From: Bispira polyomma
Taxonomy: Eukaryota
Direction: 5' to 3'
Assembly: GCA_965649765.1 (NCBI GenBank)
Contig: OZ287757.1
Location: 27,280,001 to 27,344,000 of the forward strand
DNA length: 64,000 bases
Notes under the pieces: model-generated
Databases searched by the model: none
Seen by the model: the letters and a program-made list of their open reading frames with translations, nothing else
Told to the model about the DNA's origin: nothing
Shown: piece after piece, positions 1-64,000 of the stretch
How the letters are laid out: each line of letters begins with the position of its first letter
Position numbering within the stretch: position 1 is the stretch's first letter
Made by a program: the position numbers and the translations under genes

Positions 1-212
1 GTTGTATCATTTCAGATCTAGTTAGGATAAAAATTAGCACTGATATTTAGTAATGGCCTCGAGATAATCGGTTTCAGTCACCGAAGTTAGTTAAAGTATG
101 TTTATTATTTATTGTAAGTGTAATCCAAACTGTTTAATACTTTCTGTTCTGACTACAACCTAAAGTAATTATGTTTTCGGTTGCAGATGTTGACAGTGAA
201 GAATCCAGTGCA

Positions 213-3200
213 ATGAAAATTGAAGGTATTTATTTAGTTGCAAAATCCAATATGTAGTTCTATCCACACTTGTGAGAAATTGGTGATTTTGAAACAGGAG
301 CTTCTAGGTTACCATGGCCCCTACACCACTTGATAGTTTATTTGTATCATTACAGGACCAGTTAACTGTCACTTAGGTTACTTTCGGTATGATCTGTTTA
401 CTTTTATTGAAGAAGTACCTTGTCAAATAAAGTGCTGTTTTATAATTTAATCAAAATCATAGAATATTACAATTTCTCATGGGGCCAGTTACAACAGAGA
501 AGTGCAGTTATGTTTTATACTTCATCATGGCAACGTTCTTGTGTTCAGAGCTATCAAACTCAACCAACATCCTTATTTGTCCTCAATCATCAAATCTAGT
601 AGCGTTACCTGGGGAAATCACCTCTTTGTTTCTTCAATCTCACCAAACAGGAAAATCAGCAGGTGCTCCTGTGGCTCCTGTTGAATGGAACAAACTTCCA
701 CACACTGTTAGATCACAGGATAAAATCAATGGTTTCTGGAGCCATCTGAAACCTTAACTTTTCAGACTGGCCTACCTCCTTCCTAAGTCCCCCTTCCCTT
801 GGTGGATGCTTTCTGGTAACGACCTTTTGTTTGTCTCTAAACCTTCTATTTTTGGATATCAGCGACATAAAGGATGTTCTCATCAATTTGGCGCTCTATA
901 AATGTTTCAATTATTAATATTATTATTAATAATAAAATAAAACCAACCACAATCTTAAGTTAGAAAGTAAAGTTTGAATGGTAACTACAAAATGTTTTGA
1001 TGAATGAAAATCTAAGAGCTTAATTGAAATGATACTACCTATTAGATGGATTATCATCCAAATAATAATTGTTGATCTTATAATAGAGAAAATCAAAATA
1101 CTTCGAATATCTTAATATAAAGATAATGCATGCCGCTAAACCACATTGAACTATAGAACTTGCATACCAGAAGATCTGTTAGCAACTATCAATTTTGTAC
1201 CTAAAGCTAAGGGGTAAGTAAACTCAAAAAATAACTTTATTGATAATAATAATAATAATGTAAATAAGGCAGCACGTACATAATATTTATATTTTAAAAA
1301 ATAAATAAATAAAATTGTAAATAAAATGACACAGAGCACTAAGTGGCTAATATTTTGAAAAATATAAAAATAAAATGGTATGTAATGTTATAAATTATAG
1401 TAGATCTGCTCATTAAAATGAACTCTGTATTTAAAGTTTTGTAATTCTTATTGGTAAAGGTGGAATTTGAATTTATATTGGGATATTTAACGTCCACTCT
1501 AGTACCTGTTTAGGTTATATTGGGACGGGTAGTTGGAAATGCTGGAGGAAACACTGCATACAGTTGATCAAGGTTCTGCCCTGAAACCAGCGGCCCAAGT
1601 AAGGAACTACCACCTTTCCCACAAAGGTATCAGCGGGAGTCGAACTCACACCACCCAGAGGTGAGAGACCAGTGATTGTGAAGTCCAATGCTTGCTAACC
1701 ACTAGGCCACCGCGGCCCCTGGTAAAGGTGGAAAGTCAAGTAGTAAGGTCAAAGTGGTAAGTTGGTATAATTTATTGAAGACAGTGAAACCAAAGTTTGA
1801 GGTATTTATTTTTTCCTGTACATATTAGTTTATATATTTATTTACAAGTAGGGTTAAAAGTAAGTAAAGAGTTTTAAAATACACCATAATTTAAAAAGCA
1901 CCCATTACACAGGATACATAAAACAAAAAACATAAGACTAACCAACTAGCCATGTAAACCAAAGCAAACTCCAACTAACTGAAATATTCAGACACATAAC
2001 CAATCTGAATTAATAATCAAAGAAAATAGTCCTCTATGACCATCTCTTAACACAACTAAGCATTCACAACTCAAAGACAATTGCGTCCCTAAAATCACAA
2101 TTTACATATTATATATTTGATGCACTATTTGCATTATATGTTTTTAAAAATTTTCAGAAAAAATTGGTCATGTCTTTTAAGTCCTTCACATTCTTCAGAT
2201 AATCACAAAATATATCAACGTAATATTCACCTTACACATTCCTGATCCATAAGTTGAAGTTTTGAAATATAAATACTTAAGTTTATGAATATATGTACCA
2301 TCCATTGTTATCAAATCTCCACTCTATAAGTGACCATAGCAAAGATTTGTTTATTTAAAAAATCTACCATTTCTAATGAAACCACTACTATAGTGGGGAA
2401 ACCGGGTCCTACGGCACCTAATCGCCTAGCAGTGAAGGTTCCCGGCTGCAGTATTGAATTCCCTAGTAGCCCACACCAGGGGGTAGTTACGGCGGGGGAC
2501 CAGGAACAAACGGATCCAGGTTCAAACCTGTTAGTAGTGACACTCGAGCTATCTAGTTAAGTATCTCCTCAATTGGGGGATAGACAGATTGAATAATACT
2601 ACGAATCTGCCACCAGGGATTAAGGTAGGTATAACTTTACCTTTGAACTGAACTAGCTGTGCATTGTGACAATTTCTCTATTTGAGTTACGGTAAACTGG
2701 AAAAGAGATTTTGTAAAATATTATATCTAATGCTATTCTATTATGAACATTTAAATTGTATATTTCTACAAACCATAGAATGATGTAATTGAGGATTCAA
2801 CATATTTGTCACAAATAGCGTTCTTCCACTGAGCAGATTCTCCAAGTTGAAAACAACTTACATTGAGAATAACTTAAGGAAAGCATTTATAAAATTATAT
2901 AATGTAAGACTATAAAAATAAAATAAATAACTTAGGAAATAGTTATTTAATTTTATTTAAATTCATGCAACAATTAAAACCAAAGAAAAAAATAGTCATG
3001 TGCTATTAATGTAGCACACAAAAAAATCGATTAAAATAGAAATAGAAAAAATTTACTTTATACCAACTTTCTTGAGTGGGGTTATATAAACGAACACTCT
3101 AACCAAGGATATCATACATCGTATACTACCAGAAGGAATCAAACATGTCTGCAACATTAAAAAGAAAGTTATTGTAAGTTTAAAAGAAAAAGCTTTTACA

Positions 3201-6200
3201 CAGTAGAAAAAAAACAGGATGTAATCTTTGCTCTAACATAATTCTAAAATGGGAGAAGAACCTTCAAAACAGAACTGACACACACGTTATACAGATTCCT
3301 TTGTTACAGAACAAAATATTATGTCCCGTTAGGGCCTTACAGGAACTTATTTTGGCAGGACCACTTCCTCCTGCTGCACCACTTTTTGCAGCCTGTGTAC
3401 CACCATTCCATCCAATAGTTGACACACATGTAAGGTTTTCACTCCAGAAAGTTCTTACACACTTAGGTATACCATACAGGTCACACGGCTTTCACACCTT
3501 TAGAAGGTCGGGGGCCTCCTTTGCATTCAACAAGAACGTGTCTTTGCAAAACATTATGTCTCATGGGCTTTGGAGGTCCTTGGCCGTGTGGGCTTATTTA
3601 CAGAAAACCTCACAGGCTGCTTCAATTGTCCCTCTTACTTTTGCCTCTGCCATTCCCCCTTCTTAGTTGGGCTTGGGGCTTAAAATTTTATGTTATAAAA
3701 ATTTTAACTTTATTTTACCTCTCAACATGTATATAAATACTAACTTGTAGATAATAAAATCTCAAATGAAATCTTTTATTGCTTTCAACAATTTCACCTA
3801 AACTTACAAATTAACTTACCACCAGTGGACTGTGCATAGCAAGTCACCTTTAGGCAACTGCTAGTTCAGTCCACCCTCTCTCTTATTATTATACTCTACC
3901 TTAAGACCCCCTAGCGAATGCTACAGTATTATCCACTTTTCTTTCTATCCATAGCTACTAGTGAATCACAGCACAGATCACCTGTGACCCCTAGCTTTAC
4001 TAGCTATCCTCCATATTGTATTTATTATTTCACTTGTGAACAGGACATTGTGGAAAAATTCAACTCTCCAACTCCCCTTCACCACAGCATTTATTATTTA
4101 TTTGAACTTAAGGTTTCTGCTTAGACTCAAGGCTGTTATTTAACGGGGTGAGAGAGTGGGTATGAGTTCTGGATTCCGAGCCGTGTGTTGGGAGGTCCCG
4201 GCTTCTTATTCCCTCCCCTGGGCAAACCACTGGGGTGCCAGGGTAGAATAAGGGGCTCTGAGAGCCCGGACCTGTCCCTCTGCTAGGCGATTAGGTGTCC
4301 AAGGCCCGGGGTCCTGTCCTCTAACCTGCTGTGTATCTGTTTGTGAACTTACATTTGTAGCTTTGAGGCATGACTGTAAAAATTTTCAGTTTAGGTCAGG
4401 TTGACTTGATTGGACAGGGTGACATAAGACTCACTTAGACACTAGTTGTGGACAACATACATAGGTTTACACTGGAAATTATCCCTGGTGGAATTTTCCA
4501 AATGACTGATATGACCTAATCTTAAAGTTCTAAATCACAGGGGTGTGAACCCAACATATTAGGTGTTTACATCTCAGGTGCGAGATGGATAATTCATGGC
4601 ACAAGATTGTCGTGCTTGCACGAAGGGAGTGTGTAGTAGAATAAAATCACAATATAGCATGTGTGGCTAAGCTTCTGTTAAGATATACCACTGCACGTAT
4701 GCATTACTTTTACATGTTTCTAGAATGTATTGTGTTCATAATAGTTTAGTTTATTAATGTAACGGTTAGAATTTTGGAACTTGTATATGGGAAAGTTAAA
4801 TACTGTATTGGTTCACAATTTGTGACAAGATCTGTTGTTTTATCATTTGCCAACTATGCTGCCTCATAGTATTATAGGTTATATTGTTCCTGTTGAGGGA
4901 ATTGTTATCTTCTAACATAAAGTTTGGTATGATCAAGGGGTCTGTAGTCTTTAAATTTGTTTGTTCACGACTAGTCCTATTTTGTTGGTACTCCTCTTGT
5001 CAGTGTTAGCCTGTGTGAGGCTTAAAATTTTATGTTATAAAAATTTTAACTTTATTTTACCTCTCAACATCTATATAAATACTAACTTGTAGATAATAAA
5101 ATCTTAAATGAAATATTTTATTGCCTTCAACAATTTCACCTAAACTTACAAATTAACTTACCACCAGTGGACTGACGCACAATGTACACACACAAAGGAA
5201 CGCTAACAACAAAAACAAAAATAGAAAATCAAAAGTGAAAACAATTGCTTATATATTTGAAGGTCCCTCAATAATATGCAATAAAATGTGTAAATTAAGT
5301 GCAATGTGCTAATAAGATTATACCAAAATGGTGTTTGTAAAATAACTGTTTAAAATAATATAGAGTCGTGAGCAAAAATAGGAGACTTTTTACCTCTTTT
5401 TGTAATTAACTAGCGAATGAGTTTGGTTTATTCTTTTCATCATAAACTCGGTTCATGTGTTGTAGACGCATAGGCTAGCAAATTAAGTTTGTGGCCTCAG
5501 TGGGTCGCCCTATTCTGATCTTGTTCGATTTTGGACTGACATTTCTATAACAATTTTTGTTGACCAAGACCTCAGATGTATTAAATATAGCACTTTGATT
5601 ATTGGAACTCTTTATTGTATACATAATAGACTGGTACCACAAGTAGTCACTTAAAAGTCACATGATGCCCTTTGTAAAAAGCCTTATTAGCATATTATTT
5701 CTTTGTAGAGCAAGAAGAACATTATGATTACAGAAATGAGGTAATGGTTAAACAGTTATTATATATTGTGTAATACTTTTATAGTGTAAATTCAACAAAA
5801 CATATACTGTGATTGAGATCACAACTGAAAATACTTTTTATTATCTTAATTACTTCTCATTTCAATATTTATCAAACTTCCCTAATGTTCTGTGTCATAC
5901 ATTTGCGAAAACTTTGGTACAATAATTTCATCTTTATTTTATTTTAGGCTTTATTGGAATTTAAAATATCTCCTGCAGGAGCAACTTACCACTTTCCAGA
6001 AGAAAATGTTACTGTGGTTATTTCACCAAACAGTTTATGCCATTCTGGAATTCCGTGTACAGCATCCATAACACCAATTCAAAAAGAAAAGCACATGTCT
6101 GGTGTAATGAGTAAAATCTATCAGTTCAATCCATGTGGATTAATCACACAAAACATGCTGATGTTTGTTCTTCCTCTCCTCCCAGCCCACAATTACAATT

Positions 6201-9200
6201 ACAGCAATATGACTCTCATGTACCGTGGTGAAGGGGACATTGAATTCGTCTGTGCTAAAACCATGAAGGAATATAAACCAAGATGGGTATTTCATGGTAA
6301 TGCTTGCTATTTATTTCTCAACCATTTTTGCGAAATGTATATAAGTGAGGAGGAAAATGATTCTGGAAAAAGAACAACAACGATAACCTTGCAGATTTTG
6401 TTGTTTTATAAGTACAGTGATGAAGAGTTAGAACTTAAAACTACATTTGGATGCTACAATGAAGATTCAACCTGTTCTTCTACAAATGTCACAAAGGTAA
6501 GTTTAAAATGCAGTCAAAGTTTTATTTAAATCATCTAGATATTTGAAGTAGTTTAATTGTTAGCTCTAGTGGGAACTGTGCTACTGAATTTGCTGTCTCG
6601 ATAAGTTGGCAATAGATTAACAAAATGTCTGTGACAAGGAAGAAATCTTGTGATACTAATGTTAAACTTCTATCACGCTAAAATTTATATCATGTTTTGC
6701 ATAACACCAACCCTCAATAGTACACATCCAATTAAAACCACATTTGGATGCTTCTATACTAAATCAACATGTTCTTCTACAAGAGTCAATTTATTTCAAT
6801 GATGTATACATTATAATTTATTTATTTAAAACATTTCGGTGATTTTAAGAATTTGTAAAAAAATAAAATGAGTATTTGTAGTATTTTAATGACTAGTCCT
6901 ATTGGGAAATTGGCTCAATTGGCCCTCTCGAATAGATTAACTAAAATGTTGGTGGTTTCCAAGGGAGAAATCTTGACCCAATAACTTGCTATTCCAGTTG
7001 TCATAATCCCCATATACATTTACTTATGACTTTATAAATCTCCACATGTAATTTAACTTTTTGCAGCATTACACAGCAGCAGGTTATAGCATTGGAGGTG
7101 AACGACAGGCTATTATCTTTAGAGGATCCACCTTAACTGTTGAACCACAGTTTTGTCAAAATGACTGGGAGCTAAGTCACTCTGGTGATGTAATAGAGGT
7201 GAGAAAGTTAAAAAAAATCTATAATGATATCAAAATAAAGTTTTGTATCCAGTGCAATGTATATGGAGATTACAGTCACCTTATTTTAGTTTTCCTGCAT
7301 AGACATTAGGTCTGTGCAACTTGCAAATGCTTAACTAAAGTTTATTGTTTTGCAATATGGTAGTTCAGAGTAAAAGCATTGGATAATTATTAGTAGGGTA
7401 TTGGAATTATCTATTATTATTAGTAGAACACAATAAATTGTTAGAAAACTGGGGCACATTTTTGCAATTTTGTTTTAATTACACTGCATTGTAGTCCCAT
7501 GTGGCAATGGCACCACAGAGCAAACCATAGATAGATACCCATTTGCCAGTGAACAAGTAGTTTATTAGTATTGCAATTTCAGGAGATACGTGGCACTACT
7601 TTGGTAGACATGTGTAAATTTTGCCGCATTACAGCAAATGCATGGCCAATAGCCATTTCACATACACTGCTGAAGCGTGTGGCCATGTCAAAACGAAAAA
7701 AAGATGTAGTAATAAAAATAACCCATGAGGGCCAGACAATTGTTTTAGAGTGTAAGGTGGTAAGTAATGCAATGACTTGAATATATTCAGTATGTATTTC
7801 AGAAAAAATCTGTATTTATGTGACCAGTATCTAGTATATTTATCATTTAGCTTGTGATAAGAACTCCCCCGAAAACTATGTTTAAAACTTAAGAATAAAT
7901 AATCCGCTGCCAAACAATATCTATTCTACACATATTGAGCTGCTTTTTGTACAGTTACATAACTGTCATGCCCTTTTTCGGCATTAAGTTCTTGAAGTGA
8001 ATTTTTTTTAAGTGAATTTTTTAAAACTTTGGTATTTTTGGTGAAACAATATCTACTATACACATATTTTACCGAAATGCCTGTCTCTGACTGAAGTTAT
8101 CTGATGTACATGTCTTAATTATTGATGTGGTTTTTAACAGATTACATTATTATTATGATTCCACTTTTAACACGCTTTATTGATGCTAGGCATATGCTAA
8201 AGCACAAACAGAATCAGTAATCCAATTGTAAAGTATACGGGTGTAGCAAAGTTGTAGAAAAAGATGTGGAAGCATACAGGAGGGAACTAAGGTGGGTAGC
8301 CAAGGTAAAAATATAGGTTTAGAGCTTTTTCCTAAAACCATCTACTGATCTGAGGGGACTGGGAGACTGTTCCATAACAATGAAGCTGCAATGGAAAAAG
8401 CTCTGGATCCCTCCCTCCTGATGGGTGTAACCGAAGTAACAAAGAGTCTGTTGCCTCCCTTTAGGTTACTGAAAGAGAAAAGAGGAGCAAGGTATGATGT
8501 TGTTGTTGTTGGGTGACTACAGCCTTAAAAATGGTAACATGAATTTTAAACAAAATTTGAGAGTGAATGGGCAGACAGTGTGGGTTTTTTGGTAAGTAGC
8601 GACGTCTGTGTGACCACCCAGGCAAAATATCACCTGTATAGGTAGTTTTTAATGGAATTGAGATTATTAATCTGTGACTTGTTTACTCCAAACAAAAGAA
8701 AGTTGCAGTAGTCGAGGGCATTAGCCACAGCTATAACAGTGTTCAGTGACAGGTGATTTTGGATTCTTTTGATGTCACCTATGTGATATTAGCTGAAGTG
8801 ACAGATGTTGGCAATATGAGTGTCAAGCAAAAAGGCCGAGTCAAAAGTTACACCCAGGTTTTTGGCATTTTCGGAAGGCATTATATCTTTTCTCCGAAGG
8901 GAAATAGGGAACCTTGATTTGAGGAATGCACTATATTTCTATATGTCTCCAATGAGAATGAATTCAGTTTTGTCGTTGTTTAATTTCAATTTGGAGTAGA
9001 ATTTATCCACGCCTGGACAGAGGACAGACAGTCTGCAAATAAATTAATATTTTGTTTGTGTTTTGAGGGTTGAGAGAGATAGACTTGTGGTGTCATGAGC
9101 ACACATGTGGTGTTTTATATTATCATTATTGATAAGAGGATGTGTAAAAAGGGTTAAACATAGATGCCCAAGGACAGATCTCTGGGGTACTCTGTATCGT

Positions 9201-12200
9201 AGGTTAATGGAAGATGAAAAGTGATCATCTAGTTTAAATTCTTTGTTCTCTAAGAGTAAGGTAGTATCTGAACCAATCAAGGAGACAAAGCTGAGATTTG
9301 ACACTGGTCTGAAGTTTTTTAGCTGGTTCTTATTAAGCCCTGTTTTTTTAGCATGGGAGTAACATTTGCATTTTTGAAACAGGTAGGGGAAAATATCATC
9401 CTGAGGAGAAAAATTTAATATGTTGATTGTGGGTGTGACTAGGATGTCGAGGCATTGATTTAGAATAACGGCTGGGATTAGATCAGGTTCACAAGATTTA
9501 ATAGGAGAGGATTCAAGGAGTTTTAGAATATCCTGCTTGGAAAGTCTGCGGAAATGGAACAGGCTATAAATCTTATACTCTGGAATTGGAGGGCAGAATG
9601 AGACATCATTAAAAAGCCGTAACGAATGTTGCTGATTTTATCAATAAAAAATTTGCTAAATTTATCCATGTAAAAATGTTAGACAATGGTTTATCGGGAG
9701 AACTTTCTTAGATATTCTATGGAGAATTTTATTTTTCTTTACGACCTTGCTATGCCCATGGAATTTACGATTAGATAACTAATTCTGCAGTTGTGCTTTT
9801 GAAGAGCATCAATAAAGCGCGTTAAAAAAGCACAATAATAATAATAATGAACAGTTTTAGATGTGCTTCTACAAGTAATTCTTGATTAAGTCCATATTTC
9901 AGAGTGCATCATTTAATACTCAAGCCTAAATCAATGGTGCCATGATATAAAACTGGCTCAACTGTTTTTAGCCCAAGTCAGACTTGAAATATATACATGT
10001 GGCTTTAAGTTATTCAAGTTTAGAGTGAGTTGTCTAGCCTACAAAACTCAGTTTCAGTCATTTCTTATATATGAAAGGCAATCAATAACTGTAAATAGTT
10101 AAGCTAGACTGATATCAACTATAATTTTTAAAAATACTATTCACTTGTAACAAGTCGATACATATCAGATAATATGTGATGTACTTGTACTTATAATTCT
10201 TTTAATGTTTGGTATTGTTACTTTATATGGAGCACTAAAATGACATATCCTTTTCTTACCTTCTAAAATATTCGGTTAGACATATTAATGTGTACTCAAT
10301 ATTCACACATATTATCCTTGCTTTATTACTTTTTCATTGTCACTTCATTGAAATATATGTACAATGATTTTCTGCTTCATAATAAAAATTTTCAATATGT
10401 TTGCATGAGTACTATGTTTCATGTCTCCTGTTTTTTTGTTTTAGTCAAAATTACCTCAACAGAATAGCAACAGTCAAAATGCATTTCGACAACTAATTGG
10501 CATGGAGAATGAAACCATTGAAGATGAAATTAGAGATATATTTTACATGCACATGTCAAATACCAAAATAAATGAATGTGAACCCATAATGAAAATAGAT
10601 CTCCAACCTAAGATGGATCCTAGAGGGTTCACGAAACTATTTTTTGAAATATTTATGAAAAGTTACCATGGCACACCGGATAAATTAGAGATTTTACATT
10701 CATTAATGATATATCTAAGACAGTTTCCATGTCTGCAAGACATTGAACGAGAATTAAAATGTTTAGAATGTGTAAAGAAAATCGAGAAGCAATTCCTGTA
10801 CCTTTTGAGGGAAGGATTACTGGACAGCTTTCCACAATTTTTAGAAAGCAGAGGCTTCCTTAGTAGTAAAGAATGTACCAAGTTGCTAACATATCCAGAT
10901 ACTGCCAGCAAGGTTATGTATGTGATGGAAAATATCATATTACATAACTCCAACAACTACAAGATACTTATGAAGTATTGCACAAACCAACCCAAATTGA
11001 AGAAATTTCTCCCAGAAGGTACACAGTCCATGGATGAAAATGAAATGACTGATTCTGTGAGTATATGTTCCTAGTGTACTGCTTTTATCTTATTTCCAAT
11101 ACATCTATTATTCTCTATAGAGAGCATAACAAAGGTTGATATATTATAACAAACAAATAAAGTTCCTTCGCATTAGTGCAAAGCTCGAGCATATTTCAAA
11201 GTGAACCTAGTGTGAGCTAAATATAAAGCTATAACAATTTTTAATAAGTAAAATATTGAAAAGAATCATCATTTCATATACATTGACACAAAAATAATGT
11301 TGTACTGAATATGTGAATATGCAAGTTTTTATTTTTGTAGATCAGACCAAATGACTTGCCGAAGTTGTGCAACGATTGTCTCCTGACTGTTGCTAATGAA
11401 ACCCTTGGCCTACAAAGCACAATTGATGTTTTGGCCGAAGTGGGTAATAGTTTTTGCTCCCGCTTAAATTATGACATAATTTGTGATAATGCATGGCAGG
11501 GAATTAACAGTGCAAGGAATGACGATGAGGCATTGGGATTGGTGCGTAAGGTAGTTATTTGCACATTATTATTTAACCAGTTTAAAAAAGTGGGTAAAGA
11601 TTTTGTATAACTATCTGTATTTCCTTTGACATGATCTGCGTATGGAAAATGCTTTATAACAAAATTAACAAACTTGACACTTATTCATCCATATAATTCA
11701 AAAAGTGTGGTATGAAACTATCTTATAGTCTCAAAAGTAATAGATACCTTGGCACTATATGATACTTAGTATTTATATAGATGGGCTTTATTGTCCAGCA
11801 TTATATCAAGTTTAAGTATTTTGTATCTATAAATCTTTGCTTTCAAGCAACCAGTTTAGGGGTACTTTAAGGTGTTCTCTGTAAAGGTCAGTTTCTACAT
11901 TTGTATTCAAGCTAAAATCTAAATGGTTATTGTACATATATCTTTATGTTTGGTAAAAGGATAAAACAATGATGACTCTATCTTAAGGTGACACCATAAA
12001 CTCCACTCTTAACCTACAAGGGATTTGTACCCTTGCAACACATAATTGTGCACCTCTCCTCTCGGAATCATGTTTAAGTGACAAAATCACTATTGATGGA
12101 TGTTTAATTATTCCATATTGATTAAATTTTGGATATGTTTTGAGTTTAAGCATATTAATGTTATTATAAACATTTTCTATTGTCGATATATTTTCTTTTA

Positions 12201-12400
12201 TTTGCCCACTGTAGGAACTACATAAGAGCCTAATACCAGACAAGCTCGACATAATACTGCGGGTTCTGAGATTGAAATCAATGGGTAAGAAACGCCATGC
12301 ACAAAAACTTCAGGAGATTTACCATGAGAAAATTCAACAATATTACAAAGAACAGATTTGCGAGGGAAAAAAATGTTTCAAGGGAACGGTAGAAAACTAA
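213..12400 (+). CDS. Multi-exon gene encoding a ZU5-UPA (FIIND/PIDD/UNC5-like) + CARD + death-fold protein of about 636 aa. Exons 187/213-225, 5709-5740, 5948-6496, 7067-7198, 7583-7759, 10445-11056, 11341-11550, 12215-12400
   Basis: Every intron is GT..AG and phases match (1,0,0,0,0,0,0). There is no internal stop, and the frame ends at TAA 12398-12400. The start is ATG 213 (MKIE), or exon 187-225 continues an upstream exon outside the window. Confidence 0.8.
440..945 (+). mobile_element. L2/CR1-group LINE 3' fragment
   Basis: APVEWNKLPHTVRSQDKINGFWSHLKP*LF matches the L2 ORF2 C-terminal 'AP..WN.LP..R......F...LK..LF' motif. It is followed by an ATT/AAT tail. Confidence 0.7.
1466..1719 (-). 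mobile_element. tRNA-derived SINE (family A) with 14-bp TSD
   Basis: Minus strand starts GGGGCCGCGGTGGCCTAGTGG (A box) and has GAGTTCGACTCC (B box). TSD tggtaaaggtggaa at 1452-1465 and 1720-1733. Confidence 0.9.
2393..2660 (-). mobile_element. Non-coding terminal-repeat remnant of a DIRS/Ngaro-like element
   Basis: GC-rich island. 2415-2432 is the exact reverse complement of 4280-4297, which lies in the 3' region of the neighbouring YR element. Confidence 0.5.
3235..5174 (+). mobile_element. DIRS/Ngaro-like retrotransposon 3' remnant: YR C-terminus (to 3666) plus terminal repeats
   Basis: LCPVRAL...HGFHTFRRSGA...HGLWRSLAVWAYL carries the H-x-x-R and catalytic Tyr of tyrosine recombinases. 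A 156-bp direct repeat lies at 3677-3832 and 5019-5174. Confidence 0.85.
5948..6496 (+). CDS. Exon encoding the ZU5 domain and the start of the UPA-like domain
   Basis: ttttag|GCT...AAG|gtaagt, 183 codons. ZU5-like pattern ISPAGATY..VTVVISPNSL..SKIYQFNPCG..FVLP..LMY..YLFLNHFC. Confidence 0.8.
6430..7000 (+). repeat. Diverged tandem duplication (about 300 bp) of an exon end plus intron start
   Basis: taaaactacatttggatgc..tcaacctgttcttctacaa (about 6435-6486) recurs at about 6733-6782. The downstream intron motif aatagattaac..gaaatcttg also recurs. Confidence 0.65.
7067..7198 (+). CDS. Exon, UPA-like beta region
   Basis: ttgcag|CAT...GAG|gtgaga, 44 codons, phase 0/0. Confidence 0.75.
7583..7759 (+). 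CDS. Exon, end of the UPA-like region
   Basis: tttcag|GAG...GTG|gtaagt, 59 codons, phase 0/0. Confidence 0.75.
8146..9720 (-). mobile_element. Decayed L2-clade LINE (RT region to 3' tail) inside an intron
   Basis: Minus-strand fragments VPQRSVLG, LKLNNDKTEFILIG, AKNLGVTFDS, LDYCNFL and GSRAFSIAASLLWNSLP. ATT tail at 8146. Confidence 0.85.
10445..11056 (+). CDS. Exon encoding a helical death-fold-like segment followed by a CARD
   Basis: ttttag|TCA...TCT|gtgagt, 204 codons. KKIEKQFLYLLREGLLDSFPQFLESRGFLSSKECTKLLTYPDTASKVMYVMENIILHNSNNYKILMKYC..QPKL fits the CARD helical pattern. Confidence 0.75.
11341..11550 (+). CDS. Exon, first part of the C-terminal death-domain-like region
   Basis: ttgtag|ATC...AAG|gtagtt, 70 codons, phase 0/0. 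Confidence 0.7.
12215..12400 (+). CDS. Terminal coding exon (ELHKSLIPDKLDIILRVLR...GTVEN*)
   Basis: Pyrimidine tract + ctgtag|GAA, open for 61 codons to TAA. AATAAA at about 12727. Confidence 0.7.
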   Translation, partial: ELHKSLIPDKLDIILRVLRLKSMGKKRHAQKLQEIYHEKIQQYYKEQICEGKKCFKGTVEN

Positions 12401-13374
12401 CAGATGATTCTAAAAGCCCATCAAGCTCAAACTCTTATCTGTTTCAAAAGAAGATCTTATAGATATATTTGTATGGCAAAATGGATTTGTGATGAGAAAT
12501 TCAATTGTTTGTATCAATTTAAATTATCAGAAATGTATATACTATATACAGAAACATGATACATGTAATGATACTATCATTTTATTCGTTTCCACTTGTC
12601 ATGGGAAAACTAAAGGCACTTATTTGGATAAATATCTCGATTTGAAAATATGTCAGTCCATGTATATAATCTTTACATGTCAGGGAGCTGTAAATGGAAG
12701 CTTCTATTCAATAGTCAAAGAGCAAAAATAAAATGATCAAACAAAGGATTTAACTATGTAACTCTGTGGGTAAATGGAATGGATCAGTAGGCTATTATTA
12801 GTTGATCTCCAACAAACGTCAAACCTTTGTGGTTCTATGACCATTATATATGATGTGGTTATAACATAAATGTACTAAATATGTTCAATTTAAGATACAC
12901 TTTTTTAGATGTCTTATACATAGTTAATGATCCATAAAGTGTAACAAGAAGTAATGTGAGTCAGACATTTATAACTTTGCAATATAATTAAAACAAAATG
13001 AAATTTGTACATCAAATTATATGAAACATACTAGGACAAATACGTCGAAGTAAATTGGCAAATAAATACCTGAACTAGTATCATTATTATTGATTTTTTG
13101 CAGGCTGTATATAGCATAGGAAGTCAGATGTACTGCATAATTGGAATTATTTTCTGGCTTTTTACAATTGCTTTCATTGATTTATTTGTGAATATTTACA
13201 TAACTGATACCTAACGACAGGATCTGAGTTGTTCAATTCTGGGGGCTTTACCAACAAAATGAACTGACAGACAACTAACAAGTGTTTCTATTTACCCAAC
13301 ACTTTCCCAACTAAGGCTCAACCGATGCCTAACATGCATGTTAGTGTAACAAGAGCTTCGACTTACAACCCCTG

Positions 13375-14221
13375 GGCCCAGTTAATCAAAGACTTTGTTA
13401 AAATGCCAACTAACGAACGTGTAATGATAAAACTACTAGACAGTAACGAATGGGGCTGTTCCACTTTCACAAACAGTCAGGGTGGGGCCCCGATTATGTA
13501 ATCGTGAAGAATTCTTGACGTTCCCCCACTATGTTTTGAAAAAGTGTGGGAGAAAATGTGTCACCACGATCTGTAAGATAAGTCTTATGATCGTTATGAT
13601 CGTTTAGTCTTCACGATTACATTTTTTGCTCCCAACCTCTCCGATTGGTAATGATAAGTTGTTGCAACTGCTTACGATGCAAAAGATAGATTGTAAGGGA
13701 CAGTTGTTGGACACTAACATAAGTCGGCAAGATCCAGATCGAAATTCTGGTAATAACAATCTTTGGGTACCGTTTTCATCAAATGCTATATAAATGAAGG
13801 CTTAAACTTGAATCCAGACAGTTTTAATTCAGAAGTCAACTGAGCAACATGATTCCACAAAGAACAACACATCTAGCAAATGGACTTAGGGCTGTAATTA
13901 TCTACTTGCAAGCACAACTGGTGGTTATTAAGGACATCGAAGGCAGGATAAGAAGATTAAGAATGCAAAGGGAAGCACTGAATGTACAGCTTCAGTCTTA
14001 GGTGGTCAGAAGATGGCAAGGCCATGGTTCTGGATCAAGTCACAGCTCAGGGAAAGGGACAAACATGGACACTACATAGCACTTATGCCACGCCTGGGTC
14101 AGCAAGATCTCCAGTCATGCCACAACTTCCTCAGGATGCCACCAGGAAATGGAGAGGAGGGTTGGGCACAGAGACACACAGCCTGGCACAGAAAGGGACT
14201 GGTCCCTGGACTCAAGATAAG
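13375..14221 (+). mobile_element. PIF/Harbinger DNA transposon 5' part with a truncated transposase N-terminus
   Basis: GGCCCAGTT.. terminus. RPWFWIKSQLRERDKHGHYIALMPRLGQQDLQSCHNFLRMPP...RKGLVPGLKI matches Harbinger transposase N-termini. It is cut at 14222 by the hAT element. Confidence 0.7.
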
Positions 14222-15800
14222 CAGTGAGCGAAACTGCCGCGTACCCGGTGCCCCGGGGCCACAAACTATCTCGTCGGGCCATTTACTTTTGAAACTTACA
14301 GGTCCGTGGGCCAGTAGATATACAAAATCGATAGATATATTGTCTTTTAATTCTAATCATTTAATATTTCAAGATAAGAAATCGCTACATTTGCAAACAA
14401 TATATATCCTTTCCTTCAACCGCCATTAGACGTTTGTGTAAACAGACTGCGCTGATGTCTTCCTGTGGTCTGTGTGGGACATACTAAAGCTGTTTCAAGA
14501 GTACTGGTTGGTTTAAAACTTCAAATATTTGAAGATACCGGGACTTTCCGCCAATAAAAATGCTTCTAACATATTCCTGTGTGTAAATATTTTCCTTTGC
14601 TAGCGTTCTACATCCCCATTTTTTAGGGTTTAGGAAGAAAAATGGACAAATTTTGAATATAAGACCTAAAGAAACCCCTCCTGCTAAGAAAAAAAACCAC
14701 TAAAGAAGTCTCTGAAGTAGTTAAAAATTATGAGGCTCAGAAACGTATCAGATGTTACCAACAGTTCTGGGAGAAGCAGTACCCTTGGTTGTTATACAAT
14801 GCATCAATCAGTAAGATGTATTGTAAAATTTGCAGATCAGTCTATGGGCCTCTGGCCCTTAAAAGTAAAAATAAGGGATTGTCTTCTAATGAGTTTACTA
14901 AGTATGCCATTAGAGAAATAATGCTAGAAACCCATCAAGTGAAATGCCTGTTGACCATTGCTTATCTAGTCTGCACAGGGCTGATTATGATAGACTTTGC
15001 TTACTTTTCAGGAATGCACATTTAATAGCTATGCATTCCAAGTCTTTTAAGGGTTTTCAATGGATGTGTGCCCTTGACAAAAAAAAGAATTACAGATTGG
15101 AAGCACTTACGAAATGATACTCAATGTAAATAATTCATGAGAGCCATTGCAGTAAACGAATGCAACAAAATTCGAGATTATTTGAGTGGAGCCAAGTTTA
15201 TAACTTTGTTAAGTGATGGATCTGTTGATGTATCCACCATTGAGAATGAAACTATCTATATCAGGTGTTGCATTGAAGGGGAAGTTCAGACTTTTTTATT
15301 CAAATGGCTGCTATACCACGTGCCAATGCCCGAGGAATATTTAATGCGTTAAGAGGGGCTCTTAAAACTGTAGACTCTAGTAAATTTGATGCCGGTTTGC
15401 CAAAGCTTGAAGAAAAATTAGTGTGCTTTACAGGTGATGGGGTCAGTGTGAACAGTGGTCATCAGAATGGTGTCATAGCTAAACTTCAAGAAGAATTGTC
15501 AAAAGAAATCATTTTTATTTATTGCTTGAATCACCGTCTTGAGGTTGCCTTCAAGAAATCAATGAAAGGAAATTAACTGTATGAAAAAGTTGACACTCTC
15601 CTCAGTGAGCTCTTTAAATTTTACCATCCCAGTTCTCTCCAGACTGAAAATCAAAAAACTACCTATGAAGCCTGTAATGTCAGTGTGCAATTGCCTCACA
15701 GAGTAGGGGGGACAAGGTGGGTCAGTTACTTGTATGGAGCCTTAGCACAAGTATGGAAGGGCTACAAATTGTTTGTTCAGCATTTTGACCAGGTAACTGA
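14222..15800 (+). mobile_element. hAT-family (ZNF862-like) transposase pseudogene with CAG-starting terminus
   Basis: CAGTGAGCGAAA terminus. Fragments QYPWLLY..MYCKICR, LLSDGSVDVSTIENE, FTGDGVSVNSG, IYCLNHRLE and GGTRWV are spread over several frames with stops. Confidence 0.85.
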
Positions 15801-16529
15801 TAACGTTTATTTGTTCACATTTTATTTATGTTTTCTAAAGTTATTATTGGCCACTTCTGATGGTCCAGCAGCATATTTAGTAAACTTTCTACCAGACAAT
15901 CATTGACAGCTTCCTGTCCTTCAGCATCAGGATTTGTCAGAGAGTACATGGTCCACATTGACAACTGCCTCAGATTTATTCCAGGGACTATGTTCACGAA
16001 AATGCTTACACACTACCATCCTTACAATAATTACTATGCATGTTTAGCCCATGTATTTTCACCAAAAAGCACACCTGCTGATGTAAAATTGCAGGTATAG
16101 TTCAAAATCTATTTAGCGCTACTAAAAGGGACGTAATATATGTAAAATTGGTTTCTAATTACGGTGGTAATTATAAAATCCATTTTAAAATACGTTTTGA
16201 ATTACTGGGAGTAAGGTAAGGCAGGATTAATTTTAAAAACCTAGTTATAATACCTGAAAACCAGCCGAAAGACTAAAATTGTAAATGGGAATACCTGTAG
16301 TCATTGGTTTGGTCCCAGTTGACAACTATTAAAAACATGTAAAATATAATAAGACAGCCATGGCAGCTAGCACATATTATGTTTTCTTACTTAAGAATCT
16401 AATCTAATCACAATATTAGTGTTTCAAAAGCAGCAGATGAATGAAGCAACACAAATGCTCTATATCAAATTTTGAACAACAATTGAGTTAAATGAATTTT
16501 TATGGACATCGGAGCCATCACTGTTGAAT

Positions 16530-16779
16530 TTGAATTTGGATATTTAACGTCCACTCTAGTACCTTTTAGTAGTTTATATTGGGACGGGTAGTTGGAAACG
16601 CTGGAGGAAACACTGCATACAGTTGATCAAGATTCTGCAGAGAAACCAGCGGCCCACAGTAAGGAACTACCACCTTTCCCACATAGGCATCGACGGGATT
16701 CGAACTCACGCCGCCCAGAGGTGAGAGACCAGTGATTGTGAAGCGCAATGCTTGCTAACCACTAGGCCACCGCGGCCCC
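16530..16779 (-). mobile_element. tRNA-derived SINE (family A) with 16-bp TSD
   Basis: Intact A and B boxes (GTTCGAATCC). TSD gccatcactgttgaat at 16514-16529 and 16780-16795. Confidence 0.9.
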
Positions 16780-18438
16780 GCCATCACTGTTGAATGTCCA
16801 CGCTTGTAAACACAGTTCTTTATGTGGTGAAGTTAATCATATGAATTAAAGAGGAAATAATGAGAATTTTATTTTGGAGTTTATTTGTGTACAAGCTATT
16901 CATATCTATGCACAATATCACAATAAATGAGGTAAAATATTTAAAATTGTAAGAGATGACTAAGATTTTAAATGCACCCAATATATATGTAAATAACAGT
17001 ATGAAGCCCATATGGGACATACATACACATGGTTAAAAAGACATTATGGGACTAGCCTGTACAACAAAAGTTACATTATAAAACAACCCAAAAGGACACC
17101 ACTGGTGTAAGCCCAAAGAACCTGACAAATGCACATTAAGTTATTTTATATTTGAGATTGACAAAGACTAGTCAGATTCCCAGGTTCTGTGGCCCCAACC
17201 ATTGTTATGAATAACTATTTATATAGTAATTGCAATCTCAGTGACTGCCTGTAAGAGAGGATTGTGGAAAACCCCAGCCTACGATTACTAACTCACCTGG
17301 GATTTTTCAACAATATTTAACATCTCGGAGATAATACGAGACATTGATGCAAATAAGATTAACCTCTATAAAAAGCAAGAGGAAAAGTATCTGATATCAA
17401 AAAAAATTCAATTAAAATAAAAGACCCATACTTTAATTTTACTTGAATTTAGGTCATATCAAGGTGGCCAGGAATAATGGTAGAAGAAACCAGTTGGGAA
17501 GCACAGGCTAAACCACCAGTCTACACCAATTACCTGGATGTAGATGAAAGAGAACAGATTCTGGTGATTTAATACTATAAAACTTATTTACATCAGCCAG
17601 GAATATTTATAAACTAAGATAAAAACACAGGATGTGGATTGAAATCGCCAGTTTATTCAACTGACAAAAATGTATATATTAAACCAAGAATACAAGATCT
17701 TTAAAATTTGATTACATCACACAAGTGATTTATATATACATTATTTATACAGATTTATATCAATGGCAAAGTGTCAATTAAAATAAATACTGGATGTAGT
17801 TGCACAGTAAAAGATAGTTGTTGTTTCTGTTTAAATATGTCCTGATATATTTCAAAATGTTTTTTTTTATCTACAAGTAGAGATATATGGACATGCGATA
17901 GCAATGGCCATAGTGTGCCGACTTCTAGCGGACTTAACCCAAACCGTAAAACAAGTGATTTTTATCCTTTAAAATACTTCAATCACTAATTAATAACTAA
18001 TACGGGGTAGGTATTTATAACACAATTTTTAAAAGGAATAAACTGAATTTATGACAATTAGCTTATAGGTAAATTGGAAAATGTACTATTTCTATCTTAA
18101 AATGTGAACTTCTCAACAACTGTCAATGACTGTCCACGTAAAATAAAAGTTAAATTCACAAGTAAGTGTATAAGAACAGAGAAAATTATTTAATTACTGC
18201 AGTAATAATACTACATGTATACTTTTATTTCTCAACAAGTGATCATGACTGTTGAAACAAAGGCTGAATATTTGAATTTATGGCAAACTGGAACAACCAT
18301 GCAAGTAATCAAACCTTAAATGGACTTTTGTAGAATATTTTTACCACAATTACCACTATGAGTTGTGTTTGGTTGTATACAATTTAAGCAGCACTTGGAG
18401 AATATAATAAAATAAATAACTACTTCCATGTGATTAAA

Positions 18439-18634
18439 GGGGCCGCGGTGGCCTAGTGGTTAGCAAGCATTGCGCTTCACAATCATTGGTCTCTTACCTC
18501 TGGGCGGCGAGGTGGGCCGCTGGTTTCAGTGCAGAACCTTGATCAACTGTATGCAGTGTTTCCTCCAGCGTTTCCAACTACCCATCCTAATATAACCTAG
18601 AGTGGACGTTAAATATCCCAATTCAAAAAAAAAA
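18439..18634 (+). mobile_element. tRNA-derived SINE (family A), internally deleted (B box lost), 15-bp TSD
   Basis: TSD ttccatgtgattaaa at 18424-18438 and 18635-18649. A-rich tail. Confidence 0.9.
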
Positions 18635-19799
18635 TTCCATGTGATTAAAGGATTTAATATATTCTACCAGGGTCTGTTATTCAACACTTTTAAACCCCCA
18701 TATTTCAAAGAATATTCAACAATCCCAGAAAATACACAATTCACTTGATCTGTCAAAGTACAGTCTATATATAGCACCCAAAACACTAGATTTAGTTCAT
18801 GTAGTACACAAGTGTTAAAGTGCACACACTATTATACAAGCATGTACCAAATATGTGCTGTTCTACTTCATACCACACAGAATCTTCAGTGTAGGAGAAT
18901 AGCCAAGAACCAGGTGTTTCTTCAAAATTAATAGTCAAAGCCTGATTTAAGGCAATTCTCTGACATAAACCGCTGAAAACTAAGGTGACGGTAACAAATT
19001 GTATTTTTAAATATTGTTTAAAGTCATTTCAAATTTCTGAATACATATACATCTATAATAAATATAAAAAAAGTAAAGCGATACAATTTTATGATAATAT
19101 AATTTTATATCATAATTTTAATAAATAAATATAATATATATTTAAAAGTTACTGAATATGATGTACCAATGTAATCTTGAACTGATTAATTTATTAAACA
19201 AGGTCATTCAATAATGTGGCCTGGAAAGCAGACAGGACATTCTTTAAAAAGAAACACCTGATTTTAAACAATAGGTATCACCCAAATAGAAGTTTAAGCA
19301 ATAATAAAGCACACGATTGTGCAGTATAACATTTAGGTGCTATTAAGTTCAGTCCTTGAGCCCCTCCCAGTGGGCCATTGCATTCCATTTGTTAAACAAT
19401 CCCTATTCCTGTGGACTAGTTCATTCCAAGCAACCTAATTATAGCCCCCTTTCCTGTCATTGAGACTGATTAAACATTCGTGGCAATGTACTAATTAGCC
19501 CTATATTTTTGGAGATGTTGATGGAACCAGATGTGTTAAACTGTTTCACAACAAGTATTGATTGATTTTGCCGGAAAGTTGGCAGACATCTTGGAATATT
19601 AACACTTTTAATCTTATTTTAGTGTGTTTTTAACACACATATGATAGCTATAGAGAAGAACAAGAAAGCTGCCTGTTTTTATGCACTGCATACACATTAG
19701 ACTGCCACACCAATTGACCTTTAGGGAAAATATGATACTTTCCTTCAACAGTGTTTGGACTAGAGTGTAGATGAGTATAGTAGTGGGAGCTAAAACCTA

Positions 19800-21670
19800 C
19801 TTGAGAACATAACTATATGAATTCTCAAATACCAATTTCTTCATAGCTCAATGTCGATTGCTGGAAACACTTCATACATGATTATTGGGACAAGCAAATT
19901 GTTGACTTGCTTACATATGGCTTTCCTCTCGATGTTCATACCTCTTGTCAGCTGCATAGTATGGAAGAAAATCATAAATCTGCTAATGAATTTAGCTCCC
20001 ATGTGGATGCATATATGACTAGGGTTTATGACTACGGACAAAGTAAATTTCACTACTCGTCGTACGATAGTGGTATGATAGTGGACCTAAGTTGATCACG
20101 GGGCTTCTCGGTCAACAATTACCCAACTGTAAAAAATTGTTGCTAATGTTAAAAGCTTTAGGCCCTGGGGCCCTACTATAAAATTGATATCAGTAGGATC
20201 TCTAGGTATGTTCTCATTGACCCTGGGGACCTACATTTACTGGTTCTAAAACACAATGATACATATCTTCTAGACCGTCATCTTCACAAATCAATGATGT
20301 GATGTCCTCATGGGGACACAAACCTTCATGTATTAAAAGACAGTATCAGTCACTACTTGGTTCTCTGTCACCAAGTGTGTCCAGCCTGCAAGGTATTTCT
20401 TGAATCAAATGTTAAGTTTACTTAGGGACAACCATAGTAAAACTTCTATATGTCTTACTCCTGAATTTTTGAAATATTTGAATTGGTTCAATACTTTTCT
20501 TTCATCATATAATGGGGTTAGATTCTATGATAACAAATATGTCAGTGCCACATTGGAGTTAGATGCCTATACAAAGGCGTTTTCGGGGATATGACACAAT
20601 TCACCTAGAAATCCTTAATATTGTGGTGGCCCTTAATGAGCTCACTTGGCTGACAAACGTATACTCATAAAATGTGATAACAAAGCGGTAGTTGAGGCCC
20701 ACAATTCTGGTAAGGCCAGGGATGCTATGTTGGCTACATGCACAAAAAATATTTGGTTATTCTCAGGCATGTTCAATGTAGAACTGGTTTTAAACCATGT
20801 ATATGAAAATTTTACCAAGTGGCTGATCTGTTGTCCAGATTGACTTTTTACAAGCAACCTTCGGAAAACTTGAAAGTGCATAAACCACAGCCTGAATAAG
20901 TATAACATATAGTACTATGTATATATTTTGTATTCCGGTTGATCTGTGTGGGGCAGCCCAGTTGGCATCCTGTGCCACCACCAGACTGCTGTCTGCCTTT
21001 AGACCAACGACGAGGTAGGCTTACTCCAGAATGCTCAAATAATTTCTGGCTTTTCTGGTGGCAGCTGGGCTGCAGCTATGCAGGTCTCTGTATTAGTATT
21101 GCTTTCATTTATGGAGTATCTAGTTGTAAATGGTAAAAATGTCAATAATATTGCCAATTTTGTTTTTTCTTCCAAGAGCTTCCTATATAATACATGTACT
21201 TTCTACACAGGTTTTTCAGGACCTTAGAATGCAGCATTTTATGACATCACTACGATAAACAGATTGTTTTGTCTTAGAAATGTATTTGATGAAATAGTGT
21301 TACTACAGAAAGTTCATGCTGCTTCATTTAGTGCATTCTTTTGATGTGTCCAGATAGCTGGCTCGGCAGGGGGGGATATTATATTTGTACCCCCAGGGAC
21401 CACTGTCTTGGTTAAATAGTCTAAGACCATTTAAACCCGGGGTGACTTAAAACCCATTGCGTTTCCTGCTCTGGCAGACTCACCTCTCTGTCCAGTACGG
21501 GCACTAAAATGTATATTGGGCCTTGCTTTATTTCAACCTAATGATCCCTTGTTTCGAGTTTGTAGAGCAAAGTTTTCTACTGATTCTACGGCAAGAAAAC
21601 ACCTTAAGAAAGTGCTACACTTTATCGGAGCCACCAATTTGAAATATACATTTCACAGTTTTTAAGTCAT
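19800..21670 (+). mobile_element. Heavily decayed DIRS/Ngaro-like retrotransposon (RT-RNaseH-YR fragments)
   Basis: DYWDKQIVDLLTYGFPLD..EENHKSA, MIVDLS, IDPGDL, CDNKAVV..SGKARD, AFRPTT, LCPVRAL and YTFHSF, with many stops and deletions. Confidence 0.85.
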
Positions 21671-21842
21671 TTTATTAAATCAGTAATATGAACTTTGGTT
21701 TATGTTTTATTATATTATATCATATTTGCTTATAGCAGTAACAGGGGTTGGGGAGTACCCTGCTGCTTCGAGTAATGGTATTACCAATTGGGTGCATTGT
21801 GGCCATGCACTCGAGCATTGTTTTAATAAATATTACATATTT

Positions 21843-21846
<4 letters not shown>

Positions 21847-21889
<43 letters not shown>
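21847..21889. repeat. (TA)n microsatellite
   Basis: Perfect TA run. Others at about 36158-36196, 56882-56932 and 63088-63116. Confidence 0.95.
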
Positions 21890-21895
<6 letters not shown>

Positions 21896-22549
21896 ATAGT
21901 AGATTAGAATAAAGTATTAAATCTCACTGTCTTTATGTTGGCGTTTATAATTTCTCCTGGGGTGGGGGGACTGGAATTATAAACTATATCTACTGATATC
22001 ACCTGATATCTAATGTTCTATATCACTTTAAAGTCTACATTCTGAAGCTAGATCAATTAAATCTACCACTGTTTGTTTGTGAACTCTTTTGACCTCACGC
22101 AAGTGTCGTAAATCTGTGAGATTTCAGTCATGGATCGCGATTGGGAGTAGCCAATTTAACAACAGTACAGTAAGAAATCTAAAATTGGGACCTGTATTTG
22201 AAATTCGCCTCTCCTAAAATTTATAAAAATAAATAAAAACTGGCGAAAAATAAGAGGTAAGGAAGGCAAAAAATAGTCATAACAATCTCAATTTTAGCAA
22301 ATATTAACCACAATTCTACGCAAAACAAAACATTTTCTAGGTGGTGAATTTCAGATAGTGGCAAATTTTATATATTTTAACACATGTGCTTTCTAGCGAC
22401 GAAACACAAATGAAAAATGCAGTAATTAGGTCAAAGTACAAAATGTATTTAAAAGACAAATAAAATAAGAAATAAATATATTAAAACGAACGACACATCC
22501 GCAGTACCAGTCATGTACAATCTTGATAAAAAGATCAAGATCAGATTAC

Positions 22550-24050
22550 CCAAGCAGACACTAGATCCAACAGTATTCACTGAATCTGAAATATCTGACA
22601 TGATAGTTGTCCTTAAATGTTTATAATTATCAAACGCCAAAATTAACAGACATATTAATAGAATTAAAGCAAGGGTAACATAAAACCAGTGACCTCCCCA
22701 TGAACCCTTCACATAAGCACCCCCTTAGGAATAACCAACAGATGGGACATCACAATGTGGCAACACTTATAACAACATTCATCAAGAATATTAACATGAC
22801 AGCATTATTCCAAAAGTGGACGTCCTGAGGTCACTGCCAGAAGTGAATGTGGCTGTAAATTACAAGTGGTGTCATACATTTCACAACTATGTCAGGCAGT
22901 ATTGCAAGGTAAAACCAACATATCGCTAAACATCTAGTAAATAGGTTTATATATGTAATAGTAAATATGTCCTGTCACAAAGATAATCATGTCCATAAAG
23001 AACAATTCAACAGCACAGATTTTATTTTAAAGCGTCCTAGTTTTGACCAAATCAAACAGGCAATAATTGAAACCCTGAACCTGAGATGTTTAAAATAGAT
23101 GTGATGAGTTCTATTTTTGAACGTCATCCCTCAATCAATCATCTTGAAATCGTAAATTTAATTATTACATTGAAAGTTTTGGCACAAATCATAAGCTCAT
23201 CAAGTAACTATTCATAGTTACAACATCGCCAAAATAGTGTTGTTTGTTGGTTTAACTAAAACTGGAGACATTTTCCTGGATACATGCATTCGTAATGTTG
23301 TCTTATAACATTTACTCATGACATCAGACCGGACATCTAGCTCATCCAAGGTTCAAAAAACTTGGAAGCTGATGCCCTGTCCCGGATCTAAAAATTACCG
23401 CAGAAGGCACACTTCCATCCAACATTTTAACCTGAATTATTCCATATAGTTGTAGGCTCCAGATGGGCCACATCATCTCTTACTAAATATTCCTTACAGT
23501 GAGTGGAGTCTGCTCCTAGATCTTTCACATCAGCAGCTGACCACAGCCAGTTCAAGGTGACATTTCAAGTTTACAACATAATGCTCTCTATTTTTTCTAG
23601 AGAAGCTTGGTTCACACATCTCCATTCAGAAGTTATCTTCCTAGTGGCTTTCTATAGATCTTGCACAAGTCAAACATGGCCCACATCTATGAAAACATTT
23701 CACCCTTCCAGGTACAGCCCCGAAAAAATTACATTAGTCCAGACCCCCTCCCTCCTTCAGCTCATTTATGTACAGCTTCCTCTCATTTTTCCATCATTGA
23801 CTTCCACACACACACACACTGCTTTGACAAAACTCCTCCAGTACATAGGAATTGACCATATTTTGGATTCCTTTGTTACATCTGTCATACTGTGTTCTGC
23901 CCAACTTGTTACTCTGTCAACCTTGACCCCTGTGGGTGTGGTCCTAGAGTCTGCAGATCTGCATCACTGTTTATCAAATGACAATCACTCTCTTCAGCTA
24001 GCTGAAAACTATCACTGTATGCACTCTGACTAAAGCAATAGTAGCTAGAT
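22550..24050 (-). mobile_element. Old Ty3/Gypsy pol remnant (RNaseH-integrase); paralog at 36440-36980 + 42430-43245
   Basis: Minus-strand INSDADLQTLG (TDAS..GLG-like) and RDDVGHL (integrase His motif). A plus-strand KNLEADALSR also lies at about 23360-23390. Confidence 0.45.
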
Positions 24051-24420
24051 ACTGTCTTTGTGTAAATAACACCGTAAAACCACTTGTAAAATTCTGTGTA
24101 TAAATAGTGTATCTGTCCCAACTTTAAATGTATTAAATTGCTTGTGTTCCTTCACCAGGTAATTTAAATATAATGAAGTTATTTACATGTTTTTTGCCAC
24201 TAAGTCTTTTGGGCGGGAAACCTTTGTTCCCCTATTTTAACCTAGCTAACAAGGGTTTTACTTAATGTGTAACTTCTACCAGTGACACTGACGCTACATG
24301 TATTTCAAAATGTACTACTATATGTTTGAGAAGGTAAAAAGGACCCCATCTCAAGAAACTGACACCTGATTCTAGTAATTAATCTCTTTAAACTGGACAA
24401 AATTTTGTTGTTTTTGCAAG

Positions 24421-26234
24421 CCAGAGGTACAGGAGAACACACAGGTTTATGTAAGAATAGAAGGTTACTTTGTATCAAAATATTTGGTATATTATGTCTC
24501 CATTAGAAATATAAGCCGCACCGCAATACACTAACTCACAAACATCCACTTTAGCATAAAACAAACCAACATTGAAATGGTTCTTCAAATATAATCACAT
24601 AGGCAAGTTATTGTTTTTCTCCAGTGTAAATACCCAGTGTAAATAACTACCTCACTTCGACCATAAATTTTCTACTGTATTCGAAATGATTGTCAGTGCT
24701 TCTATTTAAGTGCACAATATATATTAAACACTTAGAAGCACTTACCATATTATAATTCACACAAATTTACAAAAACAAAGCTAGGCACTACATATACTAA
24801 CAGCAAATGAGATAACCACTGGCCACAAAGCTATACACTACAGACACCCACAACAAATCAGATAGACAACACTGACCACAAAGCTAGATATTACAGACAC
24901 CTACAGAATTTTAATTGCAATAAAACTGAATTGAATGCAGTTAACGTGATTACCCTTTCGTCTAAGGTTAATGTTGAGCTTAAGGAGGTTGTATTGCTCA
25001 ACCATATAAGGAAACATATTGGAGCTAATGGGGCTTGACTGCTTGGGTGTGCACTATCATATTTATAGCCACCATAATACACTTGTTACAAATGCTTCAC
25101 ACTAAATGCTCGTTGATTGTTCTGAAAGAATTTATACAAACTTGGCATGGGTTCAAAACATGTTTTATAACTTTATATTTCACAAAACGTATTTTAGTAT
25201 TTTATTTGTTAATTATTTCTGTTAGTGGTCTAACACATTTTATGGTTAGGAAAATCTGGACCAAAAAATATAAATATATATGCATTACAGTCAACTAGAC
25301 AGTAACCAAAGTCATTACTGTCTCAGGGCATAAGGTCACTTTTAGTACCCAGTACATATTGTACTTCAAATATACGTTCAACCTACTGAAATTCAAATTC
25401 TCAACTTAATGCTTAAGTTTGGACTTAAAGTCAAATTTCACTCAACTTAATGTTTAAGGTTGGACTTCAGGTCAAACTTAAACTCCTTTAAGCTTTAGGC
25501 TATGCTGACCTTGTGTTCCAATCTCAAACTCTACTATAAATATTAGCTTTTAGTGTTTTAATATAGTAACTAATAAAATTATTCCCGCAATCTTGTCGTG
25601 TTTATTTAGTTGTTCACTTTGCTAAAAGTTAACTATCCCTAGAGTTTACACTTTGGCCTGCTATACAGGGGAACTGAGCTAGACACTGCAGACACCTACA
25701 ACAAATCAGATAGACACTAGCCACAAAGCCATGCACTACAGAGAGATACTTTTGCATCGGAAAGGACCAGTGAAAGTCAAACGTCTTTTTTTTAAACATC
25801 AGAGACAAATGTGAAGAAAATGTGCTTAACCACTAAGCCAACAGAGAGATATATTAATATATGTTAAGGTCAATACTAATTTTAATATAAATATGTTTGT
25901 GCAGCTCAAAAATGGCTCTTAATTTTTTCACGATTTACAGTTGTAACTTAAAACCTTGAAAGAAAATGTTTTAAATTTAAAAAAATATCAAATGCGTAGA
26001 AACAAACTATTAAAGATAACTATGTGTGTTTTATGACTCATCCAGAAATATGAAGGCCTGTGCAACCATAAATACTCCTTGGGGGCTATGTCACCAAATA
26101 CATAAGATTGACACCAACTGTAATGATTGTATGTTTATATTTCTAGGATTGAGTATCCAAGAGAAATATACTTCCTGTTTGTTACAATCCTGGTGTCCAG
26201 TATATTAGTAAGCCTGACCCGTGCAGAATGCACG
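24421..26234 (+). CDS. Candidate 5' exons of a secreted or membrane protein: exon 24421-24450 (ends AT) + exon 26147-26234 give MIEYPREIYFLFVTILVSSILVSLTRA-ECT
   Basis: ttgcaag|..AT|gtaaga and ttctag|G ATT..ACG|gtaagt give a split ATG. Hydrophobic core and a TRA-EC cleavage-like site. Downstream exons not identified. Confidence 0.5.
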
Positions 26235-26969
26235 GTAAGTACTGTATATTTATTAATAATGTCAATTATAAGCACACAGTTGTAGACTAAAGTACACTTA
26301 CAAAGGAACTAGTTTCAGAAGTCATTTGAAAAACTACCTTTAAAGCCTACCTACTATCTACCACGGCTACTTTCCCAAATCAAATGCTTTTTCCGACTAA
26401 ATAAACTATTGTATTTGTTATTTGCATTGTTATTGCACATTATTGATGCAAGGCATCCTCTAAAGCGCAACAACATAATTAATTAGCCAATCAAGAAATT
26501 AAGGAACCATATACATGTGATGTGGAAATGTACTGGGTAAGCGAGTCTGAAACAATAGAATTTAAATTTTCCCCTTAACCCAGAAACTGTTTTAATGCTC
26601 TAAACTCGGTGGAAAACTTTTCTATAACATATGGACAGTGGCTGAGAAAACTCTAGACCAAGTCTTCCGCAACAGACTATCCATTTTTTGGAGAATCACT
26701 CCCTCAGAGGAAGTTTGATAAATTTGACACTTAACATATCCTAGTTCTCTAAGCTCAACTGGGAGATTATTTCACAACAAATGGATAGCGATTGACAAAA
26801 GCTCTATCCAATTTTCTGTTAACAGACTATCCATTTCTGGAGAATCATCGCTTTGAAGTTTTATGAATTTGGCGCTTTACATATCCTTCAGTTCAATAGT
26901 CACCTCCATCAATGTGATTAACTTTTCTCCTATGTCATTTGGTTTGTTTGTTTGTCACCATGGCTACAT

Positions 26970-27224
26970 TTTTTTTTTTAATTTGGATATTTAACGTCCA
27001 CTCTAGTACCTGTTTAGGTTATATTGGGATGGGTAGTTGGAATCGCTGGAGGAAACATTGCATACAGTTGATCAAGGTTCTGCACTGAAACCAGTGGCCC
27101 ACAGTAAGGAACTACCACCTTTCCCACATAGGCATTGACAGGATTCGAACTCACGCTGCCCAGAGGTGAAAGACTAGTGATTGTGAAGCGCAATGCTTGC
27201 TAACCACTAGGCCACCCAGGGCCC
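26970..27224 (-). mobile_element. tRNA-derived SINE (family A) with 12-bp TSD
   Basis: TSD ccatggctacat at 26958-26969 and 27225-27236. The poly-T run is the tail. Confidence 0.9.
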
Positions 27225-27687
27225 CCATGGCTACATGAAACCAGCCCATATTATATATCTAATAAAGCATAATTAGACATGTTATCTGGTTGGCATACAC
27301 ATATATATTTATTTAAAATCATACAGTTTTTAAAAAGTCCAAGGTATTCTCTATTCATATCTAAACTCTGTGTACCTGTGAACTGTTGTAGGGGGACATA
27401 GAAGTATCGAGATCAAAGTACACGCAGCTCCGTGAGTATACTAAGACCAAACAATTCATTTATCCAAACAATAAACGTTATTGCCTAGGTCTCTAATCTC
27501 AAAAGAAACTCAAATAAAAACTATGTGTAAGTCTATGTAACTGGAAACAACATATGGGTGTGAATATTCATTTTAATAAAGCTTACAGTGCTAAACTCAA
27601 GTATGAAGTCAGATGTTGCTTAATCAGAGATATGTACACTTCAGATATTTAAATAATATGGCCACATAGAAACAAATAATATGTCAA

Positions 27688-27975
27688 CCAGTGTAGCCTA
27701 GTGGCTAACACAATCAGGAGCAAACAGGACCTTTGTTCAATTCCATCCTGGGATTCACAGGTACACGTCTAGGGCCAACAGTGGCCCGGTGGTTAGAAGT
27801 GCCTGCTTAAAAATCAATGGCCTCTCCCCAATGTATGTTCGAATCCTGATTGTCAGGTGATTGCCATAGCTCCGTGGTTTACAGTACTTCAGCACTGGTT
27901 TATTACACCTTTGAATCTATCCATCACGTTATGACCTAAGCTGTTAAAACCAGCATGAAAACCTAAAAAAACTAA
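27688..27975 (+). mobile_element. Older tRNA-related SINE, apparently with two tRNA-like heads
   Basis: tagcctagtgg..gttcaattcc, then tggcccggtgg..gttcgaatcc, ending atgacctaagctgttaaaa..aaaa. Confidence 0.55.
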
Positions 27976-28259
27976 ATTTGCTGGAAACATGTTTACACAC
28001 AGTTCAGAAAACCATTTCGGGAGCGTGCCTGAGGGTATATAAGGGGGCCAGTGACAGCAATCTATATTCATTCAGCTAGAGTATCTTGGGGACTTCACAA
28101 CTATCAACAATTTTACAATTCTACAGACAGAAATTGTTATTGAGATTATTATTGTGATTATTATTGAGAATAGGAATTTATGGTTTTTTGGAGGATAAAA
28201 TATTACAGTTAGAAAATTATGTGACCAAACTCAAAGAGAAATATCAGGATGAGGAGAAC

Positions 28260-28720
28260 CGATAATTTATGGGAATCCCCATTGCCATGAGACACAGCTT
28301 TCCCAGCATTCACAGACCCCGGTGACTGAGCAGGTGGGAACCCAAGAGCTTTATGGGGAGGATGAGGCTGACACAGCTGGTGATAGAGAGGTGGCTTTCA
28401 TATTGAGGAAACCGAAGAAGTGGAAGATGCGTACGGTCATGTTCAGTGATGCAGAGGAAGATCCAAAATACAATAAGACCCAGGCTAAAGACATATTGTG
28501 ACTGGAGTTCTGCTTGGGCAAGGGAATGTACATGGAAGAAGTGAGGAAGTGGTTTCAATCACAGAGGACTATCTATAACAAGCTGAGCATCAGGAAGTCC
28601 GGCCAGGTAACACCTGAGTTGACAGAGAGGCAGCACTGGGTCAAGAACACCTTTGACTTTTTAAAACCTCACATTATATGACATGTCTCGAGAACATCCG
28701 GCTTTAGACTGGTCGCATCC
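28260..28720 (+). pseudogene. MADF/Myb-SANT-like DNA-binding ORF remnant (Harbinger accessory-type)
   Basis: DPKYNKTQAKDIL*LEFC..EEVRKWFQSQR..YNKLSIRKSGQ..LTERQHWVKNTFDFLKPHI. Confidence 0.65.
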
Positions 28721-29354
28721 ACCTCATCTCTCTTCAAAGGTTTTGTATCAGTGACTGCCAATCTCAGCTACCAGAACAAAGACACTCCTGAGCCATTCAC
28801 ACCTCTTAATCCAGATGCACAGCAAACGAATTCCACCCTGAACACTCCAACCAAAGGCATCCCAAGTACTCAGTTCCGAGCCAGTACCAGCAGCAGCACT
28901 ACAACCACCGATGTGCAGACGTCAGCCCCTCCTCCTCCTCCTACTCCTCCTCCTCCTTCATCAGTCTCAGTGGGGATACAGAAAGGCCTTTTTCAGGGCC
29001 ACCCAAAACATCCAAGAACAATGTCGGAGCTGTTGTTGAAAAAAAACATAAAAACCCCTCATGACAAGAAGAATACTGCCTGCACAAATAAATTTTAATA
29101 ACACACAAACATAAATAAAAAATACCCCCCCCCCCCCACACACACACACATAAATAAGAAATAAATTGTTAACTTTCAAACTAATAAAAAATATAAATTT
29201 GCCCAACATACACCACAGAAGGAAAATACTTGGCCCCTAAACAAATATTTTTTTGTAAAAATGCAATACTACAAACCATCCCAGGTAGAAATGTGACAAG
29301 TTCACACCCCCCACCCCCCCTTTATAAATATGTGGAAAACCCCTAAGTAAAACT

Positions 29355-29490
29355 ATGTTGAGTCAAGTCCACCAGTCACCAGTAAGTCAACTGTCAGCCT
29401 TCCCACATACACCCCAGAGCAAAGATTTAAACCCACAACAGCAGTTGTAGAGGCGAGTGTATTACTACGACAACACAGAAGTCCCCAGCT
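29355..29490 (-). mobile_element. Old degenerate SINE (copies at about 44535-44670 and 46290-46427)
   Basis: ttcccacatacacccc..aacccacaac..accac..agaagcccc recurs in all three duplicated blocks and follows the layout of family A. Confidence 0.55.
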
Positions 29491-30858
29491 TAGTTCATGT
29501 AATTGCACTCTTTCTGCTTATAGAACTTTGTAACACTGACTTGTCTGCCTATCCTAAATCTTGATCAAAACTAAATGAGGAATGGTGCACTTTATTTACC
29601 ATTAATGTAAAGTCCCCCAAAATTCCCCAAGAAGAATATAGAAGAAAGGAAATTGCATCAATATCCTAATTACTGTAAAACTGGAAAATTTTATTACCAC
29701 CCCATTTTTTGGTAATTTTACTAATTAGCTAGATCAGTACAAATTTATTCTCAGTTCAAATTTTAGTGTAATGTAAAATAATATTCATATGGGTTTTGAG
29801 AAATTGTAATTTAATGATATTTTCTTTTTACTAAACTTCCAATAAAATACAAAAATACCATAATATATCAAACTAATTACTGGAGGTTGGTTGGTTTATT
29901 CTCTATAAATATAACCTCGCTTATTTACTACCTTGTGATGTTCATTACATATCTCTATGTCTCAACATATAAGAGGGCTCTGTTTACGGTTTGTGCAATT
30001 TGTCTAGAAGAGGAGTTATTTGTATACTGAATGTGGAGAAGTGTTTAATACCCCATATGAAAACCTCTGTACAAATTTGCCTTGTTAAAACTGAAGTATC
30101 TTATTTTTGAGTTGAAAAAACATATTAATCAGTTGGACTTTTAAATCCACATGGAATACATATCTCACGATAGACTATCTTGGTGAGACTAGAGTAATAA
30201 AGATTATTCTTGTGTTAGTGTGGTATAAATAGCAAGCACTTATATGTTTGCAAGGATTTATAGCAAATAGACTTATGTTATTGGTGTGAATTAAGGGAAG
30301 TGACAAGCTACTATGATAGTGGGATATAATATAAATATATGATAGAGGATAAAGCCAGGCATTATATCAGGTAATACTTTCAAATACCTTGCTTAAAGTA
30401 TGTACATATATAGCTAGTAATTTATATTGTTAAATGTATGTGATACTGTTTATTCTAGATTGTGATCCCATAGATATTGCCGTTTCTAGCCATGCTGTAA
30501 CACCTTCACATTTAATATTTTAACAAACTGTGTTGCTTATATTTAAAATCAGATGACTCTTCCACCTTTTCCTCTGATTATTTTACATATAATGTACTAT
30601 TTGAAATACATTTCTACGCTGTTCATTTCTACTCTGAGTTAGCAAATCGTTGTAAATGTGAAATGGCAACAAAAACTTAAGAATTAAAACCCTAAATTAA
30701 GGAATCGGCTAGTCAAAACTATATGGAATTGAAGATAAATGGTTCTATTTTGTATACCAACCTTAGGTAAGTGCAGATCATGTAAATTTTAACTTTACTT
30801 AGACATAGTGTTAGTTTCTGAATATTTAACATCTATGTTTGTGAGCGAGAACCTGTTG

Positions 30859-31108
30859 GCGCATGCGCACACCATCTTTTCCTGTGGGATTCCCTGGAGG
30901 TTTTCCGATTGGAATTATTTGACAGAATAAGACCCATTAATATTTATTTAATACAAATGATCCCCAATGATATATTTTTAATTATTGTAGCCAACTTTGG
31001 TAAGAATTAGCAATAATTTAATCCACGCAAGTAAAGGAAGCAACACTACACATGTCCTTGACATTATATGATGACCGCGTGATGGATTACAGAAACCTAA
31101 AATGGCGG
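30859..31108. promoter_or_regulatory. CpG-containing motif cluster (NRF1-like palindrome, kB-like, CCAAT, YY1-like)
   Basis: GCGCATGCGC 30859-30868, GGGATTCCC 30886-30894, ATTGG about 30908, AAAATGGCGG 31099-31108. Confidence 0.3.
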
Positions 31109-33399
31109 ACAAAATACCGGAAATAGACAAATTGGCTAATATATATATATACTTTGTGACGTTTTCTAAATAAAAATGGTGAACAGTTAATAACCTCTAT
31201 TTAAGTAAAAATTTCATGTATTTAAAACAAATGAAGTGTACTATGCCTTAATATGCCGTTACAAATAACAATGATTTGCTATAGTAAACAACTCTGTCGC
31301 CAACAGCGGCAAATCAGAAAAAAAAAACTGCAGTTTCGGCGACAGAGAAGTCAGTCTAGGTTCAAGGTGGCTGTCATATATCGCATATCACGGCAGTTTA
31401 TTGGTGGAGGAAATCTGGTCAGGGAAGTTGATCAAGATTTCTGTTCAGCAAACCATGCACCTGCTTTCAACTAGTCCACTCTCATGTTTCCCACTTACAC
31501 GACGGTAATGGAAAATTTCGAAGCCCACGACTGCAGAGGTGGGAGTCAAATTTGTTACCACAACATAACTAAGGCTCCAAACTGCACAATATGATATTGA
31601 AGATAATTATAAACAATTTGGTGTATCAGTTTGTGTTTCTGTTGGGTCACCAAACTGATCAGAATTCCACATAAAAGGCTGATTCGTTGAAAAAGTCCAT
31701 GACAAAAGTAGGTGTATACATATAAGACGGGAAAAGCATATTGTACACTTAAAAGGTATGCTGTGTGTTTAAAGAAATTACACGTGTATAAGGCAGATTA
31801 ATATCCTTTGATAAACTGCACTATGCTCAATATTTTGTAAGGCCACTATTGCTGGCATTAGGCAGTAGCACAGTTTGTAAAGGTAGTTCATTCAAATTTA
31901 ACCAATCACAATTGGATATCGCATAATTTCATAAAAATATTTCTTTATATTCTTGATAAAATTTGTATGGTTCTGAGTTTGTTAAAGATGGCTTTGCTAG
32001 AGTGAGCTTTGGTGATGAATTGACCCAGTTGAGCTATTCTTGTGTTCAGTCTAAATATAATAATGGTTGGTACTGTAGGTAAATGTAAGTCTTTGGTTTA
32101 GGATGTTTCTGCAAGTACTACAACTGTAAACAGTGATAATTATCTAGGCATGGGTTAAGATATACCTTTTTATTACGGATAGTATGAGGTGGAATATATA
32201 GGGAAGGTTATAGACAAAATTTCTGCAAAAACTTGGTTATCCTAGAATCCCATTTTCAACAGCCTTGATGGATTTTATTATGTTACCCCAGTCACTGGAT
32301 AAAAAAAAACAATGGAATTAAGCTGCATGTGGAAACCAGGGATTTTTATGTTCTTCTAAAGACAGAGCTACTTAAAACATTAGGGAAAATGTGGTCCTGT
32401 GGGCAAGGCGGGCATTAAAGGCAAAATAAGACATTGGTTTTGTCCTGAGTGAAATTTACTAAGCTTTTAGTAGCCACGGGAATACCCTCTAACTAAAAAT
32501 GGAGAAACATTTAATTGGCCAGTTAGTGATCAGTCACTCTGTGATTGACAGAGTGAGAAGTTTTATAACATAAAATAAGGTAGGATATACTACAAGAACC
32601 GAAGTTTCATGCAAAACGTAATAATATTTAACAAAAGATAGCTGACATAACTACATTTCCACATACACAATATAAAAGAAATTGGTAGGTATAAACTATT
32701 TTTAAACTTCTGCATTTAAGTATTATAGAAAAAAATTTATGTTAAAAAACAATTTCAACGGCCTAGGTCATATCACGGTGGCCAGAAATAATGGTAGAAG
32801 AAAACAGTTGGGAAGCACAAGTTAAACCACCGGTCTGCACCAATTACCTGGATGTAGATCAAAGAGAACAGATTCTGGTGATTTACTTAGTACTTATTTA
32901 ATACTCGAAAACATATTTATATTTAATTTAAAATATTTTATTTATATGTTATGCATTTCAGCAACACTTTTTGAGATCATCATTTACTTACAGACAAGAT
33001 ATGTGTACTTTTTTCTGTACTTATCTTTTGCATTTAGTTTTAATATGTTTTAATTGGTTTATTATTATTCAATAGGACGAAATATAAGTAATTTTCATGT
33101 TTTCATTTTATCATACACACATTCCTAAAAAAGCATTGCAACATTGTGTAAAGACATATTATTTCACCAATCAACATGAAAGTCAAGTAACTCTTAGATA
33201 TTTTATGCAAAACGTAATAATCTTTAACAAAAGATAGCTGACATAACTACATTTCCACATACACAATATGAAAGAAATTGGTAGGTATATTTTTAAACTT
33301 CTGCATTTCAGTATTATAGAAAAAAATTACCCTTCCCTATGTTAAAAAGAAATTACACAAAAACAGCTGTATTAATAGTTATGCAAGTCATGATAGCTA

Positions 33400-34180
33400 A
33401 AAGGTTATCATCCAAGACTTGCTTTTAGCCATAGATTATGAATAAGTTTACTATTTATGGATGTCAGAGGTTGGTAGTGTCATATTTAGCAGAGCCATAA
33501 ATCCAACTGGAGGATGGTCTGAATTTTCAAATGGTAACCGCTTCTGTTATGTCAAAACTCCATTAATAAGACCTTAGCCAATGCTCTCTTTCATAGGAAT
33601 TCTAAGATGCAATATTTATCACGATGTCAGAGATTTCAGGAGAGACCATATAAGGTTTGCAGTGGTACTGGTCACAAAGAAAAAACCTCTGACTGCTCAT
33701 ATTATGAATAAAAATTTGTTGAAAACACTAATGCTTTCAAGTTTCACTCGGTTTTGTTAACCTTCTACCATCTTAAAATTTATTGTAATGGAACTAGGTC
33801 CACATCTGTTGAAGAAGTCTATTAATATACACAGGCATTCACACAAAGTGTACTGATATACCCACCAAAATCCTAATAGAGACGCATTGTTGATTTCTGA
33901 AGACATACCAGAAGATATGGCATGGTATCCCATCAAATTAGATGTCATGATAGATTTGATATAACTTGAATGGACTAGGCAAATTTGCCAAATTGTTGGA
34001 GATAACAAATACACCTCTTTCACACACATGGTGTTCCTTTTCATCTTGCCAATAATTCAGATCAACTCTGATACAGTCTGGTGACAAAATCCTCATTGAG
34101 GCCACATGAGACTGCTCCTTGGCTAGTTGCCTATCTCCTGAGTTGGCTGTCTGCACTCATAGCGCACATTTACAGAAAGT
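33400..34180 (+). pseudogene. Decayed LINE (L1/Tx1-like) ORF1 remnant with zinc knuckle + NADAR (YbiA-like) domain
   Basis: KVIIQDLLLAID..NPTGGWSEFSNGNRFCYV..IGILRCNIYH, then (Y)KVCSGTGHKEKTSDC, then AFKFHSVLLTFY..IYCNG..TSVEEVY*YTQA..WYPIKLDVMIDLI..LIQSGDKILIEAT*DCSLASCLSPEL. Confidence 0.65.
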
Positions 34181-36149
34181 CTCACAATAGGTTACACTTT
34201 AGGAATAGGAACAAGAATAGTTAAAAATGCAGTGACTGTTAGCTGTCACAATTTAAAAATTGTTTAAGAGAGCGAACTAACAGACAAAAATAAAATATAA
34301 CCTCCTTTCTTAAAATTACAGCTAGCTATTCTTGAGAGATGAAAACTGACAGCCTAGCATTGTATCAAAAGCATTTTTACGGTAGAATATTTCATATTTT
34401 GAAAACTTCATTGTTGAGGGGCAAGGTCTCTTAGTATGAAGTGATTTCATCGGTTACTCTGTTCAACGATTCTGAATTGGATTGATTGGTTTGATATCAA
34501 ATTTTTATTAAATGTTATTGCATTTGGCGAAATGCTTCATTGTTATTGCGAAAACAAAATTTATATTAATGGCGAAGTGTTAAGTAAAGTACATACCGGA
34601 TGTAGTTGCGCAGTAAAGGACATTTGTTGTTCCTGTTTAAATATGTCTTAATATATTATGAAATGCTTTTTTACGTACAAGTGGGAATATATGGACCCGC
34701 AATATCAATGGCTGTAGCAGACTGAACCCTAACAGTAAAATGGGTGATTTTTATCCATCAAAATACTCCTATCACTAATTAATATCTTAGAAAGGGCAAA
34801 TCTACCATGGCTGGGTATTTATAACACAATTAAAAAACAGAAATAAACTGGGTTTATGACAATTGGTTTATAAGTAAAATGGACAATGTACTATATCTAT
34901 TTAAAATGGAAACTTCTCAACAACTGTCTGCAATGACTGTCCAAGTAAAATAAAAGTTAAATTCACAAGGAAGTGTATAAATAACATGACAAATTATTTA
35001 ATTACTGCAGTAATAATGTGGTTATTGTCTTTGCTGACCAAATAGTACTAGTACAACCATGCAAGTAATCAAACCTCAAATGGACCTTTGTAGAACAATT
35101 ACCACTATGAGTTATGCTGGGCTATATACAATATATGCAGCACTTGGAGAATAAAATAAAATAAATAACGAATAGGTTTGATCACTTGCATGGTTGTACT
35201 AGTACTGTTTGGTCAGCAAAGACAAGGAGAGTTATTTATTTTATTTTCTAATAATGTAGTGGTAGAAAATAATGTAGTGGTAGCGTTTTCTAGCATTTAA
35301 TAAAGTAAATATTTAAAGATGCATTCTTAATTTTATTTTAATTTTCATTCAAAAATGTTGTTTTAGTAGCATTGGGTTTCGTGGCACTTACATTATGTAA
35401 ACTTAATGTAAAACTTAATTTTACATAATGTAGTGCCACTTGGTGTTTATCTATATAATATAACTAGGTTAAAGGACTTAATACATTCTACCAGGCTCTG
35501 TGATTCAGTACATTTAAAACAATGTAATTCAGAGAATATTACACAATCCCCCAAAATACACTAAATATAGAACAGAATTAACTTGGTCTGTCAAAGTACA
35601 GTCTATAAAGAGCACTCCAATACACTAGATTTAGTTCCTGTAGTACACTACATAGTAGTACATTATACAAGCATGTACCAAATAGAATTCTATGTGCTGT
35701 TCCACTTCACACCAAACAATAACTTTAGCAATATTAAAACACACAATTTAAATAAAAAACTGTGCAAATGTCACCTGATATCTGATGTTCTATATCTCTT
35801 TGATGTCTACATTCTAACTGAAGCTAGATCAATTTAATCTGCAACTGTTTGCCAACTCTTGTGACCTTACACAAGTTTGGTTTGTCCACGAGATTTCAGT
35901 CATAGCTCCCAATTGGGAGTATCCAACTTCACAACAGTACAGTAAGGAATCTAAAATTTGCACCTGTATTTGAAATTCGCCACCCACAAAATTTTAGCAA
36001 AATAAATAAAAACTGGCAAAAAATAACTGGTAAGGAAAACAAAATAGTCATAGCAATCTCAAAGTCAGCAAATATTGAAAACAATTCCACCCTAAACAAA
36101 ACATTTTCTAGGTGGTGAATTTGAGATAGTGGCAAATTTTATATTCCTT

Positions 36150-36199
<50 letters not shown>

Positions 36200-36984
36200 C
36201 AACACATGTGCTTTCTATCAACGAAACACATAAATAAAAAAATGCAGTAATTAGTAGACCAAAGTACAAAACATATTTAAAAAACAAATAAAATAAGAAA
36301 TAAATATATTAAAATGAGCGAAACATCTGCAGTACCAAACAGTCATAACTACCAAAAATTAAGTAAAAATGATATTAGGAGTGGTAGATAATCAAGATTG
36401 TTTTTGTACAATCTTTATAAAAAGTGGAAAATCAGATTATCCAAGCAGACACTAGATCCAACAGTATCCACTGAATCTAAAATATCTGACATGATAGTTG
36501 TCTTTGAATGTTTACAATTATCAAACCCTAAAATTCACAGACATATTTATAGAATTAAAGTAAGGGTTCCCGTAACTTAACACCAGTGACATCCCCATGA
36601 GCTCTTCATATTAGCGCCCCCTTAGAAATAACCAACAGATGGGACATCACAATGTGTCAACACTCATCACATTCTTCAAGATTATTAACTTGACAACATT
36701 ATTCCAAAAGTGGATTTCCTGAGGTCACTGTCGGAAGTCAATGTGACTGTAAATTATGAGTGGTGTCATGTGACTCACAACTATGTCATGCAATTTTTCA
36801 AAGTACTAGATATCTAGTAAATAGGTTTACATATGTAACAGTAAATATGTCCGCCACAAAGGTAATCATGTCTATAAAGAACAATTCAACGGCACAGTTT
36901 TTATTTTAAAGCATCCTAGTTTTGACCAAATCAAACAGGCAATAATTAAAACCCTGAACCTGAGATGTTTAAAATAGATGTGAC

Positions 36985-39900
36985 GATATCATTTTGCAAC
37001 TTAAGGGTTGATCCTGTAAAGTTTGGTTTATTCTTGGACAATAAGTTCTACCAGGAATTGGCTCTAGGCCCCACCAACCCCAGGAGAAGAAAGCTTAAAA
37101 ACACATGAATTGAGCTTGCTATTTTTATTATACGTAAAATTGAGGTTATTGCTACTACTACAATATATTTACACATCCATTAAGTATACATGTTAAGTTT
37201 GTTATACACATTGAATTAGTACATTATGTATACTGATAAACCTTTAATTAGTACATTATTGATTCTGGCAACCTTAACTCAACACTTAGTCTTTCAAGTT
37301 AAGGTTGGTTTGACAGTAAACTATGATCACCTTAACATCACTTTAAGGGGATCTTAATGTTCCCTTGATTTAAGACATAATGATACAATTCACTTTAAGG
37401 TAACATTAACATGTGTATAATTTGGAAATATTAAGTAATAAGTAAAATTCATGAACAGTAATAGCATAACATAACAGTAAAATTTCCCTCAAGCCCAACA
37501 GTAGTGTAGTGCTGCATTTATGTAGTTATTTATCTAATATGGATTGAAACGAACGAGCTACTTGCTCCCCCAAGTTGTGGTCTGCGTGGATGTACCTCCA
37601 CACACAATTCGACGTCCAGGTGCCATGATGTTCGATCTGTTGTATTACTTTATTTGCATTATAAGCAAATGTAGCACCTGAACGTCGGAAGGTGTGGAAC
37701 GTAAAGTAATGCGGGTCCAGACCCAATTGTACATTGAGTCTAGACAAAGTTTTCCTGATACGGGTATCCGTAAGCACTTGCCAACCTGCAGCAGTTCTGC
37801 ACTGGAATAAGGGCTCATGTTGCTGAGGGTTATACAACTGAAACACGTCACGCAAGGCTCTGTATGGACAGAGGTGTGATTCATCTAGCTTGGGGAGACT
37901 AATGACATTGATATTGTTTATGTCTTGCATTGTCTTAGTCCATTAGACCTTGACCAGAGACTTGGTGAAGAAGACATCGCCCCCTGCCAAGTGTCCAGTG
38001 CTGTCAGGTATGCAAAGAATGTGGGGCAAGATTTGAGGCTCTAAAAAAAAAAAAAAATGCTGTTAGAAACACAGCCTTGAAAACCTTGTCATGATGCATT
38101 TTTTCACATAATAATATCAAGCTTTTTAGTGTTACCACATCCATGATGTTTCTACGCGTTATTGATATGGGTCTATTAATTCTAACTGCTTTTACAAAGT
38201 ACTTGATTTTGGGTTGCTCAAGGCACTGATAGGGGAGATCATAAATGATGCATTTTGCCTTTATGGCTGATATATAATTGCTAATCATGTTGACTGAGAC
38301 TCCACTTACCACCAAACATTCCATAAAGGCCAACACTACCTCAGTATTGATATCTGCTAATTTAACTTTGGCATGTAAACAAAATGACACAAAGTTCCTG
38401 AATAACATGCTGTAACATCTTTGGGTCTTTGGTCGAAATGGCTGTTGCCATCTAGCACTTGCCTAACCCAACAGCCTTGCCACCACACTGTGACCTACAA
38501 CAAAGTATAGTATCATTAGTTATCAGTATGTGCTGTAGATTATAAGTCATTATCTAATTCTAACATTTCAATACACACAGGAAGCCATACTGGCTGTTGC
38601 ACATACAATAATAATTCACTGTTATTTTCCACTGTATTCTGCCATCTAGACAGGAGATCGGCAGTTCTATTCAGTTTGCCCAGGACATGGATGTACTGCA
38701 GATCTACATCTGTCAGTGCAGCCAGATACCACATATTCCTGGCACAGGCCTCCAAGAAAGGGTACCTGGCCCGACCTGACTGCAGCACTTTCACTACAGC
38801 ATCATTGTCACATTTAATTAGCACTCGTCTACCACTCCAATGTTTGTAAACAAAAGGGACTGCAACTGCCTAATAGTACAAGTTTTTTGGTTATGCCATT
38901 CCTTGACAACTTCATTAATTTTGTGCAACTTATCTTGGAGAATCGAGACAGTTCCAGTTTCTGTATTAATGAGGACTCCCAAACACACAGCCTGCGTGCT
39001 AGGGGGTATCAATTTCTTTGCACTAATCGTGAGACCCAAATTTTCCAACAATTGGTATAGGCATTCACAGGACTTCTTTGCTACAGGGGGCCTGCCGTAC
39101 TCAATATAATCGTCAATGTCGTCCACGAAACTGTAACCACAGCAACGCATGACATAACGAACACCATCACTTAATCGCTGAAAAATTTGACTTCCGTGTC
39201 TACTCCCAAAGGGAAGACAAGTGTCAACATATGTGCCTTTCCATGACAAGCCCAGTAAGTCGTAGTCACATGGGTCGATCTTTACATGGCGAAATGCCCT
39301 ACTGACATCTATTTTTTAAACATGCGAGCCACGGCCTAATTTTCTAAGCTCATCTGTGATGTGATCTACTGTGGGAAAAGTCAAGCAAAAGTCAGTGCCT
39401 AGATAAGTACCCTGGCTTGTCTCTAGTCATGAAGGGGGAGTAATGCCCCCCCCCCCTCCTCCTTTATTGGATGTTTGTCAAAAAGGCCTATAATTGCCCT
39501 ATGTTTTATTTCTTCATTCAAATAGGCTTCTATGTCTTCAGGGATATTAACAGCTGACTTGTGGTTTTCCTCCTCCCACACCAAATCAGTGTCCAATGGA
39601 AAACCATATTCAATGAACTCTAGTATTTCCTGGTCCCAGTAGTATTTTAATATCAGTTTCCAATGGTCTACCTTTAATTGGGAGTTGACAGGTATTCGTG
39701 CCTGTTGGAATTTGAATTTGCCAGTTTTGGTGACCTCAAAGTGTGCCTTAATCGGGTCAGTCATTACTGGGGCCTGAGTTTGAACAATGCCATGGTGAAG
39801 TGGGTCTGATAATAGAACAAAGCCATAATTAAAGTCAGTTTGTTCTTGCCACCGTATGTGTGCTAATACCCTGTCCACCGAACCTGTCACATCTCTATGT

Positions 39901-42425
39901 TTGTATAATATTGAATGGACAAATTTATCACCCTCACCATTTTTTTTATGTCAAACAACTGGGTTTGTTTCCCCTTAGCCTTTTGTTTCAATTCACTGCA
40001 TGTGGTACTACTACTAACTTCATTTGCAGATGTATTGTTACTGGCTAATTGAATTCCATCCCCACAATGTCCAATCAAGTCTTGACACTTCTTTTGTTCC
40101 CCACCCGTGACTCCCCCACAACAAGGGAGGGTGTTATGCCCCTACTTGTTATGGTTGGGTCACACTTCACGGTTTGTGTACACATTTTCATTGTCTGCTT
40201 TACATTGTTGACAATTTGGGGACACTTGCTTTGTTTAAACACTCTCTCAGTGACACGTCTGGTTTTGTTGTTTGTACTAGCTCCCTGAGCATTAACCCAA
40301 ATTTCTTTCATATCAATTCTAGAGGGGCAGTGCACTTACCTAATCCAATTTTCCTTTCTACCTGCTAACAAAGCCTCAATGTTTTTTCTGGCAGTTTTTG
40401 AATTATAAAAACTTCTGGTTCTATAACACTCGTGTACATGAGCCTGATTTTTAACATTGGACCTGTCACCGAGAACCGTGTTTTTAAAACTCTTTGCTAT
40501 TCTACCTTTTGTAAAACACATATTACCAACAGAGTGATTAAACCTCTGAACACATTTTCTATCAACAACATTACATAACACTTGGTTAATCTTGTCTGGA
40601 GTATATACCTCTGGTTCCTTATACACAATGCTGCCCACTTTTCTTACTAAAGGTGAGCAGCTGGCTGCTCGTTTTTTGAATGAAAATTTTTCTTCCCAAA
40701 CATACAGTCCTTTTCCGGGTGACCACTCACCCTTCCCCTCTCCAGACAAGAAGAACATATTTGTTTGTGAATTTTGCCACCGTTCTCGTGGTCCTTACTC
40801 TGGCTACAAGCCCCAGTTTGATACGCTTTACAATACCAATGTTTAACACCCCGATTAACATCTGAATTTTTTCCCCAGTTATTTTTACTTGGTACTACAT
40901 GCTTTTGTGCATGAGCAGCACGTCGAATCCTATCTATTCTATGACTTTCTTCCCATTTCAGAGCACTCCTTTCCATCTCACAAAGCAGCACAGCATGTGC
41001 TACTTTAGCTGTCTGCCATGTGGCATCCTCCATCAAATCTGACATGTATAGTAACATTTTCTCTTTAATATCGGAGTCTTGCTCCTCAACAATATTCTTG
41101 GTAAAACCCTGACTCACTGAGTGAGTGACAACTGATCATAGGAAATGCGTTGCCTAGTAGTGCCACCTAATATTGTTTCTTGGGGCCAGGAGACTTTGCT
41201 TTTAACTATTACCTCAATATTACCCCCCTTTTTGATTTAATTTTGTTTGCCCCAACATTACCTTTCTGGCTCGTGAACTCAGCCTCTAAAGCACGAACAC
41301 GAGCATCCACCTGCTTTTGCAGCTCATTTGAACTTCTCAACACAGATAATTTGGGGACAATTTCCTCCTCAGAGGAAGACTCTGAAGAATCTACTACTTT
41401 GTCAACAGTACATTTTTTACTTTTACTGGTTTTGTTATTTAAGTAGGCACTACTTAACTTAGGATTGTTCTGTGAGGACGATTCTGCTGCTCCTGTTGAT
41501 TGACCAATTGCCACCTTGTCCTCCACCAGGTCCTGCCGTTCATTCACCTTCCGCAGCTGTTTCAGGATCAGGCATTGCACATCTTCTTCATCAGATGAAG
41601 ATCCAGATTCCATTGCTGTTGACATCCGGGTGTCTTTGCTCTTCTTGCTCTCCGCCCTTGTGCTCCTCGTAGGGGACTTTTCCTTCTGTGGTTTCAAGAC
41701 ACCAGCAGTGCAGTTCCTTCCCGTAGGGGGGTAGTCCTCAAAAAAACACAATTCAATTATTCACATCTGACTTGTTCATTAAGTCAGTTCAAACTGAGAA
41801 AGTATGGGGGGTTTCTTGTAAACAAGCTAGGCTTAGCCAATGACATACGTTGTGTATCTTATTGCCGAGGTACTAGATAGGGATTCCAGCTGACATCACA
41901 AATAAGCAATTAGCCTGGTATCCTACTAATTTTTAATGGCGTTAAAGCCTGACCCCTGTGATGCCTTGACACCACAGGCGAATAGCAGATCACCTTAAAA
42001 CCTTACGATTTTTACGTTTATTTCTGCATCTTTCCCAAATCTGAAGCCAGCTTGGGTTTTCAGACTATTCATAACCATCTCAATTACCTTGTTCCCCCTA
42101 TAAACAGGGATAATCTCAGTCCTTCCAGTTCCTTTGTAACTAGCTTAGGCATTGACTTGAACTTAACCATAGGTAGGATAAGAATTACTACAGATACGAT
42201 AAACCAGATTCATTTATTCAAGTTGCATTCAACTTGCATCCAACTTCCAAAACTATTCTTGGTCGTCCGCTTTTTATTCACAAATGTGAACGACCTGCAT
42301 CGGCATTGTTTTATTAATAGGTTGTTAGCAATCTCTTTTAGATCATCCTAGGACCAAGTGTTTACTTAAGGCATGAGACAAAATTTTGGTGCTATATGAT
42401 GCAAAGAAGTATTCGCTACTCCAAT
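36985..42425 (-). mobile_element. Near full-length DIRS/Ngaro-like YR retrotransposon (gag about 41750-40647, RT/RNaseH about 39890-38540, YR about 38494-37526), pseudogenised
   Basis: Gag with WQTAKVAHA..IDRIRR and a C/H finger; YGFPLD, LPFGSRHGS, IDDYI, CDN; YR HTFRRSGA..HGTWTSNCVWRY. Boundaries come from the empty paralogous site at about 23100-23120. Confidence 0.92.
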
Positions 42426-43429
42426 TCCTAATGTTTTTGGACGTCATCCCTCATTTAATCATCTTGAAGTCGTAAATATAATTATTGCATTAAAAGTTTT
42501 GGCATGAATCATGAGCTCATCAAGTAACCATTCATAAGAACAACATCACCAAAATAGTGTTGTTTGTTGGTTCAACTAAAACTAGAGACATTTTTGTGGA
42601 TGTATGCATTTGTAACAGTTGGTTCAAAACATTCACTCATGACATCACACCGGACATTCAGCTCATCCAAGGTTCAAGAAACTTGGAAGCTGATGCCCTG
42701 TCCCGGATCTATTCCAGTGCCTAAAAATAATCACAGAAGGCACATTCCTATCTAACATGTTAACCTGAATTATTCCATATAATTGTAGTCTCCACATGGG
42801 CCACAGCATCTCTTACTAAATATTTCTTACAGTGAGTGGAGGTTAGACCTTCCACATCAGCAGCTGACTACAACTAGTTCAAGGTGACATTTAAATTTAC
42901 AACACAATGCTGTTTAATTTTTTTAAAGAAACTTGGTTCACATATCTCTATTCAGACTTCTTGCCAAAAGGTTTTCTAAAGATTTTGCACATATCAAACA
43001 TGGCCCACATCTATGAAAACATTTGATCTTTCCAGGTACAGCCCCTATAAAAATTACATTAGTCCAGACCCCATCCTCCTTCAGCTCATTTATGTAGAGC
43101 TTCCAGTACATAGGAATTGATCATATTTTAAATTCCTTTGTCACAACTGTCATATTATGTTCTGCCCAACTTGTTACTCTGTCAAACTTGACACCTGTGG
43201 GTGTGGTCCTAGAGTCTGCATATCTGCATTACTGTTTATCAACTGAGTGACAGGAAACTATATTCATTCAGCTACAGCATCTTAGAGACTTCACAACTAT
43301 CAACAATTTTACAAATCTACAGACAAAGATTGTTATTGAGATTATCATTAAGATTATTACTGAGATTATTATTGAGAATAGCACTTTGTTGTTTTTTGGA
43401 GAATAGTTAGTTAGAAAATGTTAAGATTT

Positions 43430-44000
43430 ATGGGACCAAAACCATCGAGAAAGACCAGGAAGATGAGGAGTATGTGGAGGCACAGGATGAGGAGAGCCAA
43501 CAATTTGATGTGGGAATGCCCCTTGTCATCCCTGAGACACAGTTTTCTCAGCATTCACAGACCCTGGTGATTGAGCAGGAGGGAACCCAGCAGCCTTATA
43601 GGGAGGATTAGGCTGACACAGCTGGTGATTGAGAGGTGGCTTTCATATTGAGGAAACAGAAGAAAGGGAAGATGTGTATGGTCATGTTTAGTGACGCAAA
43701 GGGAAAGGCACTGGTTGACTTTTTGCGGGACCATGAATATCTATAAAACAAGAGAGATCCAAAATACAAAGACACCCAGGCTAAAGACATGTTTTGGTTG
43801 GAGTTCTGCTCTGGCAAGGGATTGGACATGGAAGAAGTGAAGAAGTGGTTTCAATCATAGAGGAATATTTTTGGAAAGCTGAGCATCAGGAAGTCCGGCC
43901 AGGCAACACCTAAGTTGACAGAGAGGCAGCACTGAACACCTTTGAGTTTTTGAAACCTCACATCATACAACATCTCTCAAGAACATCCGGCTTCAGACCC
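43430..44000 (+). pseudogene. MADF/Myb-SANT-like ORF remnant, paralog of 28260-28720
   Basis: LVDFLRDHEYL*NKRDPKYKDTQAKDMFWLEFC..VKKWFQS*RNIFGKLSIRKSGQA. Confidence 0.7.
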
Positions 44001-47000
44001 GTCGCATTCACCCCTTTGTCTGTGGCTCCAGGAGAATCACCAACTCCAGCGACAATTGCCAGTCAGACACAGACCAGGGTGCTGAAACAGAGATAGAGTC
44101 TTCCTTGCTGATAGCATTCCCTGGGAGCACTTTAAAGCAGTCTTTAATCTGTGCCAGATCAACCCAAATCCAGAGGCAGCACTGTTTAGGGAGCTGATGG
44201 ACACGCTAGCCACAATGTAGACACCATCTCAGGCTTCCTAATGGACGCCATCAAGCCCAAGGCTGAGGGACGGGGGTGGGGGGGGGGGCATTTCTCAACT
44301 GGTTGACATTGGAGGCCGAGAAATTGCCAGATGAACATTTCAACCACTTCAGGGAAGCATTAAACCATGTGAGCACTATCCAGGACATACTCGGCTCCCA
44401 AACAAATAATTTAAAAAAATTCAATAATAGAAACTACCCCAAAGTATAACTCTATTCACTCCCTATTTATAAATATGTGGAAACCCAATAAGTAGAGTTA
44501 AGTGCCTTTATGTGGAAACCCCTATGTAGAACGCTGTTGAGTCAAGTCCACCAGTCTTCAGTAAGTCTACTGCCAGCCTTCCCACATACACCCCAGAGCC
44601 AAGATTTGAACCTACAACAGCAGTTGAAGAGGCGAGTGTATTACCACTACACCACAGAAGCCCACAGCTTAGTTCCTGTAATTTCATTCTTTCTGCGTAT
44701 ACAACTTTGTAATACTGACTTGTCTGCCTATCCCAAATATTTGTGATAAGAACTAAATGAGGAATGATGCACTTTATTTACCAACAATGTAAAGTCCCCC
44801 AAAATTCCCCAAAAAGAATATAGAAGAAGGGAAATTGCGTCAATATCCTAACTACCGTAAAATTAGTAAATTTTGCTAGCACCCCATTTTAGGTATTTTT
44901 ACTAATTAGCTAGATCAGTACAAATTTATTTCCACTTAAAATTAAAATTTATCTTCTTTTTAATGGTAAAATCTAAATAATGAAATATAAAATTTATGTG
45001 GTTTTTGAGGAATTGTAATTTAATGATATTTTCTTTTTACTAAAATTCCATAATATATAAAACTAAGCCACTGGTGGTAGTCTGGTTTATTACCTATAAA
45101 TAAAACTTCAGTTATTACTTCCTTGTTCATTTTATATCAAAGTATCTACAAATACCATGACTGTGTACTCCATTTGGAAAGTCTATTTACTTTCTTGCCA
45201 ATTCATCCATAAATGGAGTTGTTTGCATAGCAAACGTGTACAACTGTTTTTATGCCTTGTATTAAACACTCAAAAAAAAAACAGTTGGACAAATTTACAT
45301 GAAACAGATATATCAGGAGAGAGATTTTTTCTTCAGTCATAAAATGTATATGCTATTGGTGTAAAATAAAGAAAGTGACTGACTATACTTTGATAGTGGG
45401 ATATAATAAAAATATATGACAGAGGATAAAGCCACTCAGGTAGTACTATGAAATGATTTGTTTATTATACATATATAGCTTATAATATACATTAATAAAA
45501 GTGTCTGGTACTGTTTATTCTAGATGGTGTTCCCATACACACAGCCATGTCTGGCCGTTCTGTTACATTTTTTAACAAACTGTATATTTTTCAAATAGTT
45601 TGTACTTGTTAAGTACTATTTCAAACACATTTCTACACTATCACTCTGAGCAAGCCAGTAATCATTGATATTGAAAATTGTAGATTAAAAACTCTACTCT
45701 TCCACATTTATACTGAGAATCGAGCCGGGTGCATCACCGAAGACCCCCTGCAATCTGTAGCAGTGTGTAGGAAACCATGTTTTTTAGTGATACAATGCTT
45801 GGTTCATGAGCTGGTTGCAATGTAGACCATTGTTATCTGTCACATTAAACCATGATTTAAACTGCAGCACCTTGTAATGCATGTTTGACTTATTTACTTA
45901 TTCATATTCTACACACACTATATTCTATTGTTACATTTAAGTTCTGCGCTTTCATATTCCATGTTTCTTACATTTACACATGCTTGTACTTAACTTTCTT
46001 TAAATGCTTTATATACAATCATATAATATGTTACCTTTTGAAATTCATACTGAGCATATAGGTTACACTAAATGAATGGTTTTAAATGATTTTACTTGGG
46101 TTATGCCTATGAGGGCATTATTGGTAGTACACTCACACAGTGGCATCTTCTAAGACACCCACTACTGCATGTTGCATTTAATTTATAGCAGAATTATGTA
46201 GCATGAATATATTCTCTCATAATACAATTGTGTGATACCGCTACTAAACTACTTAAATTTGGGTTTAATGCCACTGTCAACGCGGGATAGTTGGTCAAGG
46301 TTTTCTCAGCAAGCAGTATTCAGTAAGTCTACTAAGAGTCTTCCCATATACACCCCAGAACCAAGTTTCGAACCCACAACAGCAGTTGTAGAGGCGATGG
46401 TATTACCACTATACCACAGAAGCCCCTAACTTAGTTCATGTAATTACACACTGTCTACATATAGGACTTTGTAACACTGACTTGTCTGCCTATCCCAAAT
46501 ATTTGTGATGAAAACTAAATGCGGAATTGTGCACTTTATTTACCATTAATGTAAAGTCCCCTCAAAATTCCACAAGAAGAATATGGAAGAATGGAAATTG
46601 CGTTAATATCCTCATTACCATAAAACTGGGAGATTTTGCTACCACCCATTTTACTTATTTTCACAAATTAGCTAGATCAGTACAAATTTATTCTTAGTTA
46701 AAATTTAAATGTATCCTCTTTTAATGGTAATATTTAAATAACAGAAATAATATTTATATGGGTTTTAAAGAATTGTAATTTAATGATATTTTCTTTTTAC
46801 TAAAATTCCATTTAAAAATACCACGACATATAAAACTAAGGCACTGGTGGTTGGCTGGTTTATTCTCTATAAATAGAACCTCAGTTATTTACTTCCTTGT
46901 ACTTTTCTTTTTATATCAAAGTATCTACAAATAAGCTGATTGTGTAATCCATTTTGAAAGTCTGTTTACTTTCCTGCCAATTGGTCCATAAATGAAGTGG

Positions 47001-48099
47001 TTTGTATAGCAAAAGTGTAGAATTGTTTATATGCTCTATATGAAAACCCAAGAAAACATATTAACCAGTTGGACTCACAAATCTACAGATATAGTAGGAC
47101 AGAGATTTGTTGTTCAGTCATAAGATTTATATGATATTGGTATAAAATAAAGAAAGTGACTGACTATACTCTGATAGTGGGATATAATAGAAATATATGA
47201 TAGAGGATAAATCCACTCAGGTAATACTTTAAAAGTATTTGTTCAATAGCTTATAATATACATTGATAAATGTGTCTGATACTGTTTATCATAGATGGTG
47301 TTCCCATACACACAACCTTTTCTGGCTATTCTGTTACATTTTTTAACAAACTATATATTGACCTTATTCAAAGGCAGGTAATTCTTCCCTTTTTTCAAAT
47401 AGATTGTATTTGTTAAGTAGTATTTTAAATACATTTTTACGCTACCACACTGAGCCAGTCGGTAATCATTGATATTTAAAATCGTAAAATAAAAATGTAA
47501 CAAGGTTTTCTAAACATTTTTACGGCCGAAGACATCACCGGAAGTGAGATGACTGGGTGTTTCACAGGGGGTCTTGTTCTTCTGGGGTGTCCATATGAAA
47601 ATCTCGAAAGTTATAGGGAGCTCTGGTTCACAATTTGTGATGAATATAGAGTTTGGGCTCTTAGGCGCTGAGATTTTTTTGGGCTTAATAGGAATAACAA
47701 ATCGGCGAATGTCACCAACACCCTAGCTATCGAAACTGTTGTTTAAGGCTGTGCTTTATTACCTTCTAGCGACTCGTGGTGAGAATAATTTATATTGGTC
47801 CACTGCTCACCATCACTGGCCTTACCGTGTTCTCGTGTTAAATCAGACAGAAGCATACTTTGAAATTGTGACGGTAACTTCTAATCCTCAGAGCTCCCTT
47901 GGGTGCACTCCGAGGAGGTAAAATCGCCCGATCCTTTGTGATTTGTTTACGAATTTCAACTTAAATATATAGTTTTGAAGATGACTGCATACCAAAAACT
48001 GATAAAATGTCAGTTTTCAGAGTGTTGGTTATTGATTAAATTCTCACATCACAGTAAAGTATAGGTGATACAGATGTTCTGATTACATAATCATGAAAC

Positions 48100-48305
48100 C
48101 AGGGGCCTTATTTACAAAGGGGTCTTCATTCTAAGACCAAGCAGGCTCAAACTTGGAATATTTCCCTTTACTTATACATATTAATGCTCTAGAATTTGTG
48201 TTGAATACTTCAGACACCTCCCAACTAGTTTTAACTTGGAGACAAAATATGAGCCCCCCAAAAGTGAGAAAAAATCCTTAACACCTTTTGTGAATACGAC
48301 TCCTG
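48100..48305. mobile_element. Harbinger-type MITE nested in the DIRS element
   Basis: Imperfect terminal inverted repeats caggggccttatttacaaagggg / caccttttgtgaatacgactcctg. Confidence 0.65.
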
Positions 48306-50349
48306 ATTAGTAGTCTTTCTGGTATTTCTTACTAAATTATGGGAGAAATCGTCCAGAGGTAGCTGTAAAATCACCCAGGGATCTGGAAGGTGTAAAATCA
48401 CCCAGGAACCTGAGAACTGACTCCGCGATACAAGATGAGGTGGACAGACGGCTCAGGCATTACCAAGATATGTCCAAGCTCAAGTCTGGTCCCTATAGGC
48501 TGGGAGATCAACGGGTTAAGGTGTCGGTCGCTTGGCCACATGAACATTGCATGTTGTTAGATAATCTTAAGATGCCTACATACGAGGAACTCTCGATATA
48601 TCAATGGGTGCAAGGGTTTTCTAGGTGTGTAATTCAAGAACCAGACGAGTCGGTAAGGATGAACATGCTAAGATACCAATACAATTTAATGCAGGACGCA
48701 GTCGACCTCTCATGGGCTACTGCTAAGCGAGCCCATGCTTCTATCCTATCAGAAATCAAGAGGGGTATGGTAACCTGGGAGGATCAAAACGAGATAGATC
48801 GCATCAGGCAAAGGTTTACTCAGAGAACTCTCAAGGCTACAGGGGGAAACGCTGCACAGGGAAGTAGGAACTATTTCAACAAAAAGGAACAGTCTGGTAA
48901 GGTAAATGTGTGCTCAAAATTTGCCAAAGACGCTTGTAAGTTTGAAATTGATCATTATGAAGGTGGCCGTTTACAGAAACATTCCTGTGGATATTGCTTT
49001 AAGGTGGTTCATAAGAACTATGAGCATTCAGAAGCAAAATGCAATAGGAAAATGAAGGAACCCATGCAGTCCACAGAGACTGATCAGAAGGTGTAATGTA
49101 GGTGCTGGCTCCTCCCCATACGTGCAACTGATATCCCACGCTGATAAACACAAATTTAATTCCATAAATTATTGTGACACAAAACGCCTCTGGCATAGTC
49201 GTTTTTGGTACAACCGACATTTAGGCCAATGTACATTTCAATGGTGTAGCAGGGACCCGATTAACCGGCCTGCAGGCGAGTGCTTAAGTATGGGGAAAAA
49301 CAGCTTTAAGGAAGCTCACAGTGGGCGACAAGTAATAAGGGCAGTGGAAGTTGACCCACTGCATAAGGTTTTAGGCGACGACAGCGTCTCTAGTATTAAA
49401 AACAGTCTTTTAAGTAGTACAGATTTAAGTAATAGGACCAGCAGTACGTGTAGTGGTGAAATATGATTTTCCTGTAATACTTCATATGTGACAACATGGA
49501 CCGATGAGGTCGTTCAACAAAGCTTAATAATTGTTGACATAAGTACTAGCAAAGTTAGCACAGAAAGTACTCTTTATAGTGAAACGCTTTCTTACATATA
49601 CAATCAGTCGGGTTATGACTTCCAGGTATAGTAGTGATGACACATGCCAACACGATTTTAACATTACCACAGACATATTACAAAGCCAATTTGGCCTGGG
49701 TGTTAAATATATTAGAAGTCCTGTAGGGGCTAGAGTTACACAACTCACTAGGGCGTCCCCCATTATGGGTGAATGTGTAGACGACAGCCTAAGGAAAACA
49801 ATAGTAGAATGGACTAGGGGGTTTATACCTAGGTGTCCCACACATTATGTGACAACAAAAAAAGAACTTCCAATTGAATTGTACTGATATGGTTGATTGG
49901 GTAACACAGACCCAAGCTTTGTGTAGGGGAAAGCAGTGTCCTATTTATGGGGGGAGGCGCGAATACCCGTCCCCTCTCAACTTAACATCAGGGCATGGAG
50001 GACCTATTTACAAGGTTATGATTTTAGTATAGTCTGCGAATACCTGGAGTTCGGCTTCCCATTGTCACTAGATTATGGCCAATTTCAATATAATACCTCA
50101 GTAGAAAACCATGCCTCTGCTAATAATTACCCTGAAGACGTGCAGAAATATTTTGACACTGAAATTCAACACAATGCTGTGTTAGGGCCTTTAGCTAAAC
50201 CACCTTTTGAAAAATTGCACATGTCACCCCTCATGTCGCGTTCTAAACCGAATGGTAGTAGGAGAATAATAGTGGACCTCTCATGGCCAAAAGGTAATAG
50301 TGTTAACAGCTATATTCCCAAAAATTAGTTTGATAATATTGAATTTCAA

Positions 50350-51441
50350 TTGACATATCCCACCATAGACGACATAATTGAAAAAATAGCCTTTTTTGGC
50401 CCAGAAACCCTTTTGTTTAAAATTGATTTAAAAAGAGCATACAGAAACCTCAGGAGTGACCCTTTCGACTATTCAGTGCTTGGTTTAAACTGGAACAGTC
50501 AGTACTATGTTGATTTGTCAGTCCCCTTCGGCCTGGCCTCGGGCGCCAGTGCCTGCCAGATGACCACGGACTGTGTGACCTATCTGATGTGGGGTCAAGG
50601 TCATTGGGTTTGCGTCTATTTAGATGACTGCATCGGGGTTGCGCCTCCTAGCAAGGCTAGGGGAGGTTTTCAAACTTTAAAAAATCTGATTCTCCAGTTG
50701 GGGCTTCCAATCAATCACGACAAGGTTGAGGAGCCTGCCCAAAGTATAGTGTGTTTAGGTATTAATATAAACGCCCATACCGGCGTCTTGACCATTCCCA
50801 CTTCAAAATTACTTGAAGTCAAGCAATTGTGTAATAACTGGCAGAATAAAACAAGGGCCACCCGTCGCGAGTTACAAAAGTTATTAGGCAAATTGATTTA
50901 TATACATCGTTGTGTCAAGCCAGCCAGGCTTTTTGTTAATCGGATTCTGGGCATTTTGAGGGGGGCACCCCCACACATGTCAGTCGCTTTGACAAAGGCC
51001 TTTCATAAAGATGTTAATTGGTTCTGTACTTTTTTAGAACAATATAATGGAATAACAGCCATTCACTTGAACAATGCTGCCAGGGAAAATGTATTTGTAG
51101 ACACGTCCTTACAAAGCCTGGGGGCTTATTATGACGGCCAAGTATATAGCATTGATATACCCAGTGAGTATAAGAATTCCCTTAACATTGTGCACTTCGA
51201 GATGTGTAATATAATAGTGACCTTTAGGTTGTGGGGCGAGGAATGGCAGAACAAAAGAATTCGCATACATTGTGATAATTTAGCGGTGGTACATGTTTTG
51301 AACAAACACAAAGGTAAAGATACATTCCTGAATGCCTGCGCTCGCACACTTTGGCTTCTGCAAGCTACTTATAATATTGATATTACAGTAGAACACGTCA
51401 GGGGGGTGGATAATATATATGCGGATATTTTGTACCAATAA
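50350..51441 (+). pseudogene. DIRS-type reverse transcriptase/RNase H ORF (same frame as 49936-50328)
   Basis: YLDD RT motif and RNase H D..E..D residues. Only a single stop separates it from the upstream part. Confidence 0.9.
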
Positions 51442-53034
51442 AGCTGAAGTCGCCCACCTTAAGCAATGCCAGTGGCATAATGTAGAAACACAATGGCTGT
51501 CCCCTAATTACAATATTTATATGTTGCAGGTAATCGACTAGCCAGATCACTACTGAAAGATGTCCAAGCGCGCATTGACACAGGCTTCCAGCCAAGGACT
51601 TCTGCTGCTTATAATGCAAAATTTAGGCTTTATACAGCCTTTCTCTCACATTTGAGTATTTCCAACCCTCAGAGCTTACAGTCTGTGTTATTGTTCCTGG
51701 AATTCCTGGCACAGCAAGGCCTGAGATCTCAGACACTACAAGGGTATTTAACAGTAATTAAATATTTCTTCCAGCTGTATGGATTCCCACTGCACGTACT
51801 CACTCATAAAAAAGTTCAGCTTATAGTCAAGTCCGTTGCCCATAATGCACCCTTGAGATACAGAATAAAAAGGGTTTTGTCTACCAATAAGTTAACTAAA
51901 CTAGTGGCACTTTTGGTGGGTTTCCTTGGGGCTGAGGTATACAAAGCCATTATCCTGTTGGGCTTTTCGGGTTTTATCGGTTGGCCACCCTGGTCCCCAG
52001 TACAGTACTTGACTTCCAACCTTCCAGATTCCCCACCCCTCAGGATGTCATCTGGGGTTCCCCCGGGGCACACATCGTAACAAAGTGTGCCAAAAACATG
52101 CAGGTTTCAGGGCAAGCTCAAGTGGTACAAGTTTCCCTTCTTCCCGGGTCCCCTCTGTGCCCAGTGTTGGCACTAAAAGGTATACTTCCCCACAAGTCTA
52201 TCTGTAACAAAACACCTCTGTTCAAGTATTTACATCAACATCAAACGGTAGTCGTAACCGCATCCCAGGTAAGAAAGGTATGGGCAAAGGCCATATCCCG
52301 CCTCGACCTCAGGCCCTCAGAATATGGGTTCCATTCACTAAGGCGTTCTGCCGCCTCATGGGCGTTCGACCACAGGGTGGATCTCCAACATATTAAAGTC
52401 CATGGGGGTTGGCGCTCTGACGCCATTTGGAGCTGCCTGGTTAAGACATCACATACAGCTGGTTTAGTAGCTAATGCATTTCACACATCCTTAACACCTA
52501 CAACAACATAGACACTACTGTTGGGTTTGGCAGTTTTATTTATACATTACATACAAGTATAGTTAGTGTACATAGTAGTAGTAGTTTAGACAGTAGAACA
52601 CCTCCTTAAGTTTAGGTTACCTTAACAAAACTTAAACTCACATTAAGGCTACCTTAACATGAACGACATGCAAGCGGTGCTGTGACCTTAAGTCAGCCTT
52701 AAGTAACACATGCTTTGACACTAACGTAAGTTAATGGACACTGACTTTAGTTAATTGACAGGCACCACATGTCAGGTGCATAAGGAGTTAAGTTTAAGTT
52801 GGGGGGGGGACTTAAACAAGGGGGGCATAGTAATTTTTAGTAGAAATAACGTATGTGTATTAATAAAAACCCAAATGAGTGTGAAACTTGTGTTATTTCT
52901 GTGTTGTGCAACCTTCACCATCACTGCCATAATTTATGGCTAGGTCAAATCTCAACATTGACCACCTCAGGGGGTGAGACTGGTATTTATTTGGCTCAAA
53001 TTTAGGGGTGGTAAATTTCAGATAGAGGAGTGAA

Positions 53035-56000
53035 TTTTTTTTGTTTTTGTTTTTTTTTTATAATTTTTATTTGTCACAGATGCATGCATAAATACAGTTA
53101 TACAATATCAAACAATAACTTTATTCACATGGCTGTAAAGAAGTATACATATATATACATATAACATCTACACACCTATCTTTCTTTTTTTCTCAGGGTA
53201 TGAATTGGAATTTCTGCAACATTTAAGTATTATTTTTCTTTATCTTCCATCTCTTCATGGAGATATACTTGCTCATTGTAGAAGAAGATCGCTTGAACCC
53301 AGTATTCTATGTATTAATTTACTCTGAAACCAGACTAAGGAATTGTCTTGTAGAATATTAAACATGAGATAGAAAACTCTCCTCCATGTCACACTATCAA
53401 TATGTACTTCTAAATCACTATTCCATTTTAATTTATATTTACATTCCACCTGTCCTACATTTATTTTGTTATAAATAAATTTACAACCCTGGTTACATTT
53501 GAATATAAGGGACATGTGATGAGGGATATACGGTCTTTGAAAAAGAGTAGTTTTCATTTATCAAATGTCTTCCACCATTGGTAAATCTATGTATAATGGA
53601 TCTAATATAAAAATATTCCCAAGAAGTTTTTTTTATGCGAAAATCATATTTTTATCTCTATTTCTTCTCTTTTTAATAATTGTAGGTTCGGTTGGACAAT
53701 ATCCCCAATCACAGATATATTCACTGGAATTGCCTAATTCTGTGTTATACTATAAGGGAGTGACACAGATATCTGATAATGTCTTCACTTCAATAGAGCA
53801 GTAGATGGATATCCATGCCTCAAAAGTATCTCTCCAGAACTGATTTGGTATCTTGCTATTAGCTTTTCCTCCAATTTGGTAAGAGCATTAGAGTAATTTA
53901 TGATTGGCATAATGTGCAAATGTACATCAAAATCAATTCCCAATAATGAAAAGATAACTGTAACCCATTTGAAAGTACTGGTACATTGTTTTTTTCCTTG
54001 GAAAAACTATTTTTTTCCAATCCACACCAATTTAGCTTTGGCCTTTTCATTTTTAACCCTGATAAAGATCAAAACACTTCTAATATATTTAGTATTTGGT
54101 GCAGGGAGCTCTCTGAACCATCCATAAAGATTGAAGAATTTATGAAAGAAAAAGTTAAATTTGAAATTAAGTTTACTCCATTTATAATTTTATGTGGATA
54201 TCGATTTGCAGACCAAAATAGAATTCCAATTAATGTTTTTATTCTAGTTACTAAAAATATATATATGATACATATCGATATAGTCAGGAACTCAATCTCA
54301 GAAGCCTGAGTTATAGTCTAGAGCAAGTGTTCATGGACGAGAAATATTTAGCTACATTAGCAAATAAAGAAAATCTGTTTAATCAGATAAGGAAAAATGG
54401 GAGTGTATAGTTTTTTTAAATATAAAAAGGGGAGTGTATATTTAAAAAAAAGGAAGATTGTAGTGTCATCAGCAAATTGAGAAATTTTAAACTCTACTGA
54501 ATCAATTTTTATACCCTTTACATTTTTATTGCTTTAAATCATTTTGCACAGCACTTGTGCACACAAGAGGAAGAGACATGGGGCAATAGAGTCTTCTTGC
54601 TTACACCCTCTCTCAATTGGGAAGAATTCTGATAGGACTCCTAGCTGTTATTTCAGTAGTGAAAAGAGTAAAATCTTCACCAAAATTATAATGCCGTAGA
54701 ACATTATATATAAATTTCCATGACACAGAGTCAAAGGCCTTTTTAAAGTCAATTAACATTAGCAGTCCATTAATATTTTTCTTTTCATATACCAGCCTTG
54801 TACTCTCTCCTATAAATCTACTTTTAAGAAATCTGGTTTAACATTGTGATATTAAGTGGGGAAGGACATGTTTTAATCTACTTGCAAGGACACTTGCAAG
54901 GACACTTGTTGCCATTTTATATAATAAACTTGTTAAGGAAATCGGTTGCCAATTTTTAAAGCTATCTCTTGCCTTGTTACCCTTTGGCAAACAACATATT
55001 ACTGTCTGCCTGAGGGTATGTGGTAGCAGTCCTCGAGTATAGCGTTCATTTAAGGCTCTGAGAATAAACATCTTTGGATCTTTCCAAAAGACCTTAAAAA
55101 ATTCAAAAGGAAACCCTTCTATCCCTGGGTTTTTGTTGTTTTTCATATTTTTGACTACATTACTTAATTCTACAGCACTGATTGGGCCATTCAAACTTTC
55201 TGATTTATAGTTTGTGAGTTTTTGTTTGCTTGAAATTAACTTTTCTCAGTTTTCCGGGTATTTATGTTTTTCATCTTTGCACGAAAAGAGGTCTGCGTAA
55301 GACTGTTTAATATGAGAGAGAATTTCTTTTTGGATTTGTACGACTTTTCCATTAGTTAGCGTAATCTTTTTGATAGTTTTATCTACATATTTGGCTTTTT
55401 CTAGATTGCAAAAGAATTCAGTTGGTTTTTCATTTAGTTGGATATTTTGCACTCTTGACCTTATCATGTAACCCCTTGACTTAATTTCTCGTAGTTCTTA
55501 TAGTTTTTCTTTTTTTTAGATTATTAATACATTATCCTCATTATGTTGAATCTCAAGTTATTCAATTTCTTTAGCTGAAATATTTTCCTGTTGAGCATTG
55601 TGATTTTTTAATTTACTTGCAAATTTGATGTTTGGTGTTGCCTCTTATGTTTAATAAAAGCATTTCCAGAAAAACATTATCAGTCAATGTAAATTGTATA
55701 TCTAAGTCTTCACCATTGTCAATATATTTGGGGTGATAAACTGGTAAGGCATATTTTTTTCAATTCTTTAATCCATTTATTCACATTCTCTACATAATCT
55801 ATGTTTGTGAGAAGACTACAGTTAAAAGGCCAAATTTCTTTGCCTTTTATGAATTTGTCAATTAGCAATTCAAGCTCAATTCGTGAATGATCACTTCTAT
55901 AACCGGGTAGTATTTTGCAATAGTGGACAATGTCTATCAAACTGTTATTACCTATCATATAGTCGAGTCTTGCGTGCTTAACCAGGTTTCTCTGATGCCA

Positions 56001-56790
56001 TGTATATCACCTCAAATTAGGATTTAATTGCCTTAATATGTCACAAAGATTTAGTACTTGTGTGGAATTTATCAGTGCTGCCCTAGATTTAGGATTATTT
56101 AAGTTAATATAATTTTGCGAATCCATCTTTGGATCAAGCACTAGACCATGCTTGCTTCCCTTTGATCATTGTAAACTTAACTAGTATTGGCCTACCTTTG
56201 CTTCCGGACAATCTCCCCATTCAATAAGCAGCATCTAACTTGATTAGTCCAGCAGGATTTTCTGCTGATTTGATGTCCTAACAGCTTATTTTGAAAGTTT
56301 TGGTTAGGATATCTGTAACCAGTTTTGAGCATACTTCATTTGTCGATTCCTCTACATTGTAGATCACAATGTTCTTTTGGAGCCCCCTCCATTTTATATC
56401 CATAAGCTTTGTTTGGTAATGCTCTAGCTGATGTTCTAGTTTTGCTTTCTGCTCTTTTGCCGAGTGGAGGGAATTTTTCATTGTAGAGTTTTCTTCCTTC
56501 AGAGATCCCATGTCTTCACTAATTGCCCTGAATGATTTAACAACAAAATTCCACTTCTCTTTCCTGATTTTAACCCCATAGCCTGGTCTTTTGTTGAGTT
56601 GCTGAAGAAAAATATTTAGACCTTCTTGACTAGGTAAAACTTGAGTAACAAAGACATCTTGACTAAGGGCTTGAATCCCTGTCGTACCTGCTACATCTGG
56701 CTCAGTACCAGCCATTTTAGGTGATTTTTTTTACTTGTTCTGTGTTAGGACTGGGCGTGCTCAGGGGCAAGGTCTTTTGCCACACGGAGT
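53035..56790 (-). mobile_element. L1/Tx1-clade LINE with internal deletions: ORF1 (56715-about 56150), endonuclease, RT, poly-A tail
   Basis: ORF1 coiled coil + DIKWRGLQKNIVIYNVEE. Endonuclease YTWHQRN..ARLDYM..GYRSDH. NEKPTEFFCNLEK, NNKNPGIEG..NWQPISL, IDFKKAFDSV, QFADDT. T-rich tail at 53035-53070. Confidence 0.9.
54085..54450 (+). mobile_element. 3' end of an L1-type ORF2 in opposite orientation inside the LINE
   Basis: FIILCGY...PINVFILVTKNIY matches the 'N..IL..K.YIY' L1 C-terminal motif. It ends in an A-rich tail. Confidence 0.55.
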
Positions 56791-56878
56791 TGACATGAAG
56801 TTGTAAATATGATAATCTATATACCTATATTGTGTTGAGATAGTATAGAGAGTACTACATATCAGGATCTTGCTGCAA

Positions 56879-56934
<56 letters not shown>

Positions 56935-57594
56935 ATATCAGTATCTTATTTCAAACATTTAGGTTTTCAGTTGTCCATTTAAATACACATCAAAACGGAA
57001 CACCAATTTATAGATATATAATGGCTTTTTCTTTCACAATAATTCAAACATTTGATTTTTTAGTTCTTCCTTTGTAAAAAAAACACCACATATCCTGGCT
57101 GTCAAGGGTTAATCGAATCCAGTCCATTTAGATTTTCAGTTTTCCATTTGAATACACATCAAAAAGAACACACTAAATATATAGTGGGTTTTTTTTTCTC
57201 TAAAAATAATACCATATTAGTATATCCTTCAAACATTTGAATTTTCATTTATACATATTTAAAACACCACATAACCTTGCTGCCAATCATTATTCGAATC
57301 CAGTGAAATTTGTACTAATGCTAATGTATATTATTAACTGACATTTTCTTGGTTGTAAATATTGCTACGGCCTGGTACTTAATCTGCATAGGTCCAACAT
57401 AGAAGTTCTGTTAGTACATTGCTTGGGAGTGTTCACTTTCGGGAATTATCGCTGGGTATTATCGCTCAGTGACAGCTTAGTCTGGTTAATTACCTTTCTA
57501 AACACAACATATAAAAAACTTTGAGCAGTGAATTTTTAATTTCTTACTGTTTAAAAAAAATAGTCACTGAGAATGAAAAAATACAGATGCTGTA

Positions 57595-60500
57595 ATGAAT
57601 TGTGTGAGCAAACTAGACGATGTTTATTTAAGGTAAGTGTTATTTTAAGGTTGATTAGAACACTATTGAGGGAATGTGTAAATGGTCATCTGAAACACAT
57701 TCAATGTTGTTCAGTAGTAAAATTATCCATTTTACAGAAGCTATATCTGCAACAATATGAATAAACCATATGGAATCAGAAATGGACTGGGTGTTAGTTA
57801 GTGTTAGCTTCTAATGTGAGAGAGACACTTTTTTTGGAATAACAATTTTAAGTTATAGGCCAACAGATAATATTTTGTTATTACACTTTTAGATAGACAG
57901 GATGGCAGGTCTACAGATAGTTTTGTAACTTAGAGGTTGAAAGGTCGACAGATAGTTTTTTTTAAATTTTGCATTTAGGTTGACAGGTCAACAGGTAGAC
58001 AGATAATTGTTTTTAAATTTTAGGTAAACAGGTTGACAGATAAAAATTTTTGTAACTTATAAGTAGACAGGTCGACAGATAATATTTTTAAGTTTTACTT
58101 TTAGATCGACAGGCAGGTCGACAGATTGACAGATAATTTTTTTTTGCAAGTTATTGGTAGACAGGTCGACAGGTAGACAATTGTTTTTTTAGGTTATAGG
58201 TAGACAGGTCGACAGATATTTTTTTTGTTTTGTAACTTATAGGTTGACAGATAGACAGATAATATTGGTTTATTTTACTGTTAGTTAGACAGGTCAACAG
58301 ATAGACACATGTCTTTGAGATATGTGACCGCCCCTTTGTTAAATGTTTCTGCCATTTGTTTTCCAAAAAGGTAACTCTTCAGGCCTACCAGACTATATAT
58401 TTCATATTAGTCAGGCAAAATAGGCCATTGACTCCGAGTTTTAGGATGTACCGCCATTTTCTATTGTTATCTCTGCGAAATCCTATGACCAAAATATTAT
58501 GTGCACAACAATTACGAAATGAGGACAAAATAAGGGGGAATTGCAAATAATTGCTTATATTTCTGAAGTTTGGACACTAATATGCAGTAAAATATGTCAG
58601 CACATGAACTTGAATTAGGATTATACGAAAATGACATTTGTAAAAGTACTGTTTCAGGTATAAAATCTTTTTTTCGTGGGCGATAGCAAAAGTTAGGACA
58701 CTGCCTTGATTAGCAATAAATTTTGAGATATGTTTTTCCAGCATATTTTTAACGCATTTAGGTGATGTGGTCCCCCAGGACCACTATATTCTTTTGTTTA
58801 TTTAGTATGGTGACATGCACTTATGAATTTGTTTTACTTCAGCCTATTAGGTAATATTTATTTTTTGAAGACTATTTTAGGCTCTATGATTTAGAAGAAT
58901 GATAGTGTACCCTGTTTTACTGTTTTGGAATAAATATACTGTATTTGGGGTGTAAAGTAACTTTCTGATATCACATGTTATCTCGCAAAGGGGCAGTTCA
59001 CTGGTACGGAAATAAGGACAGGGCTCTTGGTCAAGATTTCTGTTTATCAAACCACCTGCTTTCTACTCGTCAACTAGTCTGCTCTCTAATACTACCTACT
59101 TACATGTAGGGGTTAGCTTCAAAGCCTGACTGTAAATTCTCATTTGTTATCGCAACGCCACTAAAGCCCCTACCGCACAATATGGTATTAAAGATAATTA
59201 TAAACAATTTGGCATTCTGGTTGGGGTTTCTTCTGGGTAATCAAACTGGGCAGAATTTCACCTAAGTACCTGATTGGTTGAAGCATTCCATAACAGAATT
59301 AGGTGTACAGATATAGGACCGGGAAAGCACATAATACATTTGGAAGGTATGTTTCAAAACATTACACAAGTATTAGGCAGATTCATATCCTTTGATGAAC
59401 TGCACTATTGTAAATATTTTGTAGGGCCACTATTGCTGGTATTAGACAGTTCGTATAGGTAGTTCATTGAAATGTAACCAATCATAATTGGATATCTTTA
59501 TATTATATTTTTATAACTGTTCATTATATATCAAATATTCTCTTTTTTTTCTTGATCAAATTTGTATTTGACCATATTCACCCAAATTAGCAAACCTGGT
59601 GACTGCTGACTTCTTACTTCATTATGCTCCATTGTTTCAACTGGGGAATGATACCGATCAGTTAAGTATATGGAATTGTTTGGCCATTCTTGTGTTCAAT
59701 CTAAATATAGTAATAGTTGTTACTGTATGTAAATGTAAGTCTTTGGCTTTGAAAGTTGATACAACTTTAAACAGCAATTTTTATCTCTGCGAGGGTTGTA
59801 ACAGGCTTTGCTATTTAATGTAGTATAATTGGAGTACATATTAAAGGTTACAGATAAGAAATTGCTGGGACAACCCTAGTTAACTCAGAATCTCAATTCA
59901 ACCCATTATATGGACCTTATTATGTTAAATCAGTCACTGGATTAAAACCAATGGAATTAGCTGCATCTAGGATTTCTTGATATTTCCCCAAAGGTATAGC
60001 TAATTAAAACATTAATGGGAATGCCACTATAGCCTATTTGGTAAGACGGTCACTTGAAGCAAACGTAAGACCTTGGTTTTTATCCCATCCTGGGGTTCCC
60101 AGATACACTATTCATAACAAAAGAGGGTGGAAGTAAGGAGTTTCTTTTTCTAAATGTTTAACCTTGAAGGTCAAATATCTAATATGAAAGCGATGAGATA
60201 TAAGGGTGAGGCATAAACAGGGTGAAGTCTGGCAAATGTCCAAATTACCAGTTATTAATTAAGGTAATATGAAAATTTTGATCTTGAAGGTCAAGTTTAG
60301 AAAGTTATCAGCGGTAAAATCAGGAAATACGGAAGAGTGAAATTACTACTCTTGTAGTGGCTATGGGATCTCCCCACTATCTAAAAAGGGAATTATTTGA
60401 TTGAACAGTTATTGATTATTCACTCTGTCATGGACAGAGTAAAAACAAGTAATTTGATTATAAAATAGAGTAAAGTAGGATAGAACTATATGAACTGAAA

Positions 60501-62030
60501 TGCTATACACCTGTAAGGTCGTATCATCGCTAGTGGCCTAAATTACAGCTTAAAATGTTAATCCTCTGCTTCTATTAGTGACAGGATTTGCATATATTGG
60601 TAAACTCAAGTGCATGTCTCTCCAGCTTGCAGATCGACAGCTGGGGGCATGCATGTGTGCAGTGAAGAAACACTTAATTACTACAGACACCAAACAAATT
60701 TGGTAAACAGTTAACATATCTCAATGTTCACTGTAAACGATGTATATAACATGTTCTCTTTTTTTTAATCCAGGATTGTTGTGTCAGATATCAAAATGGA
60801 TTCATCCAGGCCATACGATGACATGAATGTGACGTCTGTGACACCCAGTTCAGTTTCTACGACAACAGGTACTTAGCTATATTCTTTTGGAATAGTGTGT
60901 ATAATGTGTACACTAAATTTGACTTTTAACATTCACAGTTATACATTGTAATGGTTCATTTAAACTACCAATTAGAAGCTACTATGCAATAAAATTATGA
61001 AAAAAATAAACTTGACAAACAAGTAGAAGTAAAAATTTTTTTCAACAATTCATGTTGATTAGTTGTAGGCATGCTTGTTCTACTTCATCGCATAAATCAT
61101 AAATGGTTTGGTGTAACTTCTATTTTATTTTGTTTAATATTTGATTTAAGCTGTAGATCCTTCCAGAGGCAACAAATTCATATCAGGTTTAACCATTGCA
61201 ACAGTATGTGGACTTGTACTAGTTGCAATTGCTATTGTATGTGTCATTGTCTGCAAGAGACGCAAACCCTCTAGGTATTTAACACGTCATCAGAGAGCTG
61301 GAGTAGACAGGCAAACGTGTATGGGCCGACAACAGATTAACAGGTATTACTGCAACGATACAGACATTATTAATTATCACACATTTACTTCAGTTCATTC
61401 ATATATATATACACAAAATAACCATTAATTGGAGGACCCCACACAATAGGGTAAACATGTGTTTGTGAGCAGTTGTATTGATTGTCTATGTTCCATATAT
61501 ACAGGCATACATATACACATATATATTAATATATAATAAAATAAAATGATTGCCTAATTACTACATAATTGGTCACAGCACAGTTCCAATACATGAGGAA
61601 ACATGAACAGCATGAATAATCAAAGAATAACAAAAAATACAGTCAACCCTAATGTACTTAGTATAGTTCTTTTGGACAATGATATAAATTAATATGCAAT
61701 AAATGTGATATATTGTGCAAAAAATGTGAAGCAAATGCATTGGTTAAAAAGGGAGAGTTGAAACTTTAAAGTGTATGGACAATATCCAGCTTTCTAACAT
61801 ACAATGATATAAAACATTGGCTTTGAAGTAAACATCTGAATTAATGAGGAAGATATGAAGTTTAGATATGTATATACAATTTTTGTCTGTCTGAATCAAA
61901 AACAATTCCGTACTGAGAGTTACATATTTTTTATAATTCTTTGGTGTGCATTTGCAGCCAAGTGCCTTCGCTTTCAAAGTCAATAAAGAATGTAGGAGCT
62001 AGAGAAAAGAGATTACCAAGGATTCAAATG
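57595..62030 (+). CDS. Small single-pass membrane protein. Exons 57595-57632 (tentative), 60774-60868, 61151-61274 (or to 61343), 61958-62030; last exon unresolved
   Basis: Phase-consistent GT-AG joins give ..MDSSRPYDDMNVTSVTPSSVSTTTAVDPSRGNKFISGLTIATVCGLVLVAIAIVCVIVCKRRKPS..SQVPSLSK. This has an S/T stalk, an NVT sequon, a TM helix and a basic stop-transfer. Confidence 0.6.
57890..58310 (+). repeat. Degenerate tandem array (aggtcgacag/agacag units + T tracts)
   Basis: Roughly ten irregular units of aggt(c/t)gacagata..tttt. Confidence 0.8.
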
Positions 62031-63024
62031 GTATTTATAGCTAAAAGAAGGTTTATTTATTTGAATTTTCTAAATTCACATGAACCATTCATCCAGGCTG
62101 TGTATTCACAAAGATTATTATTATTCTTAATTTTTTTTTGTCGGTCAATTTCAATGGCCACAAATACTGCTTGCAGAAAACTGATTGACAATGCAAATTC
62201 CAAGACCTGCTAAGAATGTTTGAATAAACCACCCTTGGATGAGAACCGTAAACTGGGTCTATTGTTTCAATCACTGCCAACGGAACATATTGCCAACTAC
62301 TGTCACTTAACTAAATATTTTTTCTGCTTCATGTTTATTAGTGGCTCTTTTGACGATGTAAGAACTTAGAACTGTATGCAATATAGTAATAATATATTAA
62401 ACTAGATTTTACACCTTTCTAAATATGATTTTGACGCTAATTCTGTATGGTAACAACTCTGTACTTCTTTATTAGTTTGCCGTGAATTTTAAATATATTG
62501 GGGCTTTTGAGACTGTTTTGTGTTATATTTGACATATAGAAGCACCATGATTACATCTTAGAAGTGGAGTCATATTTTTTAATATACACCACACGGGTAG
62601 TTTTACTATTATACTTCACAACTGATGGACTGTATTTTTCCCAAAAATTTTTTTGGGCTATTCCGGGGCACCCGCTGTCAAAAGAAAAGAATATATAAAT
62701 TGAGACTCATTATTAATTTATCATCATGAATATTTTTACAAGTCCAAGCTGACACATATTATGGTAGATATTTACCTCCGAAAAAATCTCTTTTTCTCTG
62801 TAAGGTTTACACAGAGTAAGTAGTAACTAAGAAATATATTTGTAAATACTGTATTATTGTTTATAAAGTGTATTTTATTGGGTGTAAAAACATGTACGTG
62901 TTAAACAACGTCCTGTAGCTCTAAGACACACACCACCGTCATACAATTCTAGATGTAAAAAATTAATATTGCATACAATTTCATCTCTTGTAGGATATTG
63001 CTTGCAAGCCTGCTGTACTAGGTT

Positions 63025-63081
63025 AGAATTTGGATATTTAACGTCCACTCTAGTACCTTTTAGTAGGTTATATTGGGACGG
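63025..63081 (-). mobile_element. 5'-truncated family A SINE (3' 55 bp only)
   Basis: gaatttggatatttaacgtccactctagtacc..ttatattgggacgg, nearly identical to 16532-16587. Confidence 0.8.
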
Positions 63082-63084
63082 CTG

Positions 63085-63118
<34 letters not shown>

Positions 63119-63466
63119 TTTGTTATATAGCACTGTATATATGTCGCATTAATAGTGCAAAATGACATCTAATCCAAGTATATTACAAGTTCAGATCATG
63201 AGTACTACAAAGTACATTCTAGTCCCCGAGAAATTGATTTATCATATTGTAAACAACATACACAAGTATATCACGAGAGATAACACCCCCATACAAATCT
63301 TGAAAATTTGAGGACTTTTTGTTCTGCAATTCCTGGTAAGAAGCCACAACAGTCAGCTGAGGATTCCAATTTAATTGGTGTTTAACATGACCTTTTTACA
63401 TTTATGTGATATATGAAGACAGGCAGTTTACAGAAAACAAGCACAGATTGGCTGCCCAAGAAATCT

Positions 63467-64000
63467 GGGCTGGTATTCATAAAAAGTCTCAAACTCAAAC
63501 TCAATCTCAAACTTAAATATAATCCTAATATATAGGTTATAAAACCTATATTTGAGCTTCTACTCAAACTCAAATTAAATACCTATTCTTAAAGAAGCCT
63601 ATGCTCAAACTCAAACTTAAACTCACTTATAATCCCTAAAAATAGGGATTATATTTAAGTCTGCAAAGTAGGTGAACTTAAATATTTAAGTTTTGTCAAG
63701 ATGGCTTCCCTTATGACAGAAGATATTGTGTATGAGAGGGCATTTCGTAGGGAAAGGGTGTTTAGGGACAGATTGAATCCACTGGATACTTTAACTGACG
63801 AAGAACTTTACCGTAGTTACATTTCACAAGACAGGGTATATATTTTCTTGTTGATTTTTTAAATGAACACTTCTGCAGGGGGACTAATAGGAACCACTCA
63901 GTGTCAGACTCTCTAGTTTTACTAACAGGACTGAATTTTTATTCAAATGGCTGTTTCCAAAGGGTAACAGCAGATTGCAGGGATTTGAACGTGTCGCAGG
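63467..64000 (+). mobile_element. PIF/Harbinger transposon 5' end with a HARBI1-like transposase start (ATG 63701, frameshifted)
   Basis: GGCTGGTATTCATAAA terminus and aaactc subterminal repeats. RRERVFRDRLNPLDTLTDEELY..FTRQGIYFL..TNRNHSV..LNFYSNGCFQ. Confidence 0.85.

Follow-up and report, generated by a model that had tools for sequence, protein, structure and literature searches.

The window analysed here, a stretch of 64,000 nucleotides from Bispira polyomma (G000:C10:27280001-27344000, in a 1.04-Gb genome), contains a real gene that is a variant of the ZU5-UPA-death-fold class. Judged from its sequence, this gene is best explained as a member of a lineage-restricted, multi-copy family. 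The layout that best accounts for the family consists of a variable low-complexity N-terminus, a ZU5 domain with an HF/C motif, a UPA-like domain, a DED/DD-like fold, a CARD and a Cys/His module, to which some copies add a linker and a Death domain (DD).

Eight GT-AG exons join in phase into a predicted gene model of 636 aa, counted from the ATG at 213, in which the only stop is the terminal one; the intact eight-exon frame of the original prediction was thereby reproduced (Table 1). Database searches and structure predictions were run on one exon at a time, and the joined protein was used only in local scripts, for frame checks and locus mapping. The short acidic N-terminus initially proposed was not borne out. 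Exon 187-225 looks internal, since an acceptor precedes it and its frame stays open ahead of the ATG at 213, which sits inside the exon; it is probably not the first exon, and this ATG was rejected as a sure start. In the paralogs, unrelated P/S/T/E/K-rich low-complexity exons of 50–240 aa lie ahead of ZU5, and the acidic stretch is probably just the last portion of a disordered region that is longer and variable. Further upstream, 7.1 kb before the window, a phase-compatible exon with its own in-frame ATG (C10:27272831-27272907) is predicted to join exon 187-225 in phase, with no TM segment between them. Most simply, the protein would be cytosolic, with a variable, disordered N-terminus that ranges from short to long. 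A tandem-duplicated copy of the 39-nt exon lies 5.4 kb upstream, in a local tandem duplication of ~4 kb that includes this exon (L001:3178-6790 vs L001:7376 to window position 1547), and might serve as an in-frame exon of 45 nt. A candidate exon at about 2780-2900 was rejected, as it has neither an acceptor in frame nor paralog support.

Table 1. Features of the predicted gene, in window positions, and the loci of its six-exon paralogs
Feature	Position	Strand	Description
Exon 1	187..225	+	39 nt, acidic, internal type, phase-1/phase-1; AG acceptor 185-186, GT donor
Exon 2 (linker)	5709..5740	+	32 nt, phase 1 to 0; splice sites and exon kept in nearest paralog
Exon 3	5948..6496	+	ZU5 domain and first strands of the UPA-like domain
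His-Phe-Cys, aa 141-143	6323..6331	+	ZU5/UPA boundary; candidate autoproteolysis site with Cys nucleophile
Exon 4	7067..7198	+	Central part of the UPA-like beta domain; kept at every family locus
Exon 5	7583..7759	+	End of the UPA-like domain; alternative donor 7756 preserves frame
Exon 6	10445-11056	+	Carries death fold 1 and CARD (predicted); all-helical
Death fold 1	10508..10774	+	DED/DD-like, 5 modelled helices, no RxDL motif
CARD	10760..11023	+	In exon 6; one continuous modelled helix joins it to death fold 1
Exon 7	11341..11550	+	Helical module X, first half, with a conserved CxxC and another Cys
Exon 8	12215..12400	+	Second half of module X and stop
Probable 3' UTR	12401..13370	+	Inferred from 81% identity to the matching region of nearest paralog
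Six-exon paralog loci, beside the window gene	C10:32.36, C10:32.55, C10:56.04, C5:73.96, C8:4.50, C14:27.62 Mb		

No exon of the window gene passes the Pfam cut-off for any family, UPA, FIIND and SH3 included. The predicted ZU5 domain is supported in two other ways: exon 3 has an ESM Atlas feature score of 0.95 to ZU5 clusters, with its best 10 named matches all in agreement, and two distant matches of the family profile, P0014 and P0016, pass the Pfam ZU5 cut-off. The ~150 aa that follow (end of exon 3 and exons 4-5) are beta-patterned, are conserved in all loci and, as we take it, follow the strand pattern of the UNC5b UPA domain; by position and strand pattern, without a profile match, this region appears to be UPA-like. 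The His-Phe-Cys at the boundary between the two is invariant in 8 of the 8 aligned family copies, which come from two genomes, despite synonymous codon changes. The pattern HF[C/S] continues into more distant ZU5 matches: P0014-P0018, distant ZU5 proteins of marine assemblies, have His-Phe-Cys as well, with one His-Phe-Ser, so the Cys-type ZU5 motif is wider than the family studied here. Its position is equivalent to that of HF/S in PIDD and SF/S in CARD8 (PMC3210808, PMC9162469), and the nucleophile in this autoproteolysis chemistry can be Ser, Thr or Cys (PMC3210808).

Exon 6 contains two death folds in the predicted structure. One of them has six helices and resembles CARDs more than other death folds, in support of the CARD that had been recognised by eye; Foldseek gave no match at E<=0.001, with death folds heading its list. 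PDB sequence searches and the Atlas structure search were blank or uninformative. The two extra death folds of the original prediction fared differently, in that the helical segment ahead of the CARD is modelled as a death-fold-like domain and the third, C-terminal one was assigned no fold by any tool. The overall reading as a CARD8/PIDD-like protein of ZU5-(UPA)-death fold-CARD order is upheld.

At least seven loci of this genome have the six core exons (3-8) in the same order and frame, and broken or partial copies are found on C6, C7, C11 and C13. A HMMER search of 1.8 billion representatives returned only 12 close matches, all of them single-exon gene calls, and two of these, on long contigs of the ENA assembly ERZ22147071, turned out to have six core exons each, in order; since dS is saturated, this assembly represents a different species. 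The search for relatives proposed at the outset yielded a multi-copy family and a second assembly with conserved exon order and frame. No annotated full-length relative was found by HMMER over the 1.8 billion representatives or by word searches; a scan of JGI metagenomes was blank or uninformative, and so were the word searches, save for one genomic exon. Copies that are broken, truncated or CARD-deleted make up a birth-and-death pattern. Two of the copies, at C10:32.36-32.38 Mb (+) and 32.535-32.553 Mb (-), form an inverted pair with 99.99% identity over 16.7 kb, which points either to segmental duplication in the very recent past or to a sequence duplicated by the assembly. The C14 locus (L023/L024, G000:C14:27612809-27620454) has three tandem ZU5 exons, of which copies 1 and 2 are internally deleted or frame-broken and copy 3 is intact. 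Degenerate ZU5-exon remnants at G000:C11:971820-973012, C13:1590632-1591483 and C13:1607974-1608828 are followed by exon 7 after ~0.2-0.5 kb, which leaves no space for UPA and death-fold exons, and stem either from a ZU5-X arrangement of reduced length or from pseudogenes with deletions.

Exons 7 and 8 together encode one module of about 115-125 aa, here called module X, in place of the 95-aa death-domain-like C-terminus first envisaged. A CxxC near its start, one further Cys and a His..YH..HxxCxxC arrangement at its end are all conserved; in the window gene the C-terminal HxxCxxC part is degenerate and partly lost. Module X has no Pfam or PDB sequence match, a model of exon 7 alone (a half-domain) reached a pLDDT of 59 and matched no fold, and local hhalign detected no similarity to the two folds of exon 6. 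Its last helices presumably share the hydrophobic pattern of DD helices 5-6, and a BH3-like LxxxG pattern brought a Bcl-2-like fold into consideration, which we assume to be less likely than a death-fold variant. Such a variant, perhaps zinc-clasped, is the identity towards which we lean. Exon 7 matches 67 places across the genome, most of them with no ZU5 exon close by, and exons 7 and 8 occur together at about 50 loci, compared to about 9 ZU5 exons of the studied family; module X is thus an unnamed promiscuous domain, worth a study of its own. Several of its copies lie close to contig ends, and a Death domain comes after several of them.

The true Death domain of the family lies one linker exon past module X and is missing from the window gene. 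Four Pfam Death matches follow exon-8 copies on the same strand, at distances of up to 10 kb, where ~0.03 would be expected by chance. The exon 8 of the C8 paralog carries a good phase-1 donor, which is predicted to lead, via an in-frame 159-nt linker exon, to a terminal exon with a Pfam Death match (E 3.8e-9). The same linker exon is present in the C5 paralog, with a Death match 5.7 kb further on, and both loci of ERZ22147071 have a good donor at the same place of exon 8. The window gene has a degenerate donor at 12375 (GTTTCA, vs GTATGA in C8 and C5) and its frame ends at 12400; a downstream DD exon inside the window was rejected, as none was found in 51 kb. Copies C10b and C14 likewise stop after module X. 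In the C8 paralog an in-frame deletion has removed most of the CARD and, since the DD is optional and the CARD mostly deleted there, the tail of the family is modular.

A neutrality test was based on exons 5-8 of the window gene and its nearest paralog. Among 188 substitutions there are no stops, against 7.6 expected (P about 4e-4), and no frameshifts, against ~17 expected at the intron rate, so the frame has not been kept by chance. The divergence of these exons (0.145-0.186) is nevertheless on a level with that of the introns (0.153-0.188). In exon 6 the number of amino-acid changes between the two equals the neutral expectation (67 vs 67), and its dN of 0.19 compares with 0.08 for the ZU5 exon (P 3e-5); the difference between dN and dS in exon 6 has a P of 0.26. 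The death-fold sequence thus changes fast while its frame is strictly kept. The dN/dS check proposed earlier gave values of about 0.1-0.35 for deep pairs, next to the neutral rate of exon 6 against the nearest paralog; for exon 3, which encodes ZU5, the values are 0.2-0.6. The pattern of the death-fold exon is as expected of relaxed or diversifying selection in an immune protein, and positive selection on this exon is at most suggested.

The 20 kb upstream of the gene contain a DIRS-type element and repeats, and no NACHT- or LRR-sized exon, long non-transposon open frame or TM exon was found there. As far as these 20 kb show, the gene is not merely the tail of an ankyrin or NLR gene, a possibility raised with the original prediction, and an NLR in particular was rejected because a NACHT-sized open frame is absent within 20 kb. 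Near the other end of the window, the 5' exons of a neighbour gene (60774-60868 and 61157-61274, and also 61958-62030) encode an ectodomain, which is short, rich in Ser/Thr and bears an N-glycosylation sequon, and behind it a TM helix with basic stop-transfer residues; the first of its coding exons has a copy 7.1 kb ahead of the studied gene. Matches to a broad ZU5 profile at C10:27348537 and 27409956, just past the window end, are consistent with a TM-ZU5 (UNC5CL-like) cluster. Directly after the studied gene, positions 14600-15800 have a degenerate DNA-transposon-like reading, which by eye we take to be of the hAT/zinc-finger type, and DIRS-like retroelement fragments with tyrosine recombinase ORFs occupy ~3200-3670, 19800-21650, 37500-41750 and 48400-52500.

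The window gene fails membership of CARD8/FIIND, PIDD1 and MACC1/SH3BP4 and, as far as the 20 kb upstream show, of UNC5/UNC5CL. With CARD8, and with the FIIND-CARD part of NLRP1, the family shares a probably disordered N-terminus, ZU5 followed by a UPA-like region with an x-Phe-nucleophile motif at their boundary, and a CARD towards the C-terminus, and as in CARD8 no NACHT or LRR is seen; the P/S/T/E/K-rich upstream exons of the paralogs resemble the disordered N-terminus of CARD8 (PMC8679799). Unlike CARD8, it is a multi-copy invertebrate family with HF/C for SF/S and no Pfam FIIND match, and its CARD does not directly follow UPA at the C-terminus: a DED/DD-like fold stands between the two, and the Cys/His module, with a DD in some copies, comes after. 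PIDD1 likewise has the HF-nucleophile motif in ZU5, and UPA followed by a death-fold output, which is a DD; in the family a true DD is seen in paralogs C8 and C5. It differs in having two ZU5 domains where the locus has one, the family places two or three helical domains between UPA and DD, and PIDD1-type LRRs were not found in 20 kb upstream. UNC5/UNC5CL, ankyrin and DTHD1 have ZU5-UPA followed by one or more death folds, and the TM-ZU5 neighbour shares an upstream exon with the window gene, but no TM, Ig/TSP or ankyrin repeats were found in the latter, and its tail consists of several folds including a CARD. MACC1/SH3BP4 combine a disordered N-terminus and ZU5 with two partly overlapping death folds, so that a ZU5 domain with two death folds behind it is already known from MACC1 (PMC11585957); the window gene differs from them by having no SH3 between UPA and the death-fold pair, DED/DD-like plus CARD instead of DD-DD, a conserved HF/C and a multi-copy family.

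From the gene structure, the family and its conservation, the motif, the two death folds of the predicted structure and the optional DD, we infer, by analogy with known systems, cleavage, N-terminal sensing, partners and an immune role. The explanation to which we give modest preference is a fast-evolving CARD8-like family with self-cleavage, autoinhibition by ZU5, an N-terminal trigger and death-fold output. Along the lines of the activation model for CARD8 and NLRP1 (PMC8679799), the protein would undergo an N-to-S acyl shift that cuts it between Phe and Cys, the halves would stay together and ZU5 would keep the UPA-death-fold fragment inactive. Under pathogen attack or stress, the variable disordered N-terminus would be cleaved, ubiquitinated or unfolded and the N-terminal half passed to the proteasome, upon which the freed UPA could oligomerise and nucleate death-fold filaments that would recruit CARD- and DED/DD-bearing caspases or adaptors. 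The output would differ by copy, as the window gene ends after module X, C8 has lost most of its CARD, and C8 and C5 add a DD.

A doubtful but substantial alternative is that the protein is a non-cleaving scaffold or adaptor, similar to UNC5, ankyrin or MACC1, in which ZU5-UPA would be a binding supramodule, the death folds would only scaffold or inhibit, as decoys or in a cFLIP-like way, and HFC would be a structural relic. MACC1/SH3BP4, with a disordered N-terminus, ZU5, two DDs and roles in endocytosis and signalling (PMC11585957), fit this description, the motif reads HFS or HLD in some relatives within the family, and decoys could be expected to lose domains, as the window gene has lost the DD and C8 the CARD. 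However, His, Phe and the nucleophile are jointly invariant over the intact copies of both genomes, in UNC5b Leu replaces the key Phe (PMC3210808), and multi-copy birth-and-death evolution is unlike that of single-copy MACC1 or UNC5. It is less probable still that the gene represents the 3' portion of a larger membrane receptor gene of the UNC5CL-like order TM-ZU5-UPA-death fold, with its TM exon more than 20 kb upstream. The exon C10:27272831-27272907 is a 78-87% copy of the exons that precede the TM exons of the neighbour gene (window 60774-61274) and of a second neighbour, the broader ZU5 profile matches the TM neighbours, and the linker exons of the paralogs also start with acceptors; against this, the TM exon of the neighbour has no copy at the studied locus or elsewhere in the genome, except in the second neighbour, no TM-like exon was seen upstream at 13 loci in the stretches read, and the upstream exon brings its own ATG and needs no TM exon to reach exon 187-225. 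Most improbable among these alternatives is that the window gene is a decaying paralog, its DD lost and its selection relaxed, of a functional family: the intron-like divergence of exons 5-8, the degenerate donor and the eroded HxxCxxC would suit decay, but the absence of stops and frameshifts, the purifying selection on the ZU5 exon, the maintained splice sites and the ending of C10b and C14, likewise after module X, argue against it.

Returning to the preferred CARD8-like explanation, a bolder form of it, which we consider rather unlikely as a whole, is a tripwire with Cys self-cleavage, in which fast-changing disordered N-termini would sense pathogen proteases. The UPA fragment set free, with up to four death folds (DED-like, CARD, zinc-clasped variant and DD), would seed complexes of the inflammasome, DISC and PIDDosome types, and gain and loss of modules would tune the output of each paralog. 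The literature searched describes neither ZU5-UPA joined to a DED/DD-like fold and a CARD, with or without a DD, nor an HFC-type ZU5 family. As a caveat, marine invertebrates commonly shuffle death folds, and fusions of TRADD-N to FIIND and UPA-ZU5 have been described (PMC8195603); a review of NLRP1 raises the question of the origin of functional-degradation sensing (PMC8679799). The family bears on how functional degradation of the CARD8/NLRP1 type arose and on whether invertebrates use it, and it offers intact, testable invertebrate genes with a CARD8 layout, a natural Ser-to-Cys change at the presumed catalytic position and a modular death-fold tail. By analogy, it may be an unrecognised invertebrate immune tripwire and, if the bolder form is true, a single sensor would bridge inflammasome-, DISC- and PIDDosome-type complexes.

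Follow-up and report, generated by a model that had tools for sequence, protein, structure and literature searches.

Ngaro-type retroelements in the window

The window, a 64,000-nt stretch of the Bispira polyomma genome (contig OZ287757.1, positions 27,280,001 to 27,344,000), contains three retroelements and one fragment with RT, RNase H and tyrosine recombinase (YR). Copies of this kind in the genome (1.04 Gb, 7,768 first-look YR candidates) carry their ORFs on one strand, with gag (~380 aa) followed by pol (~890 aa) and YR (~325 aa). The order of gag-like ORF, RT/RNase H and tyrosine recombinase was confirmed by ORF maps and the profiles PF00078, PF13456 and PF00589, gag being named by its position and having no Pfam match. 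The initial annotation had called the elements DIRS-like; the closer class is Ngaro-type and not DIRS1-like. According to the relevant parts of PMC3266345 and PMC7192593, DIRS1-like elements, with which the present ones share RT/RNase H and a tyrosine recombinase, possess inverted terminal repeats, an ICR and a methyltransferase domain. Here the terminal repeats are direct, instead of inverted with an ICR, and the split direct repeats A1...B1-A2-B2 are visible in 12 of 99 loci. A Pfam profile search found no methyltransferase family after RNase H. Moreover, in 39 of 40 families 28-36 residues separate the last RNase H motif from the end of pol (the exception is a copy that runs into YR), and so there is no room for such a domain. 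The order of gag, RT/RNase H and YR, the arrangement A1-ORFs-B1-A2-B2 and the missing methyltransferase are all common to Ngaro-like elements as these are portrayed in the sources excerpted here. By the definitions in the excerpts of PMC13465315 and PMC9210276 the elements are thus Ngaro-like, an assignment that rests on gene order, repeats and the missing methyltransferase, the tree that we built being one of the YRs of unnamed copies. In the ORF lists inspected, we noticed no hydrolase ORF downstream of YR. The SAM-like domain of YR begins at residue 14; the YR had no match among PDB sequences, an Atlas comparison returned only unnamed clusters, and none of 106 pattern matches in a viral contig collection was a relative.

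The element on the minus strand begins with a 5' split direct repeat A1 (41733..41982), a 96% match to both A1 and A2 of copy L041. The N-terminal part of Gag, with a Cys/His motif, a coiled coil and a helix, follows at 41262..41760 (ORF 41209-41760; family comparison) and represents a predicted first exon; gag has a deletion near 41735 in this copy. A phase-1 splice donor, AAG/GTAATG (41256..41264; the slash marks the exon border), places the exon end at 41262. The initial annotation had located this donor, as AAAG/GTAATG, at 41262/41261, and we confirm that it lies in the gag frame in phase 1. The predicted intron (38495..41261; 2,767 nt), proposed from the sequence, would comprise the C-terminal half of gag, RT and RNase H. 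Within it are a slippery site, A AAA AAC, at the gag end (40671..40677), where a -1 gag-pol frameshift is predicted, and a broken pol (38540..40794; RT and RNase H, PF00078) whose stop (38542-38540) lies upstream of the open YR frame. A branch-point-like CTAAT (38514..38519) overlaps an in-frame ATG (38516-38514), and each of the 15 acceptor-bearing copies of this family has an in-frame ATG. The phase-1 acceptor TTGTAG occupies 38495..38500; as had been claimed, its AG (38496-38495) is in frame with YR, with a single TAG (38465-38463) between. The tyrosine recombinase itself (37526..38494; SAM-like and catalytic domains, PF13102 and PF00589), the predicted second exon, is broken, and is followed by the 3' repeat B1 (37066..37520). 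Of the repeats this copy has A1 and B1 only, A2 and B2 being absent.

The second element, on the plus strand, has a 5'-truncated gag (48408..49096; 94% to L111/L112) that has lost the donor with a 30-nt deletion near 48475, while its sister copies retain it. RT and RNase H (49927..51441; PF00078) precede an acceptor region (51504..51529) made up of a branch-like CTAAT that holds a stop of the YR frame (51505-51507), a T-rich tract and the AG at 51528-51529. The acceptor CCCTAAT..TTGCAG is therefore present where the initial annotation had placed it. The plus tyrosine recombinase (51530..52511) lacks an in-frame ATG both upstream of the acceptor and within the N-terminal domain, and in sister copies the first YR Met is residue 98. 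The third element, also on the plus strand, is decayed. Its tyrosine recombinase (20939..21662) was recognized by profile matches, and the stretch before it (20917..20938) includes an in-frame ATG (20917) and a GG at the acceptor position, where relatives carry AG. This agrees with the proposal that the AG had mutated to GG: the decayed copy reads CCGG up to the border (20937-20938), whereas TAG stands there in six of eight anchored relatives. Of 14 relatives fetched, 8 could be anchored; besides these six, one has a TAG displaced by a downstream indel, and the other, a 99% duplicate, also has GG. It had further been claimed that the YR frame lacks an initiating ATG in all three elements. That is true of the plus element and fails for the minus (38516-38514) and decayed (20917-20919) ones, so that the absence of an ATG is not general.

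Conservation of donor and acceptor

Conservation of both sites across family consensuses had been named as the check on a possible splice. For the acceptor, we anchored a scan on the YR motif F-R-P-x-T, which is independent of the splice signal, and defined families as clusters at 85%. A phase-1 AG stands at a constant offset in 91/99 loci and 33/36 families; the eight misses comprise three small-indel shifts, three deletions and two point changes. In a wider set, consisting of the 99 loci, 39 more distant genomic and three metagenome ones, with a one-codon shift allowed, the AG is found in 134 of 141 loci and 57 of 58 families, two picks at -58 and that of L165 probably being chance AGs beside deletions. 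Rows left out were L045 (no N-terminal match) and L138 (a distant type, not in the wider set). Median identity between these families is 45%. The A of the acceptor AG falls on a third codon position, yet it is kept in 57/58 families; T is present at -6 and -5 in 56/58. Downstream of the acceptor there is codon periodicity, with a mean third-position information of 0.20 bit. With the profile aligned on the AG wherever found, AG is nearly excluded from -20..-3 (3/986 positions, vs 99/2,030 upstream and 198/2,262 downstream), and a branch-like YTRAY occurs at -40..-15 in 31/58 families vs 13/58 in a control window. In several families of the clade of the minus element another AG in the same phase lies 21 nt further upstream, and the exact acceptor could thus vary among them.

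The donor scan was anchored on the Gag helix and searched the linker behind it. An in-frame, phase-1 A-GGT-A (AG/GTA) is present in 69 of 71 loci and 27 of 28 families, as against 3 of 2,938 codons in the control. These counts, as those for the acceptor, come from families that share ancestry and are not independent events. The gag linker is variable, and the residues beside the donor vary widely. When a second anchor was added, G/GTR was found in 77/80 loci and 36/38 families vs 52/507 control windows, 61 of the 141 loci having no gag anchor in this count and the nearest-site rule having mis-picked the donor in L101, L102, L152 and L168. Among families without the A at -2, a full GTAAG is seen in five of seven picks (the other two are mis-picks) vs none of 29. 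Since the five families form one clade, this compensation counts once. An exchange of this kind, -2A loss being offset by GTAAG, is typical of spliceosomal 5' sites. Several features expected of a spliceosomal GT-AG intron are accordingly found together, namely a conserved 5' site, a 3' YAG preceded by a T tract and a stretch that excludes AG, and matching phase.

Comparable signals are found outside this genome. Three contigs from one metagenome data set, with 36-39% YR identity, all keep the acceptor, and the two that include gag keep the donor; in one of these metagenome elements a gap of 309 nt separates pol from YR. Proteins from other assemblies agree with the codons that the sites imply in 46 of 50 Gag linkers and, among YR N-termini long enough to cover the site, in 53 of 56. 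L134 and L135, more distant Ngaro-type contigs, have overlapping RNase H and YR frames and no clear donor.

Could the conserved letters be splice-like only, kept as a Gly constraint on the protein or as a DNA or RNA signal for reverse transcription, packaging or recombination? We consider this very improbable. A protein constraint would sit poorly with the donor Gly codon, which is always GGT while Gly codons elsewhere in gag are evenly used (32/31/29/18), or with the flanking A on both sides: GGT follows a codon ending in A and precedes one beginning with A, with many different amino acids encoded at these places. The coincidence of -2A loss with GTAAG, the exclusion of AG, the T-T-N-Y-A-G shape and the matched phase all fit the spliceosome instead. 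A signal of another purpose would be in keeping with the GATACTATRC-type motif that precedes the acceptor AG in one clade, and is conserved beyond the needs of a pyrimidine tract, and with the outcome of our genome motif, locus and protein searches, in which no junction appeared. Specifically, the genome was searched for an intron-less copy with five gapped motifs, of which four gave no match and one a single unrelated match; as a gauge of sensitivity, the first two patterns, when taken as halves, fit 31 and 10 of 71 unspliced loci. No Gag-N match adjoined a YR match in 252 sequences, and no intron-less copy was found among Gag matches with long frames (30 loci and 20 of the other 120 matches; L228, on the wrong strand, was dropped). 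Two long YR frames, L136 and L137, were considered as intron-less copies and rejected as single-copy read-throughs. A fused Gag-N/YR protein was absent from 150 Gag-N representatives, 120 YR homologues and 819 longer candidates, which is a weak test given that the database protein matches look like gene calls on genomic DNA. Finally, the predicted donor-acceptor joint was not among the best 15 joints in either of two sets (with 113 and 31 further joints), the three listed sequence runs being of unrecorded kind and looking like whole-genome contigs.

Reading frames and start codons ahead of YR

The question at issue is how the elements express a YR encoded downstream of pol and frequently lacking a start codon. 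Ngaro-like retrotransposons (order DIRS) are characterized by overlapping or frameshifted ORFs in the excerpts of PMC9210276, PMC3783388, PMC13465315 and PMC8547959, and the printed proposal for the Ngaro YR, from a 2015 review as quoted in a passage of PMC13003380, is that programmed ribosomal frameshifting is probable. A Pol-YR fusion might accordingly arise by a programmed -1 frameshift or by stop read-through at the RNase H end. We compared pol with the open YR frame in the 40 families whose pol end could be identified: 19 show no overlap, 12 overlap in -1 and eight in +1, and one is a read-through copy, although the copies are decayed and some of these calls may be copy-specific indels. 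The -1 group is what a frameshift would produce, and YR lies in frame behind the pol stop in nine families, as read-through would require; two single copies are even open from pol into YR, but their sister copies have the stop. Nevertheless, the frame relation of pol to YR is not conserved across families, and this speaks against the frameshift proposal. Furthermore, a slippery heptamer is found in only one of 13 -1 overlaps between pol and YR, whereas A AAA AAC marks the gag-pol junction in 15 of 16 families of the minus-element clade, and in most of these a stem-loop is predicted downstream of it; a frameshift signal is thus visible where it is used. In some families pol and YR are separated by 239-309 nt. 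A Pol-YR fusion is, in our judgement, the least probable of the explanations considered, with hardly any chance of being correct.

Start codons allow a further possibility. Open YR frames with neither an upstream in-frame ATG nor a Met in the first 40 residues are found in 22 of 88 copies and 13 of 40 families. In the minus-element clade, an in-frame ATG lies within 12 codons of the AG, at distances of 5, 6, 7 and 8 codons, in 20 of 28 families, vs six and none for the other frames. Such an ATG, kept in the acceptor tract, suggests that an unfused recombinase may also be made there. The splice would then be real, but this clade would also, or mainly, produce unfused YR from the acceptor-tract ATG, either by ribosomes that re-initiate once past the pol stop or by way of an internal promoter, a route compatible with splicing. 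The position of the pol stop, which precedes the AG by ~30-70 nt in most families of the clade, is favorable to it. Outside the clade, however, ATGs show no enrichment by frame (7, 7 and 4 of 28), and inside it there are open copies with no ATG (L090, L073, L152 and L048). In addition, the codons of the acceptor tract vary little synonymously, the motif changes frame between families, and the donor in gag would be left unexplained. We therefore regard this dual production as unlikely, if clearly less so than the two explanations above.

A predicted Gag-N/YR fusion

The initial annotation had proposed that a splice skips gag-C, RT and RNase H and joins the Gag N-terminus to the recombinase. Signals, phase and conservation argue for this proposal: the conserved donor and acceptor nucleotides, the constant phase 1/phase 1, the AG-free zone and the YR frames that lack a start are explained by splicing. 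As the junction was seen in neither RNA nor DNA, the mechanism is one that we infer; from the sequence evidence, these Ngaro-type elements very probably make YR from a spliced Gag-N/YR fusion mRNA. Full-length RNA would be the template for copying and would be translated into Gag and, in the minus-element clade, into Gag-Pol through the -1 frameshift at A AAA AAC. A fraction of the RNA would be spliced over ~3 kb (gag-C, RT and RNase H), the predicted intron having a median of 3,088 nt in 74 copies. The gag ATG would serve as start, and 162-193 Gag residues would be joined to ~325 YR residues in a product of ~490-520 residues. More speculatively, Gag-N, with its Cys/His motif and two predicted helices, might deliver the recombinase to the cDNA or take it into the particle, and a donor that is weak on its intron side might keep splicing partial. 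The helices (62-99 and 151-172) come from a low-confidence structure model of Gag-N (pLDDT 61, pTM 0.20), which matched none of the PDB folds.

Related strategies exist in other retroelements. In retroviral env-type subgenomic splicing, one transcript is both genome and partial-splice substrate for a further protein, while the retroviral integrase derives from the unspliced Gag-Pol polyprotein. Unlike env, the spliced product predicted here is the integration enzyme, carrying about half of Gag. A spliced mRNA is also described for the Cer1 CERV in the excerpt of PMC10309623, and the likeness to both systems would be a transcript doubling as genome and partial-splice substrate. In Ty1/copia elements, according to part of PMC5580714, a conserved alternative splice sets the protein ratio and yields Gag alone by early termination; the splice proposed here would be likewise a conserved alternative one in a retrotransposon, but would bypass pol and attach a catalytic domain. 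The Ngaro-like accounts, in the portions cited above, do without splicing, in contrast to the YR predicted here to be spliced onto Gag-N. A Gag-N/YR splice is undescribed in the parts of the literature that our searches returned, though the 2004, 2005 and 2015 papers of Goodwin, Poulter and Butler, or Repbase, may mention it.

With some reservation, we lean towards a wider reading in which Gag-N splicing is a general and ancient route to the integration enzyme for the whole of this branch of Ngaro elements. The real recombinase would then be a Gag-N/YR chimera, loaded into the particle or aimed at its target by the Gag half, and annotations of YR in these elements as a free or frameshifted ORF3 would be wrong. 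A conserved splice would give exact junctions and redefine the enzyme as a Gag-N fusion, with a bearing on packaging and target choice. If this is true, the retrotransposon must balance spliced and unspliced RNA in order to integrate and, the family being as abundant as its YR candidates indicate, host genes may be affected by its splice sites as well.

The gag-pol junction and the entry into the recombinase frame

The heptamer A AAA AAC is conserved at the end of gag in 15 of the 16 families compared (loci L031-L152, together with the minus-strand copy of the window, where it lies at 40671-40677 on the minus strand), and in most cases a GCTG...CAGC stem-loop is predicted behind it. Judged from the sequence, the heptamer is likely a -1 gag-pol frameshift signal.

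At the other end of pol, two single copies of related families, L136 and L137, carry a sense codon in place of the stop, and so RNase H and the tyrosine recombinase (YR) form one continuous frame; the stop is retained in sister copies. In a more distant Ngaro-type contig that bears a hydrolase (L134:1058-1101, L135:3741-3784), the RNase H stop TAG doubles as a phase-1 AG for the YR frame, and a clear donor was not found. One clade (L059, L061, L062, L056 and relatives) presents an additional in-phase AG 21 nt upstream of the predicted YR acceptor. In this clade a strongly conserved GATACTATRC-type motif follows the second in-phase AG; the reading frame of the motif differs from family to family.

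Element ends and other features of the window

A complete 3' end with the split direct repeats B1-A2-B2 was found at only 12 of 99 loci (L031-L130); in most of the 99, including the minus-strand copy, A2 and B2 were not seen within the fetched stretch. An isolated 3' fragment of another YR family, followed by a terminal repeat region, occupies 3184-3666 (+). The decayed element (20650-21250) has a 99% duplicate about 85 kb away on the same contig (G000:C10:27385754), which, together with the window repeats D8, D14, D18 and D20, suggests local segmental duplication. Two long open frames, at 5948-6529 and 10445-11074 (+), look like host gene exons, with no Pfam match at E 0.05.

Insertion surroundings

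Judging by the flanks of L043, L064, L103, L114, L120 and L130, several copies lie inside tandem-repeat arrays, and for some of them the repeat is the same on either side. Such placement of several copies within arrays suggests a target preference of these elements.
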